A DNA stretch of 64,000 nucleotides from Clostridia bacterium (GCA_017467405.1 JAFTSH010000001.1:229542-293541); one strand, 5' to 3'. Shown: positions 1 to 64,000, counted from the stretch's first letter. Numbers and translations are program-made. The notes: generated by a model not told the origin, from the sequence alone.

Positions 1-381
1 TCGGGGGAGTTTTTAACGTCCATCGCTACAAAGTCGACCAGTCCTTCGTCTATTAGAGCGGCCAGACGGTCGGGCATCGTGCCGTTGGTGTCAAGCTTTA
101 CGAGAAAGCCGAGTTCCTTGACCCTTCGCATCACCCCGTCGATTCCCTTTTGAAGGAGGGGCTCACCGCCCGTAAAGCAGACGCCGTCGAGTATTCCGCG
201 TCGGGTCTTGAGGAGGGCAAACAGCTCGTCCTCGGAGATATGCTCGTCTGAGGGTGAAAGCACGAGGGAGGCGTTGTGGCAGAATGGACAGCGCATATTA
301 CAGCCGGGTGAAAAGACGGTGCAGGCGAGCCTGTCGGGAAAATCAAGTGCCGTAAGCTTCTGAATTCCGCTGATTATCATA
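1..381 (-). CDS. nrdG: Anaerobic ribonucleoside-triphosphate reductase activating protein (radical SAM); 3' end runs off the window
   Basis: Own translation of the minus strand from ATG (rc of 379-381): MIISGIQKLTALDFPDRLACTVFSPGCNMRCPFCHN...FTGGEPLL...KLDTNG. It has a CxxxCxxC radical-SAM motif and a GGAGG RBS about 8 nt upstream. It is absent from the ORF track because no stop lies inside the window. Confidence 0.8.
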
Positions 382-434
382 AGGCTCCTCCTGTTTTGGG
401 CGATAAAAAAGCGGATTAGGGATCCGCCTGCAGT

Positions 435-463
435 ATAATACCATATTTGCAGTATGTTGTCAA
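435..463 (-). promoter_or_regulatory. Sigma-A-type promoter candidate for nrdG
   Basis: On the minus strand: TTGACA (rc of 458-463), 17-nt spacer, TATTAT (rc of 435-440). Confidence 0.5.
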
Positions 464-469
464 CACAAA

Positions 470-485
470 ACACAATATATTGTAG
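470..485. promoter_or_regulatory. NrdR-box-like palindrome
   Basis: ACACAATATATTGTAG matches the published NrdR box consensus acaCwAtATaTwGtgt at about 14/16 positions. It sits just upstream of the nrdG -35. A weaker second box (ATACCATATTTGCAGT, 438-453) lies 32 bp away centre to centre. Confidence 0.5.
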
Positions 486-518
486 ATATATTTTTTGTTA
501 AATTCAAGCATATTAAGG

Positions 519-547
519 TTGAATTCGGGCTTTGCAGGTGATATATT
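519..547 (+). promoter_or_regulatory. Promoter candidate for the acetyltransferase gene
   Basis: TTGAAT (519-524), 17-nt spacer, TATATT (542-547), with TG at 539-540 (extended -10). Confidence 0.45.
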
Positions 548-576
548 TAATATACCTATAAAAAGGAGTGGCTGAA

Positions 577-1188
577 ATGGATATACGCAAAATGATGCAC
601 GACGGCTCGCTTTACTGCTGTGCCGACCCTGAGCTGATGAAGGAACAGACGGAGTGTCTTGAAAGGCTTTGGGAGTTCAATATGACCCGCCCGTCTGAGG
701 GGGAGAAGCGGCAAGAGATGCTCCGCGGGATGTTTGCCGAGATCGGTGAAAACTGTTATATCGAGCCGCCTTTTCATTCAAATTGGGGCGGACGTCACGT
801 TCATTTCGGAAACAACGTTTACGCCAACTTTAACCTGACGCTTGTAGACGATACACACATATACGTCGGCGACGGTACCATGTTCGGACCCGGAGTCACG
901 CTTTGCACTGCGGCGCATCCTATCCTTCCCGAGCTCAGGGAGAAGGTGTACCAGTACAATCTTCCGGTAAGGATCGGTAAGAACTGCTGGCTTGGTGCGG
1001 GGGTTACCGTGCTGCCGGGAGTCAGTATCGGCGACGGAACGGTGGTAGGGGCCGGAAGCGTCGTCACGAAGGATCTGCCGGCGGGCGTCGTTGCGGTCGG
1101 CACTCCCTGCAGGGTAGTCAGGGAGATCGGAGAGCGGGACAGGGAGTTTTTCCGTAAGGAAGCAAGAATTCCCGAGGAGCTGCTCTGA
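577..1188 (+). CDS. maa: Maltose/galactoside O-acetyltransferase (left-handed beta-helix, hexapeptide repeats)
   Basis: ORF 568-1188. Hexapeptide-repeat region IGKNCWLGAGVTVLPGVSIGDGTVVGAGSVVTKD and an N-terminal Maa/LacA-type segment. The ATG at 577 is preferred over the GTG at 568 because of the AAGGAG RBS 8 nt upstream. Confidence 0.8.
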   Translation: MDIRKMMHDGSLYCCADPELMKEQTECLERLWEFNMTRPSEGEKRQEMLRGMFAEIGENCYIEPPFHSNWGGRHVHFGNNVYANFNLTLVDDTHIYVGDGTMFGPGVTLCTAAHPILPELREKVYQYNLPVRIGKNCWLGAGVTVLPGVSIGDGTVVGAGSVVTKDLPAGVVAVGTPCRVVREIGERDREFFRKEARIPEELL

Positions 1189-1218
1189 CGGCTTTCGCTA
1201 TATATAGTAATGTAAAGA

Positions 1219-1254
1219 AAAACCGTCCGCGGATTTGCGGACGGTTTGATTTTG
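1219..1254. terminator. Bidirectional intrinsic terminator between convergent maa and pckA
   Basis: Stem CCGTCCGC/GCGGACGG (1223-1230 / 1237-1244), flanked by an A-run upstream and TTTGATTTTG downstream. Confidence 0.7.
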
Positions 1255-1266
1255 CTTTATTACTGA

Positions 1267-2862
1267 TTACTCAGCCTTGGGGCCGGCGTTGGTGATCTCG
1301 GCGGGCATGTTCGGATACTTCTTGGTGAAGTTGTCGCTGAACATCTTGGCGAGCTTCTTGGCCTGTACGTCGTAGGCAGCCTTGTCAGCCCAGGTGTCGC
1401 GGGGATTCATAAGCTCGCTGGGAACTCCGGTGCAGGTCTGGGGAACGTCGAGGTTGAAGAGATCGTCGTGCTTGTACTCGACGTTGTCAAACTCTCCGTT
1501 GAGAGCTGCGGTGACCATTGCACGGGTGAACTTGAGCTTCATACGAGCACCCTTGTTCTCACCCGAGGCGGGGCCGCCCGACCAACCGGTATTTACGAGG
1601 TAGACCTTGGTGCCGTATTTGTCCAGCTTCTCACCGAGCATCTCGGCGTAAACGGCGGGATCCATGGGCATGAAGGGCTCGCCGAAGAGGGTCGAGAAGG
1701 TGGGCTGGGGCTCGGTAACACCGCGCTCGGTACCGGCAAGCTTGGAAGTGAAGCCGGTTACGAAGTGGTACATAGCGGCGTTGCGATCAAGACGGCTGAT
1801 GGGGGGCAGAACGCCGAAAGCGTCGGCGGTCAGGAAGATAACGACCTTGGGGATGCCGCCCTTGCCGGGGATCTGAGCGTTGCTGATGTAATCAACGGGA
1901 TAGCCGACACGGGTGTTCTCGGTCAGGCTGCCGTCGTCAAAGTCAAACTTGCGGGTCTCGGGATCCATAACGACGTTCTCGACGAGGGAGCCGAACTTGA
2001 TTGCGTTGTAGATGTCGGGCTCGTTCTCGGCGGAGAGGTTGATGCACTTGGCGTAGCAACCGCCCTCGAAGTTGAAGATTCCGTCGGGGGACCAGCCGTG
2101 CTCGTCGTCACCGATCAGCTTTCTGGAAGGATCGGCCGAAAGGGTGGTCTTACCGGTACCGGAGAGTCCGAAGAAAACTGCGGTCTCGTTGGTCTCGGGA
2201 TCCATGTTGGCGGAGCAGTGCATGGGAAGGACGTTCATCTTGGTCATGACGTAGTTCATGGTCGAGAAAACACTCTTCTTGATTTCGCCGGCATACTGGC
2301 TGCCGCAGATGATGATGAGGTGAGCCTCGTAGTCGATCATGATAGCGGCTTCGCTGTTGACACCGTCGACGGCGGGATCGCACTTGAAGCCGGGAACGGC
2401 GATGATGGTGTAATCGGGATCGCCGTAGGCCTCAAGCTCCTCAGCGGTGGGACGGATAAGAAGCTGATGAATGAAGAGGTTCTGGCTGGCGAGCTCGTTG
2501 ATGATGCGGAACTTCTGGGTGTACTTCTTGTCAGCACCTGCAAAGCCGTCAAAAATGAAGACCTCGCGGTTCTGCAGATAAGCAGTAACCTTGCCCTTGA
2601 TAGCGTTGAATTTTTCCTGGCTGATGGGGCGGTTTACCTTGCCCCAGGCGATCTCGTTGTGGATGCCTTCAGAGTCAACGATAAATTTATCGTTAGGTGA
2701 ACGGCCGGTGTACTTTCCGGTAGTCACGACCAGAGCGCCGGTGTCAGAAAGGGTACCCTCTCCTCTGGCGACAGCGTATTCGGTCAGTCTGGCGGGAGTA
2801 AGGTTGCGGTACACAGCCTTAGGGCCGATGATGCCCAGATTTTCGATTCCGTAAGTTTCCAT
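1267..2862 (-). CDS. pckA: Phosphoenolpyruvate carboxykinase (ATP)
   Basis: 531 aa with kinase-1a motif FFGLSGTGKTTLS, and GDDEHGW and ENTRVGYP blocks typical of ATP-dependent PEPCK. Confidence 0.95.
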   Translation of the reverse strand: METYGIENLGIIGPKAVYRNLTPARLTEYAVARGEGTLSDTGALVVTTGKYTGRSPNDKFIVDSEGIHNEIAWGKVNRPISQEKFNAIKGKVTAYLQNREVFIFDGFAGADKKYTQKFRIINELASQNLFIHQLLIRPTAEELEAYGDPDYTIIAVPGFKCDPAVDGVNSEAAIMIDYEAHLIIICGSQYAGEIKKSVFSTMNYVMTKMNVLPMHCSANMDPETNETAVFFGLSGTGKTTLSADPSRKLIGDDEHGWSPDGIFNFEGGCYAKCINLSAENEPDIYNAIKFGSLVENVVMDPETRKFDFDDGSLTENTRVGYPVDYISNAQIPGKGGIPKVVIFLTADAFGVLPPISRLDRNAAMYHFVTGFTSKLAGTERGVTEPQPTFSTLFGEPFMPMDPAVYAEMLGEKLDKYGTKVYLVNTGWSGGPASGENKGARMKLKFTRAMVTAALNGEFDNVEYKHDDLFNLDVPQTCTGVPSELMNPRDTWADKAAYDVQAKKLAKMFSDNFTKKYPNMPAEITNAGPKAE

Positions 2863-2952
2863 TTATATACCTCCGTTTGGATTTTATATTTCGTTTTGTG
2901 AATTATATCACAAACTTGGTCAACTGTATATGGGCGAAATGTATATTTAATG

Positions 2953-3384
2953 TTAATTTTTATGGTCTTTTAATAGTAAAATTGCTTTTCTGTACCCCTC
3001 AAAGCCCTCTCCGCATATGGTAGCGAGGGCAACGGGTGACACGAAGGAGTGCTTTCTGAACTCCTCGCGGGAGTTTATGTCGGAAAGATGTACCTCGACG
3101 GTGGGGATCGAAACGGCCTTTATTGCATCGGGGATAGCGACGCTCGTATGGGTGTAGGCGGCGGGGTTGATTACGATTCCGTCAACCCGTTCGTAGGCCT
3201 CCTGAATACGGTCGACGATGTCACCCTCGTGGTTGGACTGATAGAACTCACATTCTATTCCTTCCTTTTCACATACCGACGAGATGAATTCGACGAGGTC
3301 GGCGTAGGTTCCCGTGCCGTAAATATTTTTTTCTCTGATTCCCAGCATATTGAGGTTGGGTCCGTTAATTATCAACAGCTTCAT
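2953..3384 (-). CDS. aroQ: 3-dehydroquinate dehydratase, type II
   Basis: 143 aa. MKLLIINGPNLNMLGIRE...YQSNHEGDIVDRIQ...INPAAYTHTSVA is a typical type II DHQase signature. Confidence 0.93.
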   Translation of the reverse strand: MKLLIINGPNLNMLGIREKNIYGTGTYADLVEFISSVCEKEGIECEFYQSNHEGDIVDRIQEAYERVDGIVINPAAYTHTSVAIPDAIKAVSIPTVEVHLSDINSREEFRKHSFVSPVALATICGEGFEGYRKAILLLKDHKN

Positions 3385-4609
3385 ATCCGAGTGCCTCCAG
3401 AATCTTCGTTACGGTGCTTTCCTTTGAGCCCGAGTTTTCGACCTTCACGTCGCAGCAGCTTTCATAGATGGGCGAGCGTACCGCGAACATTTCGTAAAGA
3501 GCGTTAAGCCCGGTCGAGAGAGGACGGTCGCGGCGGCCGAGCTTTTTGACGTCGCGGTCGAGGTAGACCACGCGTCCGTTCATCTGCATCGCTTTGCGGT
3601 TTTCTTCCTTTAATACGGCGCCTCCGCCCGTTGCGATTACAAGACCGCTTTCCTTGCAGAGATCAAACACCGCCTGAGCCTCAAGAGCCCTGAATACCGC
3701 CTCGCCGCTGTCCGAGAAGATTGCCGAGACGGTCTTGCCTTCGCGTTCGGTGACGAGGGCGTCGGTATCGAAAAAGCGGCGGCCCATTCGTTTGGCGAGC
3801 ATTTTTCCGACGGTGGATTTACCGCAGCCGGGCATTCCCACAAGTATTATGTTGTCCCGATCGGCCGAGATCTTTCGTATGATGCGTTCGACCTCGCTGA
3901 CGGGAACCTCTTTTGAGGTGAAAAGACGTATGGCCTCGGCCGCCTGCATGACGAGCATCGGAAGGCCGCCTGCAAAGGGGACGTTCAGTCTTTTGGCCTC
4001 CTGCAACAGACCCGTCATACGCGGATTGTAGACCGCGTCCATTACACCCTCAAGGTGGGGCATCAGCGTGAGATCGACCTTGTGCTCAGCACATTCGGGG
4101 TACATTCCGACGGGGGTGGTGTTTATCAGCACCTGCGTATGCTTCAGCAGCTCGGGGTGTCCGTAGTCGACCTCGGAGCCGCGTGATACGACCGTTACCG
4201 AAGCGGCGCCGCTGTTTTTTGCAAGCGCCTGCACCGTATGGGAGGTACCGCCGCTGCCGAGCACCGTTACGTGGCGTCCCGAAAGCGAGATGCCTGCCCG
4301 ATCGAGCGTCCACGACAGACCCGCGTAGTCGGTGTTGTCACCGCGCAGTCTGCCGTCGGGCATCTTTATGACGGTATTTACCGCACCGATCGAGGCGGCA
4401 CGGTCCGAGAGCTCGTCTATATGCGACATGACGAGCTGCTTGTAAGGAACGGTGACGTTTATTCCGTCAAACTCTCTCTTTTTAAGAAGTTCAACGACCT
4501 CTTCGCCGTCCATGGGCATAAGCTCGTATTCGTATCCGCCGAGGGCTTCGTGTATTTCTTTTGAGTAGCTGTGGCCGAGTTTACCGCCGATAAGTCCGTA
4601 TCGCGGCAT
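3365..4609 (-). CDS. aroE-aroK: Fused shikimate dehydrogenase (N-terminal) / shikimate kinase (C-terminal)
   Basis: The N-terminal half (YGLIGGKLGHSYS...NVTVPYK...NTD, GSGGTS Rossmann) resembles AroE. The C-terminal half (ILVGMPGCGKSTVG Walker A ...ATGGGAV) resembles AroK. The start was moved to ATG 4609 (MPRYGLIG), one nt after the pheA stop. The upstream 42 codons of the ORF track overlap pheA. Confidence 0.9.
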   Translation of the reverse strand: MPRYGLIGGKLGHSYSKEIHEALGGYEYELMPMDGEEVVELLKKREFDGINVTVPYKQLVMSHIDELSDRAASIGAVNTVIKMPDGRLRGDNTDYAGLSWTLDRAGISLSGRHVTVLGSGGTSHTVQALAKNSGAASVTVVSRGSEVDYGHPELLKHTQVLINTTPVGMYPECAEHKVDLTLMPHLEGVMDAVYNPRMTGLLQEAKRLNVPFAGGLPMLVMQAAEAIRLFTSKEVPVSEVERIIRKISADRDNIILVGMPGCGKSTVGKMLAKRMGRRFFDTDALVTEREGKTVSAIFSDSGEAVFRALEAQAVFDLCKESGLVIATGGGAVLKEENRKAMQMNGRVVYLDRDVKKLGRRDRPLSTGLNALYEMFAVRSPIYESCCDVKVENSGSKESTVTKILEALGYEAVDN

Positions 4610-4610
4610 A

Positions 4611-5750
4611 TCAGACCTCCGTGTAGCTGCCGAGATAATTGAAGTATTCGAGATTTTCTTCAAGATCGGACAAAACGGCAAGGGTATCGTCGCTGTATAC
4701 CGAGGCGTCGAGATCGAAGTAGAACATAAACTCAAAATCCTTACCGGGGATGGGTCGGCTTTCGAGCTTTGAGATGTTCAGGCCTGCGGCCGAGAACTTC
4801 GAAAGGAGTCGGTAGAGCGAGCCGGGGGAGTGGGGGCAGGTCAGCATAAGGCTGATGCGCGAGGCACCGGGGTAGATCTCGGGCTCCTTCGAGATGCAGA
4901 TAAAGCGGGTATAGTTGTTGTCGCTGTTCTGAACCTCGTCGGAGAGCACCGACAGACCGTAGAGTCCGGCGCAGGATTTTGAGCTGATAGCGGCACTCTT
5001 TCCGGTTTCATCGGCGGCCGCCATACGTGCGGCAACGGCCGTATTCTCAACCACCGTCACCTTGACGAAGGGATGCTTCTTGAGGAACTCGCTGCACTGG
5101 CCGATGGCCTGCTCGTGCGAGAAGATCTCCTTGATGGAGTTGACGTCGGCGCCGTGCTTGCCCAGCAGCGTGTGGTTTACCCTGAGCTTTACCGAGCGGA
5201 CGATGTAGAAATTATACTTTTTCATAAGGTCGTAGACCTCGCCCACCGAGCCGTAGGAGCTGTTTTCGATGGGAAGGATGCCGTAACGGCAAAGTCCCTT
5301 TTCAACGGCACCGAAGACGCCGTCAAATCGGTTGAAGTACATTATGCTGGGCAGGGAAAACACCTTTTCGCAGGCCATCTGCGAGTAGGCGCCCTCGATT
5401 CCCTGACAGGCGACGACCGCCTTTGCAGGGAAGAGGTCGGGGGTGTTTTTGAGGGAATTGCTTATCAGATCTCCGAGGGTGCCGCCCTTATGGAGTATCT
5501 TGGTCTGGTAGCTCTTGCTGACGTCAAAAAGGGTGGTGAAGAGCAGCTTCGTATAAAGCTCGGTGCCATCCTCGGAGGCGTTGCAGACGCGGGAGAGTAT
5601 CTCCCTCTCTCTTGCGCTGTTAAGCACGGGGAGGCCGTTTTCCTGCTTGTATTTTGCGACCTCGACGACGGTCTGCATACGTTCGTTGAAAAGACGCGTG
5701 ATCTCGTCGTCTATCTCGTCTATTCTTTTTCTTGACTGTGCAATATCCAT
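4611..5750 (-). CDS. pheA: Bifunctional chorismate mutase / prephenate dehydratase
   Basis: N-terminal CM_2-like helix (RKRIDEIDDEITRLFNERM), a central PDT domain and a C-terminal ACT-like region (TRFICIS...ESRP). Confidence 0.9.
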   Translation of the reverse strand: MDIAQSRKRIDEIDDEITRLFNERMQTVVEVAKYKQENGLPVLNSAREREILSRVCNASEDGTELYTKLLFTTLFDVSKSYQTKILHKGGTLGDLISNSLKNTPDLFPAKAVVACQGIEGAYSQMACEKVFSLPSIMYFNRFDGVFGAVEKGLCRYGILPIENSSYGSVGEVYDLMKKYNFYIVRSVKLRVNHTLLGKHGADVNSIKEIFSHEQAIGQCSEFLKKHPFVKVTVVENTAVAARMAAADETGKSAAISSKSCAGLYGLSVLSDEVQNSDNNYTRFICISKEPEIYPGASRISLMLTCPHSPGSLYRLLSKFSAAGLNISKLESRPIPGKDFEFMFYFDLDASVYSDDTLAVLSDLEENLEYFNYLGSYTEV

Positions 5751-5751
5751 T

Positions 5752-6837
5752 TTATACCTCCGAAAGGATCATATCTGTGACCGTGATTGCGGTCATGGCC
5801 TCGATTACCGGTACTGCGCGGGGAACGATGCAGGGATCGTGACGTCCGGTTATCGTGAGCTCGGTTTCGGTCATTGAGCGAAGGTCTACCGTTTGCTGCG
5901 GCAGAGCGATCGACGGCGTGGGTTTTATTGCCGTTCGGACGATGAGGGGCATTCCCGTAGTGATCGCACCGAGAACGCCGCCTGCGTTGTTGGTCAGGGT
6001 GCGTATTTTTCCGTCCTCGGTCACGCAGTAGGGGTCGTTGTTTTCGCTGCCCTTCATCAGAGCGGCCGAAAAGCCCGAGCCGAATTCAACTCCCTTGACG
6101 GCGGGAACGCCGAAAAGGTTTGCGGCCAGCATGCTCTCGATACCGCCGTACAGGGGAGTGCCGAGTCCCATCGGGAGTCCGAGCACCGCCACCTCGATCA
6201 CTCCGCCCACCGAGTCAAGCTTGGAGCGGGCGCCGAGGATCTCGAGCTGCATCTGCTTGCCTGCCTTGGTATCGAGAACGGGGAAGGGACGCTTGAGCAG
6301 CTCGTCAAAGTCGTCTTTCGAAACCTTGACGGGATCAAAGGGGCGGTCGTTCACCCCTGCGATGCTGTAAATATGTCCGCCGACCGTAATTCCCCGTGCG
6401 GCAAGGAACTGAAGACAGAGGGCACCTGCAAAGCAAAGAGGTGCGGTGAGTCTGCCCGAAAAATGTCCGCCGCCGCGAAGGTCGAGCTCGTCGCCGTACT
6501 TCATCCGTGCGGGGAGATCTGCGTGGGATGGACGGGGCGTGTATCTCAACTTGTCGTAATCCGACGAGTGCTGATTGGTGTTTTCAATATACGCTTCAAG
6601 GGGACGGCCGTCGGTCAGGCCGTTTATGATTCCCGAGGCTACTTTGGGAATGTCGGGCTCTCGTCTTGAGGTCGAGAAGGCGTCTCTGCCGGGAGCGCGG
6701 CGCTCCATGAAGGCGTAGATCCTGTCCATATCGGGGGCAAATCCCGCGGGAAAGCCCTTGATGACGGTGCCTATGCGGTCGCCGTGTGACTCTCCGTAAA
6801 TCGTCACCTCAAGACGTTTACCAAAGGCCGATCTCAT
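5752..6837 (-). CDS. aroC: Chorismate synthase
   Basis: GESHG near the N-terminus, with GRHDPC and SSYD-type blocks. The ATG at 6837 (MRSAFGKRLEVTIYGESHG) is preferred over the TTG at 6870. It overlaps the aroA stop by 20 nt. Confidence 0.93.
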   Translation of the reverse strand: MRSAFGKRLEVTIYGESHGDRIGTVIKGFPAGFAPDMDRIYAFMERRAPGRDAFSTSRREPDIPKVASGIINGLTDGRPLEAYIENTNQHSSDYDKLRYTPRPSHADLPARMKYGDELDLRGGGHFSGRLTAPLCFAGALCLQFLAARGITVGGHIYSIAGVNDRPFDPVKVSKDDFDELLKRPFPVLDTKAGKQMQLEILGARSKLDSVGGVIEVAVLGLPMGLGTPLYGGIESMLAANLFGVPAVKGVEFGSGFSAALMKGSENNDPYCVTEDGKIRTLTNNAGGVLGAITTGMPLIVRTAIKPTPSIALPQQTVDLRSMTETELTITGRHDPCIVPRAVPVIEAMTAITVTDMILSEV

Positions 6838-8032
6838 AACATTCGCCCCCAAGCATTTTGTAGTCTTCAAAAAATCGCGGATAGGATTTGTTTGCTGCCT
6901 GAGCTCCCGTAATTATGACCGGAGAGCTGCAGATAACAGCGGCGACGGCGGCCGACATTGCTATGCGGTGATCGCCGAAGGAATCTACCGTTCCGCCGTT
7001 CAGTCTTCCCGTGCCGTAGACCGTGATACTGTCATCGTCCATTTCGGCTTTGCCGCCGAGATTTTCGAGCATGGCGCAGACGGTGGCGGCGCGGTCGCTT
7101 TCCTTTATCCGCAGTCTTGCCGTCTCGGTGAATACAGTTTTGCCGATTCTTCCCGAAGCGGCAACGGACAGCACGGGGACGAGGTCGGGAATATCGGAGC
7201 AGGAAACCGTGATGTCTCCCGGATGTTTCATTTCTTCAAGTATTTCGGTCACCTTTTTGTCCTTCTGTGCCGAATCGGGATCGAGTCCCGTCATGCTGAT
7301 CTCCTCGCCGAGAAAGCCGGCGGTGAGCCAGAAGGCGGCGTTTGACCAGTCGCCCTCGCAGTCGATCCTTCCGGGCGAGACATAACGCTGATTGCCGGGT
7401 ACGAAAAAGCCTTTTTCGGTGGCTGTGACCCTTATGCCGAAACGCCCTATCGCATCAAGCGTCAGGTCGACATAGCCCTTTGACACAAGGGGAGAGGTGA
7501 GAACGATCTCACTGTCGCCTTCAAGCAGCGGCAGTGCAAAGAGCAGACCCGACACGAATTGACTGCTGATGTTACCGGGCAGCGAAAATTTTCCTGGAGT
7601 CAGCTTGCCGCTTACCTCAAAGGGCAGGCGCTCCTTCGAAAAGCAGGCTCCGTGTGCGGCGAGGCAGTCCATAAGTGCGCCCGTGGGACGCTCGGGAAGT
7701 CTGCCGTGACCGCTGAAGCTTCCTCCGCCGAGAGCCGCCGCGACGGGCAGCATGAGCCGCAGGGTTGAGCCGCTTTCCGAGCAGGGGAATTCTCTGCCTG
7801 CGGGTACTGTGCGTGGGGTAAGGAGAACACCGCTATTGGTTTTTTCGACACCGCAGCCGAGTCCTTTTACGCATTCAAGTGTGGCGTTGATGTCTTCCGA
7901 AAAAAGATTTACCCCCGCAAAAAAAGGCGCGTCGGACAAAGCTGCGCAGATTATCATTCGGTGCGCGGAGGCCTTTGCGGTTATGGCGGCAATGCTGCCG
8001 TGAAGTTTTTTGGGGGTTATCCTTATGTTCAT
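6818..8032 (-). CDS. aroA: 3-phosphoshikimate 1-carboxyvinyltransferase (EPSP synthase)
   Basis: Blocks LPGNISSQF, DHRIAMS and GDWSNAAF. The start was set at ATG 8032 (MNIRITPKKLHG), because the longer ORF-track extension overlaps aroB. Confidence 0.92.
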   Translation of the reverse strand: MNIRITPKKLHGSIAAITAKASAHRMIICAALSDAPFFAGVNLFSEDINATLECVKGLGCGVEKTNSGVLLTPRTVPAGREFPCSESGSTLRLMLPVAAALGGGSFSGHGRLPERPTGALMDCLAAHGACFSKERLPFEVSGKLTPGKFSLPGNISSQFVSGLLFALPLLEGDSEIVLTSPLVSKGYVDLTLDAIGRFGIRVTATEKGFFVPGNQRYVSPGRIDCEGDWSNAAFWLTAGFLGEEISMTGLDPDSAQKDKKVTEILEEMKHPGDITVSCSDIPDLVPVLSVAASGRIGKTVFTETARLRIKESDRAATVCAMLENLGGKAEMDDDSITVYGTGRLNGGTVDSFGDHRIAMSAAVAAVICSSPVIITGAQAANKSYPRFFEDYKMLGGECYEIGLW

Positions 8033-8055
8033 AAAATCAAGAGCTCCTTTCGTGA

Positions 8056-9099
8056 TCAGCGGCTCAGTCCGCGTTCGAGGAAGGAGAGTACCTCCTCTGC
8101 AGGGATCTTTTTGAGGATACAGCATCCTATTTTTTCGGGGACTACGAGGGTCAGTGAGCCACCCGCCTTCTTTTTGTCCGACATACACCAGGGCAGCAGA
8201 AGCTCTGCGGTGTAGGGGCAGGCGGAGGGGAGTCCCATTTTATCTTCGAGAGCGGCGATGCGCTGAGCGATCTCTTTTTTGCCGACGGCAAGAGAGGCGA
8301 TTATCATTCCCATCGCCACCGACTGACCGTGCGAAAGGGTAAAATTGCTCTGCTTTTCGATTGCGTGACCTGCGGTATGTCCGAAGTTCAGAAGCTGTCT
8401 TTCGCCCTTGTCGAATTCGTCGGCCTCGACGACGTCGCGTTTGATGCCGACACAGCGTGCGATGACCTCTGCGGGATCGCTTTCGAGAAGTCCCTCTTCG
8501 AGTGCCTCAAAAAGGGAAGCGTCACGGATGACTCCGTACTTGATGACCTCGGCGCATCCGCCCGAAAATTCGACGGCGGGCAGGGTCGAGAGGGTGTCGG
8601 TGTCGCAGATAACGAGGGAGGGCTGATGAAATGCACCGCAGAGGTTTTTGCCTGCCTCAAGATCGACCGCCGTCTTACCGCCGACCGACGAGTCGGTCAT
8701 TGCGAGCAGGGTGGTGGGTATCTGAACGAACTCAATTCCTCTTAAGAATATCGCCGAGGCGAAGCCGGCCATATCCCCCGTGACGCCGCCGCCGAGGGCA
8801 ACGACGAGATCGGTGCGTGTAAGACCGCTTTCGGCGAAGAATTCCACCATTTTGATAAGCTCGGCGGTGTTTTTTGACGCCTCGCCTGCGGGGAATACGT
8901 ATTCAGAGCAGGTAAAGCCTGCCTTCTCAAGCGAGACTTTGACCTTGTCGAGCCAGAGCGGCGCGACGTTGGAGTCGGACACGATGACGGTGCGGCAGGG
9001 GGCGTGCACCTGTTTGACCAGCTCGCCCGCCTTTTCGGTCAGTCCGCTTCCGATGAGCACCTCGTATTCTCTCGAGGCGCGAACGGAGATTTTTTTCAT
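8056..9099 (-). CDS. aroB: 3-dehydroquinate synthase
   Basis: 347 aa with GGGVTGDMAGFASA, PTTLLAMTDSSVGGKTAV and HTAGHAIE metal-site motifs. Confidence 0.94.
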   Translation of the reverse strand: MKKISVRASREYEVLIGSGLTEKAGELVKQVHAPCRTVIVSDSNVAPLWLDKVKVSLEKAGFTCSEYVFPAGEASKNTAELIKMVEFFAESGLTRTDLVVALGGGVTGDMAGFASAIFLRGIEFVQIPTTLLAMTDSSVGGKTAVDLEAGKNLCGAFHQPSLVICDTDTLSTLPAVEFSGGCAEVIKYGVIRDASLFEALEEGLLESDPAEVIARCVGIKRDVVEADEFDKGERQLLNFGHTAGHAIEKQSNFTLSHGQSVAMGMIIASLAVGKKEIAQRIAALEDKMGLPSACPYTAELLLPWCMSDKKKAGGSLTLVVPEKIGCCILKKIPAEEVLSFLERGLSR

Positions 9100-9944
9100 T
9101 CAAGATCCTCTTTTCCGTCGATCTTTTCCTTGCGCAGCTTACCCTCCAAAAGGAGCTGCTCCATCTGGTCGCGGTTTCCCGTTTTGAGTGCCGCGCTGTA
9201 CTTCGTGAGCTCACTTACGATGTTGTCGATCTCCTCGGCGAGGAAGTCGGCGTTGTCAAAAAAGAGCTCGGTCCACATCTTTTCGTTAAGCCACGCAACG
9301 CGGGTGAGGTCGCGGTAGCTTCCTGCCGAAAAGCCTGCGTGGCGCAGTGCGCGGGGGCTCTTGACGTAGGCGTTGGAAACGACGTGTGCAAGCTGTGACG
9401 TGTAGGCGATCAGCGAATCGTGATCCTCGGGGGTGGTGATCTCGATGTTGGTAAATCCGATCGAACGGAAGAGATCCCTCATCTTGTACAGTGACACGAT
9501 GTCGATATCCGAAAACGGGGTGAATATCATCGACGCGTTTTTGAAGAGACTTTCGCTCGAGTAATGGAAGCCCGAGAACTGCTTACCTGCCATGGGGTGT
9601 CCGCCGATAAAGACGAAGTCGCTCTCGTCGGCAAGCCCCTTCACCTGATCGCATACCACCCTTTTGACGCCGCAGCAGTCGAGAACGATACAGCCCTTCT
9701 TGAAACTGCCTGCGTTTTGGTTTATCCAATCGACGGTGGCCTGCGGATAGACGGCAAGTATCACCGTGTCACATTCGCAGACCCTGTCGGGGGTGAGGAT
9801 GCCGCTGATGACACCCTGCGCGCCCGCCTTCAGGACTACGCTTTCGCTTATATCGTTTCCGAGAACGGAATGCTCGGTGTTTTTTGTGATGGCCTTTGCG
9901 AGTGAGCCTCCGATGAGACCCAGGCCTACTACTCCGACAGTCAT
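9096..9944 (-). CDS. tyrA: Prephenate dehydrogenase
   Basis: N-terminal Rossmann VGVVGLGLIGGSLAKA and GGHPMAG. The ATG at 9944 has a GGAGG RBS. There is a 4-nt overlap with the aroB start. Confidence 0.88.
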   Translation of the reverse strand: MTVGVVGLGLIGGSLAKAITKNTEHSVLGNDISESVVLKAGAQGVISGILTPDRVCECDTVILAVYPQATVDWINQNAGSFKKGCIVLDCCGVKRVVCDQVKGLADESDFVFIGGHPMAGKQFSGFHYSSESLFKNASMIFTPFSDIDIVSLYKMRDLFRSIGFTNIEITTPEDHDSLIAYTSQLAHVVSNAYVKSPRALRHAGFSAGSYRDLTRVAWLNEKMWTELFFDNADFLAEEIDNIVSELTKYSAALKTGNRDQMEQLLLEGKLRKEKIDGKEDLE

Positions 9945-9955
9945 TTTTACCTCCG

Positions 9956-10972
9956 TCAGATCTCGCGGCACGCGAAGGGCAGGACGTTTCTCACGGCATC
10001 CATCACGTCGCCGAAGGCGTCGGGGGTGAGTGACTGCGGTCCGTCACAGAGTGCGTGTGCGGGGTCGTTGTGTACTTCGATTATCAGTCCGTCGGCGCCC
10101 GAAACCGCGGCGGCGAGGGACATGGGCTTTACGAGCTTACAGATTCCCGTGGCGTGGGACGGGTCGATGATGACCGGCAGATGGGTCATTCTGCGCAGCA
10201 TGGGAACGGCCGAGATGTCTAAGGTGTTGCGGGTTGCGGTCTCAAAGGTACGGATCCCGCGTTCGCAAAGGATTACCTTGCTGTTGCCGCCCGCCATGAT
10301 ATATTCGGCGCTCATCAGAAGCTCCTGCAGGGTGTTTGCGAGTCCCCTTTTCAGGAGGATGGGCTTGTCCGAATGGCCGAGCTGTCTGAGGAGCTCAAAG
10401 TTCTGCATATTTCTTGCGCCCACCTGAATGACGTCAACGTCACCGAAAAGGTCGAGTTGGGAGAGGTCCATTATCTCAGTAACGATCGGCAGTCCCGTCT
10501 CCTTCTTGGCTTCGAGCAGAAGCTCAAGACCGTGTGCCTTGAGTCCCTGGAAGGCGTAGGGAGAGGTGCGGGGCTTGAAGGCACCGCCGCGAAGCAGCGT
10601 TGCGCCCGATTCTTTGACGCTCTTTGCAATTCCGCAGATCTGCTCGGGGGATTCGACTGAGCAGGGGCCGGCGATTACCTGAAAGTTTCCGCCGCCTATC
10701 TTTACCCCTCCGACGTCTATCACGGTATCGTCGGGGTGGAACTTGCGGTTGGCGTTTTTATAGGGCTCCTGAATGCGCTTTACATCCTCGACGATGTCGA
10801 GCGCACGGATGAGATCCATGTCGACGCCCGAGGTATCACCGACGAGTCCGAGGATGAGGGAGCTGGAGCCTTCACTGCGATGTATTTCTATCCCCTGAAG
10901 CATAAGCCACTGTTCAAGATTGGAGAGCTGCTCGGGGTTGGGGTCTCTTTTGAGAATGACGATCATTTGCAT
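9956..10972 (-). CDS. aroF: 3-deoxy-7-phosphoheptulonate (DAHP) synthase, type I-beta with N-terminal ferredoxin-like regulatory domain
   Basis: 338 aa. The core motifs are GPCSVES, KPRTSPY and DPSH. A ~70-aa N-terminal extension resembles that of Thermotoga-type enzymes. Confidence 0.9.
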   Translation of the reverse strand: MQMIVILKRDPNPEQLSNLEQWLMLQGIEIHRSEGSSSLILGLVGDTSGVDMDLIRALDIVEDVKRIQEPYKNANRKFHPDDTVIDVGGVKIGGGNFQVIAGPCSVESPEQICGIAKSVKESGATLLRGGAFKPRTSPYAFQGLKAHGLELLLEAKKETGLPIVTEIMDLSQLDLFGDVDVIQVGARNMQNFELLRQLGHSDKPILLKRGLANTLQELLMSAEYIMAGGNSKVILCERGIRTFETATRNTLDISAVPMLRRMTHLPVIIDPSHATGICKLVKPMSLAAAVSGADGLIIEVHNDPAHALCDGPQSLTPDAFGDVMDAVRNVLPFACREI

Positions 10973-11073
10973 ATACCTCCGATATACGGGATTTCCTTTT
11001 ATTTTACTTTAAAATGGGGCAAATGTAAAGAGAAAGTATGCAAAGAATTGCAAAAATAATCTGTTATATATAC

Positions 11074-11102
11074 TTGATAGTTTGTGCAAAAAGTTGTATT
11101 AT
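11074..11102 (+). promoter_or_regulatory. Promoter candidate
   Basis: TTGATA (11074-11079), 17-nt spacer, TATTAT (11097-11102). Confidence 0.4.
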
Positions 11103-11149
11103 GTTATAAATATGCAGCATAATGCTTTTGAAACGGATGTGAAAAGACC

Positions 11150-11932
11150 TTGAAACGCTTGCTTGCCCTTCTTATCTCGGTGCTGATGCTGATGATCTGC
11201 CCGCTGTCTGCCCTTGCGGCCGAGACGGTGAGGCTTGATTCGCCCGACGAGATCAGCATGGTCTTTGCCTCCGACTACACCGCCGTGACAAAGGACAATC
11301 TTTCAAAGCGCGGCGAGCTTATAAAGTTTCTCGGAAAGAGCGAGGGCGATTTCAACACCCTTTTTGCCGACGGCTGCGTAGCGTGGGCGATTTCGTCCGA
11401 CTACAAGAAGCAGATATCCGTCCGCTTTGCAAAGGACGGCGTTAGCGAGAAGATCGTCAATCTCGCAAAGCTCGACGAGAAGACCCTTTCAACCGCCAAA
11501 AAGCTGCTTACGGGCTCGGTTACCGGGGACGATACGATGCGTTCCTCCGTCGACACGGTGAAAAAGGGTGAACTTCTGTGGGTAAGGGTTGCCGCTACAC
11601 CTCTTGACGAGCAGTCGGGCTCGGCGGCATTTCTTTACTATACGACGGTCGTTAATTCCTATTGCTACGTCATCTGCTTCTCCAACGAGAGCGGACAGAT
11701 AACCGCCGACGACAGAACCGCCATGTCGGACTTTGCCGACACCGTTACGATCGGTGATCCGGAAGCCGACGAAGAAACTTCAAGCAGGGTGCATACCGTC
11801 GTTACCTGCGTTCTGGTCGGTATTCTGCTGATCGTTGCGGCGTTTTGCATCAGACACATCGTTTCGGTCGAGCGCAGCCGCAAGATCGAAGAGGATTATC
11901 GCCGCAAGGCACCTAAAAAGCCCCGCCGTTAG
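11150..11932 (+). CDS. Hypothetical secreted protein with C-terminal membrane anchor
   Basis: Signal peptide LLALLISVLMLMICPLSALAAE, a ~190-aa ectodomain, a TM helix VVTCVLVGILLIVAAFCI and a basic tail. The ORF track uses a TTG start and the RBS is weak, so the start is uncertain. Confidence 0.55.
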   Translation: MKRLLALLISVLMLMICPLSALAAETVRLDSPDEISMVFASDYTAVTKDNLSKRGELIKFLGKSEGDFNTLFADGCVAWAISSDYKKQISVRFAKDGVSEKIVNLAKLDEKTLSTAKKLLTGSVTGDDTMRSSVDTVKKGELLWVRVAATPLDEQSGSAAFLYYTTVVNSYCYVICFSNESGQITADDRTAMSDFADTVTIGDPEADEETSSRVHTVVTCVLVGILLIVAAFCIRHIVSVERSRKIEEDYRRKAPKKPRR

Positions 11933-11959
11933 GGTCTAACGGTACGTTCTATGCCCCAC

Positions 11960-12014
11960 GGTCAGTTCGCGAAATCCTGACCCGGCGTCGGCCGAAAACA
12001 AAACTAATGAAGGA
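11960..12014 (+). promoter_or_regulatory. Candidate preQ1-responsive riboswitch in the queT leader (class uncertain)
   Basis: A 6-bp stem GGUCAG/CUGACC with a loop starting UUCGC, an extra small hairpin CGGC-GUCG-GCCG, then an A-rich tail AAAACAAAACUAAUGAAGGA running into the SD. The tail resembles preQ1-I tails (AACAAAACAAGG / AAAAAACUAAGG). Confidence 0.4.
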
Positions 12015-12022
12015 TGATCAAT

Positions 12023-12532
12023 ATGGTATCTTACAACGGCAACGGAGTACGTGCGCTCGTGCGCGCCTCGATGATCGCGGCGCTTTACGCAGGACTTACG
12101 CTCGCGCTTTCGCCCGTTTCCTACGGCCCCGTGCAGTTTCGTATAAGCGAGCTGCTTACGGTGCTTCCTGCCATCTCGGCACCCTCCGTCTGGGGGCTTG
12201 CGGCAGGCTGCTTTATCGCTAATATATTCAGCCCCTACGGCTGGGTAGATATGCTCTTCGGCACCTGCGCGACGCTTTCGGCGGCACTCCTTTCGAGACT
12301 GTTCAGAGGGGTGACCTTCAAGGGCGTTCCGCTGCTGTCGTTTCTGATGCCGGTCGTCTGCAACGCCGTAATAATCGGCGCCGAGATAACGCTCTTTACG
12401 GAGGGTGCAGACCTTCTTCTTTTCGGTTGGTCGGCCCTTACGGTGGGACTCGGAGAAGCGGCGGTCTGCTACGGAGCGGGCGTGCCCTTCTGGCTGTTGA
12501 TAACAAAAACGAAACTCAAGAGATTTATTTGA
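12023..12532 (+). CDS. queT: QueT family queuosine-precursor transporter
   Basis: Multi-pass membrane protein (RALVRASMIAALYAGLTLALSPVSYGPVQFRISELLTVLP...) typical of QueT/COG4708. The ATG at 12023 lies 8 nt after the GAAGGA SD. An alternative ATG at 12014 overlaps the SD. Confidence 0.8.
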   Translation: MVSYNGNGVRALVRASMIAALYAGLTLALSPVSYGPVQFRISELLTVLPAISAPSVWGLAAGCFIANIFSPYGWVDMLFGTCATLSAALLSRLFRGVTFKGVPLLSFLMPVVCNAVIIGAEITLFTEGADLLLFGWSALTVGLGEAAVCYGAGVPFWLLITKTKLKRFI

Positions 12533-12546
12533 AAAGGACGAATGTT

Positions 12547-12984
12547 TTGGAAGTATTGATTTCGGTAAAAAGCGTCGGCGGGCTTGCCGCATCCGACGAT
12601 AAAATAGAGATCATCTCCTCCGGCTCGATGGACGTTGAGGGCGATCTCGTCACCCTTACCTACCAGGAGTCGGCAGACGAGGATATGGTCTTTACAACCA
12701 CGCTTACGGTCGACGGAAACGACCGTGCACAGCTTACAAGGAGCGGCCCCTTCGCAGGCACCCGAATGACCATCGAAAAGGGACGCAGACACCTTTGCCA
12801 CTATCAGACACCCTACGGGTCGATGATGATTGGTGTTTTCGGTGAGAAGATCCGCTCAAGAATATCAGAAAACGACGGCGGACAGATCGACCTGTGCTAC
12901 ACGCTTGACGTTAATTCCGAATTTCACGGACGCAACGAGGTGTCGATCTCGGTAAAGCCCCGCCCCGGCGCAGTGTTGTCCTGA
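12547..12984 (+). CDS. DUF1934 family protein
   Basis: ~145 aa (LISVKSV...GDLVTLTYQE...TTTLTVDGN...LTRSGP...MTIEKGRRH...YQTPYG...). The position directly upstream of argS is typical of this family in Firmicutes. A TTG start at 12547 follows an AAAGGA RBS. The ORF-track ATG at 12427 lies inside queT. Confidence 0.65.
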   Translation: MEVLISVKSVGGLAASDDKIEIISSGSMDVEGDLVTLTYQESADEDMVFTTTLTVDGNDRAQLTRSGPFAGTRMTIEKGRRHLCHYQTPYGSMMIGVFGEKIRSRISENDGGQIDLCYTLDVNSEFHGRNEVSISVKPRPGAVLS

Positions 12985-13018
12985 CGCCCGACAGTTATCG
13001 AAAGGAAGAAACAAACGA

Positions 13019-14761
13019 ATGTCCAATTTAGCTTCAAAAGCCGAAAATCAGGTCAGGAAAATAGTTTCCGACGCCCTTAAGAGTGCAATGGAGAGCGGAG
13101 CTCTGTGTCAGTGCGAGCTTCCCGCGATCTCGGTCGAGATCCCTGCCGATACCTCACACGGAGACTATTCCTCCAACGCCGCAATGGCCTGCGCGAGGGC
13201 CTTCCGCTGTGCCCCTGCGAAGATCGCCGCCGAGATAGTCAGCCGTGCCGATCTTTCGGACACCTTCTTTACCTCGGTTGAGACGGCGGGTCCCGGCTTC
13301 CTCAATTTCAGGCTTTCTCCCTCTTATTTTTCACAGGTCGTTCTTGACGTTCTCGAAAAGGGGGACGAGTACGGCCGCTCGGACTACGGTCAAGGCAAAA
13401 AGGTGATGGTCGAGTTCGTTTCGGCCAACCCCACCGGCCCGATGCACCTCGGCAACGCAAGGGGCGGCGCTCTCGGCGACTGCCTTGCCTCTCTGCTCGA
13501 TACCGCAGGATACGACGTCTGGCGCGAGTTCTACGTCAACGACGCCGGCAATCAGATAGATAAATTCGGCCTTTCGCTCGACGTGCGTTACCTCCAGCTC
13601 TGCCTCGGTGAGGATGCGGTAGAGATGCCCGAGGACGCCTACCACGGCGACGACATCAGGGAACACGCCGCAGCCTTTAAGGAGATCAACGGCGATTCTT
13701 ACGTTTCAAAGAGTGAGGAGGAGCGCCGTGCCGCCCTCGTCGCCTACGCTCTGCCCCTGAATATTCAGAAGATGCAGGCCGATCTCAGAAAGTACCGCAT
13801 TGAGTACGACCTCTGGTTCCTCGAATCGACCGTTCACAAGAGCGGTGAGCTTGCCGAGACAATAAAGATACTTACCGATCGCGGACTTACCTATGAAAAG
13901 GACGGCGGCCTCTGGTATAAGAATACCGAGGTAATGACCGCAAAGCTCAAGGCCGAGGGCAAGAGCGACGAGGAGATCGCAAAGCTCGAGCTCAAGGACG
14001 ACTGCCTTATCAGACCCAACGGCAACCCCACCTACTTTGCCGCAGACATAGCCTACCACCGCAACAAGTTCCTGCGCGGATTTGACACCTGCATAAACTT
14101 CTGGGGTGCCGACCATCACGGACACGTTGCGCGAATGAAGGGTGCTATGGATGCCGTCGGACTCGACGGAGAAAAGCTCAAGGTCGTGCTTTTCCAGCTC
14201 GTCAAGCTGGTGCGCAACGGCGAGGTCGTCAGAATGAGCAAGCGTTCGGGCAAGGCAATTCAGCTTGCCGACCTGCTTGACGAGGTTCCGGTCGACGCCG
14301 CAAGATTCTTCTTTAACCTGCGTGAGGCAAACACGGGACTCGATTTCGACCTTGATCTTGCCGTGTCGCAGACCTCACAGAACCCCGTTTACTACGTTCA
14401 GTACGCCCACGCGCGCATCTGCTCGATACTCAAGAACCTCTCGGCCGAGGGCATAGTCGCAAGGGAAGCCGCCCCCGGGGAGCTCGACCTGCTCACCGCC
14501 CCTGAGGAGAGGGAGCTTATACGTCACCTCGCGGCATATACGGGCGCCGTCGTCAACTGTGCACAGATACTTGACAGCTCGGGAATGACCCGTTACGCGG
14601 TAGAGCTTGCCACCCTTTTCCACAAGTTCTACAACGCCTGCAGGGTAAAGTGCGGCGACGAGTCCTTGATGCAGGCAAGACTTTCCCTCTGCCTCGCCGT
14701 CAGACAGGCCGTCAAAAACCTGCTGACCATGCTCGGAATCGACGCTCCTGAGGTAATGTAA
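13019..14761 (+). CDS. argS: Arginine--tRNA ligase
   Basis: 580 aa with the HIGH-type motif SANPTGPMHLGNARGG and the KMSKS-type MSKRSGK. Confidence 0.96.
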   Translation: MSNLASKAENQVRKIVSDALKSAMESGALCQCELPAISVEIPADTSHGDYSSNAAMACARAFRCAPAKIAAEIVSRADLSDTFFTSVETAGPGFLNFRLSPSYFSQVVLDVLEKGDEYGRSDYGQGKKVMVEFVSANPTGPMHLGNARGGALGDCLASLLDTAGYDVWREFYVNDAGNQIDKFGLSLDVRYLQLCLGEDAVEMPEDAYHGDDIREHAAAFKEINGDSYVSKSEEERRAALVAYALPLNIQKMQADLRKYRIEYDLWFLESTVHKSGELAETIKILTDRGLTYEKDGGLWYKNTEVMTAKLKAEGKSDEEIAKLELKDDCLIRPNGNPTYFAADIAYHRNKFLRGFDTCINFWGADHHGHVARMKGAMDAVGLDGEKLKVVLFQLVKLVRNGEVVRMSKRSGKAIQLADLLDEVPVDAARFFFNLREANTGLDFDLDLAVSQTSQNPVYYVQYAHARICSILKNLSAEGIVAREAAPGELDLLTAPEERELIRHLAAYTGAVVNCAQILDSSGMTRYAVELATLFHKFYNACRVKCGDESLMQARLSLCLAVRQAVKNLLTMLGIDAPEVM

Positions 14762-14771
14762 ATAAACAAAA

Positions 14772-14811
14772 ACGACCCACCGGGCAATCTGCCCGATGGG
14801 TCGTTTTTTTG
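14772..14811. terminator. Intrinsic terminator after argS (convergent with the HAD gene)
   Basis: A ~13-bp stem ACGACCCA.CGGGC / GCCCG.ATGGGTCGT followed by TTTTTTT. Confidence 0.8.
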
Positions 14812-14813
14812 TG

Positions 14814-15467
14814 TCAGCGTGAGGCCGCCGCTTTGACGATCTCGCTCGGATGTGAAACGATAAGATCGGCCGAAGCGCCTTCAAGCTCCTCTCTGTCCCT
14901 GAAGCCCCAGAGAACGCCGATCGTAAAGAGTCCTGCCGATTTTCCCGTCTTCATATCGGTGGCGGTATCTCCGACGTAGAGGCACTCGTCCTTCGAGACG
15001 CCCATCTCGTCAAGCATTTCGAGCACTACCTGCGGATCGGGCTTGAGGGGCTTGCCCGACCTTCCGCCGTAGCAGATCTCTATGCTGTCACCGAAAAGGG
15101 AGTCGGAAACCTTCTTTGCGGTCTCGTCAGGCTTGTTTGAAAGGATGGTGCAGCGTATACCCGCCTTGTTCAGGCTGTCAAGCATATCGAGCACGCCTTC
15201 ATACGGCTCGGTGAGATAGAGAAAGTCGTTGTTATAGGTTTCGGAATATTCCTCGTAGACCGCGTCGAACAGGTCGTCCCTGCCGCCCGTTTCGGCGATC
15301 ATTCTCTCGACCAGCACTCTGGCACCGTTTCCGACGAGTATCTTGTATCTGTCGCGGGGGATGGAGGGCAGGCCGTATTTGTTAAGTGCATTGTTTCCGA
15401 AATAGGCAATGGAGGAAATGGTATCGCAGACCGTTCCGTCCATGTCGAAAATTACTGCTTTTATCAT
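14814..15467 (-). CDS. HAD-IA family hydrolase (phosphoglycolate phosphatase-like)
   Basis: Motif I FDMDGT, motif II ILSNK and motif III/IV K...GDTATD. Confidence 0.85.
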   Translation of the reverse strand: MIKAVIFDMDGTVCDTISSIAYFGNNALNKYGLPSIPRDRYKILVGNGARVLVERMIAETGGRDDLFDAVYEEYSETYNNDFLYLTEPYEGVLDMLDSLNKAGIRCTILSNKPDETAKKVSDSLFGDSIEICYGGRSGKPLKPDPQVVLEMLDEMGVSKDECLYVGDTATDMKTGKSAGLFTIGVLWGFRDREELEGASADLIVSHPSEIVKAAASR

Positions 15468-15484
15468 ATTGATTTCCTTTCGGG

Positions 15485-16987
15485 TTATTTTGTGCGGCGG
15501 AAGGTTTGGTTGAGCTTTCTGAAATACTCCCTGTCAACGCCGTTTACCGTGTCGTTCGTCGTTCTGAATCGCCAATTCATCGTGGGAACTCCCGGGACGT
15601 TCATCCTCGCGTCGGCCCCAAAGCCGCACATATCCTGAAACGGAATTACGGCTGCGGCGGAGGAGGATCTCCAGACCGTTTCGATAATGCTGCGGCAGGA
15701 GGGGCTCCTGCTGCCGCCCTCGCCCCAATCCTCGCCCCTGAAGGAGCAGTAGGAGAGGGCAAACGCCCTGTTTTGCTCATCCGCCTCCCAAAGCCAGCCG
15801 AGCAGGGTGTTGTTGTCGTGCGTTCCGACGCAGGCGACGGAATTTTCGGGGTAGTTGTGGGGCAGGTGTGAGCTGTCGTCCGAGGGATCGAATCCGAACT
15901 GAACCACCCTTATGCCGGGGAAGCCGGTCTTGTCAAGCAGCTCGACGACGTCCTCGCCGAAGACGCCGAGATCCTCGGCTATTATGTCTGCGTCTCCGAA
16001 GCGTTCGAAGACCTTTTTGAAAAAGTCAATTCCGGGGCCGGTCATCCAGCTGCCTTCCTTGGCTGTTTTTGCCGACGCGGGTATCGCCCAATAGGAGGCG
16101 AAGCCGCGGAAGTGATCTATTCTGAGTGCGTCGGTCAGCGAAAGGGAACGGGCAAGCCGATCCATCCACCAGCCGTAGCCGTCCTTTTTCATAACGTCCC
16201 AGCGATAGAGAGGATTGCCCCAGAACTGACCGTCGGCACTGAAATAGTCGGGAGGAACTCCGGCGCACTTGTTGGGACGCATGGTCTTCGGGTCGATGTC
16301 AAAGAGCTCCGTGTTGCTCCATACGTCGGCCGAATCGAGTGAAACATACATTGGTATGTCGCCCAGCATATCAATGCCCAAGGCGTTTATTTGTTCCTTA
16401 GTCCGCTTCCACTGCCGGTCGAAGATATACTGCACGAAGATGTAAAACGAAGCTTCTTTTTCAAAATCCGCATAGTGGGAACAGGCGGTCGAAAACGACG
16501 AAAATTCGTCCCATTTCCACCACTCGACTCCGTTATAATGCGATTTTAAGGCTTTGTAAAGGGAATAAGGCTTTACCCAGCCGTTTTCTGACACGAAGGC
16601 TTCAAGATCGTCGTCGGGGGTGAAACGCTCAAACGCCGCGCGCAGTACCGCCATTCTTTTTTCAAGCGAAAAGGCGTAGTCGGCGGTATAGGGGGAGCCG
16701 TCGTAGCGGCAGGAGGCTTCCTCCTCCCGAGTGATCAGTCCGTCGGACAGAAGCATTTCGGGATCAATAAAGGCGGGGTAGCCCGCAAAGGCACTTTCGC
16801 TGGCGTAGGGTGAGTTACCGGCATCAACGGGTGTCATGGGCAGTATCTGCCAGAAGGAAAAACCGCAGTCGGCGAGAAATTGCGCGAAATCGACCGCGGT
16901 TTTACCGAACACTCCCGTGCCGTAGGGCGACGGGAGCGAGGAGATGTGCATCAGGACACCGGCACGCCGTTTGTCGCAGAAGCCCAT
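15485..16987 (-). CDS. malQ: 4-alpha-glucanotransferase (amylomaltase, GH77)
   Basis: RRAGVLMHISSLPSPYGTG, IDMLGDIPMYV, DHFRGF and GTHDN blocks. The ATG at 16987 (MGFCDKRRAG) lies one nt after the glnS stop. Confidence 0.93.
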   Translation of the reverse strand: MGFCDKRRAGVLMHISSLPSPYGTGVFGKTAVDFAQFLADCGFSFWQILPMTPVDAGNSPYASESAFAGYPAFIDPEMLLSDGLITREEEASCRYDGSPYTADYAFSLEKRMAVLRAAFERFTPDDDLEAFVSENGWVKPYSLYKALKSHYNGVEWWKWDEFSSFSTACSHYADFEKEASFYIFVQYIFDRQWKRTKEQINALGIDMLGDIPMYVSLDSADVWSNTELFDIDPKTMRPNKCAGVPPDYFSADGQFWGNPLYRWDVMKKDGYGWWMDRLARSLSLTDALRIDHFRGFASYWAIPASAKTAKEGSWMTGPGIDFFKKVFERFGDADIIAEDLGVFGEDVVELLDKTGFPGIRVVQFGFDPSDDSSHLPHNYPENSVACVGTHDNNTLLGWLWEADEQNRAFALSYCSFRGEDWGEGGSRSPSCRSIIETVWRSSSAAAVIPFQDMCGFGADARMNVPGVPTMNWRFRTTNDTVNGVDREYFRKLNQTFRRTK

Positions 16988-16988
16988 C

Positions 16989-18689
16989 TTATTTCTTCCT
17001 TCCCCAACTGTCTTTGAGTGATACCGAACGGTTGAAGATCGGATATCCGGGGGTGGAATCTCTGTCGGTGCAGAAATAGCCCTGACGCATGAACTGGAAT
17101 TTTTCGAGCGGCTTGCTTGAAGCAAAAGCGGTATCCACCTTGGCGCCCTTGAGCACGGTCAGTGACTCGGGATTGATGTGATCCGTGAAGTCGGGAGCGG
17201 CGTTCTCGCTGCCGTCGGAGGACTCGGTCTGCTCCGAAACGGGTCTGAAGAGATTATCGTACATACGAAGTTCGGCGTCGACCGAGCTGCAGGCGGCTGC
17301 CCAGTGTATCGTGCCCTTGACCTTGCGTCCGTCGGGGGAGTTGCCTCCGCGGGATTCGGGATCGTAGGTTACGTGTACGCGGACGACGTTTCCGTTTTCG
17401 TCGGTTTCGTGCGAAACGTATTTCACAAAATACGCACCCTTAAGGCGTACTTCAATTCCGGGAGCAAGCCTGAAATATCCCTTCGGCGGCTCAAGGCAGA
17501 AGTCGTCCTCCTCGATGTAGATGGTCTTTCCGAAGGTGACCTCGCAGGAGCCCTGCTCGGGACGGTTGGGGTTGAGCTCGAGGCTCAGCTTTTCGGTGGT
17601 ATCCTCGGGATAGTTGTCGACCACGACCTCAAGGGGCTTCGTAACCACCATGATACGGGGAGCGTCAAGGTTGAGCTCCTCGCGCAGGCAATGCTCAAGC
17701 ATTGCGGGGTCGATCTCGGAATCGGTCTTGGCAACGCCGACCCTTGAGAGGAAATCACGGATCGCACCGGGGGTGTAGCCGCGGCGGCGCATACCGCAGA
17801 GGGTGGGCATTCTGGGATCGTCCCAGCCCGAAACGTAGCCCTCCTCGACGAGGCGGCGCAAAAATCTCTTGCTGAGTATCGTGCCTGCGATGTTAAGGGG
17901 TGCAAACTCGATCTGACGGGGCTTGTGCTCAAACTCGCACTGATCTACCACCCAGTTGTAAAGGGGTCTGTGAGCCTCGTATTCGATGGTGCACAGAGAA
18001 TGGGTGATTCCCTCGATCGCATCCTGAATGGGATGTGCAAAGTCGTACATGGGGTAGATGCACCAGCTGTCGCCGGTGTGATGGTGGCTCATATGAATGA
18101 TCCTGTAAAGGGTCGGGTCGCGCATATTGAGGTTGGGGGAGGCCATATCGATCTTGGCGCGCAGCGTGCGGCTGCCGTCCTCGAACTCGCCCTTTCTCAT
18201 GCGCTCAAAGAGGTCGAGGTTTTCCTCAACGCTTCTGTTGCGGTAGGGGCTTTCCTTGCCCGGCTCGGTGAGGGTGCCGCGGAATTCGCGCATCTCGTCC
18301 TTTGAAAGATCGCAGACGTAGGCAACGCCCTTCCTGATGAGTTTTACCGCAAGCTCGTAGCAGGTATCGAAATAGTCGGAGCCGTAGGCAAGCTTGTCGT
18401 AGTCAAAGCCCAGCCAGTGAATGTCCTCGCGGATGGCGTCGACGAATTCGGCGTCCTCCTTGGTGGGGTTGGTGTCGTCAAAACGGAGGTTGCACTTGCC
18501 GCCGAACTGCTCCGCCATTCCGAAATCGATGCACAGAGCCTTGGCGTGTCCGATGTGCAGATAGCCGTTGGGCTCGGGCGGAAAGCGGGTCTGGATGCGG
18601 TCGCAGACGCCGTTTTCGATGTCTTCTTTTACGAAGCGCTCTATAAAGTTTACCGACTCCTTGGGAGCGGTGTTGATTTCATTGCTCAT
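16989..18689 (-). CDS. glnS: Glutamine--tRNA ligase
   Basis: RFPPEPNGYLHIGHAKA (HIGH) and ILSKR (KMSKS-like). The GlnRS-type C-terminal beta-barrel region is present. ATG at 18689 (MSNEINT). Confidence 0.93.
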   Translation of the reverse strand: MSNEINTAPKESVNFIERFVKEDIENGVCDRIQTRFPPEPNGYLHIGHAKALCIDFGMAEQFGGKCNLRFDDTNPTKEDAEFVDAIREDIHWLGFDYDKLAYGSDYFDTCYELAVKLIRKGVAYVCDLSKDEMREFRGTLTEPGKESPYRNRSVEENLDLFERMRKGEFEDGSRTLRAKIDMASPNLNMRDPTLYRIIHMSHHHTGDSWCIYPMYDFAHPIQDAIEGITHSLCTIEYEAHRPLYNWVVDQCEFEHKPRQIEFAPLNIAGTILSKRFLRRLVEEGYVSGWDDPRMPTLCGMRRRGYTPGAIRDFLSRVGVAKTDSEIDPAMLEHCLREELNLDAPRIMVVTKPLEVVVDNYPEDTTEKLSLELNPNRPEQGSCEVTFGKTIYIEEDDFCLEPPKGYFRLAPGIEVRLKGAYFVKYVSHETDENGNVVRVHVTYDPESRGGNSPDGRKVKGTIHWAAACSSVDAELRMYDNLFRPVSEQTESSDGSENAAPDFTDHINPESLTVLKGAKVDTAFASSKPLEKFQFMRQGYFCTDRDSTPGYPIFNRSVSLKDSWGRKK

Positions 18690-18693
18690 TGAT

Positions 18694-20172
18694 TCAGCCC
18701 TCCAGCTTGGCAAGTCCTGTTTTGAGTCTGCGCAGCGTTTCTTCACGTCCGAGCAGCTCGAATATCTCGATGGCTCCTCCGGGGGTTACGGCGGTGCCCG
18801 AAGCGGCAATTCTCGCCGGCCACATAACGGTGCCGTTCTTCACCTCAAGCCTTTCGGCGAGGGATATGAGGCAATCGTGGATCGCGTCGTGATCCCACGA
18901 GCCGAGCTGTTCCATGGCCTCGATTACGGCGCGCAGCATAACGGGGGAGTTTTCGAGTGTGGTTTTACTCTTCTTGTTGACGAAAAGATCGGTGTCGTAG
19001 TCGGGAAGCTCGGCAAGGAAGCCGATCATCGACGGGATCTGCGAAAGCACCGTGACGCGCTGCTGTAATATCGAGGTCAGCAGTGCGCGGTCGGGGCCCT
19101 GCTCACCGAACACCTCGTCGTAGAAGGGTGCCGCTACCGCGGTGAATTCCTCGGGCGACATGGCGCGCAGATATTCGCCGTTCATCCAGCTCAGCTTGTC
19201 GTAGTCAAAGACCGAGGGTGACTTGCTGATTCCGTCGGTGTCAAAATTCTCTGCAAGCTCGCTGAGGCTGAATATCTCGCGGTTGTCGCGAGGAGCCCAG
19301 CCGAGCAGTGCGATGTAGTTGATTATCGCCTCGGGCAGATATCCTGCGGCGATCAGATCCTCAAAGCCGGTCGAGCCGTGGCGCTTTGAAAGCTTGCTGA
19401 CGCTTCCGTCCTCGTTTTTGCCCATAACCAGGGGGAGATGGATGTATTTCGGTATCTCCCAGCCGAAGGCGTCGTAGAGAAGATTGTATTTCGGGGTGGA
19501 GGCGAGATATTCGCTTCCGCGGATAACGTGGGTTACACCCATCGTATGATCGTCCACGACGTTGGCGAAGTTGTAGGTGGGATAGCCGTCCGACTTGATT
19601 AGTATCTGGTCGGCAAGCTCGCTGTTTTCTACCGTGATGTCGCCGTATACGAGGTCGCTGAAGGTGGTGCTTCCCTCGGTGGGCATCTTCTGTCTGATAA
19701 CGTAGGGGGTTCCGGCATCAAGCAGACGCTGTATCTCCTCCTCGGGAAGATCGCGGCAGTGACGGTCGTAGCCGCCGCCGACGATGCTCTCCGAGACCTC
19801 AGCCAGCCTTTCCTTGGTGCAGAAGCAACGGTACGCCTTGCCCTCTCTTACCAGCTGTTCGGCGTAGGGACGGTACATATCGAGTCTTTCGCTCTGGACG
19901 TAGGGGCCGTATTCGCCGCCGACGTCGGGGCCCTCGTCGTGTACGAGACCTGCCGTTTTAAGGGTTTTGTAGATTACCTCTACAGAGCCCTCGACGATTC
20001 TTTCCTGATCGGTGTCCTCTATTCTCAGCACGAAGGTACCGCCGCCGCTCTTTGCGACGAGGTATTCGTATATCGCGGTACGGAGATTTCCCACGTGCAT
20101 AAAGCCGGTGGGGCTGGGAGCAAATCTCGTTACGGGAGCTCCCTCGGGTCTTTTGTATGCCAATTTATTCAT
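18694..20172 (-). CDS. gltX: Glutamate--tRNA ligase
   Basis: RFAPSPTGFMHVGNLRTA (HIGH-like) and KLSKRHG (KMSKS); 492 aa. Confidence 0.95.
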   Translation of the reverse strand: MNKLAYKRPEGAPVTRFAPSPTGFMHVGNLRTAIYEYLVAKSGGGTFVLRIEDTDQERIVEGSVEVIYKTLKTAGLVHDEGPDVGGEYGPYVQSERLDMYRPYAEQLVREGKAYRCFCTKERLAEVSESIVGGGYDRHCRDLPEEEIQRLLDAGTPYVIRQKMPTEGSTTFSDLVYGDITVENSELADQILIKSDGYPTYNFANVVDDHTMGVTHVIRGSEYLASTPKYNLLYDAFGWEIPKYIHLPLVMGKNEDGSVSKLSKRHGSTGFEDLIAAGYLPEAIINYIALLGWAPRDNREIFSLSELAENFDTDGISKSPSVFDYDKLSWMNGEYLRAMSPEEFTAVAAPFYDEVFGEQGPDRALLTSILQQRVTVLSQIPSMIGFLAELPDYDTDLFVNKKSKTTLENSPVMLRAVIEAMEQLGSWDHDAIHDCLISLAERLEVKNGTVMWPARIAASGTAVTPGGAIEIFELLGREETLRRLKTGLAKLEG

Positions 20173-20912
20173 TCCTTTCCGAAGAACCAGGTGCCGATGT
20201 TGCGGTTGCCCTCGTTGAGGGGCAGGGCGTCAAAAACGGCCTTTGCTTCGCTGTTGTCGTAGTCTACGTGACGGGCAGAAATGACGCCGTCCTGAATTAT
20301 GAAATAATCTCCGCCGGTGGTTACGGGGCCGTCCTTGAGCACTCTGTAAAAGAGGCTTCCGGGATTGATGAACGCACGCTTTCCGTCAACGGCGGCGTAG
20401 GTGAGCTGGTGGGTGTGTCCGTTGACGATGTATCGCTTGCCGTCGTATTTTGCGTCATCGGCGAGCTCACTCCACATACGGTCAAAGAGCTCGGAGGCGT
20501 TGTGTTCGATGAAGGCCTTCTTTGCGATGTGCATATTCCTTTCGTCGTAAACGTGGAAGAAGCAGTAGAGTCCTCCGTCGATCTCAAGCATCAGCTTGTC
20601 GGGAAGTGAGTTGAGATATTCAATATCTTCGGCGGTCACCTTCGAGAGGTTGTAGTCGCCGAGGGTGGTTGCGGTCATGGGATCCTCAAGAGGAGCCTTC
20701 TTTGCGGCGCGTGCGGGAAGCTCACGGTCGTGGTTTCCTGCAACGGCGATGACCTTGTGCTTTTTGCACCACTCGATTACTTCGTGGGGATTCATACCGA
20801 AATCGACCATATCGCCGAGGCAGATGATCTGATCCCAGGTTTTTTCTGCTTGTTCAAGAGCTTCGAGCGCCTTGATGCAGCTGTGCATATCCGAAATAAG
20901 TAAAGTTTTCAT
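20169..20912 (-). CDS. Metallophosphoesterase family protein
   Basis: ISDMH, GDMVD, GNHD and GHTH motifs. The ATG at 20912 has a GGAGG RBS, and there is an ATGA overlap with the gltX start. Confidence 0.85.
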   Translation of the reverse strand: MKTLLISDMHSCIKALEALEQAEKTWDQIICLGDMVDFGMNPHEVIEWCKKHKVIAVAGNHDRELPARAAKKAPLEDPMTATTLGDYNLSKVTAEDIEYLNSLPDKLMLEIDGGLYCFFHVYDERNMHIAKKAFIEHNASELFDRMWSELADDAKYDGKRYIVNGHTHQLTYAAVDGKRAFINPGSLFYRVLKDGPVTTGGDYFIIQDGVISARHVDYDNSEAKAVFDALPLNEGNRNIGTWFFGKE

Positions 20913-21107
20913 AGCGGTTACCTCCGAAAAAGGGATTATACGAGGATATATTTCGTTTATTATACTACAACACATTTAAATGCACAATATTTTTTTGCAG
21001 TTTAATTAAATTTCTCTGCCAAAACGTGGTATCTTTTTTATTCGGCAGAATAACAGATCGTTCGACAAGATGATGTGGAGTTTTTTCACCTTTTTTACCG
21101 AAAAATA

Positions 21108-21136
21108 TTGACTTATCTGTTTTCAATGGTTATAAT
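21108..21136 (+). promoter_or_regulatory. Promoter candidate for the XRE regulator
   Basis: TTGACT (21108-21113), 17-nt spacer, TATAAT (21131-21136). Confidence 0.55.
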
Positions 21137-21164
21137 CAAGAAAAAAAGATGTGGAGGTCATAAA

Positions 21165-21530
21165 ATGCAGGAATCAGTCGCAACGGCAACCCGTATAAAA
21201 GCGCTCAGAAAGACGGCGGGGTTATCCCAGAATCAGGTCGCAGACGCTCTGGGAATTGATCGCTCCGCATACACATATTTCGAGAACGGTGATACCGACA
21301 TCAAGCTTGAAAGACTTCTGCGTATCGCAAAGATATTCAACGTCGGAGTCGATCAGCTGCTTTCTCCTGAGTGCCTTACTCCCGCTTTGGGCGCAAGATC
21401 GGAAGAGGAAACGAAGATGTACGCCGCAGGCAAGGACGAGAAGAGCCTGCTTGCCATGTTCCGACAGCTTTCTCCCGAGGCCAAGGAAGAGCTTCTTGCG
21501 CTCGGCAGAGAAAAGTGCAAGGATATGTAA
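21165..21530 (+). CDS. XRE-family helix-turn-helix transcriptional regulator
   Basis: IKALRKTAGLSQNQVADALGIDRSAYTYFENG is a classic HTH_3 segment. ATG at 21165 follows a GGAGG RBS. Confidence 0.85.
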   Translation: MQESVATATRIKALRKTAGLSQNQVADALGIDRSAYTYFENGDTDIKLERLLRIAKIFNVGVDQLLSPECLTPALGARSEEETKMYAAGKDEKSLLAMFRQLSPEAKEELLALGREKCKDM

Positions 21531-21549
21531 CTTGAAAATAACCATTGTC

Positions 21550-21577
21550 GGCTCCGCGTTTTGCGGAGTCTTTTTTT
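21550..21577 (+). terminator. Intrinsic terminator after the XRE gene
   Basis: Stem CTCCGC/GCGGAG with loop GTTTT, followed by TTTTTTT. Confidence 0.65.
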
Positions 21578-21640
21578 GTGAAAAGATCGCACGGTTTTGC
21601 TGATGGCACTGATGCCGGAGGATTTTTGAACCTCTTGCAA

Positions 21641-21670
21641 AAAAGAAAAACCCCGAACGACCGTTCGGGG
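21641..21670 (-). terminator. Intrinsic terminator after tRNA-Lys
   Basis: An 8-bp stem CCCCGAAC/GTTCGGGG. On the minus strand it is followed by TTTTTCTTTT. Confidence 0.7.
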
Positions 21671-21673
21671 TTT

Positions 21674-21749
21674 TGGTGACCCATCGGCGATTCGAACGCC
21701 GGACACCTTGATTAAAAGTCAAGTGCTCTGCCAACTGAGCTAATGGGTC
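21674..21749 (-). tRNA. tRNA-Lys (anticodon UUU), CCA encoded
   Basis: Minus-strand sequence GACCCAT TA GCTC AGTTGGCA GAGC A CTTGA CTTTTAA TCAAG GTGTC CGGCG TTCGAAT CGCCG ATGGGTC ACCA folds as a cloverleaf by eye. The anticodon loop is CT-TTT-AA. Confidence 0.9.
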
Positions 21750-21805
21750 ATTGCTCAAAACGCCATATCATTATATCAACACAGTGGGCAGATGTCAAGA
21801 GAAGA

Positions 21806-22333
21806 TCAAAGGATTTTTTTCGCAATAAGCACCGTCAAGGCCAAAATTACTATCAAAAGCAGGCTGAAAAGCAAAAATCCTTTCAGACTGATGCTGTTTC
21901 CCTCGTCGGGAGGGGGAGGCGGAAGGGCTTCTTCCTCGTCCTCGGGATCGTCGAATGAGGCCGAATCTATATCCCCCTCGAAGCCGTCGAGTATCGCGGC
22001 GTCGGAGGTGTAGAAGCTTTCGGCGTCAATCTCGGTTTCATCCTCGTCGAGGGAGTCCTCAACCCATTCGGTTTCGATTTCGGACTCATCGATCTCCCCG
22101 TCCTCCTCGCGGAGCAGGCTCAGAGCAAAGGGAAGCTGGCTGTCGGGGACGTAGATCTCATATCCCGTGCCGGACGAGGCAGAGAGTATCTCGGTGAAAT
22201 CGTCCGAGGTGTCTGCCTTTTTTGAGCAGGGAATGTCGTATCTCTCGAGCAGCTCAACGATACGGTCTGCCTCCTCAAGGTCGGGGACGCCTACCAGCAG
22301 TACCGGTCGGTTGGTGTTGTAGTCTTTAGCCAT
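21806..22333 (-). CDS. Hypothetical acidic tail-anchored protein (small N-terminal DUF2007-like domain)
   Basis: N-terminal domain VLLVGVPDLEEADRIVELLERYDIPC, a long D/E-rich region, PPPPP and a single C-terminal TM FLLFSLLLIVILALTVLIA. Confidence 0.55.
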   Translation of the reverse strand: MAKDYNTNRPVLLVGVPDLEEADRIVELLERYDIPCSKKADTSDDFTEILSASSGTGYEIYVPDSQLPFALSLLREEDGEIDESEIETEWVEDSLDEDETEIDAESFYTSDAAILDGFEGDIDSASFDDPEDEEEALPPPPPDEGNSISLKGFLLFSLLLIVILALTVLIAKKIL

Positions 22334-22366
22334 TTTATGTTCTCCTTTCGGATGGGGATTTGAGGT

Positions 22367-22957
22367 TCATATAACCGAAAGCCCGGCGGGTGTGCCCGAG
22401 AGAAGGGCAACGCTGCCGCCCAGCAGATCTGCTTCATCGCGGTCGTGTGTGACGAATATGACGGGAACCGTTTGTGCCTTTTCGGCGATCAAACCCGCGC
22501 ACACTTCCTTAAGCTCGGCGTCGAGTCCCTTGAAGGCCTCGTCGAGCAGAAATATCTCTCCGTCGAAAAGCAGTGCGCGTGCGATGGAAACCCGTTGCTT
22601 CATACCTCCCGAAAGCTCGCTCGGAAACTTTCGGCAGTCACCGTCGGAAAATCCGAGACGGTTCAGCATCCCGCAGGCTTCGACGTCGGTTACCCCGGAG
22701 GCACAGACGATGTTTTCGGCGGCGGTGAGAGAGGGTATCAGCCGCGGCTCCTGAAAAACGTAGGATATTTTAGAAAAGGTCGGCAGAAAAACCGCTGAGT
22801 CGGGTTCTTCAAGCCGCGAGAGTATGCGAAGCAGGGTGGTCTTTCCGCAGCCTGATGGGCCCATCAGGGACGTTACCCCCGAGTCGGGCAGCTCGAACGA
22901 CAGGTCGTCGAATATTACGCGGTCACCGTAGCTTTTGCAGAGTCCTTCGATCCTCAC
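22367..22957 (-). CDS. ABC transporter ATP-binding protein (NitT/TauT-like, compact)
   Basis: Walker A GPSGCGKTT, Q-loop FQEP, signature LSGGMKQR, Walker B FLLDEAF and H-loop VTHD. A GTG start at 22957 follows a GGAGGG RBS and forms a GTGA overlap with the permease stop. Confidence 0.85.
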   Translation of the reverse strand: MRIEGLCKSYGDRVIFDDLSFELPDSGVTSLMGPSGCGKTTLLRILSRLEEPDSAVFLPTFSKISYVFQEPRLIPSLTAAENIVCASGVTDVEACGMLNRLGFSDGDCRKFPSELSGGMKQRVSIARALLFDGEIFLLDEAFKGLDAELKEVCAGLIAEKAQTVPVIFVTHDRDEADLLGGSVALLSGTPAGLSVI

Positions 22958-23736
22958 AGTTTTGCCCTCCTTTTTCTGATAACGGCGTCGAAAAGGGTTA
23001 CGAACAGCTTTTCGAGTACCACCGAGAGCAGTATTATGACGACAGTCCACGCAAATATGTCGACCGTTTCGATAAGTATTTTGGCGTTTTGCAGCTCGTT
23101 GCCGATTCGTCCCTTGGTGCGGACGAGTGCCTCGGCGGCAATTCCTGCCTTCCAGGCAAGTCCGAGAGCGGTTCGGCAGCCCGACAGAAAGTAGGGTATT
23201 ACGGCGGGCAGCTCTATCTTCAAAAGGCGTTTCATTGCCGGGAAACGGTAAATCTTCGCCATTTCAAGCAGATCTTTGTCGGTGTTAAGAAAGCCCTCGC
23301 GGAGGTTGCCCCAAACGATCGGTACCACCATCAGAAAGGAGATGAAGGCGGGGATGAGGTCGTTGGACATCCAGAAATAGGCCAGCAGAATAAAGGAGGC
23401 CACGGGGGTTGCGCGTATTACGTAGAGCAGGGGAGCAAAAACCGTTTCGGCGGTTTTCAGCTTGTAGGTAGCAAGCGAGCTGAGGGAGCCGAAAAGGATG
23501 CCTGCCAGATAACCGATCAGTATGTTCAGAAGCGAGGCGCCGCAGATAAGCCAGAACTCGCCCTCACCCGCGAGGGAAAGGATGCGCAGAGCGGTGTCGG
23601 CAGGGGATGCGATTATTACGTCCTTGTCAACGATAATATAAACAAGCTCCCACACGCCGACCCAAAACAGGCCGGCGAGCAGAAGCTTCAGCGTTTGTCT
23701 GACTATTGGTTTATTTGACGTAGTAGAATGCGTCAT
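22954..23736 (-). CDS. ABC transporter permease (NitT/TauT-like)
   Basis: 260 aa with about 6 TM segments and a BPD_transp_1-like EAA loop region (ALGLAWKAGIAAE). Confidence 0.85.
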   Translation of the reverse strand: MTHSTTSNKPIVRQTLKLLLAGLFWVGVWELVYIIVDKDVIIASPADTALRILSLAGEGEFWLICGASLLNILIGYLAGILFGSLSSLATYKLKTAETVFAPLLYVIRATPVASFILLAYFWMSNDLIPAFISFLMVVPIVWGNLREGFLNTDKDLLEMAKIYRFPAMKRLLKIELPAVIPYFLSGCRTALGLAWKAGIAAEALVRTKGRIGNELQNAKILIETVDIFAWTVVIILLSVVLEKLFVTLFDAVIRKRRAKL

Positions 23737-24757
23737 CGGGCAGTTTTCCTCCGACCGAATTGGGATTGGCGTCGTACAGAACCTTAAGGAAGGCAGAGAG
23801 CTTTACCTTCATATCGCTTCCGGTGATGCAGCACATATTGCTGTTGGGGATGGCCTTCTGTGCGATGGGAGCGGCGGGGACGATCTCGTAGCCTGCGATT
23901 ATCGTCGCGGCGGCGGCAGGATCGGAGTTGACGTAATCAACGCTTGCCTTGTACTCCTCAAGGAATTTTACCACAGCTTCGGGGTGTTCGTCAAGGAAAG
24001 ATTTACGCACGACGAGGCAGCCCATGGTGAGAATGCTCTGATCTCCGTTCTTTTCGGTTGCTTTCTCCCACTCCTCGGTGAGGTTGAGGGCAATTCGCAT
24101 ATCGCTGTTCTTGCTGAGAACGGTTGAAACGTTGGGCTCGGGAAGCATGCCGATAACGACGTTGCCGGCGATCATTGCGGTGGCAAGCTCGGCGTGCTCA
24201 CCCATGTACTCTATCTCAACGTCCTTTTCGGGATCGATTCCGTTGGCCGAAAGGATGTAGTTGAGTACGAACTGGGGAACGGCGCCTTCACCGGTGGCGC
24301 AGATCTTTTTGCCCTTGAGATCGGATACCGACTTTATCGTTTCGCCCTTCTCGAGCATATAGAGAACGCCCATGGTGTTGAGTGCGATTACCCTGACGTT
24401 ACCGTTTGTTTTGCTGTAAAGGGTGGAAGCGAGGTTGGTGGGGACGGCGGCGACGTCGACCTCGCCCTTGATGACGGCTGCGGAAACCTCGGTGGGATCG
24501 GAGGAGAGCTTGAAGGTGTAGTTGTTGGCGGCGGCTCCGGCATCCGAATCATACCACAGCTTGGAGATACCCATACCCGTGGGTCCCTTGAGGGACATTA
24601 CGGTCATATCGACCGGCTGATATTCTTCCTTGCTCGAAACGGCGGCGCTCTGCGAGGACGAAACGGCGGTCTCGCCGGTCGAGCAGGCGCAGGTAAGAAG
24701 GGTGAGCACGAGGCAGAGGACTAACGGCAGTACTCTTGAAAACAGTTTTCTTTTCAT
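23711..24757 (-). CDS. ABC transporter substrate-binding lipoprotein (NMT1/THI5-like)
   Basis: Signal peptide plus lipobox LLTCAC, a Ser-rich linker and a periplasmic-binding fold pattern. It lies upstream of the cognate permease and ATPase genes. Confidence 0.8.
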   Translation of the reverse strand: MKRKLFSRVLPLVLCLVLTLLTCACSTGETAVSSSQSAAVSSKEEYQPVDMTVMSLKGPTGMGISKLWYDSDAGAAANNYTFKLSSDPTEVSAAVIKGEVDVAAVPTNLASTLYSKTNGNVRVIALNTMGVLYMLEKGETIKSVSDLKGKKICATGEGAVPQFVLNYILSANGIDPEKDVEIEYMGEHAELATAMIAGNVVIGMLPEPNVSTVLSKNSDMRIALNLTEEWEKATEKNGDQSILTMGCLVVRKSFLDEHPEAVVKFLEEYKASVDYVNSDPAAAATIIAGYEIVPAAPIAQKAIPNSNMCCITGSDMKVKLSAFLKVLYDANPNSVGGKLPDDAFYYVK

Positions 24758-24776
24758 AATTATTACTCCTTTTCTA

Positions 24777-25433
24777 TTACAGGGTCTCGCCCATGTATTC
24801 CTTAAGTTTTGACGGATCGGTAAGTGTAATGAGCTTTCCGTCCTTTTTTATTGCTCCGTCCTCCTCGAAAACGCTCATCACCCGATAGAGAGAGGCGCGC
24901 GAGATGTTGAGGAGAGAGGCGAGTTTTACCGACGGGACGTGCAGCGTGACCAGTCCGTTTTCGTCCGCCTCGGTCAGCAGAAACCTCGCAAGCGTACCCT
25001 CCGCGCTTCCGGAGGTGAACATCATCACCTTGCGGTTGAGAAACCGTATCTTCTCCGAAAGGAAGGAGATGTATCCCACTGCGGCGTCGGGATCGCTTTT
25101 GATAAGCGAGATCACGTAGCCTTCGGGGAAGAAGGCGGCGCGGCAGTCGCCCTTGGCGGTTATCACAGAGCCGTAGTCGGTCTCACCGAAAAGTGCGGCA
25201 ACTCCGAAAACGTCCCCCGGCTTAAAGCTGTTCAGCAACGCGCCCGTGAATGCGCTCTTTGCGGTAGCTCTGCCCTGAAGTATCACGACGAGACATTTTT
25301 CAAAGCTTTCGGGAGAGTAGATCACCTCTCCGCTGCGAAAGCTCCTTATCTGCCAGCCGGAGTTTTCGGGTATTCCCGAGGGGAAGAGAAAGAGCGATTC
25401 GAGAATTCGGCGGTCATCGGAATTCATTATCAT
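24777..25433 (-). CDS. Crp/Fnr family transcriptional regulator
   Basis: An N-terminal cNMP-binding beta-roll (GEVIY...GDVFG) and a C-terminal HTH (SVKLASLLNISRASLYRVMSVFEEDG). Confidence 0.88.
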   Translation of the reverse strand: MIMNSDDRRILESLFLFPSGIPENSGWQIRSFRSGEVIYSPESFEKCLVVILQGRATAKSAFTGALLNSFKPGDVFGVAALFGETDYGSVITAKGDCRAAFFPEGYVISLIKSDPDAAVGYISFLSEKIRFLNRKVMMFTSGSAEGTLARFLLTEADENGLVTLHVPSVKLASLLNISRASLYRVMSVFEEDGAIKKDGKLITLTDPSKLKEYMGETL

Positions 25434-25447
25434 ATCAACCTCAAAAC

Positions 25448-25463
25448 TGTCTTATTTAAGACA
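25448..25463. promoter_or_regulatory. Perfect palindrome TGTCT-N6-AGACA (CRP-family-type 5-6-5 architecture)
   Basis: TGTCTTATTTAAGACA lies between the predicted -10 and the RBS of the Crp-family gene. Confidence 0.4.
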
Positions 25464-25468
25464 TTTTT

Positions 25469-25496
25469 ATTATATACACGCCCTCTCTTTTGTCAA
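25469..25496 (-). promoter_or_regulatory. Promoter candidate for the Crp-family regulator/ABC operon
   Basis: On the minus strand: TTGACA (rc of 25491-25496), 16-nt spacer, TATAAT (rc of 25469-25474). Confidence 0.5.
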
Positions 25497-25596
25497 TAGT
25501 TTTTGGTACAAAAATCAAAAAAATTTATATGCGAAAAAAATAAGGGAAAAAAGCCCGTCTGTTCACAATTTGTTAACATTGTTTCCGTCGGTTCCG

Positions 25597-25605
25597 TGCT
25601 ACAAT
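25597..25605 (+). promoter_or_regulatory. Extended -10 promoter candidate for the FGE-like/GH-like gene
   Basis: TGCTACAAT (TGn + TACAAT). No good -35 is present. Confidence 0.3.
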
Positions 25606-25635
25606 GCCCACAGTCCGATGAAAGGGGCGAACAGA

Positions 25636-28257
25636 ATGGAAAAGCAGATAATCAATCAGAAAGACGGCAAGGAGATGCTTCTTATAGAGGGAGGCAGCTT
25701 TGCCATGGGCAGTGATAACGGATACAGCGAAGAGGGACCGAGGCACACGGTGCAGGTCGGCGGCTTTTATATGGACAGGTATCCCGTTACGAATGCCGAA
25801 TTCAAGGCCTTCTGCGATGCGACGGGCAGGGGATATCCCGCGTCACCGCGTTGGTCGGATATGCCTGACTATTTTCTCAACTATCCCGATCATCCCGTAA
25901 TAAACGTCTCCTTCGATGCCGCTGCGGCCTACGCCGAGTGGGCGGGCAAGCGCCTGCCGACCGAGCAGGAGTGGGAATACGCCGCGGCGGGCGGACTGTC
26001 CTCGCCGATCTATCCTTGGGGCAACGAGGAGGTCGACGGCAAAAGGGCAAACTTTGCCGACCGTTGCAGCGATCTTCAGTGGCAGTCTCACGGCGTGAGC
26101 GACGGTTACAAATACACCTCTCCCGTAGGAAGCTACCCCGCCAACGGCTACGGACTTTACGATATGGCCGGAAACGTATTCGAATGGGTTGACGGTTGGT
26201 TTTACCGTTACGACGACGAGGTGCGCGATACCGCCAAGCTCAGCGACGGCTGGGGCGGTTACAGGGTATGCAGAGGCGGATGCTATCATTCCGTGCCCTA
26301 CGACCTGCGCATTACGAGACGTCGTCAGGTGCTCGGTGGAGGAGATAACCAGTCGGTCGGCTTCCGCTGCGTGCGTGATCTCGTTCCCGCACCCGCACCC
26401 GAAAAGCCGGACGATTCGTCCGAAAGGGTGGCGGCCGCCGAAAGGAAGGAAGAGCTCAGACGGTTTATGCTCTCCCTCAATATCCGTATGCCCGAGGGGC
26501 AGGAGCTTTGCTGCGGCTGCGGTCTCATAGACGACGAAACGGCCGAGCTGCTGCACTCGATCGGATTTACCTCGGTAGAGCAGTACGTCACGTGGGAGTC
26601 CTGCGAGAATGCAGGCGAGGGAGTCTGGAATTTCGATAAGTGGGATAAGCAGGTCGAGATACTCGGCCGCCACGGTCTCAAATGGCTGCCCTTCATAATC
26701 GCGGGGCCTGCCTACTCTCTGCCCGATTGGTACCGCGAAAGCACCGAGTTTAACGGCATCGTATGCCTCGAGCACAATATAGAAAGTAAGATACAGACCT
26801 TCTGGGACAAGAATTTCAACAACCGAGTCGACCGTTTTCTCAAAAAGTTCGCCGAGCATTATTCCGACGTCTCGATCTTCGAGGGACTGCTTTTCGGTAT
26901 TTCGGGCGACTTCGGCGAGTCGATCGTGTCGGTATGGCACGGCAACTGGCCGCTCGGTATTCCGGGTATATATCACGCCCACTCGGGATATTGGTGCAAC
27001 GACCGCTTTGCGCGCCGTGATTTCGTTAAAAAGATGGGCGAGAAGTTCGGCACCGTCGAGGCGCTGAACGAGGCGTGGGGCACCGATTTTCCGAGCCTCG
27101 CCGCGGTGACAATGCCTCCCGTCGTTACCGACCGTGAAAACTTCCGCATCGACGAACAGACCGAGGCGGGACGCTTTGCGGTAAAGAATGCCGCCGACCG
27201 CCGCAGATGGGTTGATTTCGTCGATTGGTACCGCGGCTCTATGAACGAATACGCCTCCTTCTGGATGAAGACGGCGCGTAAATATTTCCCCGAGACCGAG
27301 CTTTACCTTTGCACCGGCGGTGACGCCGTTCCCTGGCACGCCTCGGAATTTGCCGCACAGTCGAAGCTCTGCGCCGAGGTCAGCACACCTGCCGCAAAGG
27401 GGGGTGTGCGCATTACCAATGAGGCATCAGACTACCGCGCCAACTTTGCCGTAACCGATTGGGTTGCCACCGCGTCGGAGTTCTACGGCGGAGCGTTCAG
27501 CTTTGAGCCTGCCGGACAGGTCACCGAGAGGGGCGTCGTCTGCCGCGTTTACAACGCCGCGGCCACCGGCGCGAAATCCCTCCATTTCTACGAGGGCAAC
27601 CTTGCGGGAAGCGTCGAGAGGATCGACAACTTCTCTAAGAATATCAAATATCTTTCGGAGGGCGGTATAAGCCGCGACGTAGGTGTTCTTTATCCCGACG
27701 TGCCGATGATGTTTGACGAGGATATGCCCATGAAGCTCGAGCCCTCCTTTAACGGCTTCGTGCACAATACCCTCGGTGAGCTTCGCGACTTTGCCGACTA
27801 TTCCTTCGTCTGCGACCTTACCGCAAAGGACGGAATACTCGACCGGCTCAAGGCGCTCATAATAATCAAGGGCGGATGCTACCGCCGCGAGACCCTTGAG
27901 AAGATCGTCGGCTTCGTGCAAAACGGCGGAGCGGTGATAGGCCTCGGAATAGGCGGACTGACCGATCTTGAAAGGGAAGAGGACTTTATGCCCCTTATCT
28001 TCGGCTCGGATATGGCGGTCAACCTTGATATGACGGGTAAAAACATTGCTTCTGCGGCTTCCGAGATGGCCGGGTTCTTAAGACAGCGCGGTGTATCGGT
28101 TCCCGACGGAGAGATAGACGGCGTGTACGTTGCCGAAAAGTACGGCAAGCTGCTCTGCATGAACTATTCGGGACAGGATCTTGACAAGACCCTTTACTTC
28201 CCCGACGGAGAGGTAAAAACGGTTTTGATCCCCGATCTCGCGATAGAGGAATATTAA
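25636..28257 (+). CDS. Fusion protein: N-terminal FGE-sulfatase (SUMF1-like) domain + C-terminal GH42/GH14-like glycoside-hydrolase-like region
   Basis: The N-terminal ~270 aa carry the blocks GGSFAMGS, RHTVQVGGFYMDRYPVTNAEF, LPTEQEWEYAA, GNVFEWV and GFRCVRD. The C-terminal part has VEQYVTWESCENAGEGVWNFDKWDKQVEILGRHGLKWLPF (TIM-barrel start resembling GH42/GH14). It also has LKALIIIKGG...VQNGGAVIGLG, which resembles a GH42 trimerisation/GATase-like domain. No signal peptide is present. ATG at 25636 follows an AAAGGGG RBS. Confidence 0.7.
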   Translation: MEKQIINQKDGKEMLLIEGGSFAMGSDNGYSEEGPRHTVQVGGFYMDRYPVTNAEFKAFCDATGRGYPASPRWSDMPDYFLNYPDHPVINVSFDAAAAYAEWAGKRLPTEQEWEYAAAGGLSSPIYPWGNEEVDGKRANFADRCSDLQWQSHGVSDGYKYTSPVGSYPANGYGLYDMAGNVFEWVDGWFYRYDDEVRDTAKLSDGWGGYRVCRGGCYHSVPYDLRITRRRQVLGGGDNQSVGFRCVRDLVPAPAPEKPDDSSERVAAAERKEELRRFMLSLNIRMPEGQELCCGCGLIDDETAELLHSIGFTSVEQYVTWESCENAGEGVWNFDKWDKQVEILGRHGLKWLPFIIAGPAYSLPDWYRESTEFNGIVCLEHNIESKIQTFWDKNFNNRVDRFLKKFAEHYSDVSIFEGLLFGISGDFGESIVSVWHGNWPLGIPGIYHAHSGYWCNDRFARRDFVKKMGEKFGTVEALNEAWGTDFPSLAAVTMPPVVTDRENFRIDEQTEAGRFAVKNAADRRRWVDFVDWYRGSMNEYASFWMKTARKYFPETELYLCTGGDAVPWHASEFAAQSKLCAEVSTPAAKGGVRITNEASDYRANFAVTDWVATASEFYGGAFSFEPAGQVTERGVVCRVYNAAATGAKSLHFYEGNLAGSVERIDNFSKNIKYLSEGGISRDVGVLYPDVPMMFDEDMPMKLEPSFNGFVHNTLGELRDFADYSFVCDLTAKDGILDRLKALIIIKGGCYRRETLEKIVGFVQNGGAVIGLGIGGLTDLEREEDFMPLIFGSDMAVNLDMTGKNIASAASEMAGFLRQRGVSVPDGEIDGVYVAEKYGKLLCMNYSGQDLDKTLYFPDGEVKTVLIPDLAIEEY

Positions 28258-28264
28258 CGAAAAG

Positions 28265-28298
28265 AATCCCCTCGGAACGGCCGTTCCGAGGGGATTTT
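28265..28298. terminator. Bidirectional terminator (perfect palindrome)
   Basis: AATCCCCTCGGAACG / CGTTCCGAGGGGATT, a ~15-bp stem followed by TTTT, between convergent genes. Confidence 0.75.
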
Positions 28299-28307
28299 CG
28301 GTATGTA

Positions 28308-28721
28308 TTATTCTTCCGCTTCTTCGGGCTGTGCTTCTTTTGGAGCGGCGTCTGCCGAAAAGAATCTGATTGCCGAAATTACGGCGGCGATGAGGCAGGA
28401 GAGGGTAAAGGCAACGACGAAAAGGGTGAAGAACCAGGCGTCAGCCTTTGCGAACGCGATGGCGGTGCCGAGGTATCTTACGCAGACGTAGACGCCGAGT
28501 ACCGCCGAAACGAGGGTGAGTACTCCGCCCGAAATTCGCTTCGAGGGAAGTATCAGCGCAAGTACCAGAAATACCAGACTGCCCGCAATGAGGATCCAGT
28601 CGGTGCCGACGGCGGGAAGTGAGAGGTCGGACGAAATGATCTCTCCTCCGTAGAGCAGCATTAGGGAAAGGTAATAGATAAAGTTAAAGGCGGCAAAGAA
28701 CCAGATATTGAGAGCTTTCAT
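28308..28721 (-). CDS. Hypothetical integral membrane protein (about 4 TM)
   Basis: Hydrophobic throughout, with an acidic C-terminal tail PKEAQPEEAEE. The ATG at 28721 lies 8 nt after an AAAGGA RBS. An alternative ATG lies at 28730. Confidence 0.6.
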   Translation of the reverse strand: MKALNIWFFAAFNFIYYLSLMLLYGGEIISSDLSLPAVGTDWILIAGSLVFLVLALILPSKRISGGVLTLVSAVLGVYVCVRYLGTAIAFAKADAWFFTLFVVAFTLSCLIAAVISAIRFFSADAAPKEAQPEEAEE

Positions 28722-28957
28722 AACGAACATCCTTTCGGGGGGCTTACCCCTGTCTGCGGCCTTCGGCCATCGTGACTATTATATCACCCCAAAAGGTGCT
28801 CTGCAACAGTAAATTGTAAATATGATGCGGTATGAAAAACGCTCCGTACGGCGTATAATATATGTATACGTACCGCCGAAACGGCACCCCCGCAGGTCGG
28901 TCGGGCATAACCTTTATTAATAAAATTTGAATTTTCGGATTTTTAGCAAAATAACCC

Positions 28958-28985
28958 TTGATTTTTGCAAATATATTGGTAGAAT
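28958..28985 (+). promoter_or_regulatory. groESL promoter candidate
   Basis: TTGATT (28958-28963), 16-nt spacer, TAGAAT (28980-28985), with an extended -10 TG at 28977-28978. Confidence 0.6.
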
Positions 28986-28989
28986 ATAT

Positions 28990-29338
<349 letters not shown>

Positions 29339-29353
29339 TTCAGAAAGGACTGA

Positions 29354-31003
<1,650 letters not shown>

Positions 31004-31018
31004 TCTGCTCTTGATATT

Positions 31019-31053
31019 TCCCGTCACGGAATTTCCCCGTGACGGGATTTTTT
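31019..31053 (+). terminator. Intrinsic terminator after groEL
   Basis: Stem TCCCGTCACGG/CCGTGACGGGA followed by TTTTTT. Confidence 0.85.
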
Positions 31054-31131
31054 GCGCCCGAAAAGCGGCAAATACAGGTAAATTTTTCCGAAATAGTTAC
31101 AGACCTGAAACTCTTTCGTGCCTTAACGGCG

Positions 31132-31160
31132 TTGACACCTTGCGGGCATTTTGTTATAAT
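31132..31160 (+). promoter_or_regulatory. Consensus sigma-A promoter for the GT2/LicD/TarIJ cluster
   Basis: TTGACA (31132-31137), 17-nt spacer with TGn, TATAAT (31155-31160). Confidence 0.65.
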
Positions 31161-31201
31161 TTCAGCAGATAATATCAAAAAGTGCGTCCGGAGGTGGGGA
31201 A

Positions 31202-32233
31202 ATGAAAAAGAGCTTGCCGATAATATCGGTGTGTGTCGTTGCATACAACGAGGAGGAGTTCGTCGAGGATCTTCTTGACGATATACTTGTCCAGACCTAT
31301 CCCCGCCGCCTGACCGAGCTGATTTTCGTCGACAGCCTCTCCACCGACGGTACGATGGAGATATTTAAAAATTTCAGGGACAGATATTCAGAGAGCTTTT
31401 ACGACGTAAAGGTGCTCGAAAATCCCGGCAAGCGCCTTGCCGCGGGCTGGAACGAGGTAATCGGCGTCTTTTCGGGCGAGATACTCGTCCGCGTCGATGC
31501 CCACGCGCGTCTTTCGGGCAGCTTCGTTGAGGAAACGGTACGCTGTCAGCAGTCGGGTGAATACGTCTGCGGCGGACGCAGACCGAATATAATCGTCGGA
31601 AACGATCCGATGAGCTCAACCCTTCTGATGGCCGAGCAGTCGATGTTCGGAAGCAGTTTTGCGACCTACCGCAGCGGCGAGAAAAGGTGCTACGTAAAGT
31701 CGGTTTTTCACGCCGCCTACCGCCGTGAGGTGATCGAGAAGGTCGGCCCCTTCAACGCCGCCCTCGGCAGAACCGAGGACAACGAATACAACTACCGCGT
31801 GCAGAAGGCAGGGTATAAGATCTGCTTCGAGCCGCGCATCCTCTCGTATCAGCACACCAGACCCCGTCTTTCAAAAATGATAAAGCAGAAGTACGGCAAC
31901 GGATATTGGATAGCGCGCACCCTCTTCGTCTGCCCCGGATGTATTTCTCTTTTCCATCTCGTTCCCTTTGCCTTCGTCTGTGCCGCGGTGCTGACCGCCG
32001 TAATGGCAGGCTTCGGCTGGTGGTGGTTTGCCGCTGCAATGTGGGCGCTCTATTTTGCCTTTGCGGTTGCAAATACTGTGATTTCCGTAAAAAAGAAGGG
32101 CGATTTTCAGAAGAAATTCCTTCTTTTGCCCCTTTTGTTTTTACTGCTCCATCTTTCGTACGGAGCAGGTAGTGTGGTGGGCTTTTTCAGCCTGATATTC
32201 AAACCGATAGGACGGTGCAGGAATGAAAAGTGA
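31202..32233 (+). CDS. Family 2 glycosyltransferase with C-terminal membrane segments
   Basis: ISVCVVAYNEE...VDSLSTDGT is a GT-A N-terminal pattern, with DAH (DxD-like) and about 3-4 C-terminal TM helices. Confidence 0.85.
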   Translation: MKKSLPIISVCVVAYNEEEFVEDLLDDILVQTYPRRLTELIFVDSLSTDGTMEIFKNFRDRYSESFYDVKVLENPGKRLAAGWNEVIGVFSGEILVRVDAHARLSGSFVEETVRCQQSGEYVCGGRRPNIIVGNDPMSSTLLMAEQSMFGSSFATYRSGEKRCYVKSVFHAAYRREVIEKVGPFNAALGRTEDNEYNYRVQKAGYKICFEPRILSYQHTRPRLSKMIKQKYGNGYWIARTLFVCPGCISLFHLVPFAFVCAAVLTAVMAGFGWWWFAAAMWALYFAFAVANTVISVKKKGDFQKKFLLLPLLFLLLHLSYGAGSVVGFFSLIFKPIGRCRNEK

Positions 32234-33986
32234 CCGTAAGCTGCCCTGCGCCGAGGTACAGCAGGTTTGTCTCGGAATACTCGAATACCTCAAGGAGTTC
32301 TGTCAGGAAAACGGGCTTCGGTTCTGGCTTTGCGGAGGTGCCCTGATCGGCGCGGTGCGCGAAGGCGGCTTTCTCGAGTGGGACGACGATGCCGACGTCT
32401 TTATGCCGCGTCCCGACTACGAAAGGCTCAAGGAAATCTGGAACGAGCGGGCCGATACCTCACGCTTCGTCTGTGAGTACAACGACGGCGTGACCGAAAA
32501 CAGACATCCGTTTTTGCTGATACGCGACCGCCGCACCACCCTCGTGAGGGAAAATCAGGCCGACCTCGATCTGATCCACGGTGTCGCGGTCGACGTGTTG
32601 CCGATCGACGGCTGTCCGTCGGGCTTCAAGCGTAAAATACAAAAGCTGAGAGCCCTGCTCTTTATGCTTTACAACACCGGCGTAGTACCCAAAAACCACG
32701 GAAAAGCGGTTACTCTCGGAGGAAAGCTGTTGCTTTCCCTCGTGCCGCGGAAAAAACACTACGCGCTTTCAAAAAAGATCGAGAAGAAGATGACCGCAAC
32801 CGAGTTCGGAAGTACGGAATACGTCACCGAGCTGTGTGCCGGCCCGAGGTACCTTTCCAACGAGTACCGATACAGCGACTTCTCCTCGTCGGTAACGATA
32901 CCGTTTGAAAACACCTCTATGCCTGCCATGTGCGGCTACGACGGCTATCTGTCACTCGCCTTCGGGGACTATATGACCCCTCCCGAAAAGACCGAGCGCG
33001 TACAGTCCCACGACGCCGCGTTTTTCGATCTTTCGATGAGTGCCGACGACTATCTGTCGCTCAGAAAAGGGGCGGCCGCAGGTGCCGCGGTTTCGGGCGA
33101 TCAGCTTAAAAGACTTCAGAAAAAGAGCCTTGAGCTGTTTGAGTTTTTCTCGGCTTTTTGCCGCGAAAAGAAGCTCAGATATTTTCTTTGCGGCGGCTCT
33201 CTGATCGGTGCGGTGCGCGAGGGCGGATTTTTGCCCTGGGATGACGATATCGACGTCTTTATGCCGCGCCCCGACTACGAAAGACTCTGCGCGATGCAGG
33301 ACTCGGGGGAGATACCCGACGGCTACTGCGTTTCGCGAAGCTGCAGGGATGAGTACGTAAGGGTGCAGATCGGCGGATTTTTCGACCTTTCGACCACTTT
33401 TATAAAAACAAGACAGTACGACCTCGATATCCCGCACGCCGTGCGGATCGACATCATTCCCCTCGACGGCTGTCCGACCGGCAGGGTAAAAAGACTGCTT
33501 CAGATGTTCAGCGCACTGATGCGCTCCCTCTACGTTGTGGGTGAGCCCCATACGAGCAAGGGTAAGCTTTTCGAGCTTGCGGGAAGATTGCTTCTTTGGC
33601 TTCATCCGTCGCCTCGATCAAGAATGAGGGCGGCCGCAAGGTGGGAAAAACGGATGACCCGTTATCCCTATGACGGCAGCTCAAAGCTTACCGAGCTGGT
33701 TACCTGGTTCAAATATATGAAGTTGGAGTATCCGAAGGAATGGTTTGCAGAGGGCAGTGAAGTGATCTACGAGGGAATGTCGGTTCCCGCGCCCGCCGAC
33801 TGCGATTCCTATCTCACGGCACTTTTCGGTGACTATATGACCCCGCCTCCCGCAGAGGAGAGGGTCGCCTCCCACGACGCCGTGTTCTGCGATACCGAAA
33901 GACGGTACACCGATTACAAAGGCCTTTATTACTGCATAACCCCCGATAAAATAAATCATCAGCTGAAAAGAGGAAAAGAAAAATGA
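32223..33986 (+). CDS. LicD-family phosphotransferase with two tandem LicD domains
   Basis: Two internal repeats. The first has NGLRFWLCGGALIGAVREGGFLEWDDDADVFMPRPDYERL ... FGDYMTPPEKTERVQSHDA. The second has KKLRYFLCGGSLIGAVREGGFLPWDDDIDVFMPRPDYERL ... FGDYMTPPPAEERVASHDA. Confidence 0.85.
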   Translation: MKSDRKLPCAEVQQVCLGILEYLKEFCQENGLRFWLCGGALIGAVREGGFLEWDDDADVFMPRPDYERLKEIWNERADTSRFVCEYNDGVTENRHPFLLIRDRRTTLVRENQADLDLIHGVAVDVLPIDGCPSGFKRKIQKLRALLFMLYNTGVVPKNHGKAVTLGGKLLLSLVPRKKHYALSKKIEKKMTATEFGSTEYVTELCAGPRYLSNEYRYSDFSSSVTIPFENTSMPAMCGYDGYLSLAFGDYMTPPEKTERVQSHDAAFFDLSMSADDYLSLRKGAAAGAAVSGDQLKRLQKKSLELFEFFSAFCREKKLRYFLCGGSLIGAVREGGFLPWDDDIDVFMPRPDYERLCAMQDSGEIPDGYCVSRSCRDEYVRVQIGGFFDLSTTFIKTRQYDLDIPHAVRIDIIPLDGCPTGRVKRLLQMFSALMRSLYVVGEPHTSKGKLFELAGRLLLWLHPSPRSRMRAAARWEKRMTRYPYDGSSKLTELVTWFKYMKLEYPKEWFAEGSEVIYEGMSVPAPADCDSYLTALFGDYMTPPPAEERVASHDAVFCDTERRYTDYKGLYYCITPDKINHQLKRGKEK

Positions 33987-34699
33987 TTTTCGGAATAGTT
34001 CTCGCCGGCGGTGTCGGCTCAAGAATGAACACCACGGCCAATATGCCCAAGCAGTTCCTGCCCCTCGGTGACAAGCCCATCGTCATGCAGACCCTTGACA
34101 AGTTTGTTACCTGCGACCGTTTCGACGCCGTATATATCGGCACCCATCCCGATTGGGTGGACCATATGGCCGAACTCGTCGAAACCCACATCGTGTCTGA
34201 CATTCCCATCACGGTCGTCGCGGGCGGAAGCGACCGCAACGCCACCCTTTTCAACGTTATTGCAAAGATTGAGGAGGATCACGGCGAGGACGAGAATCAC
34301 ATCATCGTCACGCACGACGCCGTCCGTCCCTTCGTCACCCTCAGAATGATAAACGAGAATATCGATGCCGCGCAGAAATACGGCGCGGTTGATACCGTAG
34401 TTCCCGCCACCGATACCATCGTCCGCTCACTCGACGGCGAGTTCATCGAAAGTATTCCCGACAGAAGCAAGCTCTATCAGGGACAGACACCCCAGAGCTT
34501 TAACATGAATCTTCTCAAAAAGCTTTTTGCCGAGCTGACCGAGGAAGAAAAGGCGGTGCTGACCGACGCCTGCAAGATCTGCGCACTCAGGGGCGCAAAG
34601 GTGCGTCTGGTCGAGGGCTCTGCCCAGAATATCAAGATAACCACCGTGGGCGACTATAAGATCGCTCAGGCGATGCTTGGAGGAATCATAGTTGATTAA
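33983..34699 (+). CDS. tarI: D-ribitol-5-phosphate cytidylyltransferase (IspD/TarI family)
   Basis: IVLAGGVGSRM...PKQFL... is the IspD-family N-terminus. An ATGA overlap links it to the LicD gene, and a TarJ-like reductase follows, which favours TarI over IspD. Confidence 0.75.
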   Translation: MIFGIVLAGGVGSRMNTTANMPKQFLPLGDKPIVMQTLDKFVTCDRFDAVYIGTHPDWVDHMAELVETHIVSDIPITVVAGGSDRNATLFNVIAKIEEDHGEDENHIIVTHDAVRPFVTLRMINENIDAAQKYGAVDTVVPATDTIVRSLDGEFIESIPDRSKLYQGQTPQSFNMNLLKKLFAELTEEEKAVLTDACKICALRGAKVRLVEGSAQNIKITTVGDYKIAQAMLGGIIVD

Positions 34700-35705
34700 C
34701 CACGTCTATCAGCTCGTGAGTCCCAAGCTTTTCAGCGTGGAATTCAAGGAGCTCAATACAGCCGAAAAGGTGCTCGTCCGTCCGACCTATCTTGCGGTGT
34801 GCCACGCCGACCAGAGATATTTTCAGGGCAAGCGCGATATTTCGGTGCTGCGTAAAAAGCTTCCCATGGCACTCATCCACGAGGCCTGCGGCAGGGTAGT
34901 GAGCGATCCTACCGGAACCTACAAAAGGGGACAGAAGGTCGTAATGATACCCAACGTTCCGGGAAACGACGACTCCATGATATTTGAGAACTACTCCGAG
35001 GGCGCAGGCTTCCTCTCGAGCGGTATGGACGGCTTTACCCGTGAGTTCGTCGATCTTGCTCCCGACCGCGTCGTGGCCTACGACGGAATCGACGAGCGGG
35101 TTGCCGCCGTAACCGAATTTATCAGCGTCGCGGTACATTCCTCAACCCGTTTTGACATCGTGGCACACAGCCGCCGCGACATCATCGCCGTATGGGGTGA
35201 CGGAAGCCTTGCCTACGTTCTGGCGTCGGTGCTCGTAAAGAGATTTCCGGGCTCAAAGATCGTCGTCGTCGGAATGGATCCGAGCAAGCTTTCGCTCTTT
35301 TCCTTCGTCCACGCCGCCTATCATAAGGATTCTCTTCCCGAGGGCTTCAGATGCGACCACGCCTTTGAGTGCTGCGGCGGTGAGGGTAGCTTTTACGCCA
35401 TCGACGACATTATCAGATATATCCGTCCGCAGGGCAGCGTAATGCTTATGGGAGTGTCCGAAAACAGGGTTGCCGTCAACACGAGAGACGTTCTCGAAAA
35501 GGGTCTGACCCTCGTCGGCTCCTCCCGCTCGGGCAGGGATGATTTCGTCCGCGCCGTGGAACTTATGAAGGACAAGCGTCTGCAAAGCAGACTCAGACTC
35601 ATAATAACCGAGGACGCCCCCGTAAGGAGCATCCCCGACATATCCCGCGTCATGATAAACGACATGACGAATCCCTTCAAGACGGTCTTCCGTTGGGAGC
35701 TTTAA
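34692..35705 (+). CDS. tarJ: Ribulose-5-phosphate reductase (TarJ-like, zinc-type medium-chain dehydrogenase)
   Basis: MDR-family layout (VCHAD zinc-ligand region, nucleotide-binding VWGDGSLAY). A TTG start at 34692 lies 7 nt after GGAGGA and overlaps the tarI stop by 8 nt. Confidence 0.7.
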   Translation: MINHVYQLVSPKLFSVEFKELNTAEKVLVRPTYLAVCHADQRYFQGKRDISVLRKKLPMALIHEACGRVVSDPTGTYKRGQKVVMIPNVPGNDDSMIFENYSEGAGFLSSGMDGFTREFVDLAPDRVVAYDGIDERVAAVTEFISVAVHSSTRFDIVAHSRRDIIAVWGDGSLAYVLASVLVKRFPGSKIVVVGMDPSKLSLFSFVHAAYHKDSLPEGFRCDHAFECCGGEGSFYAIDDIIRYIRPQGSVMLMGVSENRVAVNTRDVLEKGLTLVGSSRSGRDDFVRAVELMKDKRLQSRLRLIITEDAPVRSIPDISRVMINDMTNPFKTVFRWEL

Positions 35706-36004
35706 AAGACGAACGCCTCCGTTTTTACGGAGGCGTCCTTAGGGATGAATGAAAGGAGTTATAAGAAATATCAAAAGTAAGGGGTCAAATTGTTTTTTTG
35801 ACCTTGTCTGCTTTTATTATACACTTAAAACTCCGTAAACGATACCTTTTTGTTGACAATAAATATATGGCACAGTGACTTTTGAAAAGATGATATTTTT
35901 AAACGTCGACTGTGCAGAAAATCGCAAAATATATGCAGAAAGTCTCAATTTTTTATTCAGGGACTGACAAACCCCTGAATTTTGAGTACAATCGGAGGTA
36001 ACCA

Positions 36005-36448
36005 ATGAAGAGTATAAAGCTCAGATTTAAAAAGCTCGTTGAGGAGGCGGTAACGCCGACCTACGGCTCGGTCTATTCGGCGGGCGCCGATCTTTACAAC
36101 TGCGGCCCCGATACGGTAATAGCTCCGGGACAGACCCTGCTGCTCCATACGGGAATAGCGGTCGAGATACCCGAAGGCCTCGTGGGCCTCGTTTATGCCC
36201 GAAGCGGACTTGCCTCAAAAAGAGGTCTTGCTCCCGCAAACAAGGTCGGAGTTATCGACAGCGACTACCGCGGCGAGATAATGGTCGCGTTACATAATCA
36301 TTCGGCGGATTCTCAGACGGTTGCGTCGGGCGAGCGTATTGCGCAGATGGTGCTGACACCCTATATACACGCAGACTACGAAGAAGCAGAGGAGCTTTCC
36401 GATACCGTAAGAGGTGCGGGCGGCTTCGGTTCGACGGGAGAGAAGTAA
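36005..36448 (+). CDS. dut: dUTP diphosphatase
   Basis: 147 aa with the dUTPase motifs SAGADL, GVIDSDYRGE and RGAGGFGSTG. Confidence 0.93.
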   Translation: MKSIKLRFKKLVEEAVTPTYGSVYSAGADLYNCGPDTVIAPGQTLLLHTGIAVEIPEGLVGLVYARSGLASKRGLAPANKVGVIDSDYRGEIMVALHNHSADSQTVASGERIAQMVLTPYIHADYEEAEELSDTVRGAGGFGSTGEK

Positions 36449-36449
36449 A

Positions 36450-37478
36450 ATGGCAAAGGCAGCTAAAAAGAACGCGAGACTTTTCGGCACCCTTCCCGAC
36501 GGAACGCCGGTGTATGAATATACCTACCGTCTCGGTGAGCTTTCGGTGTCGGTGCTTGATTACGGTGCCACCGTAACGAGCATCCTGTATAAGGGCAAGG
36601 AAATGGTGCTCGGCTACGACGACCTTGAGGGCTATCTGAACGGCGGTGCTTATATCGGTGCTACCGTCGGCAGATACGCTAACCGTATTGCAGGGGGTAA
36701 ATTCACCCTCAACGGCAGGGAATACGACGTTGGTGCTAACGAAAAGAAGCTCGGCGGACATCTCCACGGAGGGGTCTGCGGTTTTGATAAAAGGATGTAT
36801 TCGGTCAGCCGTGTCGGCAAGGAAACGGTCTTTTCGCGCCGTTCTCCCGACGGCGAGGAGGGCTATCCCGGAAACCTCGATTACAGCGTAGGCTTCAGGC
36901 TCGATAACGATACCCTCATAATCACCTACCGTGCCGTGAGTGATGCAGACACGGTTTTCAATATGACCAACCACAGTTATTTTGATCCCGGACTCAAGAA
37001 GGTCGGTGACCTTGTGCTTGAGGTCGGTGCGGAATATATCACTCCCGTGGACGGAAGGCTTATTCCCGAGGGCGGGCTTATGAAAACGGAGGGTACACCC
37101 TTTGATTTCACCGTCCCGAAAAGGATATCCGACGCACTTTCGGCAGAGCATCCTCAGCTTGATCTCGGCGCAGGAGTTGACCACAACTTCGTTCTCGGTG
37201 ACAAAGGGGTAATGAAAAGGGCGGCGAGGGTCTACAGCCCCGATACGGGATTTATGATCGAGTGCTTCACCGATATGCCCGGCGTCCAGATCTACACCTC
37301 AAACTGCCTCGACGAAAACGCAGGCAGGGGAGGCGAGCCCCTCAAAAAGCATCAGGGAATCTGTCTTGAAACACAGTTCTACCCCGATACACCCAACCGT
37401 CCCGATTTCCCTTCCTGCCTTCTCAAAGCAGGCGAGGAGTTCGTTTCGGTTACCAAATATAAATTTAAAAAGGTTTGA
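36450..37478 (+). CDS. galM: Aldose 1-epimerase (mutarotase)
   Basis: GATVGRYANRIAGGKFTLNGREY...HLHGG...NHSYF blocks. The ATG at 36450 lies one nt after the dut stop. Confidence 0.88.
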   Translation: MAKAAKKNARLFGTLPDGTPVYEYTYRLGELSVSVLDYGATVTSILYKGKEMVLGYDDLEGYLNGGAYIGATVGRYANRIAGGKFTLNGREYDVGANEKKLGGHLHGGVCGFDKRMYSVSRVGKETVFSRRSPDGEEGYPGNLDYSVGFRLDNDTLIITYRAVSDADTVFNMTNHSYFDPGLKKVGDLVLEVGAEYITPVDGRLIPEGGLMKTEGTPFDFTVPKRISDALSAEHPQLDLGAGVDHNFVLGDKGVMKRAARVYSPDTGFMIECFTDMPGVQIYTSNCLDENAGRGGEPLKKHQGICLETQFYPDTPNRPDFPSCLLKAGEEFVSVTKYKFKKV

Positions 37479-37482
37479 AAAA

Positions 37483-38367
37483 ATGCGTTTTCTGAATTTC
37501 GGTTCTCTTAATCTTGACCACGTCTATACCGTCGACCATTTCGTAAAGGCGGGCGAAACCCTCGCATCCCAGCGTCTCGACCACTTTCTCGGCGGCAAGG
37601 GACTTAACCAGTCCATCGCCCTTGCGAGAGCGGGCGCCGAGGTGTTTCACGCCGGAAGGATCGGCACCGACGGCGAGGCTCTGAGGGCGGAGCTTGACCG
37701 AAACGGGGTTGATACCACCCTGCTCGTCACCGACATCTTGGAGGTCACGGGACACGCCGTTATCCAGAACGAGAAGGGCGGAAATAACTGCATCCTTCTT
37801 TACGGAGGCGCAAATCTCGCCGTAACCGAGGAGGATGCACACAGGGTGATCTCGCATTTCGGCGAGGGTGATTGGCTGCTGCTCCAGAATGAGATCAGCT
37901 CAATACCCGTAATCATACGCGAGGCAAAAAAACGCGGTATGACGGTAGTGCTCAACCCCTCTCCCATCAGCGGTGCACTTCTTGAAATGCCCGAGCTCTC
38001 CCTCGTGGATTGGTTTATTCTCAACGAGGTCGAGGGTGAGGCAATGACGGGTGAGACCGTTCCCGACGCAATCCTGTCCGAACTGTCACGCAAATTCCCT
38101 TCGGCTTCGGTCGTTCTTACCTTAGGTGCCGACGGCGCCGTCTGCTTTACCGACGGTAAAAAGGACTTCGCCTTGGCCATGAAGGTAAAGGCGGTAGATA
38201 CCACCGCCGCAGGAGATACGTTTACGGGATTTTTCTTCGCCACCCTCACGGGCGGCGGTACCCCTGCCGAGTCGTTGCGTATTGCCACCGCCGCAGCCGC
38301 AAAGGCGGTTTCGGTAAAGGGAGCCTCGAATTCCATTCCGAGAATAGAGGATCTCGGCGTAAGATAA
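37483..38367 (+). CDS. rbsK: Ribokinase / PfkB-family sugar kinase
   Basis: GGKGLNQS (PfkB signature 1), VDTTAAGDTF (signature 2) and NLDHVY at the N-terminus. ATG at 37483. Confidence 0.85.
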   Translation: MRFLNFGSLNLDHVYTVDHFVKAGETLASQRLDHFLGGKGLNQSIALARAGAEVFHAGRIGTDGEALRAELDRNGVDTTLLVTDILEVTGHAVIQNEKGGNNCILLYGGANLAVTEEDAHRVISHFGEGDWLLLQNEISSIPVIIREAKKRGMTVVLNPSPISGALLEMPELSLVDWFILNEVEGEAMTGETVPDAILSELSRKFPSASVVLTLGADGAVCFTDGKKDFALAMKVKAVDTTAAGDTFTGFFFATLTGGGTPAESLRIATAAAAKAVSVKGASNSIPRIEDLGVR

Positions 38368-38382
38368 AACGAATTATTGTCG

Positions 38383-38414
38383 GGGACGGTCTGACGGTCA
38401 GACCGTCCCTTTTT
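38383..38414 (+). terminator. Intrinsic terminator after rbsK
   Basis: An 11-bp stem GGGACGGTCTG/CAGACCGTCCC followed by TTTTT. Confidence 0.85.
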
Positions 38415-38457
38415 GTTAAAAACTTTCGGACAGAGGAGATTTTTTCGGGTTTCGGCA

Positions 38458-38486
38458 TTGACGGGCGTTTTCACGTTTGTTATACT
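38458..38486 (+). promoter_or_regulatory. Promoter candidate
   Basis: TTGACG (38458-38463), 17-nt spacer, TATACT (38481-38486). Confidence 0.5.
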
Positions 38487-38520
38487 TTAGCTGGATAAAA
38501 TTCTAAGAGGAGGAATATTC

Positions 38521-39156
38521 ATGGATGAAATGAACAACACTCAGGTACCGGTAACCCCCGAAACTCCGGTAACTCCTGTCGAACAGACACAGTCGATCTA
38601 TATGGCACAGTCGGCCGCTCCCGCCGAGCCCGTGTACGCTCAGCCCGTTTACGAGCGCCCCGCAGAGCCCGGCGTGCCCGTTGCACCCGCAGCTCCCGTT
38701 CAGCCCGTATATACCCAGCCCGTCTATCAGCAGCCTGCGGCACCCGTACAGCCCGCGTATCAGCAGCCCGTCTATACGCAACCCGTTTATCAGCAGCAGG
38801 TATATCAGCAGCCTACCTATGCTCAGCCCGTATACCAACAGCCTGCCTATCAGCAGAACAATATGCCTGCGGTTGTACCCGTTGCGCCTGCCGAACCCTC
38901 GGAGGAGGCGTCTTCGCTCGCAAGCAGCTCCATGACAATGGGTATTCTCGGTCTTGCGCTCAGCGAGCTTCCGGTTGCCGGACTTATTCTGAGCATCCTT
39001 TCGATGATCAAGCGCTCAAAGGCGAACGAGGCAGGTTACGTCGGCGGAAAGCTTATTCCCGCAAAGATCTGCTCGATCATCGGACTTGCCACGTCCATCT
39101 TCTTCAATTTCTATTGGATGATTATTATACTCGTTATCATGGTCGAAGGACTTTGA
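38521..39156 (+). CDS. Pro/Gln/Tyr-rich repeat protein with C-terminal double-TM domain (DUF4190-like)
   Basis: The N-terminal ~110 aa hold QPVY-type repeats. The C-terminal region MGILGLALSELPVAGLILSILSMI...ICSIIGLATSIFFNFYWMIIILVIMV has two TM helices. A strong RBS GAGGAGG is present. Confidence 0.7.
   Translation: MDEMNNTQVPVTPETPVTPVEQTQSIYMAQSAAPAEPVYAQPVYERPAEPGVPVAPAAPVQPVYTQPVYQQPAAPVQPAYQQPVYTQPVYQQQVYQQPTYAQPVYQQPAYQQNNMPAVVPVAPAEPSEEASSLASSSMTMGILGLALSELPVAGLILSILSMIKRSKANEAGYVGGKLIPAKICSIIGLATSIFFNFYWMIIILVIMVEGL
38638..38856 (+). repeat. Imperfect in-frame tandem repeats (12-nt QPVY/QPAY units)
   Basis: Repeated CAGCCCGT(N)TA(Y)... units encode AQPVY, QPVYTQPVYQQ, QPAYQQPVYTQPVYQQQVYQQPTYAQPVYQQPAYQQ. 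Confidence 0.8.
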
Positions 39157-39184
39157 TCCGACGGCGTAAAGCTCTTACAAGACA

Positions 39185-39224
39185 CAAAAAAAGAAGCGTT
39201 GACGGTTTGTCAATGCTTCTTTTG
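39185..39224. terminator. Bidirectional intrinsic terminator between convergent genes
   Basis: A 12-bp stem AGAAGCGTTGAC/GTCAATGCTTCT flanked by AAAAAAA and TTT. Confidence 0.75.
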
Positions 39225-39232
39225 CGTTAATA

Positions 39233-40147
39233 TCAGTCTACGTATTTGTCAAGGAATTCCTTGGCAACGTCAAGTCCCGCCTTGACCTTTTCGAGCGAGC
39301 CGGAGTATTTGGGATCCTCGTGCTCGATGCTGACTACGCCGTCGTAGCCGATCTTTTCAAGGGCCTTGAACATTCCGTCGAAATCGACCGTGCCGAGTCC
39401 CGGCATACTGAACTTCCAGATGCTTGAGCCGCCGAGCTGGCAGTTATAGGTGCCGTAGATCTTCAGCGCATCGGTATCAACGGCCGAATCCTTGGCGTGA
39501 ACGTGGAATATCCTGTCGGCAAACTCCTCGATCGGTGTGACGCAGTCCATCATCATAAAGTTGAGATGGGAGGGGTCGTAGTTGAGTCCGAAGCTCTTTG
39601 AGGGGATGCGTCTGAACATCTCGCGCCACAGCTCGGGCGAGAAGGAGATGGTACCGGGAAGTCCGGGTACCTGCCAGTTGGGCATGGGGCAGTTTTCGAT
39701 CATCAGCTTTACGCCGTTTTCCTCTGCGCAGGCGACCAGCTCGCCGAAGACCTGCTCGTACAGATCAAAGTTCTCCTTGAGCGAAATGAGGTGGTTGCGG
39801 CCGACGAAGGTGCCTACCATGGGTACGCCGAGCATCTTCGCGGCGACGATCACCTTCTTGACGTGAGCGTTGACCGACGCTCTGAAAACGGGGTCGGCGG
39901 CGAGGTTGTTGTCGTAGTAGGCGAGGGAGGAGATCTCAAGTCCGAGACTGTCGGCAAGAGAGCGCAGCTCGTTTGCCTTTTCCTGCGTCAGCGCATCAAC
40001 GTCGATGTCACAGGAGGAGTAATCCCTGCCGTTGACGGCAGGCCAGCAGCCGATCTCGACCGCCTTGTATCCGCGCTCCGCGGCGTAGCGCATTTTTTCT
40101 TCGATCGGCATATTGCCGAGACAAACGGTAAGAAATCCGAGTTTCAT
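39233..40147 (-). CDS. Sugar phosphate isomerase/epimerase (xylose-isomerase-like TIM barrel)
   Basis: 304 aa. MKLGFLTVCLG...GYKAVEI...HVHAKD...IEHED is the AP_endonuc_2 family pattern. Confidence 0.8.
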   Translation of the reverse strand: MKLGFLTVCLGNMPIEEKMRYAAERGYKAVEIGCWPAVNGRDYSSCDIDVDALTQEKANELRSLADSLGLEISSLAYYDNNLAADPVFRASVNAHVKKVIVAAKMLGVPMVGTFVGRNHLISLKENFDLYEQVFGELVACAEENGVKLMIENCPMPNWQVPGLPGTISFSPELWREMFRRIPSKSFGLNYDPSHLNFMMMDCVTPIEEFADRIFHVHAKDSAVDTDALKIYGTYNCQLGGSSIWKFSMPGLGTVDFDGMFKALEKIGYDGVVSIEHEDPKYSGSLEKVKAGLDVAKEFLDKYVD

Positions 40148-40160
40148 CTTTTTTTCTCCT

Positions 40161-41249
40161 TTATTTATTGTCGAAGCGTACCGGCTGATTCGTCTTTGCC
40201 GAGGTGTAGATCGCTTCGAGTATCTCGGTGACGACGAGCGCCTGCTCGGGCTTTACGAGAGGCTCGGTGTCGTTGAGGATGGCGTTGATCCACTGGCGCG
40301 CCTCGATCCTCTCGGGACGGTCGTCGCCGACTCCCTCGTAGAAGGCGGCTCCGCCTGCTCTGAGATCGGGAACCTCGGTGGTGAGTCTTCCGAGATGCTC
40401 CCTGTTGAAGCGCAGACCGCCGACGAAATCGGCACCGCCCTTCGTGCCGGCGAGGATGCACTGCGCTTCTCTCGGATCGGCAACGTTGAGAGCCCAGCTC
40501 GACTCAAGAACTATCGTGGCGCCGTTTTCCATCGTGATAAAGCCGAAGGCGGAATCCTCAACGGTAAACTTCTCGGGATCCCACGGACCCCAGGCGTTGG
40601 CGGCGTTTTTGGTGTCGGCCAGCTTGCGGTAGGTGTTACCGACGACGTAGAGGGGCTTGTAGTTATCCATCATAAAGAGGGTAAGATCGAGAGCGTGAGT
40701 TCCGATGTCGATAAGCGGACCGCCGCCCTGCTCCTCCTCGTTGAGGAAAACGCCCCAGGTGGGAACGCCTCTTCTTCTGACGGCGAGAGCCTTGGCGAAG
40801 TAAATATCGCCCAGCTCGCCTGCCTCGCAGGCGGCCTTGAGATATGCGGCGTCAGACTTGAAACGATTCTGATAGCCGATCGTAAGCTTCTTTCCGGTGC
40901 GCTTTGCGGTTTCGAGCATCTTTCTTGCATCGGCCGCGGTCTTGGCCATCGGCTTTTCGCACATTACGTGGCAGCCGGCCTCAAGCGCCGCAACGGTAAT
41001 TTCGCAGTGTGAGCGGTTGGGGGTGCAGACGTGTACGACGTCGGGCTTTTCGGCCTCGAGAAGGGCGCGGTAATCGGTGTAGACCTTTGCACCCTCGACG
41101 CCGTATTTTTCGGCAGCCTGTTCGGCTCTTTCGGGTATAATGTCGCAGAATGCGACCATATCGACTTCTTTTACAGCCGCGAGAGAGGGCAGGTGCTTTC
41201 CGTTAGCTATTCCTCCGCAACCGATCACGGCAACTCTGAGCTTTTGCAT
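40161..41249 (-). CDS. Gfo/Idh/MocA family oxidoreductase
   Basis: N-terminal Rossmann LRVAVIGCGGIANGKH and EKP motif (CEKPMA). ATG at 41249 follows a GGAGG RBS. Confidence 0.85.
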   Translation of the reverse strand: MQKLRVAVIGCGGIANGKHLPSLAAVKEVDMVAFCDIIPERAEQAAEKYGVEGAKVYTDYRALLEAEKPDVVHVCTPNRSHCEITVAALEAGCHVMCEKPMAKTAADARKMLETAKRTGKKLTIGYQNRFKSDAAYLKAACEAGELGDIYFAKALAVRRRGVPTWGVFLNEEEQGGGPLIDIGTHALDLTLFMMDNYKPLYVVGNTYRKLADTKNAANAWGPWDPEKFTVEDSAFGFITMENGATIVLESSWALNVADPREAQCILAGTKGGADFVGGLRFNREHLGRLTTEVPDLRAGGAAFYEGVGDDRPERIEARQWINAILNDTEPLVKPEQALVVTEILEAIYTSAKTNQPVRFDNK

Positions 41250-41375
41250 AATTTTTACCTCCGTGTGTTTAAGGTTAATTCGATTATAATTCGCATCATA
41301 CGTCAAAGTCAATACGGTTTTGGAACAAAAAGCAGAAAGATATTGCGGTTTGGAAAAATTACGGACAAAAACGGG

Positions 41376-41404
41376 TTGAAAACCTCGCCTTCATAAAGTA
41401 TAAT
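41376..41404 (+). promoter_or_regulatory. Near-consensus promoter for proS
   Basis: TTGAAA (41376-41381), 17-nt spacer, TATAAT (41399-41404). Confidence 0.6.
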
Positions 41405-41441
41405 AAGCATTACGAAAGTTATCCGAAAAGGAATGATATCA

Positions 41442-42884
41442 ATGGCAGACATGAACAAGATGGTCAGCGAGATCACGTCGATGGATGAGGATTTCGCAAA
41501 ATGGTATACCGACATATGCCGCAAGGCCGAGCTTGTTGAATACACCAGCGTAAAGGGTTGTATGGTGATCCGTCCCTACGGCTACGCCATCTGGGAGCAT
41601 ATGCAGCGCATACTTGACGGAATGTTCAAGGCTACGGGACACGAAAACGTCTGTATGCCCATGTTTATCCCCGAGAGCCTTCTCAATAAGGAAAAGGATC
41701 ACGTCGAGGGCTTTGCCCCCGAGGTAGCCTGGGTTACCCATGGCGGAAGCGAAAAGCTTGAGGAGCGCCTCTGTGTGCGCCCCACCTCCGAGACCCTTTT
41801 CTGCGAGCACTACGCCAACATAATCCAGTCGTGGCGCGATCTCCCCAAGAAATATAACCAGTGGGTAAGCGTCGTCCGTTGGGAAAAGACCACCCGTCCC
41901 TTCCTGCGTTCAAGAGAGTTCCTCTGGCAGGAGGGCCACACGATCCACGCTACCGCCGCGGAGGCGATCGAAGAGACCGAGAGAATGCTTGACGTCTACG
42001 CCGATTTCTGCGAGAACGATCTTGCAATGCCGGTGGTAAAGGGACGCAAGACCGAGAGCGACAAGTTCGCAGGAGCCGTCGCGACCTACGCGATCGAGGC
42101 TTTGATGCACGACGGAAAGGCTCTGCAGGCAGGTACCTCTCACTATTTCGGAGACGGCTTCGCAAAGACCTTCGGAATTCAGTTCTCGGACAAGGACAAC
42201 AAGAGAAGCTTCCCCCATCAGACCTCGTGGGGTGTTACCACCCGTCTGATCGGTGCCGTAATAATGACCCACGGTGATGACAACGGTCTGGTGCTTCCCC
42301 CCGCCGTTGCTCCCATTCAGGCCGTAATAATCCCCGTTGCACAGCACAAGCCCGGCGTCCTCGAAAAGGTAAACGAGGTTGCTGCCGCCCTCAGCGGTGT
42401 TGCAAGGGTGAAGGTTGACGACTCGGACAACAGCCCCGGCTGGAAGTACAGCGAGTATGAAATGAAGGGCGTACCCGTAAGAATTGAGATCGGCCCGAGA
42501 GATATTGAAAAGGGACAGTGCGTTCTCGTCACCCGTCACAACCGCGAAAAGGTCTTCGTTTCTCTTGACGATCTTCCCACCGTCCTCCCCGAAAAGCTCA
42601 AGGAGGTGCGCGACGGACTTTACGCCAAAGCCCTCGCCAACCGCGAGAAGCATACCTATTGCTGCATCGACAAGGCCGACATAATCGCAAAGCTCGAGGA
42701 GCTCGGTGACGGCTTCGTCAAGGCACCCTGGTGCGGCGAAGAGGCCTGTGAGGACGACGTCAAGGAAACCACGGGCGTCGGCTCCCGTTGCATCTCCCTC
42801 ACCGAAGAGCCCTCCGACAGCGACGTTTGCGTTTGCTGCGGCAAAAAGGCGAAGCACATCGTCTATTGGGGCAAAGCCTATTGA
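41442..42884 (+). CDS. proS: Proline--tRNA ligase, archaeal/eukaryotic-like type (no INS editing domain)
   Basis: [17 protein letters not shown]...[12 protein letters not shown], class II motifs, and a C-terminal Cys-rich zinc-binding domain ending ...YWGKAY. ATG 41442 is preferred on RBS spacing; an alternative ATG lies at 41433. Confidence 0.93.
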
Positions 42885-42909
42885 TCTCCCTAAAATAAGA
42901 TACGATTTT

Positions 42910-42937
42910 CCGCCGCGTCACCGACGCGGCGGTTTTT
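42910..42937 (+). terminator. Intrinsic terminator after proS
   Basis: Stem CCGCCGCGT/ACGCGGCGG followed by TTTTT. Confidence 0.85.
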
Positions 42938-42947
42938 GATATTATAC

Positions 42948-42976
42948 TTGCGCAAACGTGGGGAGTAGTGTATACT
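42948..42976 (+). promoter_or_regulatory. Promoter candidate for island gene 1
   Basis: TTGCGC (42948-42953), 17-nt spacer, TATACT (42971-42976). Confidence 0.4.
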
Positions 42977-43010
42977 TAAAATGTAAATTAAACCGAAAGG
43001 AGTCGGGAAT

Positions 43011-44549
43011 ATGCGTATTAAAAAATTTTGCCGTCCGATAAGAATGATTTCAGCTTTAACGGTCTTGCTTTTCGTAATCTCACTTTTTGCCGCCTGCTCG
43101 GACGATTCTGCCCCGTCTTCTTCTCGGCAGCAGACCTCGTCGGCGTCACAGACGCAGAGCAGTTCTTCCTCTCAGCAGGAAAACGTCTCATCCGAGCCCT
43201 CTGACGATCCCGAGGATTACGACGGTCACCCGTACTTGGCCGAAAAGGTCGACCTTAACGGATTAGAAGTGATTTTTGCGGTACCGAATGATTTGGTTAT
43301 TCCTAAGGACGATTCTACCGAAATCAACGGCGAGATACTCGACTCCCTCCGCCGTATACAGAAGGACTACAACTGCAGGATAAGTTCTATGCAGATTGAA
43401 TACGGCGATTGGGATGACATCATTTCGGCGTTAGCGGCGGGCGAGGAGTATGCCGACGTCCTTTTGCCCTGTATACATCAGACCGCAGATTTTTTTGAGG
43501 CGAACATTTGTGCCGATTTTACGTCACCCGAAATATCACGGTATATCGATATGAGCCGTCCGTGGTGGAACGACAGCGTGATGCAGGCGGCAAACGTCGG
43601 CGGCAAGGTATATGCCGCGGCTCCCTGTATAAGCGATACGATCGGCGTTGCCAGCGTAGTGCTTTTTGACAAGGACGTTCTGGAGGATATCGGGCACGAG
43701 TCCGACGAGCTGTATTCGCTCTATCACAAGGGCGAATGGACGTGGGACGCCCTTGCAAAATACGCCAAAAAAGCAAACAAGGATCTCGACAAGGACGGAA
43801 AACTTAATGGGTTCGATGACCGTTGTGGACTTGTCGGATCCGGTTATAATACCGCCAGGGCCTTTTCCGCTACTGCAGGAGTGAGTGTATTTGCGGTAGA
43901 GAACGGTAAAAACGCGGTCTATTCTCTCAATACCGAACACGCAATAAAGACTCTTGAAAGGCTCAATAGTTTTTTTAATACCGAGGATATATTTTGCGAT
44001 ACCAGTTGGGACAGCACTACTCGGCGTGATGTAGTAATGTTTAAGGACGATCTGGCTCTTTTCTCGTTCACATGGTTTTTAAACTTAGATAGCTTTTCTA
44101 AAAACAAGGCCGGAAGAGTAGGTGTTTTGCCGCTTCCGCTCGGTCCCGATGAGAACGGAGGCTGGCAGAAAGAATACGTCAGCCTCGGCGACCATAATTT
44201 CAGGGTGGCCTTAATTCCGAAGACCGTAAAGGACAAGGAAGGCACGGCGTTGGTACTCGAGGCGCTGGCCTTTGACCGCTGGAAGCTGATGTACGGCAAG
44301 CTTGACCGTGTTCTTGAGTCGATCGAGGCGGATGAACAGACGGCACAGATAGCACGTGATATTTACGGCTACGTCACCTTTGAGGCAGATCAGTTCCTGT
44401 ATACGTATGAACAATACAAATGGAACACTTTGACGAGCGGTATATTCAGGGGTATCGTCCGGCAGAAAGACTACGATGTTAAAGGTCTTGTAAATGCACG
44501 CGCAAAAGAAGCTCAGGCGCTTCTCAACAAATATTACGGCAACTCGTAA
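43011..44549 (+). CDS. Putative solute-binding-protein-like lipoprotein, divergent member of the island family (P1)
   Basis: Signal peptide plus lipobox SLFAAC and a Ser/Gln-rich linker. Family blocks are LPCIHQ, RPWWNDSVM, GEWTWDALAKYAKKANKDLDKDGKLNGFDD and GGWQKEYVSLGDHNFRVALIP. Confidence 0.75.
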   Translation: MRIKKFCRPIRMISALTVLLFVISLFAACSDDSAPSSSRQQTSSASQTQSSSSSQQENVSSEPSDDPEDYDGHPYLAEKVDLNGLEVIFAVPNDLVIPKDDSTEINGEILDSLRRIQKDYNCRISSMQIEYGDWDDIISALAAGEEYADVLLPCIHQTADFFEANICADFTSPEISRYIDMSRPWWNDSVMQAANVGGKVYAAAPCISDTIGVASVVLFDKDVLEDIGHESDELYSLYHKGEWTWDALAKYAKKANKDLDKDGKLNGFDDRCGLVGSGYNTARAFSATAGVSVFAVENGKNAVYSLNTEHAIKTLERLNSFFNTEDIFCDTSWDSTTRRDVVMFKDDLALFSFTWFLNLDSFSKNKAGRVGVLPLPLGPDENGGWQKEYVSLGDHNFRVALIPKTVKDKEGTALVLEALAFDRWKLMYGKLDRVLESIEADEQTAQIARDIYGYVTFEADQFLYTYEQYKWNTLTSGIFRGIVRQKDYDVKGLVNARAKEAQALLNKYYGNS

Positions 44550-44622
44550 CGGGCTGTTTACGGTCTGCGGGAATTTTACGCATTTTATGAGTGTTTCTGC
44601 ATAGAAAGTTGAATGTTTTTGA

Positions 44623-44652
44623 TTGACAAAGCCTCTTTTATTATGTTAGTAT
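44623..44652 (+). promoter_or_regulatory. Promoter candidate for island gene S1
   Basis: TTGACA (44623-44628), 18-nt spacer with TGn, TAGTAT (44647-44652). Confidence 0.45.
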
Positions 44653-44689
44653 TTTGTTAACAAATTATTTCGAGAGGAGTTATTCCCCA

Positions 44690-45646
44690 ATGAAAAAGTT
44701 AGTTAAAAGTTCAATCGCTGTTCTCGTTGCGCTGATCCTTCTCGTTACTACCTGCGTCGTCGGATTTACCGCCGGTGCAAAGGACATCGCTTCCTTTGAC
44801 ATCATTTCCGCAACCGCAGAGAAAAAGGCGTCAGACATGGAAACCACCCTTGACTTAGAGGCCGGTGCTACCTTTGCCGTAGTCGACAGCACCTCCCTTG
44901 CCAAGGCTGACGGAGTTCCCGAGAAGGCCTATAAGGCCACATTCACAAAGGCTTTTGACGGCTTCTACATTCCCACCAACGGAAAGGACGAGGCTGCCAC
45001 GGACCTCGCCGGCAAGGATAAGGAGATTATCTTTGACGCGTGGATCTACGTTTCGGACATCAGCAAGACCAACGCTATGATCGTCCGCGTATATCCCTCC
45101 ACCGGAAGAGTAAACGACAGTGATCCCAATAAGAGTCACTCCAAGATCGCCGGTTACTTCTGGCAGGGCAACCTCAAGACCAACCTGCAGGTCACCCAGA
45201 CCGGCTGGAACCACGTTCAGGTGAAGATGAGCTTCAACAACGGCTGGCAGAGCTCCGCCGGTTACGCAACCTATACTCTGGATCAGAAGATCGCGGGAAT
45301 TACCTTCCACGATCACGGTGAGCCCACCGGAGGCGGATACGACTTTGCCGTCGCAGGTGTAACCCTTAAGCTGGTTGAGGAAGAGTCCTCCGCTCCTTCG
45401 AGAATAGGAATTCCCGCCGCTTCCTCCAAGGAAGCCGTCTCGAGCGAGGAAGTCTCCTCCTCCGCTGCCGTTACCTCCGCCGAGATTTCGAGCGTTGCCG
45501 ATGATGCTCTTTACGGAGATGAAGGTTCCGACGATGCCGAAGAGGCCGGATTCCCCGATTGGGCGTGGATAGTGATCGGCGTCGTAGCAGTAGCCGCTAT
45601 TGCCGCAGTCGTCGTTATCGTCCTCAAAAATAACGCCAAGAAATAA
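44690..45646 (+). CDS. Hypothetical secreted, C-terminally anchored surface protein (S1; possible carbohydrate-binding-like ectodomain)
   Basis: A signal peptide ending GFTAGA/KD and a ~210-aa aromatic-rich ectodomain (DAWIYV, YFWQ, GWNHVQVKM, NNGWQ, FAVAGVTLKLVE). These are followed by a Ser-rich stalk, then FPDW + TM + KNNAKK. ATG at 44690. Confidence 0.7.
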   Translation: MKKLVKSSIAVLVALILLVTTCVVGFTAGAKDIASFDIISATAEKKASDMETTLDLEAGATFAVVDSTSLAKADGVPEKAYKATFTKAFDGFYIPTNGKDEAATDLAGKDKEIIFDAWIYVSDISKTNAMIVRVYPSTGRVNDSDPNKSHSKIAGYFWQGNLKTNLQVTQTGWNHVQVKMSFNNGWQSSAGYATYTLDQKIAGITFHDHGEPTGGGYDFAVAGVTLKLVEEESSAPSRIGIPAASSKEAVSSEEVSSSAAVTSAEISSVADDALYGDEGSDDAEEAGFPDWAWIVIGVVAVAAIAAVVVIVLKNNAKK

Positions 45647-45667
45647 AGCCTCATAAATGATCTTCAG

Positions 45668-45699
45668 ACCGATGCAGCTTTGGTTGCATCGGTTTTTTT
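45668..45699 (+). terminator. Intrinsic terminator after S1
   Basis: A 9-bp stem ACCGATGCA/TGCATCGGT followed by TTTTTTT. Confidence 0.8.
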
Positions 45700-45751
45700 G
45701 TCGCCCCCGGTCAAAGAAACAAAAATGTTCGGACATTCTCTACCGTTTCGA

Positions 45752-45780
45752 TTGACAACGGTAAAATATTGTGTTAATAT
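45752..45780 (+). promoter_or_regulatory. Promoter candidate for island gene S2
   Basis: TTGACA (45752-45757), 17-nt spacer, TAATAT (45775-45780). Confidence 0.5.
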
Positions 45781-45811
45781 TAACTAAAATAAAAACATAA
45801 GGAGAGTTTTT

Positions 45812-46762
45812 ATGAAGCGTTTTATTAAAAGCACCATCGCCGTTATCGTTGCACTTACCCTTCTTGCAACCCTGAGCGTTGTAGGATTTTCGGCAAGCGC
45901 CAAGGATATCGCAGTTCTCACCGTCGTCACCGAAAAGGACGACAAAAAGGTTGAGGATATGTTTATTACCAAGGACGGCTCGCAAGCAGAGGAGACCTTC
46001 AACGTAGTTGACAGCAAAACCCTCGGCAACGCCGTCGACGGTCTGCCCGCAAAGGCCTATTCCGCTACCTTCAAGGCAGGATGTGGTAAGGACGGATTTA
46101 TAATCAAGACCGAGTCTCCCGATATTCCCGCCGAAATGCTGGCAGTAGACGAGCAGACCTGGGTTTTCGAGGCCTGGATCTACGTTGAGGATATGAACAA
46201 GGTCGGAGGAATCGTTCCCCGTCTTTACACCACCGACGGAATGATCTCCAGTGGCGGAAGCTACGTTGAGACCTATTTCTGGCAGGCAGCTTCGTTTAAG
46301 AGTGACGCCGCTCTTCAGAACGGATGGACTCACGTCAGCTTCGTGATGAAGAACAACAATGGTTGGCAGCCCAACAATCCGGCGTACGCTACTTATCAGA
46401 CCGAGAAGAAGGTTTGCGGAATTTCCTTCGTTGACCATTCGGGCGCCAAGGAAGATTACACCTTCGCCGTTGCAGGCGTAAGCCTTAAGCTGGTTGAGGC
46501 CGAGTCCTCCGTCGTGTCCAAGATAGGCATCCCCGCCGCCTCCTCCAAGGAAGCCGTCTCGAGCGAGGATGTCTCCTCTGCTGAGACCGTTACCTCCTCC
46601 GAAACCGTCACCTCTGCCGAGATCTCGAGCGTTGCCGACGTTACCGACGGCGCAGACGAGGGCGGAGTTCCCGCTTGGGTATGGATCGTCGTAGGCGTCG
46701 TCGCAGTAGCGGTCGTCGCAGGCGTCGTAGTGGTAGTCCTCAAAAAGGGCGCAAAGAAATAA
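45812..46762 (+). CDS. Hypothetical secreted, C-terminally anchored surface protein (S2; paralog of S1)
   Basis: Same architecture as S1, with shared blocks (VVGF.A.AKDIA, EAWIYV, YFWQ, GWTHVSFVM, NNGWQ, FAVAGVSLKLVE, IGIPAASSKEAVSSE, TSAEISSVAD). It ends with VPAW + TM + KKGAKK. Confidence 0.7.
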   Translation: MKRFIKSTIAVIVALTLLATLSVVGFSASAKDIAVLTVVTEKDDKKVEDMFITKDGSQAEETFNVVDSKTLGNAVDGLPAKAYSATFKAGCGKDGFIIKTESPDIPAEMLAVDEQTWVFEAWIYVEDMNKVGGIVPRLYTTDGMISSGGSYVETYFWQAASFKSDAALQNGWTHVSFVMKNNNGWQPNNPAYATYQTEKKVCGISFVDHSGAKEDYTFAVAGVSLKLVEAESSVVSKIGIPAASSKEAVSSEDVSSAETVTSSETVTSAEISSVADVTDGADEGGVPAWVWIVVGVVAVAVVAGVVVVVLKKGAKK

Positions 46763-46808
46763 TTTTTCGGCGCTTGTCCGAAGAAACGTTTCCGAAAGAT
46801 AACTGATT

Positions 46809-46847
46809 ACAAACGGCTCGGTTTTTACCCTGCCGTTTGTTTTTTTG
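46809..46847 (+). terminator. Intrinsic terminator after S2
   Basis: A 9-bp stem ACAAACGGC/GCCGTTTGT with a 14-nt loop, followed by TTTTTTT. Confidence 0.65.
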
Positions 46848-46916
46848 TGTTTAATCGCGGATAAAGCCAAAGCAGGGGAAAAGGCCCGTAAACTTAATCA
46901 ATCGTGACGAAAATGC

Positions 46917-46945
46917 TTGCAATTACGAACGGAATTTTATATAAT
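46917..46945 (+). promoter_or_regulatory. Promoter candidate for P2
   Basis: TTGCAA (46917-46922), 17-nt spacer, TATAAT (46940-46945). Confidence 0.55.
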
Positions 46946-47000
46946 AAAAAATATTGCACCGCATAAGCGGATGATATCAATAACAAAAGGAGTAATACGT

Positions 47001-48506
47001 ATGACAAAAGTTTCAAGGCTGCTCCGTGTAGCGGCACTGATGCTTGCCGTAATGCTCTCTCTTGCACTCTTTGCAGGCTGCAAGAAGGACAAAGAAACGG
47101 TTTCGTCAAAAGAGGCTTCACAGGTCACCACCTCGATGGATAACACCGAGATAGTCGATCAGTACGCCGACAAGAACCACCCCACCCTTCCCGAAACGAT
47201 GGACCTCGGCGGATTTGAGATGACCTTTGCCACCCCCTCGCCCAAGTACATCATCCCCGAAGAGGGTAGCTCTCCCGAGGAGGATCTCATAATCGAGGCT
47301 CTCCGTGAAGCACAGGATAAGTATAACTTCACCGTCTACGTAATGCAGGTAGAGCAGGACGGATGGGACGAGGCCATGACCGCCATCGTCGCAGGTGAGG
47401 AATACGCCAACGTCCTTATGCCCTGTATTCACCAGTCGGGTGCCTTCCTGCAGTCAAGACTCTGCGCCGACTATCTCCAGAGCGACATCGCTCAGTACAT
47501 AGATCAGACTCAGCCATGGTGGAACGATACGATGGCCTACGCCTCCAACGTTCTCGGCTCGGTCTACGCCGGCGCTTCGGCCATTCAGTCTCCCGCGGAC
47601 GCTACCTACGTCGTTTTCTTCAACAAGACCCTTGCAATGGAGCTTGGAATCGGCGAAAACGAGCTCTACGACCTCTGGGACAAGAAGGAATGGACCTGGG
47701 ATGCCTTCGTAAAGTACGCCAAGCTGGCAGGTAAGGATCTCGACGGCAACGGCTCGGTCGACTCCATTAACGACCAGTGGGGCTACGTCGGTCCCGGATA
47801 CGACTCGGCTCAGGCCTTCTGCTCGAGCGCCAAGGTCGCATCGGTTACCACCACCGACGGTATGAACCCGACCTACACCTTCAACACCTCTCACGCCATC
47901 ACCACCCTTACCAAGCTTAACCAGCTCTATACCACCGACGGAATCTATTGCTACGACAGCTGGGATAACGTCAACAGGACCTATACCAAGATGTTCGCAG
48001 CAGGTCAGGCACTCTTCTTCACCACCGGACTCAGCGGAATTACCGACGAGCTCGTCAGAGAGATGGAAGACGATTGGGGAGTTCTGACCTATCCTCTCGG
48101 ACCCAAGGAGGGCGGCGGCTGGCAGGATAAGTACATGTCCCGAGTCAACCACAACTTCCGCCTCTGCCTCATCCCGACCACGGTTGAGGATAAGGCTTCG
48201 ACCGCTTTCGTTCTTGAATCCATGACCTTCAACTACTTCAAGATCATCAACGAAAAGGTTGATACCTACGCAACCCTTTACTGCCGTGACGACAAGTCGG
48301 TTGAGATTGCAAACACCGTTTACAATACCTCAACCTACGAGATCTCGCAGTTCCTCTATTCGATCAATAACCACGCCTGGAACGCTCAGATCGAGACCAA
48401 GATCAGAGATCTTGTCAAGCAGGCAAACTACGACGTCTCGGGTAACATGAACTCGGTTGCCGAGCTCGGACAGCAGATGATCAACGATTATTTCAACGGT
48501 ATCTGA
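47001..48506 (+). CDS. Putative solute-binding-protein-like lipoprotein (P2), 501 aa
   Basis: MTKVSRLLRVAALMLAVMLSLALFAGC lipobox plus the family blocks (see P3-P5). ATG at 47001 follows an AAAGGAG RBS. The ORF-track start at 46917 is the -35 hexamer. Confidence 0.8.
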   Translation: MTKVSRLLRVAALMLAVMLSLALFAGCKKDKETVSSKEASQVTTSMDNTEIVDQYADKNHPTLPETMDLGGFEMTFATPSPKYIIPEEGSSPEEDLIIEALREAQDKYNFTVYVMQVEQDGWDEAMTAIVAGEEYANVLMPCIHQSGAFLQSRLCADYLQSDIAQYIDQTQPWWNDTMAYASNVLGSVYAGASAIQSPADATYVVFFNKTLAMELGIGENELYDLWDKKEWTWDAFVKYAKLAGKDLDGNGSVDSINDQWGYVGPGYDSAQAFCSSAKVASVTTTDGMNPTYTFNTSHAITTLTKLNQLYTTDGIYCYDSWDNVNRTYTKMFAAGQALFFTTGLSGITDELVREMEDDWGVLTYPLGPKEGGGWQDKYMSRVNHNFRLCLIPTTVEDKASTAFVLESMTFNYFKIINEKVDTYATLYCRDDKSVEIANTVYNTSTYEISQFLYSINNHAWNAQIETKIRDLVKQANYDVSGNMNSVAELGQQMINDYFNGI

Positions 48507-48524
48507 TCGGTATAGCCCAATAAT

Positions 48525-48557
48525 CGGCACGGCCTTTGGACCGTGCCGTTCTTGTTG
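48525..48557 (+). terminator. Intrinsic terminator after P2
   Basis: Stem CGGCACGGCC/GGACCGTGCCG followed by TTCTTGTTG. Confidence 0.7.
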
Positions 48558-48634
48558 TAAAGAGTTTCGATATGGTCCAAATCAGCTGTATCTATCCGGA
48601 AACGGACAAATTCAGCCGATTATGACAAAATCAC

Positions 48635-48663
48635 TTGAATAATGAATCAGGTTGCACTATAAT
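48635..48663 (+). promoter_or_regulatory. Promoter candidate for P3
   Basis: TTGAAT (48635-48640), 17-nt spacer, TATAAT (48658-48663). Confidence 0.55.
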
Positions 48664-48716
48664 TATTAATATGCGGGGGATTGTCCCGTGTTCAAAACCG
48701 AAAGGAGTAAATAAGT

Positions 48717-50222
48717 ATGACAAAAGTTTCAAGGCTGCTCCGTGTAGCGGCACTGACGCTTGCCGTAATGCTCTCTCTTGCACTCTTTGCAGGCTGCAAG
48801 AAGGACAAAGACACGGCTTCGTCAAAAGAGGCTTCGCAGGTCACCACCTCGATGGATAACACCGAGATAGTCGATCAGTATGCCGATAAGAATCACCCCA
48901 CCCTTCCCAAAACGATGGATCTCGGCGGATTTGAGATGACCTTTGCCACCCCCTCTGTCAAGACTATTATCCCTGAGGAGGGATCTTCCCCCGAGGGCGA
49001 CCTGATTCTTGAGACACTCAGAGAGGCACAGGAAAAGTACAACTTTACCGTTTTGGTAATGCAGATAGAGCAGGACGGCTGGGACGAGGCTATGACCGCC
49101 ATCGTCGCCGGTGAGCAGTACGCCAACGTAATGATGCCCTGCATCCATCAGTCCGGCGGCTTCCTTCAGTCCAGACTCTGCGCCGACTATCTCCAGACCG
49201 ACATCGCTCAGTACATTGATATGAACCAGCCCTGGTGGAACGATACGATGGCCTACGCCTCCAACGTTCTCGGCTCAGTCTATGCCGGCGCTTCGGCCAT
49301 TCAGTCTCCCGCAGACTCGACCTACGTCGTTTACTTCAACAAGACCCTTGCCGGAAAGCTTGGAATCGGCGAAAACGAGCTCTACGACCTCTGGGACAAG
49401 AAGGAATGGACCTGGGACGCCTTCGTAAAGTATGCCAAGATGGCAAACAAGGACCTCGACGGCAACGGCTCGGTCGACTCCATTAACGACCAGTGGGGCT
49501 ACGTTGCTCCCGGTTACGACTCGGCTCAGGCATTCTGCTCGAGCGCTAAGGTCGCATCGGTCACCACCACCGACGGTATGAACCCGACCTACACCTTCAA
49601 CACCACCCACGCAATCACCACCCTCACCAAACTCAACCAGCTCTTCACCACCGACAAGATCTATTGCCTTGCAAGCTGGGACAATACCAACAGAACCTAT
49701 CTCAAGATGTTCTCAGCAGGTCAGGCACTCTTCTTTACCGGCGGACTCGGAAGCATGACCGGCGAGATGATCAGAGACATGGAGGACGATTGGGGACTTC
49801 TGACCTATCCTCTCGGACCCAAGGAGGGTGGCGGCTGGCAGGATAAATACATGTCCCGCGTTGACCACAACTTCCGCCTTTGCCTGATTCCGTCGACGGT
49901 TGAAGACAAGGCCTCTACCGCCTTCGTTCTTGAAGCTATGACCTTTAACTACTTCAAGATCATCAACGAAAAGGTTGATACCTACGCAACCCTTTACTGC
50001 CGTGACGACAAGTCGGTTGAGATTGCAAACACCGTTTACAATACTTCTACCTACGAGATCTCGCAGTTCCTCTATTCCATCAATAACGGATCCTGGAACT
50101 CACAGATTGAGACCAAGATCAGAAGCGTTGTTCAGGTAACTAACTATGACGTTTCGGGTGAAATGAATACGGTTGCCGACCTCGGACAGCAGATGATCAA
50201 CGACTATTTCAACGGAATTTAA
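48717..50222 (+). CDS. Putative solute-binding-protein-like lipoprotein (P3), 501 aa
   Basis: Collinear with P2 without indels, at roughly 90 percent aa identity by eye. Lipobox LFAGC. Confidence 0.8.
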   Translation: MTKVSRLLRVAALTLAVMLSLALFAGCKKDKDTASSKEASQVTTSMDNTEIVDQYADKNHPTLPKTMDLGGFEMTFATPSVKTIIPEEGSSPEGDLILETLREAQEKYNFTVLVMQIEQDGWDEAMTAIVAGEQYANVMMPCIHQSGGFLQSRLCADYLQTDIAQYIDMNQPWWNDTMAYASNVLGSVYAGASAIQSPADSTYVVYFNKTLAGKLGIGENELYDLWDKKEWTWDAFVKYAKMANKDLDGNGSVDSINDQWGYVAPGYDSAQAFCSSAKVASVTTTDGMNPTYTFNTTHAITTLTKLNQLFTTDKIYCLASWDNTNRTYLKMFSAGQALFFTGGLGSMTGEMIRDMEDDWGLLTYPLGPKEGGGWQDKYMSRVDHNFRLCLIPSTVEDKASTAFVLEAMTFNYFKIINEKVDTYATLYCRDDKSVEIANTVYNTSTYEISQFLYSINNGSWNSQIETKIRSVVQVTNYDVSGEMNTVADLGQQMINDYFNGI

Positions 50223-50256
50223 CCTCCGGTTGATCAACGAAGCTTATCAAAATTCG

Positions 50257-50292
50257 GAAACGCACGCCAAACCGCGTGCGTTTCTTTATTTT
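50257..50292 (+). terminator. Intrinsic terminator after P3
   Basis: An 11-bp stem GAAACGCACGC/GCGTGCGTTTC followed by TTTATTTT. Confidence 0.85.
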
Positions 50293-50328
50293 ATCTACAT
50301 AAATAACATACTTTTGTGACAAAGGCTC

Positions 50329-50356
50329 TTGATTTTGTGCAAAAAATATATATAAT
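50329..50356 (+). promoter_or_regulatory. Promoter candidate for P4
   Basis: TTGATT (50329-50334), 16-nt spacer, TATAAT (50351-50356). Confidence 0.5.
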
Positions 50357-50438
50357 TAAACTGAAAGTTGAATTAATACGTGGTTTGATTCTGACACACG
50401 TATTTTTTTATCTTTACAAAATAAAAGGAGTTTTTTCA

Positions 50439-51944
50439 ATGACCCGTATCACATCAAAAGCGTTGCGCTTCGCAGCTCTGATGCTGGCTCTCGTGCTTTC
50501 TCTTGCACTTTTTGCCGGCTGTAAGGGTGATAAGGATAACGCCTCCTCCAAGGAAGCCGCCTCCGAAGTCACTACCTCGCTCGACAATACCGAGGTTGTC
50601 GATCAGTACAAGGAAAAGGATCACGAGCGTCTTCCCGAAACCCTCGATCTCGGCGGATTTGAGATGACCTTTGCCACCCCCTCGACCAAGTCGATCATCC
50701 CCGAAGAGGGCAAGTCGGCAGAGGGCGACCTTAAGCTTGAGCAGCTCCGCGCCGTTCAGGACGCCTACAACTGCACCATTATGGTCCGTGAGGTTACTCA
50801 GGACGGTTGGGGCGAGGCCATGACCGCCATCGTCGCCGGTGAGCAGTTTGCCAACGTAATGCTTCCCTGCGTTCATCAGGCAGGCGGATTTATCCAGTCC
50901 AGACTTTGCGCAAACTTCCTCGATCCTCAGATCTCGCAGTACATAGACCAGAGCGATCCCTGGTGGAACGATACGATGGCCTACGCCTCTAACGTTCTCG
51001 GTGAGGTTTACGCCGGCGCTTCGACCATTCAGAACCCCGCCTCCGCTACTTGGGTTATTTATTTCAATAAGAACATCGCCAAGGACGTCGGAATCGGCGA
51101 GAACGAGCTCTACGACCTCTGGAAGAAGGGCGACTGGAACTGGGATGCTTTCGTAAAGTATGCTAAGCTTGCCGTCAAGGATCAGGACGGCAGCGGCACG
51201 ATGGATTCCGAAGAGGACAGATGGGGCTTCGTTGCTCCCGGCTATGACTGCTCGCAGGCATTCGCCTCCTCCGCCAAGGTTGCCTCCGTCACCACCACCG
51301 ACGGTATGAACCCGACCTACACCTTCAACACCACCCACGCCATCACCACCCTCACCAAGCTCAACCAGATCTTCAATACCGACGGAATCTACACCATCCT
51401 CAGCTGGAACAACGGCAGCTACAGAAAGATCTTCACCGAAGGCAACAGCCTCTTCCTCGGCTACATGCTTTCCATCATGGGATCAGACGATATGCGTGAG
51501 ATGGAAGACGATTGGGGCCTCCTTCCCATTCCCAAGGGACCCAAGGAGGGCGGCGGCTGGCAGGATAAGTATATGTCCCGCGTTGACCACAACTTCCGTC
51601 TTTGCCTCATTCCCTCGACCGTAGAGGATAAGGCATCGACCGCTCTCGTCCTCGAAGCGATGTCCTACAAGTACTTCCAGATCATCAACGACGAAATCGA
51701 AACGATGGCAATTTCCTACGCCCGTGACGATACGACCATTGATGTTGCCGCTACTGTTTACAACACCTCTACCTTCGAGATCTCGCAGTTCCTCTATTCC
51801 ATCAACTCCGGTGCATGGAACTCACAGGTCGAGACCAAGATGCGTGACATCGTAAGAACTCCCAACTATGACGTTTCGGGTTCGATGATGGGTGCCGCTG
51901 ATCTTGCTCAGCAGATGATCAACGACTACTTCAACGGAATCTAA
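50439..51944 (+). CDS. Putative solute-binding-protein-like lipoprotein (P4), 501 aa
   Basis: MTRITSKALRFAALMLALVLSLALFAGC lipobox, collinear with P2/P3. ATG at 50439 follows an AAAGGAG RBS. Confidence 0.8.
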   Translation: MTRITSKALRFAALMLALVLSLALFAGCKGDKDNASSKEAASEVTTSLDNTEVVDQYKEKDHERLPETLDLGGFEMTFATPSTKSIIPEEGKSAEGDLKLEQLRAVQDAYNCTIMVREVTQDGWGEAMTAIVAGEQFANVMLPCVHQAGGFIQSRLCANFLDPQISQYIDQSDPWWNDTMAYASNVLGEVYAGASTIQNPASATWVIYFNKNIAKDVGIGENELYDLWKKGDWNWDAFVKYAKLAVKDQDGSGTMDSEEDRWGFVAPGYDCSQAFASSAKVASVTTTDGMNPTYTFNTTHAITTLTKLNQIFNTDGIYTILSWNNGSYRKIFTEGNSLFLGYMLSIMGSDDMREMEDDWGLLPIPKGPKEGGGWQDKYMSRVDHNFRLCLIPSTVEDKASTALVLEAMSYKYFQIINDEIETMAISYARDDTTIDVAATVYNTSTFEISQFLYSINSGAWNSQVETKMRDIVRTPNYDVSGSMMGAADLAQQMINDYFNGI

Positions 51945-51967
51945 GCTTTCGGATCAATTAACCTTAA

Positions 51968-52009
51968 AAGAAACGCAATGCCTTTTGCATTGCGTTTCTT
52001 ATCTTTTTT
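51968..52009 (+). terminator. Intrinsic terminator after P4
   Basis: A 14-bp stem AAGAAACGCAATGC/GCATTGCGTTTCTT followed by ATCTTTTTT. Confidence 0.88.
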
Positions 52010-52042
52010 GTGTGCAAATTGACTCCTTTTGTTCCTTGCGTC

Positions 52043-52071
52043 TTGAATCGGATCAAAAAAACAAATATAAT
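52043..52071 (+). promoter_or_regulatory. Promoter candidate for P5
   Basis: TTGAAT (52043-52048), 17-nt spacer, TATAAT (52066-52071). Confidence 0.55.
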
Positions 52072-52112
52072 TACGGCGAAATAACTACTCGTTAAGTGAA
52101 AGGAGTTTCGTT

Positions 52113-53618
52113 ATGTCCCGTATTATCTCAAAATCAGTCAGACTTGCAGCGGCTCTGATGGTGCTCGTGCTTTCTCTCGCACTTTTTGCCGGTTGTAAGG
52201 ATGATAAAGGCAGCGCGTCCTCGGACGGCGCCGCATCCAAAGATACGACCTCGCTTGAAAATACCGAGGTTGTCGATCAGTACAAGGATAAGGAACACGA
52301 GTTTTTGCCAGAATCCCTCGACCTCGGCGGCTACGAGGTGGTTTTTGCTACCGGAAGCACCGAAGATATAATCCCCGTTGAAGGTGAGAGTGCAGAGGGA
52401 GATCTCAGACTTGAGAAGCTTCGTGAGATCGAGGGGAAATATAACTGCAAGGTTATGGTTATGGAAGCCCCGAGCAAATGGGACGAGGCCATGACCGCGA
52501 TCGCTTCTGGTGAAGAATACGCCAACGTAATAATGCCCCGTATCCACCAGTCCGGCGGATTCCTTCAGGCAAGACTTTGTTCCGATTTCCGTTCCTCGGA
52601 GATCTCTCAGTACGTCGATCAGAGTCAGCCCTGGTGGAACGAAACGATGGAATACTCCTCCAATATCCTCGGTAAGGTTTATGCCGGTGCCTCCGCAATG
52701 CAGAATCCTGCGGGCACTACCTGGATAGTCTATTTTAACAAGAGGATCGCCAAAGACCTCGGAATAGGCGAGAACGAGTTGTACAATCTCTGGGAGAAGG
52801 GTGAATGGAACTGGGATGCTTTCATAAAGTATGCCAAGATGGCGGTCAAGGATCAGGACGGCAGCGGCAAGCTTGATTCCGAAGCCGACAGATGGGGTCT
52901 CGTTGCGGCGGGTTACGACTGCGCACAGGCATTTGCTTCTTCTGCAAAGGTCGCGTCGGTCAATACCGAGGACGGTATGAACCCGACCTATACCTTTAAT
53001 ACTCCCCACGCGATTACCACCCTCACCAAACTCAACGCGCTCTTTACCACCGACGGTATATATTGCGTGTCCAGCTGGGATAACAGGAGCTACGGTACGA
53101 TGTTCTGCGAAGGTAACAGCCTTTTCTTCGCCTACACCTTCCAGTCTATGTCGGCTGATACTATGCGCGAAATGGAGGACGACTGGGGTATTCTTCCCAT
53201 GCCCAAGGGACCCAAGGATGGCGGCGGCTGGCAGGATAAGTATATTTCCCGCGTCGACCACAACTTCCGTCTTTGCATGATTCCCGCTACTGTAGAGGAC
53301 AAGGCTTCAACCGCCCTCGTGCTTGAGGCGCTGACCTACAAGTACTTCCAGATCATCAACGACGAGATCGAAATAATGGCAAACGCCTACCTGCGTGACG
53401 ATAAGTCGGTCGAGATCGCAAATACGATATACAACACCTCAACCTACGAGATCTCGCAGTTCCTTTATTCGATAAACAACGGCGCGTGGAACAAAAACGT
53501 CGAGAATCATATGCGCGGAGTCGTCAGGACTTCCTACTACGATATTTCGGGTAACATGAACTCGGTCGCCGATCTTGCTCAGCAGATGATCAACGATTAC
53601 TTCAACGGAGTGACCTGA
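52113..53618 (+). CDS. Putative solute-binding-protein-like lipoprotein (P5), 501 aa
   Basis: MSRIISKSVRLAAALMVLVLSLALFAGC lipobox, collinear with P2-P4. The first family cysteine is replaced (MPRIHQ). Confidence 0.8.
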   Translation: MSRIISKSVRLAAALMVLVLSLALFAGCKDDKGSASSDGAASKDTTSLENTEVVDQYKDKEHEFLPESLDLGGYEVVFATGSTEDIIPVEGESAEGDLRLEKLREIEGKYNCKVMVMEAPSKWDEAMTAIASGEEYANVIMPRIHQSGGFLQARLCSDFRSSEISQYVDQSQPWWNETMEYSSNILGKVYAGASAMQNPAGTTWIVYFNKRIAKDLGIGENELYNLWEKGEWNWDAFIKYAKMAVKDQDGSGKLDSEADRWGLVAAGYDCAQAFASSAKVASVNTEDGMNPTYTFNTPHAITTLTKLNALFTTDGIYCVSSWDNRSYGTMFCEGNSLFFAYTFQSMSADTMREMEDDWGILPMPKGPKDGGGWQDKYISRVDHNFRLCMIPATVEDKASTALVLEALTYKYFQIINDEIEIMANAYLRDDKSVEIANTIYNTSTYEISQFLYSINNGAWNKNVENHMRGVVRTSYYDISGNMNSVADLAQQMINDYFNGVT

Positions 53619-53634
53619 TCCATAACGTGAAATA

Positions 53635-53664
53635 AAACCGCCCCGATTTTTCGGGGTGGTTTTT
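53635..53664 (+). terminator. Intrinsic terminator after P5
   Basis: Stem AACCGCCCCGA/TCGGGGTGGTT followed by TTTT. Confidence 0.8.
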
Positions 53665-53699
53665 CCGTCCTGCGTTACGGGCACATTTTTAAAAATATC

Positions 53700-53735
53700 T
53701 TTACTTTAAGGCCGAAAAGAAATATAATATTTCTT
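53700..53735 (+). promoter_or_regulatory. Promoter candidate for the carboxypeptidase gene with overlapping 19-bp perfect palindrome
   Basis: TTTACT (53700-53705), 17-nt spacer, TATAAT (53723-53728). The palindrome AAGAAATAT-A-ATATTTCTT (53717-53735) covers the -10. Confidence 0.4.
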
Positions 53736-53772
53736 AAGTAACGCGAGCTTTCGCAGAAAGGGGAGAACGCAA

Positions 53773-54954
53773 ATGGAACGAATCGGCTCTCGGTTGATCC
53801 GCGCGGCGGCTCTTTCGTGCGCTTTGCTTTCCGTTTTCGTTCTGCTTTCGGGAAGTATTTCGGGTGCTGAGCCGACTCCTCCGACCGTGATGAACGGCGG
53901 ACCTTCCGTCCTTACCGGAGCCGTTGTTTCAAAGCCTCAGACGCAGTTTACGGATACGTCCTCCGAACTTACTTCAAGCGACACCTCCTCGGACGTGACT
54001 TCTTCGGGTACGTCTTCGGACGCGGTATCGTCGTTGCCAGTGCCTTCGGGTGAAAATCCGTCGTCTTCACAGTCTTCTTCATCCTCCGAGCCTGCCGATG
54101 AGGGCTATACCGTTGAGGCAAAATACGCAGGCCTTTTTGACGCCGATACCCTGACGCCGCTATATTTGAAGGCGGCCGACAAAAAGATCTATCCCGCCAG
54201 CCTCACCAAGCTTATTACGGCCTGCACCGCGCTGCGGTACGTTTCGGACGATACCGTTTTTACGGTTGGCACCGAGCTTTCACTGGTAAAATCGGGCTCA
54301 AGCCTCAGCAAAATAAAGAAGGGACAAAGTCTTACCCTCTACGAGCTGCTCTGCGGAATGCTGATATCCTCGGGTAACGACGCGTCGTATACCGTGGCCG
54401 TCAACGTCGCCCGCGAGGTCTCGGGAGACGAGAATATGAGCGACAAGGACGCGGTAAGCCTCTTCGTCGCCCTGATGAACAAGTACGCGCAGGAGATCGG
54501 TGCCACCGACACCAATTTCGTCAACCCCGACGGCTGGGACAATAAAAAGCAGCTCACAACGGTGATAGATCTCGCAAAGATCGCCGCACATTCAATGAAA
54601 ATACCCCAGATCAGCACCATCGTGGCTATTCCGAAAATGGTAAAGACCTTCGAATCGGGGAAGCCGCTTACCTGGAAGAATACCAACCTGCTGATACACA
54701 GCGACAGCGAATATTACCTGCCCGAGGCGACAGGAATGAAGACCGGCTCGACCGATTCGGCAGGAAGATGCCTGATTGCCACCGTGACGCTGGAGGGCAA
54801 GAAATATATAACTATCGTCGCAGGCTGTAAGAGCGATGCGTTGCGCTATACCTCGACGCTGGCGCTGGTTGATTTGCTAAGGCCGGATCCCGTGCCCGAC
54901 ACCGATAAGGACGGCCAGAGCTCGTCCTCTCAAAGTAACTCGTCTGAAGAATAA
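53773..54954 (+). CDS. D-alanyl-D-alanine carboxypeptidase (serine peptidase S11, PBP5-like)
   Basis: A signal peptide, a Ser/Thr-rich linker, and the active-site motifs SLTK (SxxK), SGN and KTG (MKTGST). Confidence 0.88.
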   Translation: MERIGSRLIRAAALSCALLSVFVLLSGSISGAEPTPPTVMNGGPSVLTGAVVSKPQTQFTDTSSELTSSDTSSDVTSSGTSSDAVSSLPVPSGENPSSSQSSSSSEPADEGYTVEAKYAGLFDADTLTPLYLKAADKKIYPASLTKLITACTALRYVSDDTVFTVGTELSLVKSGSSLSKIKKGQSLTLYELLCGMLISSGNDASYTVAVNVAREVSGDENMSDKDAVSLFVALMNKYAQEIGATDTNFVNPDGWDNKKQLTTVIDLAKIAAHSMKIPQISTIVAIPKMVKTFESGKPLTWKNTNLLIHSDSEYYLPEATGMKTGSTDSAGRCLIATVTLEGKKYITIVAGCKSDALRYTSTLALVDLLRPDPVPDTDKDGQSSSSQSNSSEE

Positions 54955-54996
54955 AAAGCACCTATGATACGGAGTCCGTACCATAGGCGCTTTTTC
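54953..54996. terminator. Bidirectional terminator between convergent genes
   Basis: A long imperfect stem GCACCTATGATACGG/CCGTACCATAGGCGC flanked by AAAAA and TTTTT. Confidence 0.7.
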
Positions 54997-55003
54997 TTTG
55001 GGT

Positions 55004-56362
55004 TCAGTTTTTGAGGCTCTGTATCGGAGCGGGGATGCGTCCGCCGCGCGAGATGAATCGGGCGGGAGAGGAGGTGTTGACCTTCATTATCGGGCCGCTT
55101 CCGAAAAGTCCGCCGAACTCAAGCTCCTCGCCGGCCTTTTTGCCGACGGCGGGAACCACCCTGACGGCGGTGGTCTTGGAGTTTATCATACCGATGGCCG
55201 CTTCGTCGGCGATTATGCCCGAAATGACCTCGGCAGGGGTGTCGCCGGGGATTACTATCATGTCCAGACCGACCGAGCAAACGGCCGTCATGGCTTCTAA
55301 CTTTTCAATCGAAAGATGTCCGCCGCGTGCCGCCTCGATCATTCCCGCGTCCTCGGATACGGGGATAAAGGCTCCCGAAAGTCCGCCTACGTGGGAGGAG
55401 GCCATTACGCCGCCCTTCTTGACGGCGTCGTTGAGCAGTGCGAGGCAGGCGGTGGTGCCGCAGGCTCCGCAGTTCTCAAGGCCCATTCCCTCAAGTATGC
55501 GTGCGACCGAGTCGCCGACGGCAGGGGTGGGCGCAAGGCTGAGGTCAACGATTCCGAAGGGCACGCAGAGCCTTTTGGAGGCTTCTTTGGCAACGAGCTG
55601 TCCCATTCGGGTGATCTTGAAGGCGGTGCGCTTTACGATGTCGGCGATAGCTGTGATGTCACAGTCACCCGCCTTCTGAATTGCGGCGCTGACGACACCG
55701 GGGCCCGAAACTCCGACGTTTATCACGCAGTCGGGCTCGCCGACTCCGTGGAATGCACCCGCCATAAAGGGATTGTCCTCGGGAGCGTTGCAGAAGATTA
55801 CCAGCTTGGCTGCGCCCATGCAGTTGCCGTCCTTCGTGAGCTCGGCGGCCTCCTTGACCACCTTGCCCATTTTTGCGACGGCGTCCATGTTGATTCCCGC
55901 CTTGGTCGAGCCGATGTTTACGCTCGAGCAGACGTGTGAGGTCTCGGCAAGTGCACGGGGAATGCTTTCGATCAGACCGTAGTCGCCCTTTGAAAAGCCC
56001 TTGTGTACGAGTGCCGAGTATCCGCCGATAAAGTTCACTCCGACCGCCTTTGCCGCCCTTTCAAGGGTGTGGGCGAATTTTACGGGATCCTGCGAGGGGC
56101 AGGCCGCCGCCAGCATTGCGATTGGGGTGACCGAGATGCGCTTGTTTATTATGGGAATACCGTATTCCTTCTCGATGTCGTTACAGACCGGAACGAGGTT
56201 TGCGGCGTAGCGCGTGATCTTATCGTATATTTTTTCGCAGGCACGGTCAATGTCGGAATCGGCACATTCAAGCAACGAAATTCCCATCGTAACCGTGCGG
56301 ATGTCCAGATGTTCGTCCTGGATCATCGTGATGGTTTCAAGAATATCTCCTATATTGATCAT
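55004..56362 (-). CDS. UPF0210 (DUF711, PFL-like) family protein
   Basis: 452 aa. The N-terminus [27 protein letters not shown] is typical of UPF0210, and the gene is paired with an upstream small ACT-domain gene, as in many Firmicutes. Confidence 0.8.
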
Positions 56363-56371
56363 GTGCTTCTC

Positions 56372-56641
56372 CTAAATCCTGTGCATCGAATTGAAAATAT
56401 CCTCGTGCATTACGCGGATGGACAGACCGAGCTTATCTCCCAGTGCCGAAAGCTCATCCGAAAGCTCGGTGAAAGCAACCGTCATGTCACTGATGTCCGC
56501 CAGCATCGTCATGGCGAAAACGTCCTGCAGAACCGACTGAGTCACCTCGAGAATATTTGCGTTGTGCTGAGCACATACGGTCGACACCTTGGCGAGAATT
56601 CCAACCGTGTCCTTACCGATTACCGAAATTATGACCTTCAT
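56372..56641 (-). CDS. ACT domain-containing protein (UPF0237)
   Basis: 89 aa. MKVIISVIGKDTVGILAKVSTVCAQHNANILEVTQ is the ACT fold signature. GGGAGG RBS. Confidence 0.85.
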   Translation of the reverse strand: MKVIISVIGKDTVGILAKVSTVCAQHNANILEVTQSVLQDVFAMTMLADISDMTVAFTELSDELSALGDKLGLSIRVMHEDIFNSMHRI

Positions 56642-56814
56642 CTTAGGCCTCCCATGAAAATCCGCGCCAATCCGGTCGGCGCGTTAATATCCCGTATAAC
56701 GGTTTCAAGTAATTATACCACATCTTTACAGAAAAACATAGAAAAAATAAAAAATATCTTTTAAAAAAAGAAAGTATGTGATATATTATTATAAAAACGG
56801 CTCGGAGGCAGGTT

Positions 56815-57624
56815 ATGGATAAGCGAATACTCTTTGATATGCACACCCACAGCGACAATTCCCCCGACGGAGAACATTCGGTCACGCTTATGTGCGAAAA
56901 GGCCATTGAAAAGGGTGTTGATATTCTCGCCATTACCGACCACTGCGAGTGCAACGCCTACCGTGAGGATCACTACGACAGATCGTCGAAGCAGTCTTTT
57001 TTTGAGATCAGCAAGGCACAGGCCGTTTTCGGTAACCGCATAAGGCTTCTGCGCGGTGTTGAGCTCGGACAGCCTACTCAGGATATACTCGCCGCCGAAA
57101 CCGCCGTAAGATCGAACGACTACGACTTCGTCCTCGGAAGCCTTCACAATAACGCGGGAAGACGGGACTACTACTATCTCGACTATTCCGAGGAAAACGT
57201 CGACAAGCTTCTCGATGAGTATTTCGACGAGCTTTTTCAGCTTGTTACGTGGGGAGGCTTCGACAGCCTTGCGCACCTGACCTATCCGATACGCTACGTC
57301 ACGGGACGCGAGGGGATAGCGGTAGATCTTTCAAAATGGAGCGGGGCTGTCGACGAGGTGCTCCGCCTGCTTGCACAGAAGGGCAAGGCGCTTGAGATCA
57401 ATACGTCCTGTCTCAAGATGGATCCGCCCTTCACGATGCCCGGATACGATCTCATCTCAAGATTCCGTGAGCTGGGCGGCGAGCTGATAACCATAGGCTC
57501 CGACTCTCACACCGCCGACGGAATATATTACGGAATCGACGAGGGACGCGAGATAGCAAAAAGGGCAGGCTTTGAATACGCCGCCGTATTTGTAAAACGC
57601 CGTCCCGAAATGATAAAGCTTTGA
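56815..57624 (+). CDS. PHP-domain phosphatase (histidinol-phosphatase HisJ family)
   Basis: FDMHTHSDNSPDG, ITDH and GSDSH metal-binding motifs; 269 aa. Confidence 0.8.
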   Translation: MDKRILFDMHTHSDNSPDGEHSVTLMCEKAIEKGVDILAITDHCECNAYREDHYDRSSKQSFFEISKAQAVFGNRIRLLRGVELGQPTQDILAAETAVRSNDYDFVLGSLHNNAGRRDYYYLDYSEENVDKLLDEYFDELFQLVTWGGFDSLAHLTYPIRYVTGREGIAVDLSKWSGAVDEVLRLLAQKGKALEINTSCLKMDPPFTMPGYDLISRFRELGGELITIGSDSHTADGIYYGIDEGREIAKRAGFEYAAVFVKRRPEMIKL

Positions 57625-57634
57625 GGAGAAAGAT

Positions 57635-58459
57635 ATGACCGTTAAAGCATATGCAAAAATCAATCTGACACTTAATATTCTCGCCAAAAGAGAGGACGGC
57701 TTTCACGGCCTTTCCTCGGTTATGCAGACGGTGTCCCTCTGCGATATAATACGTCTCGAAAAGGGCAACGAGGTGCTCGTGGCCTGCGACTGTCCCGAGA
57801 TAGATCCGGGGAAAAACATCGCCTTTGCGGCGGCGAACGCCTTTTTTGAGGAGACCGGAATAAAGGGCGGAGCGTACATAGACATCGAAAAGAACATCCC
57901 CCTTGCCGCAGGTCTCGGCGGCGGCAGTGCTGACGCCGCGGCGGTGCTCAACGGACTCAACGACCTCTACTCGGCAGGACTCGACTATCACAGGCTGCGC
58001 TGCATTGCCGAAAAGATCGGCGCCGACGTTCCTTTCTGCATCGAGGGCGGACTTGCGCTGTGCGAGGGCAAGGGTGAGAAGATAACCCAGCTTGATCCAA
58101 TGCCCATAACCGCCGTCGTTATCGTCACAGAGGGAGTAAAACCCTCTACGGGTGAGATGTACGCCGAGCTCGACCGCAGAGGTTGTGCTTCCTTCAAGTC
58201 TGACGAGGCGATGCTTTCGGCGGCGAATATCTGGGAGATCGGCGAGCGTCTTTCAAATGACTTTATGCCCCTCTGGGAGGGTACCCCTGCCGAGAATAAT
58301 ATCGCAATAATGAAGGAGTTCGGCGCGGTGGGTGCTTCTCTTACAGGAAGCGGTCCCTCGGTCTTCGGACTTTTCGAGGATTGGCAGGCGGCTCAGGATT
58401 GCCACGACGCATTCTGCCGCCGGGGAGTCGAAAGCCATCTTTGCTCGACCACGAGGTAA
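57635..58459 (+). CDS. ispE: 4-(cytidine 5'-diphospho)-2-C-methyl-D-erythritol kinase
   Basis: AYAKINLTLNI N-terminus and GHMP motif PLAAGLGGGSADAAAVL. Confidence 0.9.
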   Translation: MTVKAYAKINLTLNILAKREDGFHGLSSVMQTVSLCDIIRLEKGNEVLVACDCPEIDPGKNIAFAAANAFFEETGIKGGAYIDIEKNIPLAAGLGGGSADAAAVLNGLNDLYSAGLDYHRLRCIAEKIGADVPFCIEGGLALCEGKGEKITQLDPMPITAVVIVTEGVKPSTGEMYAELDRRGCASFKSDEAMLSAANIWEIGERLSNDFMPLWEGTPAENNIAIMKEFGAVGASLTGSGPSVFGLFEDWQAAQDCHDAFCRRGVESHLCSTTR

Positions 58460-58526
58460 CTTTTCGGAAAACTGAATAAAAAATCTGCGATCCGTCCAAA
58501 TTCTAACCGAAAGGACGGATCGTTTT

Positions 58527-59135
58527 ATGTCACGAAGATTTACTGTCAGGGTTATTGCCGCGGCGCTCGCGTTGCTTGTTGCATCGGTCGCGTTTCTGGT
58601 ATATTTCGAGAACAGATGTGCCGACCTGAGGGCAAACGTATTGCGGCTGCATATTCTGGCCCACTCCGACAGCGAGTACGACCAGAGCATGAAGCTGCTC
58701 CTGAGGGATATGATCGTTTCAAAAAGCGGTGAGCTTTTTGCCGACTCGTCCGATAAGGAGGAGGCGATGCTGTCGGCCGAAAGCAGACTCGGTGAGCTCG
58801 AAGAGCTTTGCGCCGATACCCTGAAAGAGGCAGGGTACGCGAAGACGGTCAGCGTTTCGTTGGGAAAAAGTATCTTTTCGACCCGTACCTACGGGGAATA
58901 TACCCTTCCGGCAGGTGAATACGATTCCCTTATCGTGAAAATCGGCAGTGGCGAGGGAAAGAATTGGTGGTGCGTTCTCTTTCCGTCGATATGCTTTCCC
59001 GCCGCATCCGAGGTAACGGAGGAGCCGGACGAATTCGGCGAGGACGGAGAGCTGGTCAGGCAGGAGGATATCGAATACCGCATCGGCTTCAGACTCGTTG
59101 AGATCTATTGGAAGATACGCGGCCTTTTTGAGTAA
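58527..59135 (+). CDS. spoIIR: Stage II sporulation protein R
   Basis: An N-terminal TM, RLHILAHSDSEYDQ and GEGKNWWCVLFPSICF are hallmark SpoIIR blocks. Confidence 0.88.
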   Translation: MSRRFTVRVIAAALALLVASVAFLVYFENRCADLRANVLRLHILAHSDSEYDQSMKLLLRDMIVSKSGELFADSSDKEEAMLSAESRLGELEELCADTLKEAGYAKTVSVSLGKSIFSTRTYGEYTLPAGEYDSLIVKIGSGEGKNWWCVLFPSICFPAASEVTEEPDEFGEDGELVRQEDIEYRIGFRLVEIYWKIRGLFE

Positions 59136-59277
59136 AAGAATAAGAATTTATTTTCAGACGCCGTGCCCCTCGGGACACGGCGTCTTGTACTGTCCCTTTG
59201 TAGGTACGGCGGTTTCTTGACAAACACCCTCGCTTAATGTATTATTATTTCAAGCTGTATTACAGGGAGGGAAAGCT

Positions 59278-62200
59278 ATGCTCAGACTCATACTCGGCCG
59301 CGCCGGAAGCGGTAAGACCGAATATGCAAGAGGCCTGTTAAAGGAGCTTGCCCAAAAGGGCGAGAAGGGTCTTTGTCTTATGGTGCCCGATCAGTATTCC
59401 TTCGAGAGCGAAAGAGCAATGCTTTCACTGCTCGGCGCTTCGTCTGCCCCTCTGGTCGAGGTCTTCGGCTTTTCGCGGCTTTGCGAGAACGTCTTCAAGG
59501 AGTACGGCGGCGCCGCCACCCCGAGACTCGACGACTGCGGACGCACCGTTATTATGCGGCGTGCCCTCAGGGAGTCAACCGACAGACTGTCGGTATATAA
59601 AAGATTTGCCGACAGCGATTCCTTTACCGCGCAGGTGCTCTCCCTCGTTACCGAGCTTAAGCGCAGTGCGGTTTCCGCAGACGATCTGACCGACGCTGCA
59701 CAAAGGCTCGGGGACGGAATGCTCGCCGCAAAGCTCAGGGAACTTTCGGTGATTTCGTCCGCCTATGACGCTCTTGCAAACGGGTCGGCCGTCGATCCCG
59801 AGGATGATCTTGACCGCCTTTACGAGAAGCTGGTGCGGCACGGATATTTCAAAAACAAAAAGGTCGTATTCGACTCCTTTAAGGGCTTTACGGGCCAGCA
59901 GATAAGAATAATCGGCGTTATCTGTGCGCAGGCCGACGAGGTCTATATAACCCTGCCCTGCGATTCTCTTGCCGACGCCTCCCGTTCGGCAGGACTCTTT
60001 TCAAACGTCGGCGAAACGGCTCTGCGTCTGATATCTCAGGCGCAGAAGGAGGGCGTCGCGGTCGCTTCCCCCGTAGAGCTCGGAGAGCCAAAGAGATTCA
60101 GGTCGGCTTCTCTTGCCGCGGCAGAGAGCGGAGTATTCCGTGCCGCAGGACACGAAAAGGCCGCTTCGGACGGTGCGGTTGAGATCTGGTCTTCCGTGGA
60201 TCCCGCGGCAGAGGCGGATTTTGCCGCAAGACGGATAGTTTCGCTTATCAGGGAAGAGGGCTTCAGATGCCGCGAGATCGCCGTCATAGCCCGTGAAGAG
60301 GAACTGTGCCGACGCGTTTCGGCTCTGCTTGACAGCTATTCGGTGCCCTGCTTTACCGATCGCAGGATACCCCTCAGATATTGTCCCCCCGCAAGACTTT
60401 GCAGCCACGCTCTGGGATACCTGCGTGCCGCGCTTTCGGATTCGCGCAGCTATAACGGCACCGAGTTGCTTTTCAGGGCACTTAAAACGGGGCTTTGTCC
60501 CATCTCTTTTGAGGAGCTTACCGACGCCGAGAGCTATATGCGTCTGTGGAAGCTTCCTCCTGCCGCGTTGATGCGCGAGTGGACCTACGATCCGCGCGGT
60601 TTCGACTCGGCGGGTGAGGATGACCGTGCCGAAAAGCTGCTCCGTCTCAACGCCGTAAGGCTGAAGATACAAAAGATTTTTACCCCCCTCGTCATAAAGG
60701 GCCGCAAGGCCGTCACGGGTGCGGATTGGTCCGAGATGCTCTGGAGCTTTCTCGTTTCCTGCGGTGCCGACGAAGCACTCAGAAAAACGTCGCAGGAGGC
60801 CGAAGCGGCGGGTAACGCACCGGAGGCGCAGTCGCTGACCGGCTCGTGGGACGCGCTTATGTCGGTGTTCGATCAGCTTGCGGCGGCACTGCCCGAGGAA
60901 ACCTCGCTCAAGGAATATACCGATATGTTTTCTCTCGCCGTTTCGTCGGCCGCCTTCGGTGCGATTCCGCAGGGAATCGACGAGGTCACGGTCGGCACCG
61001 CAGAGCGTATGCGCCCCGCGTCCCCCCGTGCCGTCATCATACTCGGCGCAAACCGCGGAGTTTTCCCCGCGTCGGTTACCGACGGCGGACTTCTTACCGC
61101 TTCGGACCGCTCCTCGCTTATCGAGGGCGGACTCAGAATATCGGACCGTGCCCTCAGCGACGCGGTCGAAGAACGCTTTCTTGCTTATACCGCTCTTTCG
61201 GCGGCTTCCGAAAGGGTGATAGTTTCATGTTCCTCGCTTTCTTCGTCGGGGGAGGAGATATTCCCCTCGCAGATCGTTACGGATCTTCTGAAGCTTATTG
61301 ACGGTCTTGAGGTGCAGGACTCCGCCCTCGCCTTTGCCGATCCCTCTTCGACGCCCGAGCTTGCCGCGGCACAGATATCCGCACTCGGCCCTGCGCTCGA
61401 CGGCTTTGCAGCCGAGATAGCGGGAGGCAGCGTCTTCGGGCGCTCGCTCGTTGAGGCTTTGTCAAGACTCGGACGCGCCGACAGGGCAGAGCCCCTGCTC
61501 GAAGCCTCAAAGGGCTTCCCCCTCAGCATTTCACCCGAATCGGCAAGGCTTCTTTACGGCGGAGATATCAGAATATCTCCCTCAGCCGCCGAAAACTATT
61601 TCAGATGTCCCTTCAGATATTTCTGCAGAAGCGGTCTCGGTGCGGGGGCACCCTATTCTGCCGAGATCGATTCCCGTCACCGAGGTACGGTGGTGCACTA
61701 CGTCCTTGAGCAGATGATCTCATCCCGGGGCTCGGCCGCCTTCAGCAGGCTCACCCCCGACGAGCGCAGGAGCGAAACGGAATATTGGCTGAACAAATAT
61801 CTCGACGAGGTGCTGTCGGGTGCCGAGGGTAAAAGCGCAACCTTCTTAAGACAGTATTCCGCGATAGGAGAAATGCTGCTCGACATTGAGGAGAACATGG
61901 CGGGCGAGTTTGCCCAGAGCCGCTTTGAAACCTGTTACTGCGAGCTGGGCATCAACGACGGTGAAAAGGCCGTGCCGATGCGCATCAGGCTTTCGGACGG
62001 CAGCAATATAATGGTCAGAGGCGTCGTTGACCGTGTCGACAGCTATGAGAGCGGCGACAGCGTATACGTCCGTGTCGTGGATTACAAGACGGGCAAAAAG
62101 GAGCTGAAAGCGGCCGACGTCGCACAGGGACTCAGCCTTCAGATGCTCATCTATCTGTTCACGATGGAGGAAAACGGACAGCTTTTCAATAATAAAAGGG

Positions 62201-62643
62201 TGGTTCCCGCCGCAGTGCTCTATATGCCTGTGCGCAGTGCCGTGCCCGTCGAGGGCGAGAAGAAGGACCGCATGAGCGGACTGATGCTAAACGATAGCGA
62301 ATTTATCTCGGCACTCGGCCCCGATTCAAGCAAATATTTCAATATATCCTTCTATCCCAACGGCAGACCCTACCGCAACGATTCGTTGGTTGACAAAGAG
62401 GTTATGGACGCCGTGAAGGAGCGTACCCGCGAGCTTCTGAGCAGCATGGGAGAGGGACTCAAGGCGGGTAATATTGCCGCAGATCCTCTCGACGGTGAGG
62501 AGCACGGCGGTTGCGATTACTGCGACTATGCGGCGGCCTGTCCGCTTGCGGCGGACGCCGTCCACAGAAGCACCGAAAAGATGAAATTCAGCCGTCTTGC
62601 GGAGTGCTTCGGTACCGGGAAGGAGGACAGGGACGATGGCTGA
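59278..62643 (+). CDS. addB: Helicase-exonuclease AddAB, subunit AddB
   Basis: 1121 aa with N-terminal GRAGSGKT and a C-terminal RecB-type nuclease carrying Fe-S cysteines (FRCPFRYFC ... GGCDYCDYAAAC, i.e. C-x2-C-x5-C). Confidence 0.92.
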   Translation: MLRLILGRAGSGKTEYARGLLKELAQKGEKGLCLMVPDQYSFESERAMLSLLGASSAPLVEVFGFSRLCENVFKEYGGAATPRLDDCGRTVIMRRALRESTDRLSVYKRFADSDSFTAQVLSLVTELKRSAVSADDLTDAAQRLGDGMLAAKLRELSVISSAYDALANGSAVDPEDDLDRLYEKLVRHGYFKNKKVVFDSFKGFTGQQIRIIGVICAQADEVYITLPCDSLADASRSAGLFSNVGETALRLISQAQKEGVAVASPVELGEPKRFRSASLAAAESGVFRAAGHEKAASDGAVEIWSSVDPAAEADFAARRIVSLIREEGFRCREIAVIAREEELCRRVSALLDSYSVPCFTDRRIPLRYCPPARLCSHALGYLRAALSDSRSYNGTELLFRALKTGLCPISFEELTDAESYMRLWKLPPAALMREWTYDPRGFDSAGEDDRAEKLLRLNAVRLKIQKIFTPLVIKGRKAVTGADWSEMLWSFLVSCGADEALRKTSQEAEAAGNAPEAQSLTGSWDALMSVFDQLAAALPEETSLKEYTDMFSLAVSSAAFGAIPQGIDEVTVGTAERMRPASPRAVIILGANRGVFPASVTDGGLLTASDRSSLIEGGLRISDRALSDAVEERFLAYTALSAASERVIVSCSSLSSSGEEIFPSQIVTDLLKLIDGLEVQDSALAFADPSSTPELAAAQISALGPALDGFAAEIAGGSVFGRSLVEALSRLGRADRAEPLLEASKGFPLSISPESARLLYGGDIRISPSAAENYFRCPFRYFCRSGLGAGAPYSAEIDSRHRGTVVHYVLEQMISSRGSAAFSRLTPDERRSETEYWLNKYLDEVLSGAEGKSATFLRQYSAIGEMLLDIEENMAGEFAQSRFETCYCELGINDGEKAVPMRIRLSDGSNIMVRGVVDRVDSYESGDSVYVRVVDYKTGKKELKAADVAQGLSLQMLIYLFTMEENGQLFNNKRVVPAAVLYMPVRSAVPVEGEKKDRMSGLMLNDSEFISALGPDSSKYFNISFYPNGRPYRNDSLVDKEVMDAVKERTRELLSSMGEGLKAGNIAADPLDGEEHGGCDYCDYAAACPLAADAVHRSTEKMKFSRLAECFGTGKEDRDDG

Positions 62644-64000
62644 ACGAAAGCTTACCCCCGCACAGAGGGACGCCGTCAGGGCAACGGGCGACGTAATCGT
62701 TTCTGCCGCCGCAGGAAGCGGAAAGACCTTCGTTCTTACCGAAAGGGTAATATCCCGTATCACGGGTGACGACCCCATTCCCGCCGACAGCCTTCTGATA
62801 GTTACCTTCACCAACGCCGCCGCGGCAGAGATGAAGGACAGAATATGCGCCCGATTTGAAAAGGAGATCGAAAGATCTCCGCTTGATCCTGCCCTTCTTC
62901 GCCAGCAGCTGCTGCTTGAGCGGGCGGAGATTACGACGATCGACTCGTTCTGTGCACGGCTCGTGCGCGAGAATTTTGAAAGCAGCGGACTTCCCGCGGA
63001 CTTCAGACCCGCCGACAAGGGACGGCTCGAGGAGATGAAAAAATCCGCCGCAGACCGCACGGTTGAGTATTATTGCGAAACCGAGGACAGAGAGTTTTTT
63101 GCCCTTTCTGATGCCGTTTCGTCGGGACGCGGTGACGGCGGACTGATGGAGGTCGTCGAAAAGGTTCGCGATTTCCTTTCGTCGGTACCCTATCCCGACG
63201 AGTGGAAAAGAGACGCACTCAAAAGCTACAGGGCGCGTAATATAAAGGACACCGTCTGGTACTCGGTAATTTGTGAAAACGCCCTTTCGTGGGCAGAGGA
63301 TATTGCGACCTCACTCACGCTGGCGCAGGGCAGGCTGGCTTTGCTTGACGGTGCTCTGCTGAATAAAAATATAGGTGAGGAAATGACCGCCGACCTCGGG
63401 TTTGCAAGGGCGGTGTCTGCCGCCGTGTCGGGCGGAGATACCGACGGGGCAAACAGACTTTGCTCGGAGAAGGGCGGTAAGATCAGCTGCAGCCACGCCT
63501 GCAAAAAGCTCGACGGAAATCCCGACTTTGAGATAATGCAGGCCAACATATCGGTTGCGCAGAAAAGACTTGAGAAGCTGACTTCGCTTCTTGCCCTTCT
63601 TTCTGGCGACCCGATGGCTCAGGTGGCTTCGCTCAGACCCGTCGCAGAAAAGTTCTTCGAGGTGCTCGAAATGTACACGGGCTTCCTCCGCGACGAAATG
63701 GATTCCTGCGGTTGTTACGATTTTTCGGACATAGAGAGAGCCGCGCTTTCGCTCCTTTGCGTGAGAGAAAACGGGGTCACGCGCCCCACCGGAATCGGCC
63801 GCGCCCTGTCGGCGCGCTACCGCGAGATAATGGTGGACGAATATCAGGATACCAATGACCTGCAGAACGAGCTCTTTTCGGTGCTCTCGGACGGCAGAAA
63901 GCATCTCTTTACCGTCGGTGACGTCAAACAGAGTATCTACGGCTTCAGACAGGCCAATCCCGATAACTTTATCGCAAGGCTCAATTCGGTGCCCTATTTC
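62636..64000 (+). CDS. addA: Helicase-exonuclease AddAB, subunit AddA (5' part; continues beyond the window)
   Basis: Own translation from ATG 62636: MAERKLTPAQRDAVRATGDVIVSAAAGSGKTFVLTERV..., the UvrD-type motif I. Downstream are EIMVDEYQDTN and FTVGDVKQSIYGFRQA. It overlaps the addB stop by 8 nt. Confidence 0.9.
   Translation, partial: MAERKLTPAQRDAVRATGDVIVSAAAGSGKTFVLTERVISRITGDDPIPADSLLIVTFTNAAAAEMKDRICARFEKEIERSPLDPALLRQQLLLERAEITTIDSFCARLVRENFESSGLPADFRPADKGRLEEMKKSAADRTVEYYCETEDREFFALSDAVSSGRGDGGLMEVVEKVRDFLSSVPYPDEWKRDALKSYRARNIKDTVWYSVICENALSWAEDIATSLTLAQGRLALLDGALLNKNIGEEMTADLGFARAVSAAVSGGDTDGANRLCSEKGGKISCSHACKKLDGNPDFEIMQANISVAQKRLEKLTSLLALLSGDPMAQVASLRPVAEKFFEVLEMYTGFLRDEMDSCGCYDFSDIERAALSLLCVRENGVTRPTGIGRALSARYREIMVDEYQDTNDLQNELFSVLSDGRKHLFTVGDVKQSIYGFRQANPDNFIARLNSVPYF

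Follow-up and report, generated by a model that had tools for sequence, protein, structure and literature searches.

Organization of the Gene Island

We analyzed a 64-kb stretch (the window) of an 895-kb contig from a Clostridia bacterium. Between proS (41433-42884; Pfam tRNA-synt_2b, ProRS-C_1) and a Peptidase_S11 gene for a D-Ala-D-Ala carboxypeptidase (53773-54954), the first-pass annotation had placed seven same-strand genes, and all seven ORFs were indeed found, intact and on the + strand. Five of these encode lipoproteins resembling solute-binding proteins (SBPs), here termed S1 to S5, and two encode proteins with a signal peptide and a C-terminal anchor, A1 and A2. The divergent S1 (43011..44549; MBQ9106496.1) is 512 aa long, with S2 (47001..48506; MBQ9106499.1), S3 (48717..50222; MBQ9106500.1), S4 (50439..51944) and S5 (52113..53618) each having 501 aa. 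All five genes start with an ATG downstream of a AAAGGAGT ribosome-binding site. The starts of S2 and S4 are those given previously, i.e., 47001 and 50439; the longer ORFs called mechanically for them, with starts at 46917 and 50316, respectively, were unsupported. A1 (44690..45646) most likely starts at the ATG at 44690, which has the ribosome-binding site GAGAGGAG and yields a protein of 318 aa, the same length as database entry P0031, to which A1 is equal; an alternative TTG start at 44654 was disfavored. Its paralog A2 (45812..46762; MBQ9106498.1) has 316 aa.

Promoter-like and terminator-like sites, all on the + strand, were assigned by consensus scan only. A terminator-like hairpin of 10 pairs (nine of them G-C) with a T-run follows proS at 42910..42932 and sets the island apart from that gene. 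Promoter-like sites were found upstream of A1 (44623..44652, TTGACA-18-TAGTAT with TG), A2 (45752..45780, TTGACA-17-TAATAT with TG), S2 (46917..46945, TTGCAA-17-TATAAT), S3 (48635..48663, TTGAAT-17-TATAAT), S4 (50329..50356, TTGATT-16-TATAAT) and S5 (52043..52071, TTGAAT-17-TATAAT), and terminator-like hairpins after A1 (45666..45695), S2 (48525..48548), S3 (50256..50285) and S4 (51968..52000). The island genes appear to be monocistronic, each with a putative promoter and terminator of its own. At 2-6 kb upstream of the island are a PfkB kinase gene, an aldose epimerase gene and a GFO/AP_endonuc_2 pair. The neighbors proS, the S11 peptidase gene and DUF711 are uninformative as to island function.

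Relationships and Selection Among the Lipoproteins

A signal peptide followed by a lipobox of the form LFA[AG]C had been reported for the five lipoproteins, and was found in all of them at residues 23-25 (in S1, LFAAC at residue 25). Among 24 family ORFs tested, 23 carried a lipobox, the exception being L003a, which was trimmed at an internal Met with its N-terminus outside the test. S2 and S3 share 89% identity, S4 is 69-71% identical to S2, S3 and S5, and S5 is 65-71% identical to S2-S4. S1, at 37-40% identity to the other four, forms the basal branch of the family tree. Seven sequence blocks had also been described as common to all five proteins. The long blocks are common to S2-S5, but not to S1, which retains only the lipobox, PWWN[DE][ST] and the W.WD..YAK...D.D..G segment. 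Furthermore, EMEDDWG is missing from S3 and the GENELY block from S4, and PWWN[DE][ST].M, exactly as written, matches S1 only.

The ratio dN/dS ranged from 0.16 to 0.23 across paralog pairs (dS 0.4-1.6), with values of 0.18 for S2 versus S3 (dS 0.39), 0.19-0.23 for S4 and 0.16-0.19 for S5. All copies are under purifying selection. Nucleotide identity between S2 and S3 is mosaic, varying from 0.67 to 0.97 between windows of 150 nt, a pattern that some gene conversion could produce. Among 22 family members, 36 columns are invariant; Trp, Tyr, Asp, Asn and His account for many of these, in line with a putative sugar site.

Evidence for a MalE-Type Fold

The lipoproteins had been proposed to be family-1 (CUT1/MalE-type) solute-binding lipoproteins, and sequence profile, predicted fold and lipobox all support this assignment. 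At the curated Pfam threshold, S1 matched SBP_bac_1 (PF01547) with 26.6 bits against a cut-off of 26, and S2-S5 had no match to this family; a wider set of relatives scores as SBP_bac_1, with outgroup relatives reaching 30-66 bits. When searched against PDB sequences, the family profile matched AbnE, an arabino-oligosaccharide SBP (E=2.3e-12), as well as MBP1 and UgpB. An AF2 model of S3 (pLDDT 88.8, pTM 0.85) adopts the two-lobe alpha/beta fold of MalE-type periplasmic-binding proteins. Foldseek returned 944 PDB matches to this model at E<=1e-3, and the best 50 of the 944 were nearly all sugar-type SBPs, the remainder being a small number of dinucleotide-binding SBPs and MBP-fusion entries. 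The top matches, i.e., AbnE, TmMalE3, Lmo0181, GltA and CbpB, had E values of 1e-14 to 1e-11, and target-normalized TM scores were approximately 0.6-0.7. Both profile search and structure prediction thus back an SBP fold, and S1-S5 are predicted to be true, though divergent, MalE/CUT1-type SBPs. They and their relatives make up a small, divergent SBP_bac_1 subfamily of uncultured ruminant and gut Clostridia.

Absence of Transporter Genes in the Window and in Close-Family Loci

The absence of permease and ATPase genes near the island, as annotated at first pass, extends to the whole window, in which the single ABC importer (22367-24757, - strand; ABC_tran, BPD_transp_1 and an NMT1-type SBP) is unrelated. 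An HMM built from seven CUT1 permeases detected none in the window, even at E<=1, and the other large ORFs that were scanned across it with Pfam are housekeeping or carbohydrate-metabolism genes. Close-family members were found at ten further loci, giving 11 loci and at least 20 genes in total, with gene context read over the 64 kb of the window and 10 kb to either side of the relatives. The same HMM (E<=1) found no CUT1 permease in eight of these loci (L001, L003, L006, L008, L016, L020, L021 and L023), and the called-gene tables of the remaining two (L024 and L025) listed no BPD_transp_1 gene. Nor was there any other recurrent multi-TM neighbor in the loci scanned.

More distant relatives, at approximately 24% identity, were found directly beside BPD_transp_1 pairs in normal permease-permease-SBP operons (L010, L011 and L019). 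Given that the close-relative loci lack a permease and the distant relatives occupy normal operons, being an orphan is characteristic of the family and does not stem from a local rearrangement. The S family is probably derived from ordinary transporter SBPs. It is unusual for a whole clade of CUT1 SBPs never to be found beside a permease.

Gene Neighborhoods of the Relatives

At L020, two paralogs lie inside a tight operon with gaps of 10-89 bp, in the order class-II aldolase, SBP, SBP, KDG-kinase-like, YhcH-family, Eda aldolase, Zn-ADH and 2-hydroxyacid dehydrogenase, with a divergent LacI regulator beside this KDG-type operon. L003 and L020 also contain GH28 enzymes without signal peptides, that of L003 resembling exo-poly-alpha-galacturonosidase 3jur (E=7e-18). 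At L006 and L016, the SBP gene adjoins a lipoprotein beta-helix enzyme and a paralog of that enzyme devoid of a signal peptide, a pair that would represent a surface step and a cytoplasmic step; beta-helix enzymes are likewise found near the SBP gene at L008. The neighbors at L006, L008 and L016 also include a protein of 752 aa that has a signal peptide and a C-terminal TM helix. AraC, LacI or PucR-type regulators occur near some members (L001, L006, L020 and L023). No histidine kinase or MCP gene adjoined an SBP-like gene in the gene tables of any relative locus, the only histidine kinase seen being some 10 kb away, in L021. Co-location with catabolic genes is clear at L020, L003, L006, L008 and L016 and is not evident in the window. 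Judged from gene content, such neighborhoods imply probable uptake of the ligand, since the relatives adjoin cytoplasmic sugar-acid catabolic genes, GH28 enzymes lacking signal peptides, and paired surface and cytoplasmic beta-helix enzymes.

The Anchored Proteins A1 and A2

A1 comprises a signal peptide, a beta-sandwich ectodomain of approximately 200 aa, a Ser-rich linker, a C-terminal TM helix and a basic tail, and is 48% identical to A2. Neither protein had a significant Pfam or NCBIfam match, and so neither belongs to a described CBM family by sequence. The AF2 model of A2 (pLDDT 58.5 overall, 65-90 in the core blocks) has strands over residues 32-229, disorder over 231-293 and a helix at 289-315. 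Foldseek matches to this model of moderate-to-low confidence were CBM-like Stig cyclases, CBM11, CBM30, CBM4-2 and CBM22 (E 3e-6 to 3e-4; target-normalized TM 0.4-0.58), which tentatively suggests a CBM-like jelly-roll ectodomain. A1 and A2 may bind glycans.

It had been suggested that the SBP-like and anchored proteins act together as a seven-gene system, a notion that the data do not support. Only four A1/A2 homologs were found among 5.8 billion proteins, and just one of them comes from beyond the close relatives of this organism; its short contig has a DnaB_2 gene next to it and no SBP gene. In addition, the interrupted array of L003 carries unrelated WG-repeat lipoproteins instead, and every gene of the island has its own promoter-like and terminator-like site. 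A1 and A2 are lineage-specific surface proteins, not conserved partners of the SBP-like proteins, and would be separate membrane-anchored proteins that lie within the array by happenstance.

Discussion

We propose, with a probability of roughly 0.6, that the paralogs are alternative receptors for one shared ABC translocator encoded elsewhere, i.e., an orphan-SBP arrangement. Of the two options put forward at first pass, that of ligand-capture modules feeding a distant transporter is the better supported, although the phenomenon itself has already been described. According to this model, the S genes became uncoupled from permease genes, and monocistronic units were duplicated in tandem to give the array. 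Each paralog would be exported and lipid-anchored at the Cys of the LFA(A/G)C lipobox. The cleft that separates its two lobes would bind an oligosaccharide of plant origin, probably an acidic or pectic one, for delivery to a CUT1 translocator made up of a MalF/MalG-like permease pair and an MsmK-type ATPase. The genes for this translocator would lie at another site in the genome, and all paralogs would use it, such that many receptors would serve one translocator. The model draws on the fold, the lipobox, the family-wide lack of adjacent permeases, the purifying selection and the catabolic neighborhoods. We infer the ligand class, as well as a distal translocator and its docking with the paralogs, and assume that these genomes encode an SBP-less CUT1 translocator.

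The lack of a permease beside any member in 11 loci could also mean that the family has left transport for cell-surface glycan capture or adhesion, as a Gram-positive functional analog of the surface glycan-binding lipoproteins of Bacteroidetes. Poly- or oligosaccharides would be held at the membrane for surface enzymes, possibly with binders such as the CBM-like A1 and A2. The core family is indeed far from SBP_bac_1, with four of the five paralogs under the Pfam threshold, and surface proteins are repeated neighbors, i.e., CBM-like A1/A2 in the window, WG-repeat lipoproteins inserted into the L003 array, and the lipoprotein beta-helix enzymes and 752-aa protein of L006, L008 and L016. We nevertheless consider this unlikely, as the predicted fold is the standard closed-cleft one of oligosaccharide-transport SBPs, several neighborhoods contain cytoplasmic enzymes and a KDG-type catabolic operon, all of which depend on substrate import, A1 and A2 are not conserved partners, and the genes look monocistronic. 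A fuller form, in which a MalE-type clade released from ABC transport would be the monoderm counterpart of SGBPs, its membrane-tethered members capturing glycans at the cell surface alongside CBM-like proteins and beta-helix enzymes anchored there, and would have widened its glycan range by tandem expansion, is rather unlikely.

Two further explanations deserve consideration. The paralogs might be ligand-sensing co-receptors that dock to a membrane sensor (a histidine kinase, a chemoreceptor, or a GGDEF or AraC-linked protein) and induce glycan-utilization genes, in a ChvE/VirA or three-component-like manner. ChvE/VirA is an example of SBP-dependent sensing via a membrane sensor kinase. The use of SBPs in signaling is established (PMC8938411; PMC11113362), and four loci have regulators near family members. 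These are, however, cytoplasmic types that sense imported ligands; no membrane sensor or other multi-TM protein is recurrently adjacent in the loci scanned, and five tandem sensing paralogs are hard to rationalize, all of which makes such a role quite improbable. Tandem paralogous surface lipoproteins with individual promoter-like sites, two of them mosaic in identity, might also serve antigenic or phage-receptor variation, or be decaying duplicates without a specific function. This is very improbable given that every pair is under purifying selection, all ORFs are intact and the invariant columns include many residues of the kinds that a sugar site would need. No phase-variation repeats or invertible elements were noticed in passing.

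The closest known proteins are CUT1 oligosaccharide SBPs, namely AbnE (PDB 6rjy; Geobacillus stearothermophilus), MalE3 of T. maritima, Lmo0181, GltA of B. infantis and CbpB of C. thermocellum, which gave the best sequence-profile and Foldseek matches and have a two-lobe SBP fold like that predicted for the S proteins. The S proteins share the lipoprotein anchoring typical of Gram-positive sugar SBPs, but are only 10-16% identical to this group and approximately 100 aa longer. SBPs of the AbnE group are encoded alongside ABC transporter membrane components. In contrast, no S-family member examined adjoins such genes. A1 and A2 resemble the type-B/C beta-jelly-roll modules CBM11, CBM30, CBM4 and CBM22 in their predicted beta-sandwich ectodomain, at moderate to low model confidence and with no sequence-family match; unlike modules appended to an enzyme, they stand alone, anchored by a C-terminal TM helix. 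Any similarity of the S proteins to the SusD/SGBP proteins of Bacteroidetes would be functional only, their predicted fold being that of an SBP and not SusD-like. SusD/SGBP proteins, with a SusD-like TPR fold or an Ig-like/CBM-like one, are encoded next to a SusC TonB-dependent transporter; neither the scans with Pfam nor the tables of called genes showed any TonB-dependent receptor.

A translocator served by several CUT-type SBPs is known from the plant-biomass-degrading Firmicute Anaerocellum bescii, in which Athe_0597 and Athe_0598 serve one sugar ABC transporter for cello-oligosaccharides, although both are encoded at the transporter locus (PMC12838199). MsBP (CK_1342) of marine Synechococcus is, like the S family, a sugar-type (cluster-D) SBP with an orphan context conserved across strains (PMC8938411). 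It is, however, a single-copy periplasmic protein with an mreBCD-type neighborhood and a positively charged cleft, whereas the S genes encode tandem lipoproteins near carbohydrate genes. Recruitment of orphan SBPs by a distal translocator is established for Cbc with CaiX and BetX in Pseudomonas (Chen 2010 and the commentary by Thomas 2010, "Homes for the orphans", cited through PMC12838199 and PMC8938411), and orphan LT-SBPs and paralog arrays occur in Bifidobacterium (PMC8110962). Like the S genes in the loci examined, these SBPs are encoded apart from permease and ATPase genes, and, as far as these accounts describe, orphan SBPs often lie beside catabolic genes for their ligand, sometimes as several paralogs per locus (PMC8110962; PMC8938411; references in PMC12838199). 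A known orphan is usually accompanied by a primary SBP from its own family that is encoded with a known translocator, whereas all examined members of the S subfamily are orphans and their translocator is a predicted one. What is new is a consistently orphan, tandemly expanded SBP subfamily.

Organization of the locus

Seven ORFs were found on the + strand between proS (41433-42884) and a Peptidase_S11 D-Ala-D-Ala carboxypeptidase gene (53773-54954), in agreement with the gene order given in the first-pass annotation. Five of these, i.e., S1 (43011-44549), S2 (47001-48506), S3 (48717-50222), S4 (50439-51944) and S5 (52113-53618), encode lipoproteins of 501-512 aa resembling solute-binding proteins (SBPs). 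The other two, A1 (best start 44690, end 45646) and A2 (45812-46762), encode anchored surface proteins. Each of the S genes starts with an ATG preceded by a AAAGGAGT Shine-Dalgarno sequence, and in each product the signal peptide is closed by LFA(A/G)C at residues 23-25. S2 and S3 are 89% identical at the protein level, with identities of 65-71% otherwise among S2-S5 and of 37-40% between S1 and the rest. Given the distance of S1, the long conserved blocks formerly ascribed to all five proteins belong to S2-S5; S1 retains only the lipobox, PWWN[DE][ST] and the W.WD..YAK...D.D..G segment. All S pairs had a dN/dS of 0.16-0.23, with a dS of 0.39 for S2/S3 and of about 1-1.6 for the other pairs. 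Judged from these substitution rates, S1-S5 are old, maintained duplicates under purifying selection.

Consensus scans, the calls from which are pattern matches only, placed a TTGxxx-16/18-TATAAT-like site before A1, A2 and S2-S5, and a hairpin with T-run 3' of proS, A1, S2, S3 and S4. When the upstream regions of S1-S5 were compared, they had the RBS alone in common and no common operator. Neither a riboswitch nor a leader was detected by Rfam and tRNA scans of the island and its surroundings. With promoter-like and terminator-like sites present, and upstream regions alike only in the RBS, the array looks like a series of monocistronic units, not an operon.

Elsewhere in the window, a 211-aa ORF (38521-39156) has long Pro/Gln/Tyr/Val-rich repeats of the QPVY type in its N-terminal half, a hydrophobic C-terminal region and no Pfam match. 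In an 895-aa protein (25570-28257), an FGE-sulfatase (formylglycine-generating-enzyme-like) domain at the N-terminus is joined to a weak GH14/GH42-like glycosidase region, an unusual pairing in one protein. Approximately 7 kb upstream of the island, a cluster at 31202-35705 encodes a GT2 glycosyltransferase, a 587-aa LicD-family protein, an IspD/TarI-like cytidylyltransferase and a Zn-dependent dehydrogenase, and resembles genes that decorate teichoic acid or capsule with ribitol-phosphate or phosphocholine.

S1-S5 are divergent solute-binding proteins

Against Pfam SBP_bac_1, S1 scored 26.6 bits (cut-off 26), and S2-S5 had no Pfam or NCBIfam match. A profile of the family matched solved sugar SBPs of the CUT1 class, i.e., MalE-type ABC importers with MalF/MalG-type permeases; these included AbnE (6rjy, E=2.3e-12), MBP1 and UgpB. 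An AlphaFold2 model of S3 (pLDDT 88.8, pTM 0.85) was compared with the PDB using Foldseek. Nearly all of the best 50 neighbours were oligosaccharide-type SBPs, including AbnE, T. maritima MalE3, Lmo0181, GltA, CbpB and MalX, with E values of 1e-14 to 1e-11 and target-normalised TM scores of about 0.6-0.7. The PGAP name "extracellular solute-binding protein" is already carried by MBQ9106496.1, MBQ9106499.1 and MBQ9106500.1. S1-S5 are thus solute-binding proteins, albeit divergent ones, as had been proposed, and the predicted fold and profile match support their membership of the SBP_bac_1/CUT1 superfamily.

Permease linkage is absent at all close-family loci examined

The sole ABC importer in the window is an unrelated ABC_tran, BPD_transp_1 and NMT1-type set (22367-24757), and the remaining large ORFs scanned were housekeeping or sugar-metabolism genes. 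An HMM of CUT1 permeases (seven bona fide sequences) had no match in the window, even at E<=1, confirming the earlier impression that no sugar-permease gene lies near the island.

A search of 5.8 billion proteins yielded a small family of only 28. An exhaustive search with a profile gave about nine clusters (50% identity) above 340 bits and, at lower scores, a continuum of ~1,900 ordinary ~500-aa SBP_bac_1 relatives. A search for related loci with a 22-sequence alignment returned four GTDB-genome loci and six short metagenome loci, too few for a large context statistic. Close-family context was examined at ten further loci from ruminant-gut and other metagenomes or MAGs (L001, L003, L006, L008, L016, L020, L021, L023, L024 and L025). 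Within the DNA covered, mostly +/-10 kb, none of the ten had a CUT1 permease, and a multi-TM ORF scan of the loci revealed no recurrent non-canonical membrane partner. Linkage to a MalF/MalG pair, the defining genomic feature of CUT1 SBPs, was thus looked for in the S family and not found. At L025 (1101-3961), an MFS_1 gene lies directly upstream of the family member on the same strand, after DeoR and phosphodiesterase genes; as the other loci have no such gene, this is probably a coincidence.

Distant relatives (~24% identity) at L010, L011 and L019 directly adjoin BPD_transp_1 pairs, and operon-encoded SBPs fell outside the orphan clade in a neighbour-joining tree. Given ten loci lacking a permease and the position of the operon-encoded SBPs, loss of permease linkage is ancestral to the subfamily. 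A mere local rearrangement of an ordinary SBP-permease operon, which the first-pass annotation had named as a possible objection, was considered and rejected, since the close relatives are also permease-less and only the distant ones operon-linked.

Copy number varied from one (L001, L021, L023, L025) to two (L020, L024), four (L003) and five (the window), and one metagenome sample contained three family members on three separate contigs. Owing to this variation in number and arrangement, the term "island" applies to this genome and not to the family. A 12-kb human-gut contig of UMGS874 (L018:1-10847, also the contig of L030) carries four or five more distant SBP-like lipoprotein ORFs (~24% identity) and no CUT1 permease, so that permease-less SBP arrays may occur beyond the family studied here.

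No conserved partnership between A1/A2 and the SBP family

A1 and A2 are paralogs (48% identity) that share an N-terminal signal peptide, an ectodomain of ~200 aa, a Ser-rich linker, one C-terminal TM helix and a short basic tail. Just four homologs were found in a large database: A1 and A2, an 89% relative and a 33% relative, the latter next to a DnaB_2 gene on a short contig. A model of A2, of moderate to low confidence (pLDDT 58.5 overall, 65-90 in core blocks), comprised a beta-sandwich (residues ~30-230), followed by a disordered linker and then a TM helix. Its Foldseek matches were CBM-like jelly rolls (Stig cyclases, CBM11, CBM30, CBM4-2, CBM22) with E values of 3e-6 to 3e-4; on this model, glycan binding by A1 and A2 is plausible. 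The Ser-rich linkers of A1 (45500-45560), A2 (46500-46560) and P0032, a distant homolog, are otherwise of low complexity but share a conserved I-x-I-P-x-A-S motif (IGIPAASSKEA in A1/A2, ITIPIASDTES in P0032), at which the proteins may be processed or glycosylated.

The two 326-aa genes inserted in the array of L003 were rejected as A1/A2 homologs, being unrelated WG-repeat lipoprotein genes on the other strand, and BLAST detected no similarity of A1/A2 to surface proteins of 752 aa (L008) and 1341 aa (L006). The 752-aa protein had no PDB relative. In both the window and L003, a duplicated pair of surface-protein genes has independently interrupted the array, which is a curious parallel and not evidence for a system. 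The notion of a seven-gene system with A1 and A2 as SBP partners is not supported, given their four homologs, the unrelated L003 inserts and the monocistronic appearance of the array.

Neighbourhoods of relatives suggest acidic or pectic sugars as possible ligands

The window's own gene neighbours gave no clue to the ligand. The most informative neighbourhood, and a good candidate for finding the family ligand, is a sugar-acid catabolic operon at L020 (7742-15818) with two orphan SBP genes and no permease. Its genes, separated by gaps of 10-89 bp, encode a class-II aldolase/epimerase, the two SBPs, a KDG-kinase-like PfkB, a YhcH/YjgK/YiaL-family protein, Eda (KDPG/KHG aldolase), a Zn-dependent dehydrogenase and a 2-hydroxyacid dehydrogenase; a LacI regulator gene is oriented divergently, and a GH28 gene is found at a distance of 5 kb. 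At L003 (2559-11467), a basal SBP-like paralog, the two WG-repeat lipoprotein genes (opposite strand) and three core paralogs precede a GH28 gene. This enzyme, which follows the fourth and last paralog and has no signal peptide, resembles T. maritima exo-poly-alpha-galacturonosidase (3jur, E=7e-18).

Members of a sister clade (L006, L008, L016) always adjoin right-handed beta-helix (Pect-lyase_RHGA_epim) proteins of ~700-750 aa (L006:11654-16003; L016:1221-5566; L008:5466-7664). These occur as lipoproteins (742 aa in L006, 732 aa in L008, 746 aa in L016) and as copies without a signal peptide (698 aa in L006, 701 aa in L016), and are mutually 39-58% identical. Only their N-terminal ~60 residues match PDB entries (GH87 alpha-1,3-glucanase, epimerases, GH55), and as a family these enzymes, which accompany the sister clade, are uncharacterised. 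Oligosaccharide uptake classically combines an enzyme at the surface, a binding protein, and an enzyme or catabolic pathway in the cytoplasm. The surface and cytoplasmic enzyme contexts seen here would be difficult to account for if the bound sugar stayed outside the cell, and they suggest an acidic or pectic oligosaccharide as the ligand class.

The PfkB kinases that recur near family members were rejected as orthologs across loci (<=23% identity or no match), and the recurrent GFO/AP_endonuc_2 pairs share only 36% (GFO) and 24% (AP_endonuc_2) identity; these low identities indicate no conserved gene partnership.

Discussion

We propose, with a probability of roughly 0.6, that the S paralogs are alternative receptors that would feed a CUT1 ABC translocator encoded elsewhere. 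The analysis demonstrates the fold, the anchoring, uncoupling across the family, selection and the catabolic contexts; docking to the distal translocator and the ligand are what we infer. The orphan status of the whole family and the surface proteins among its neighbours would also fit glycan capture at the surface without transport, a secondary reading that we consider rather unlikely in view of the cytoplasmic catabolic partners. A sensing co-receptor would call for a sensor nearby, none of which recurs, and is more doubtful still. A variable or decaying family of surface proteins is very improbable, since dN/dS is low and the 36 columns that never vary are rich in Trp, Tyr, Asp, Asn and His.

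Which glycans gut and rumen Firmicutes can import is routinely predicted from their sugar SBPs, each SBP being assumed to belong to one adjacent pair of permeases. The S subfamily departs from this pairing rule consistently, not accidentally. Should the paralogs indeed share a distal translocator, prediction of substrate range in these uncultured Clostridia must count receptors rather than transporters, and the family would be a natural test of several SBPs competing for one CUT1 translocator. Should the transport role have been lost, they would represent a new type of Gram-positive surface glycan-binding protein. In either case the practical gain is modest for now: the family is delimited, a candidate class of ligands (pectic or sugar-acid oligosaccharides) is at hand, and there is one particular genome to look into.

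Orphan SBPs are an established arrangement, exemplified by Cbc with CaiX and BetX and by Thomas's "Homes for the orphans" (both as cited in PMC12838199 and PMC8938411). Orphan LT-SBPs and paralog arrays occur in Bifidobacterium (PMC8110962), and a conserved orphan sugar-type SBP in Synechococcus (PMC8938411). The S family represents the same kind of phenomenon, an SBP gene without a permease. Three aspects set it apart as a variant: all members examined of this distinct subfamily are orphans, its divergence is such that four of the five window paralogs escape Pfam SBP_bac_1, and it has expanded in tandem in some uncultured gut Clostridia.
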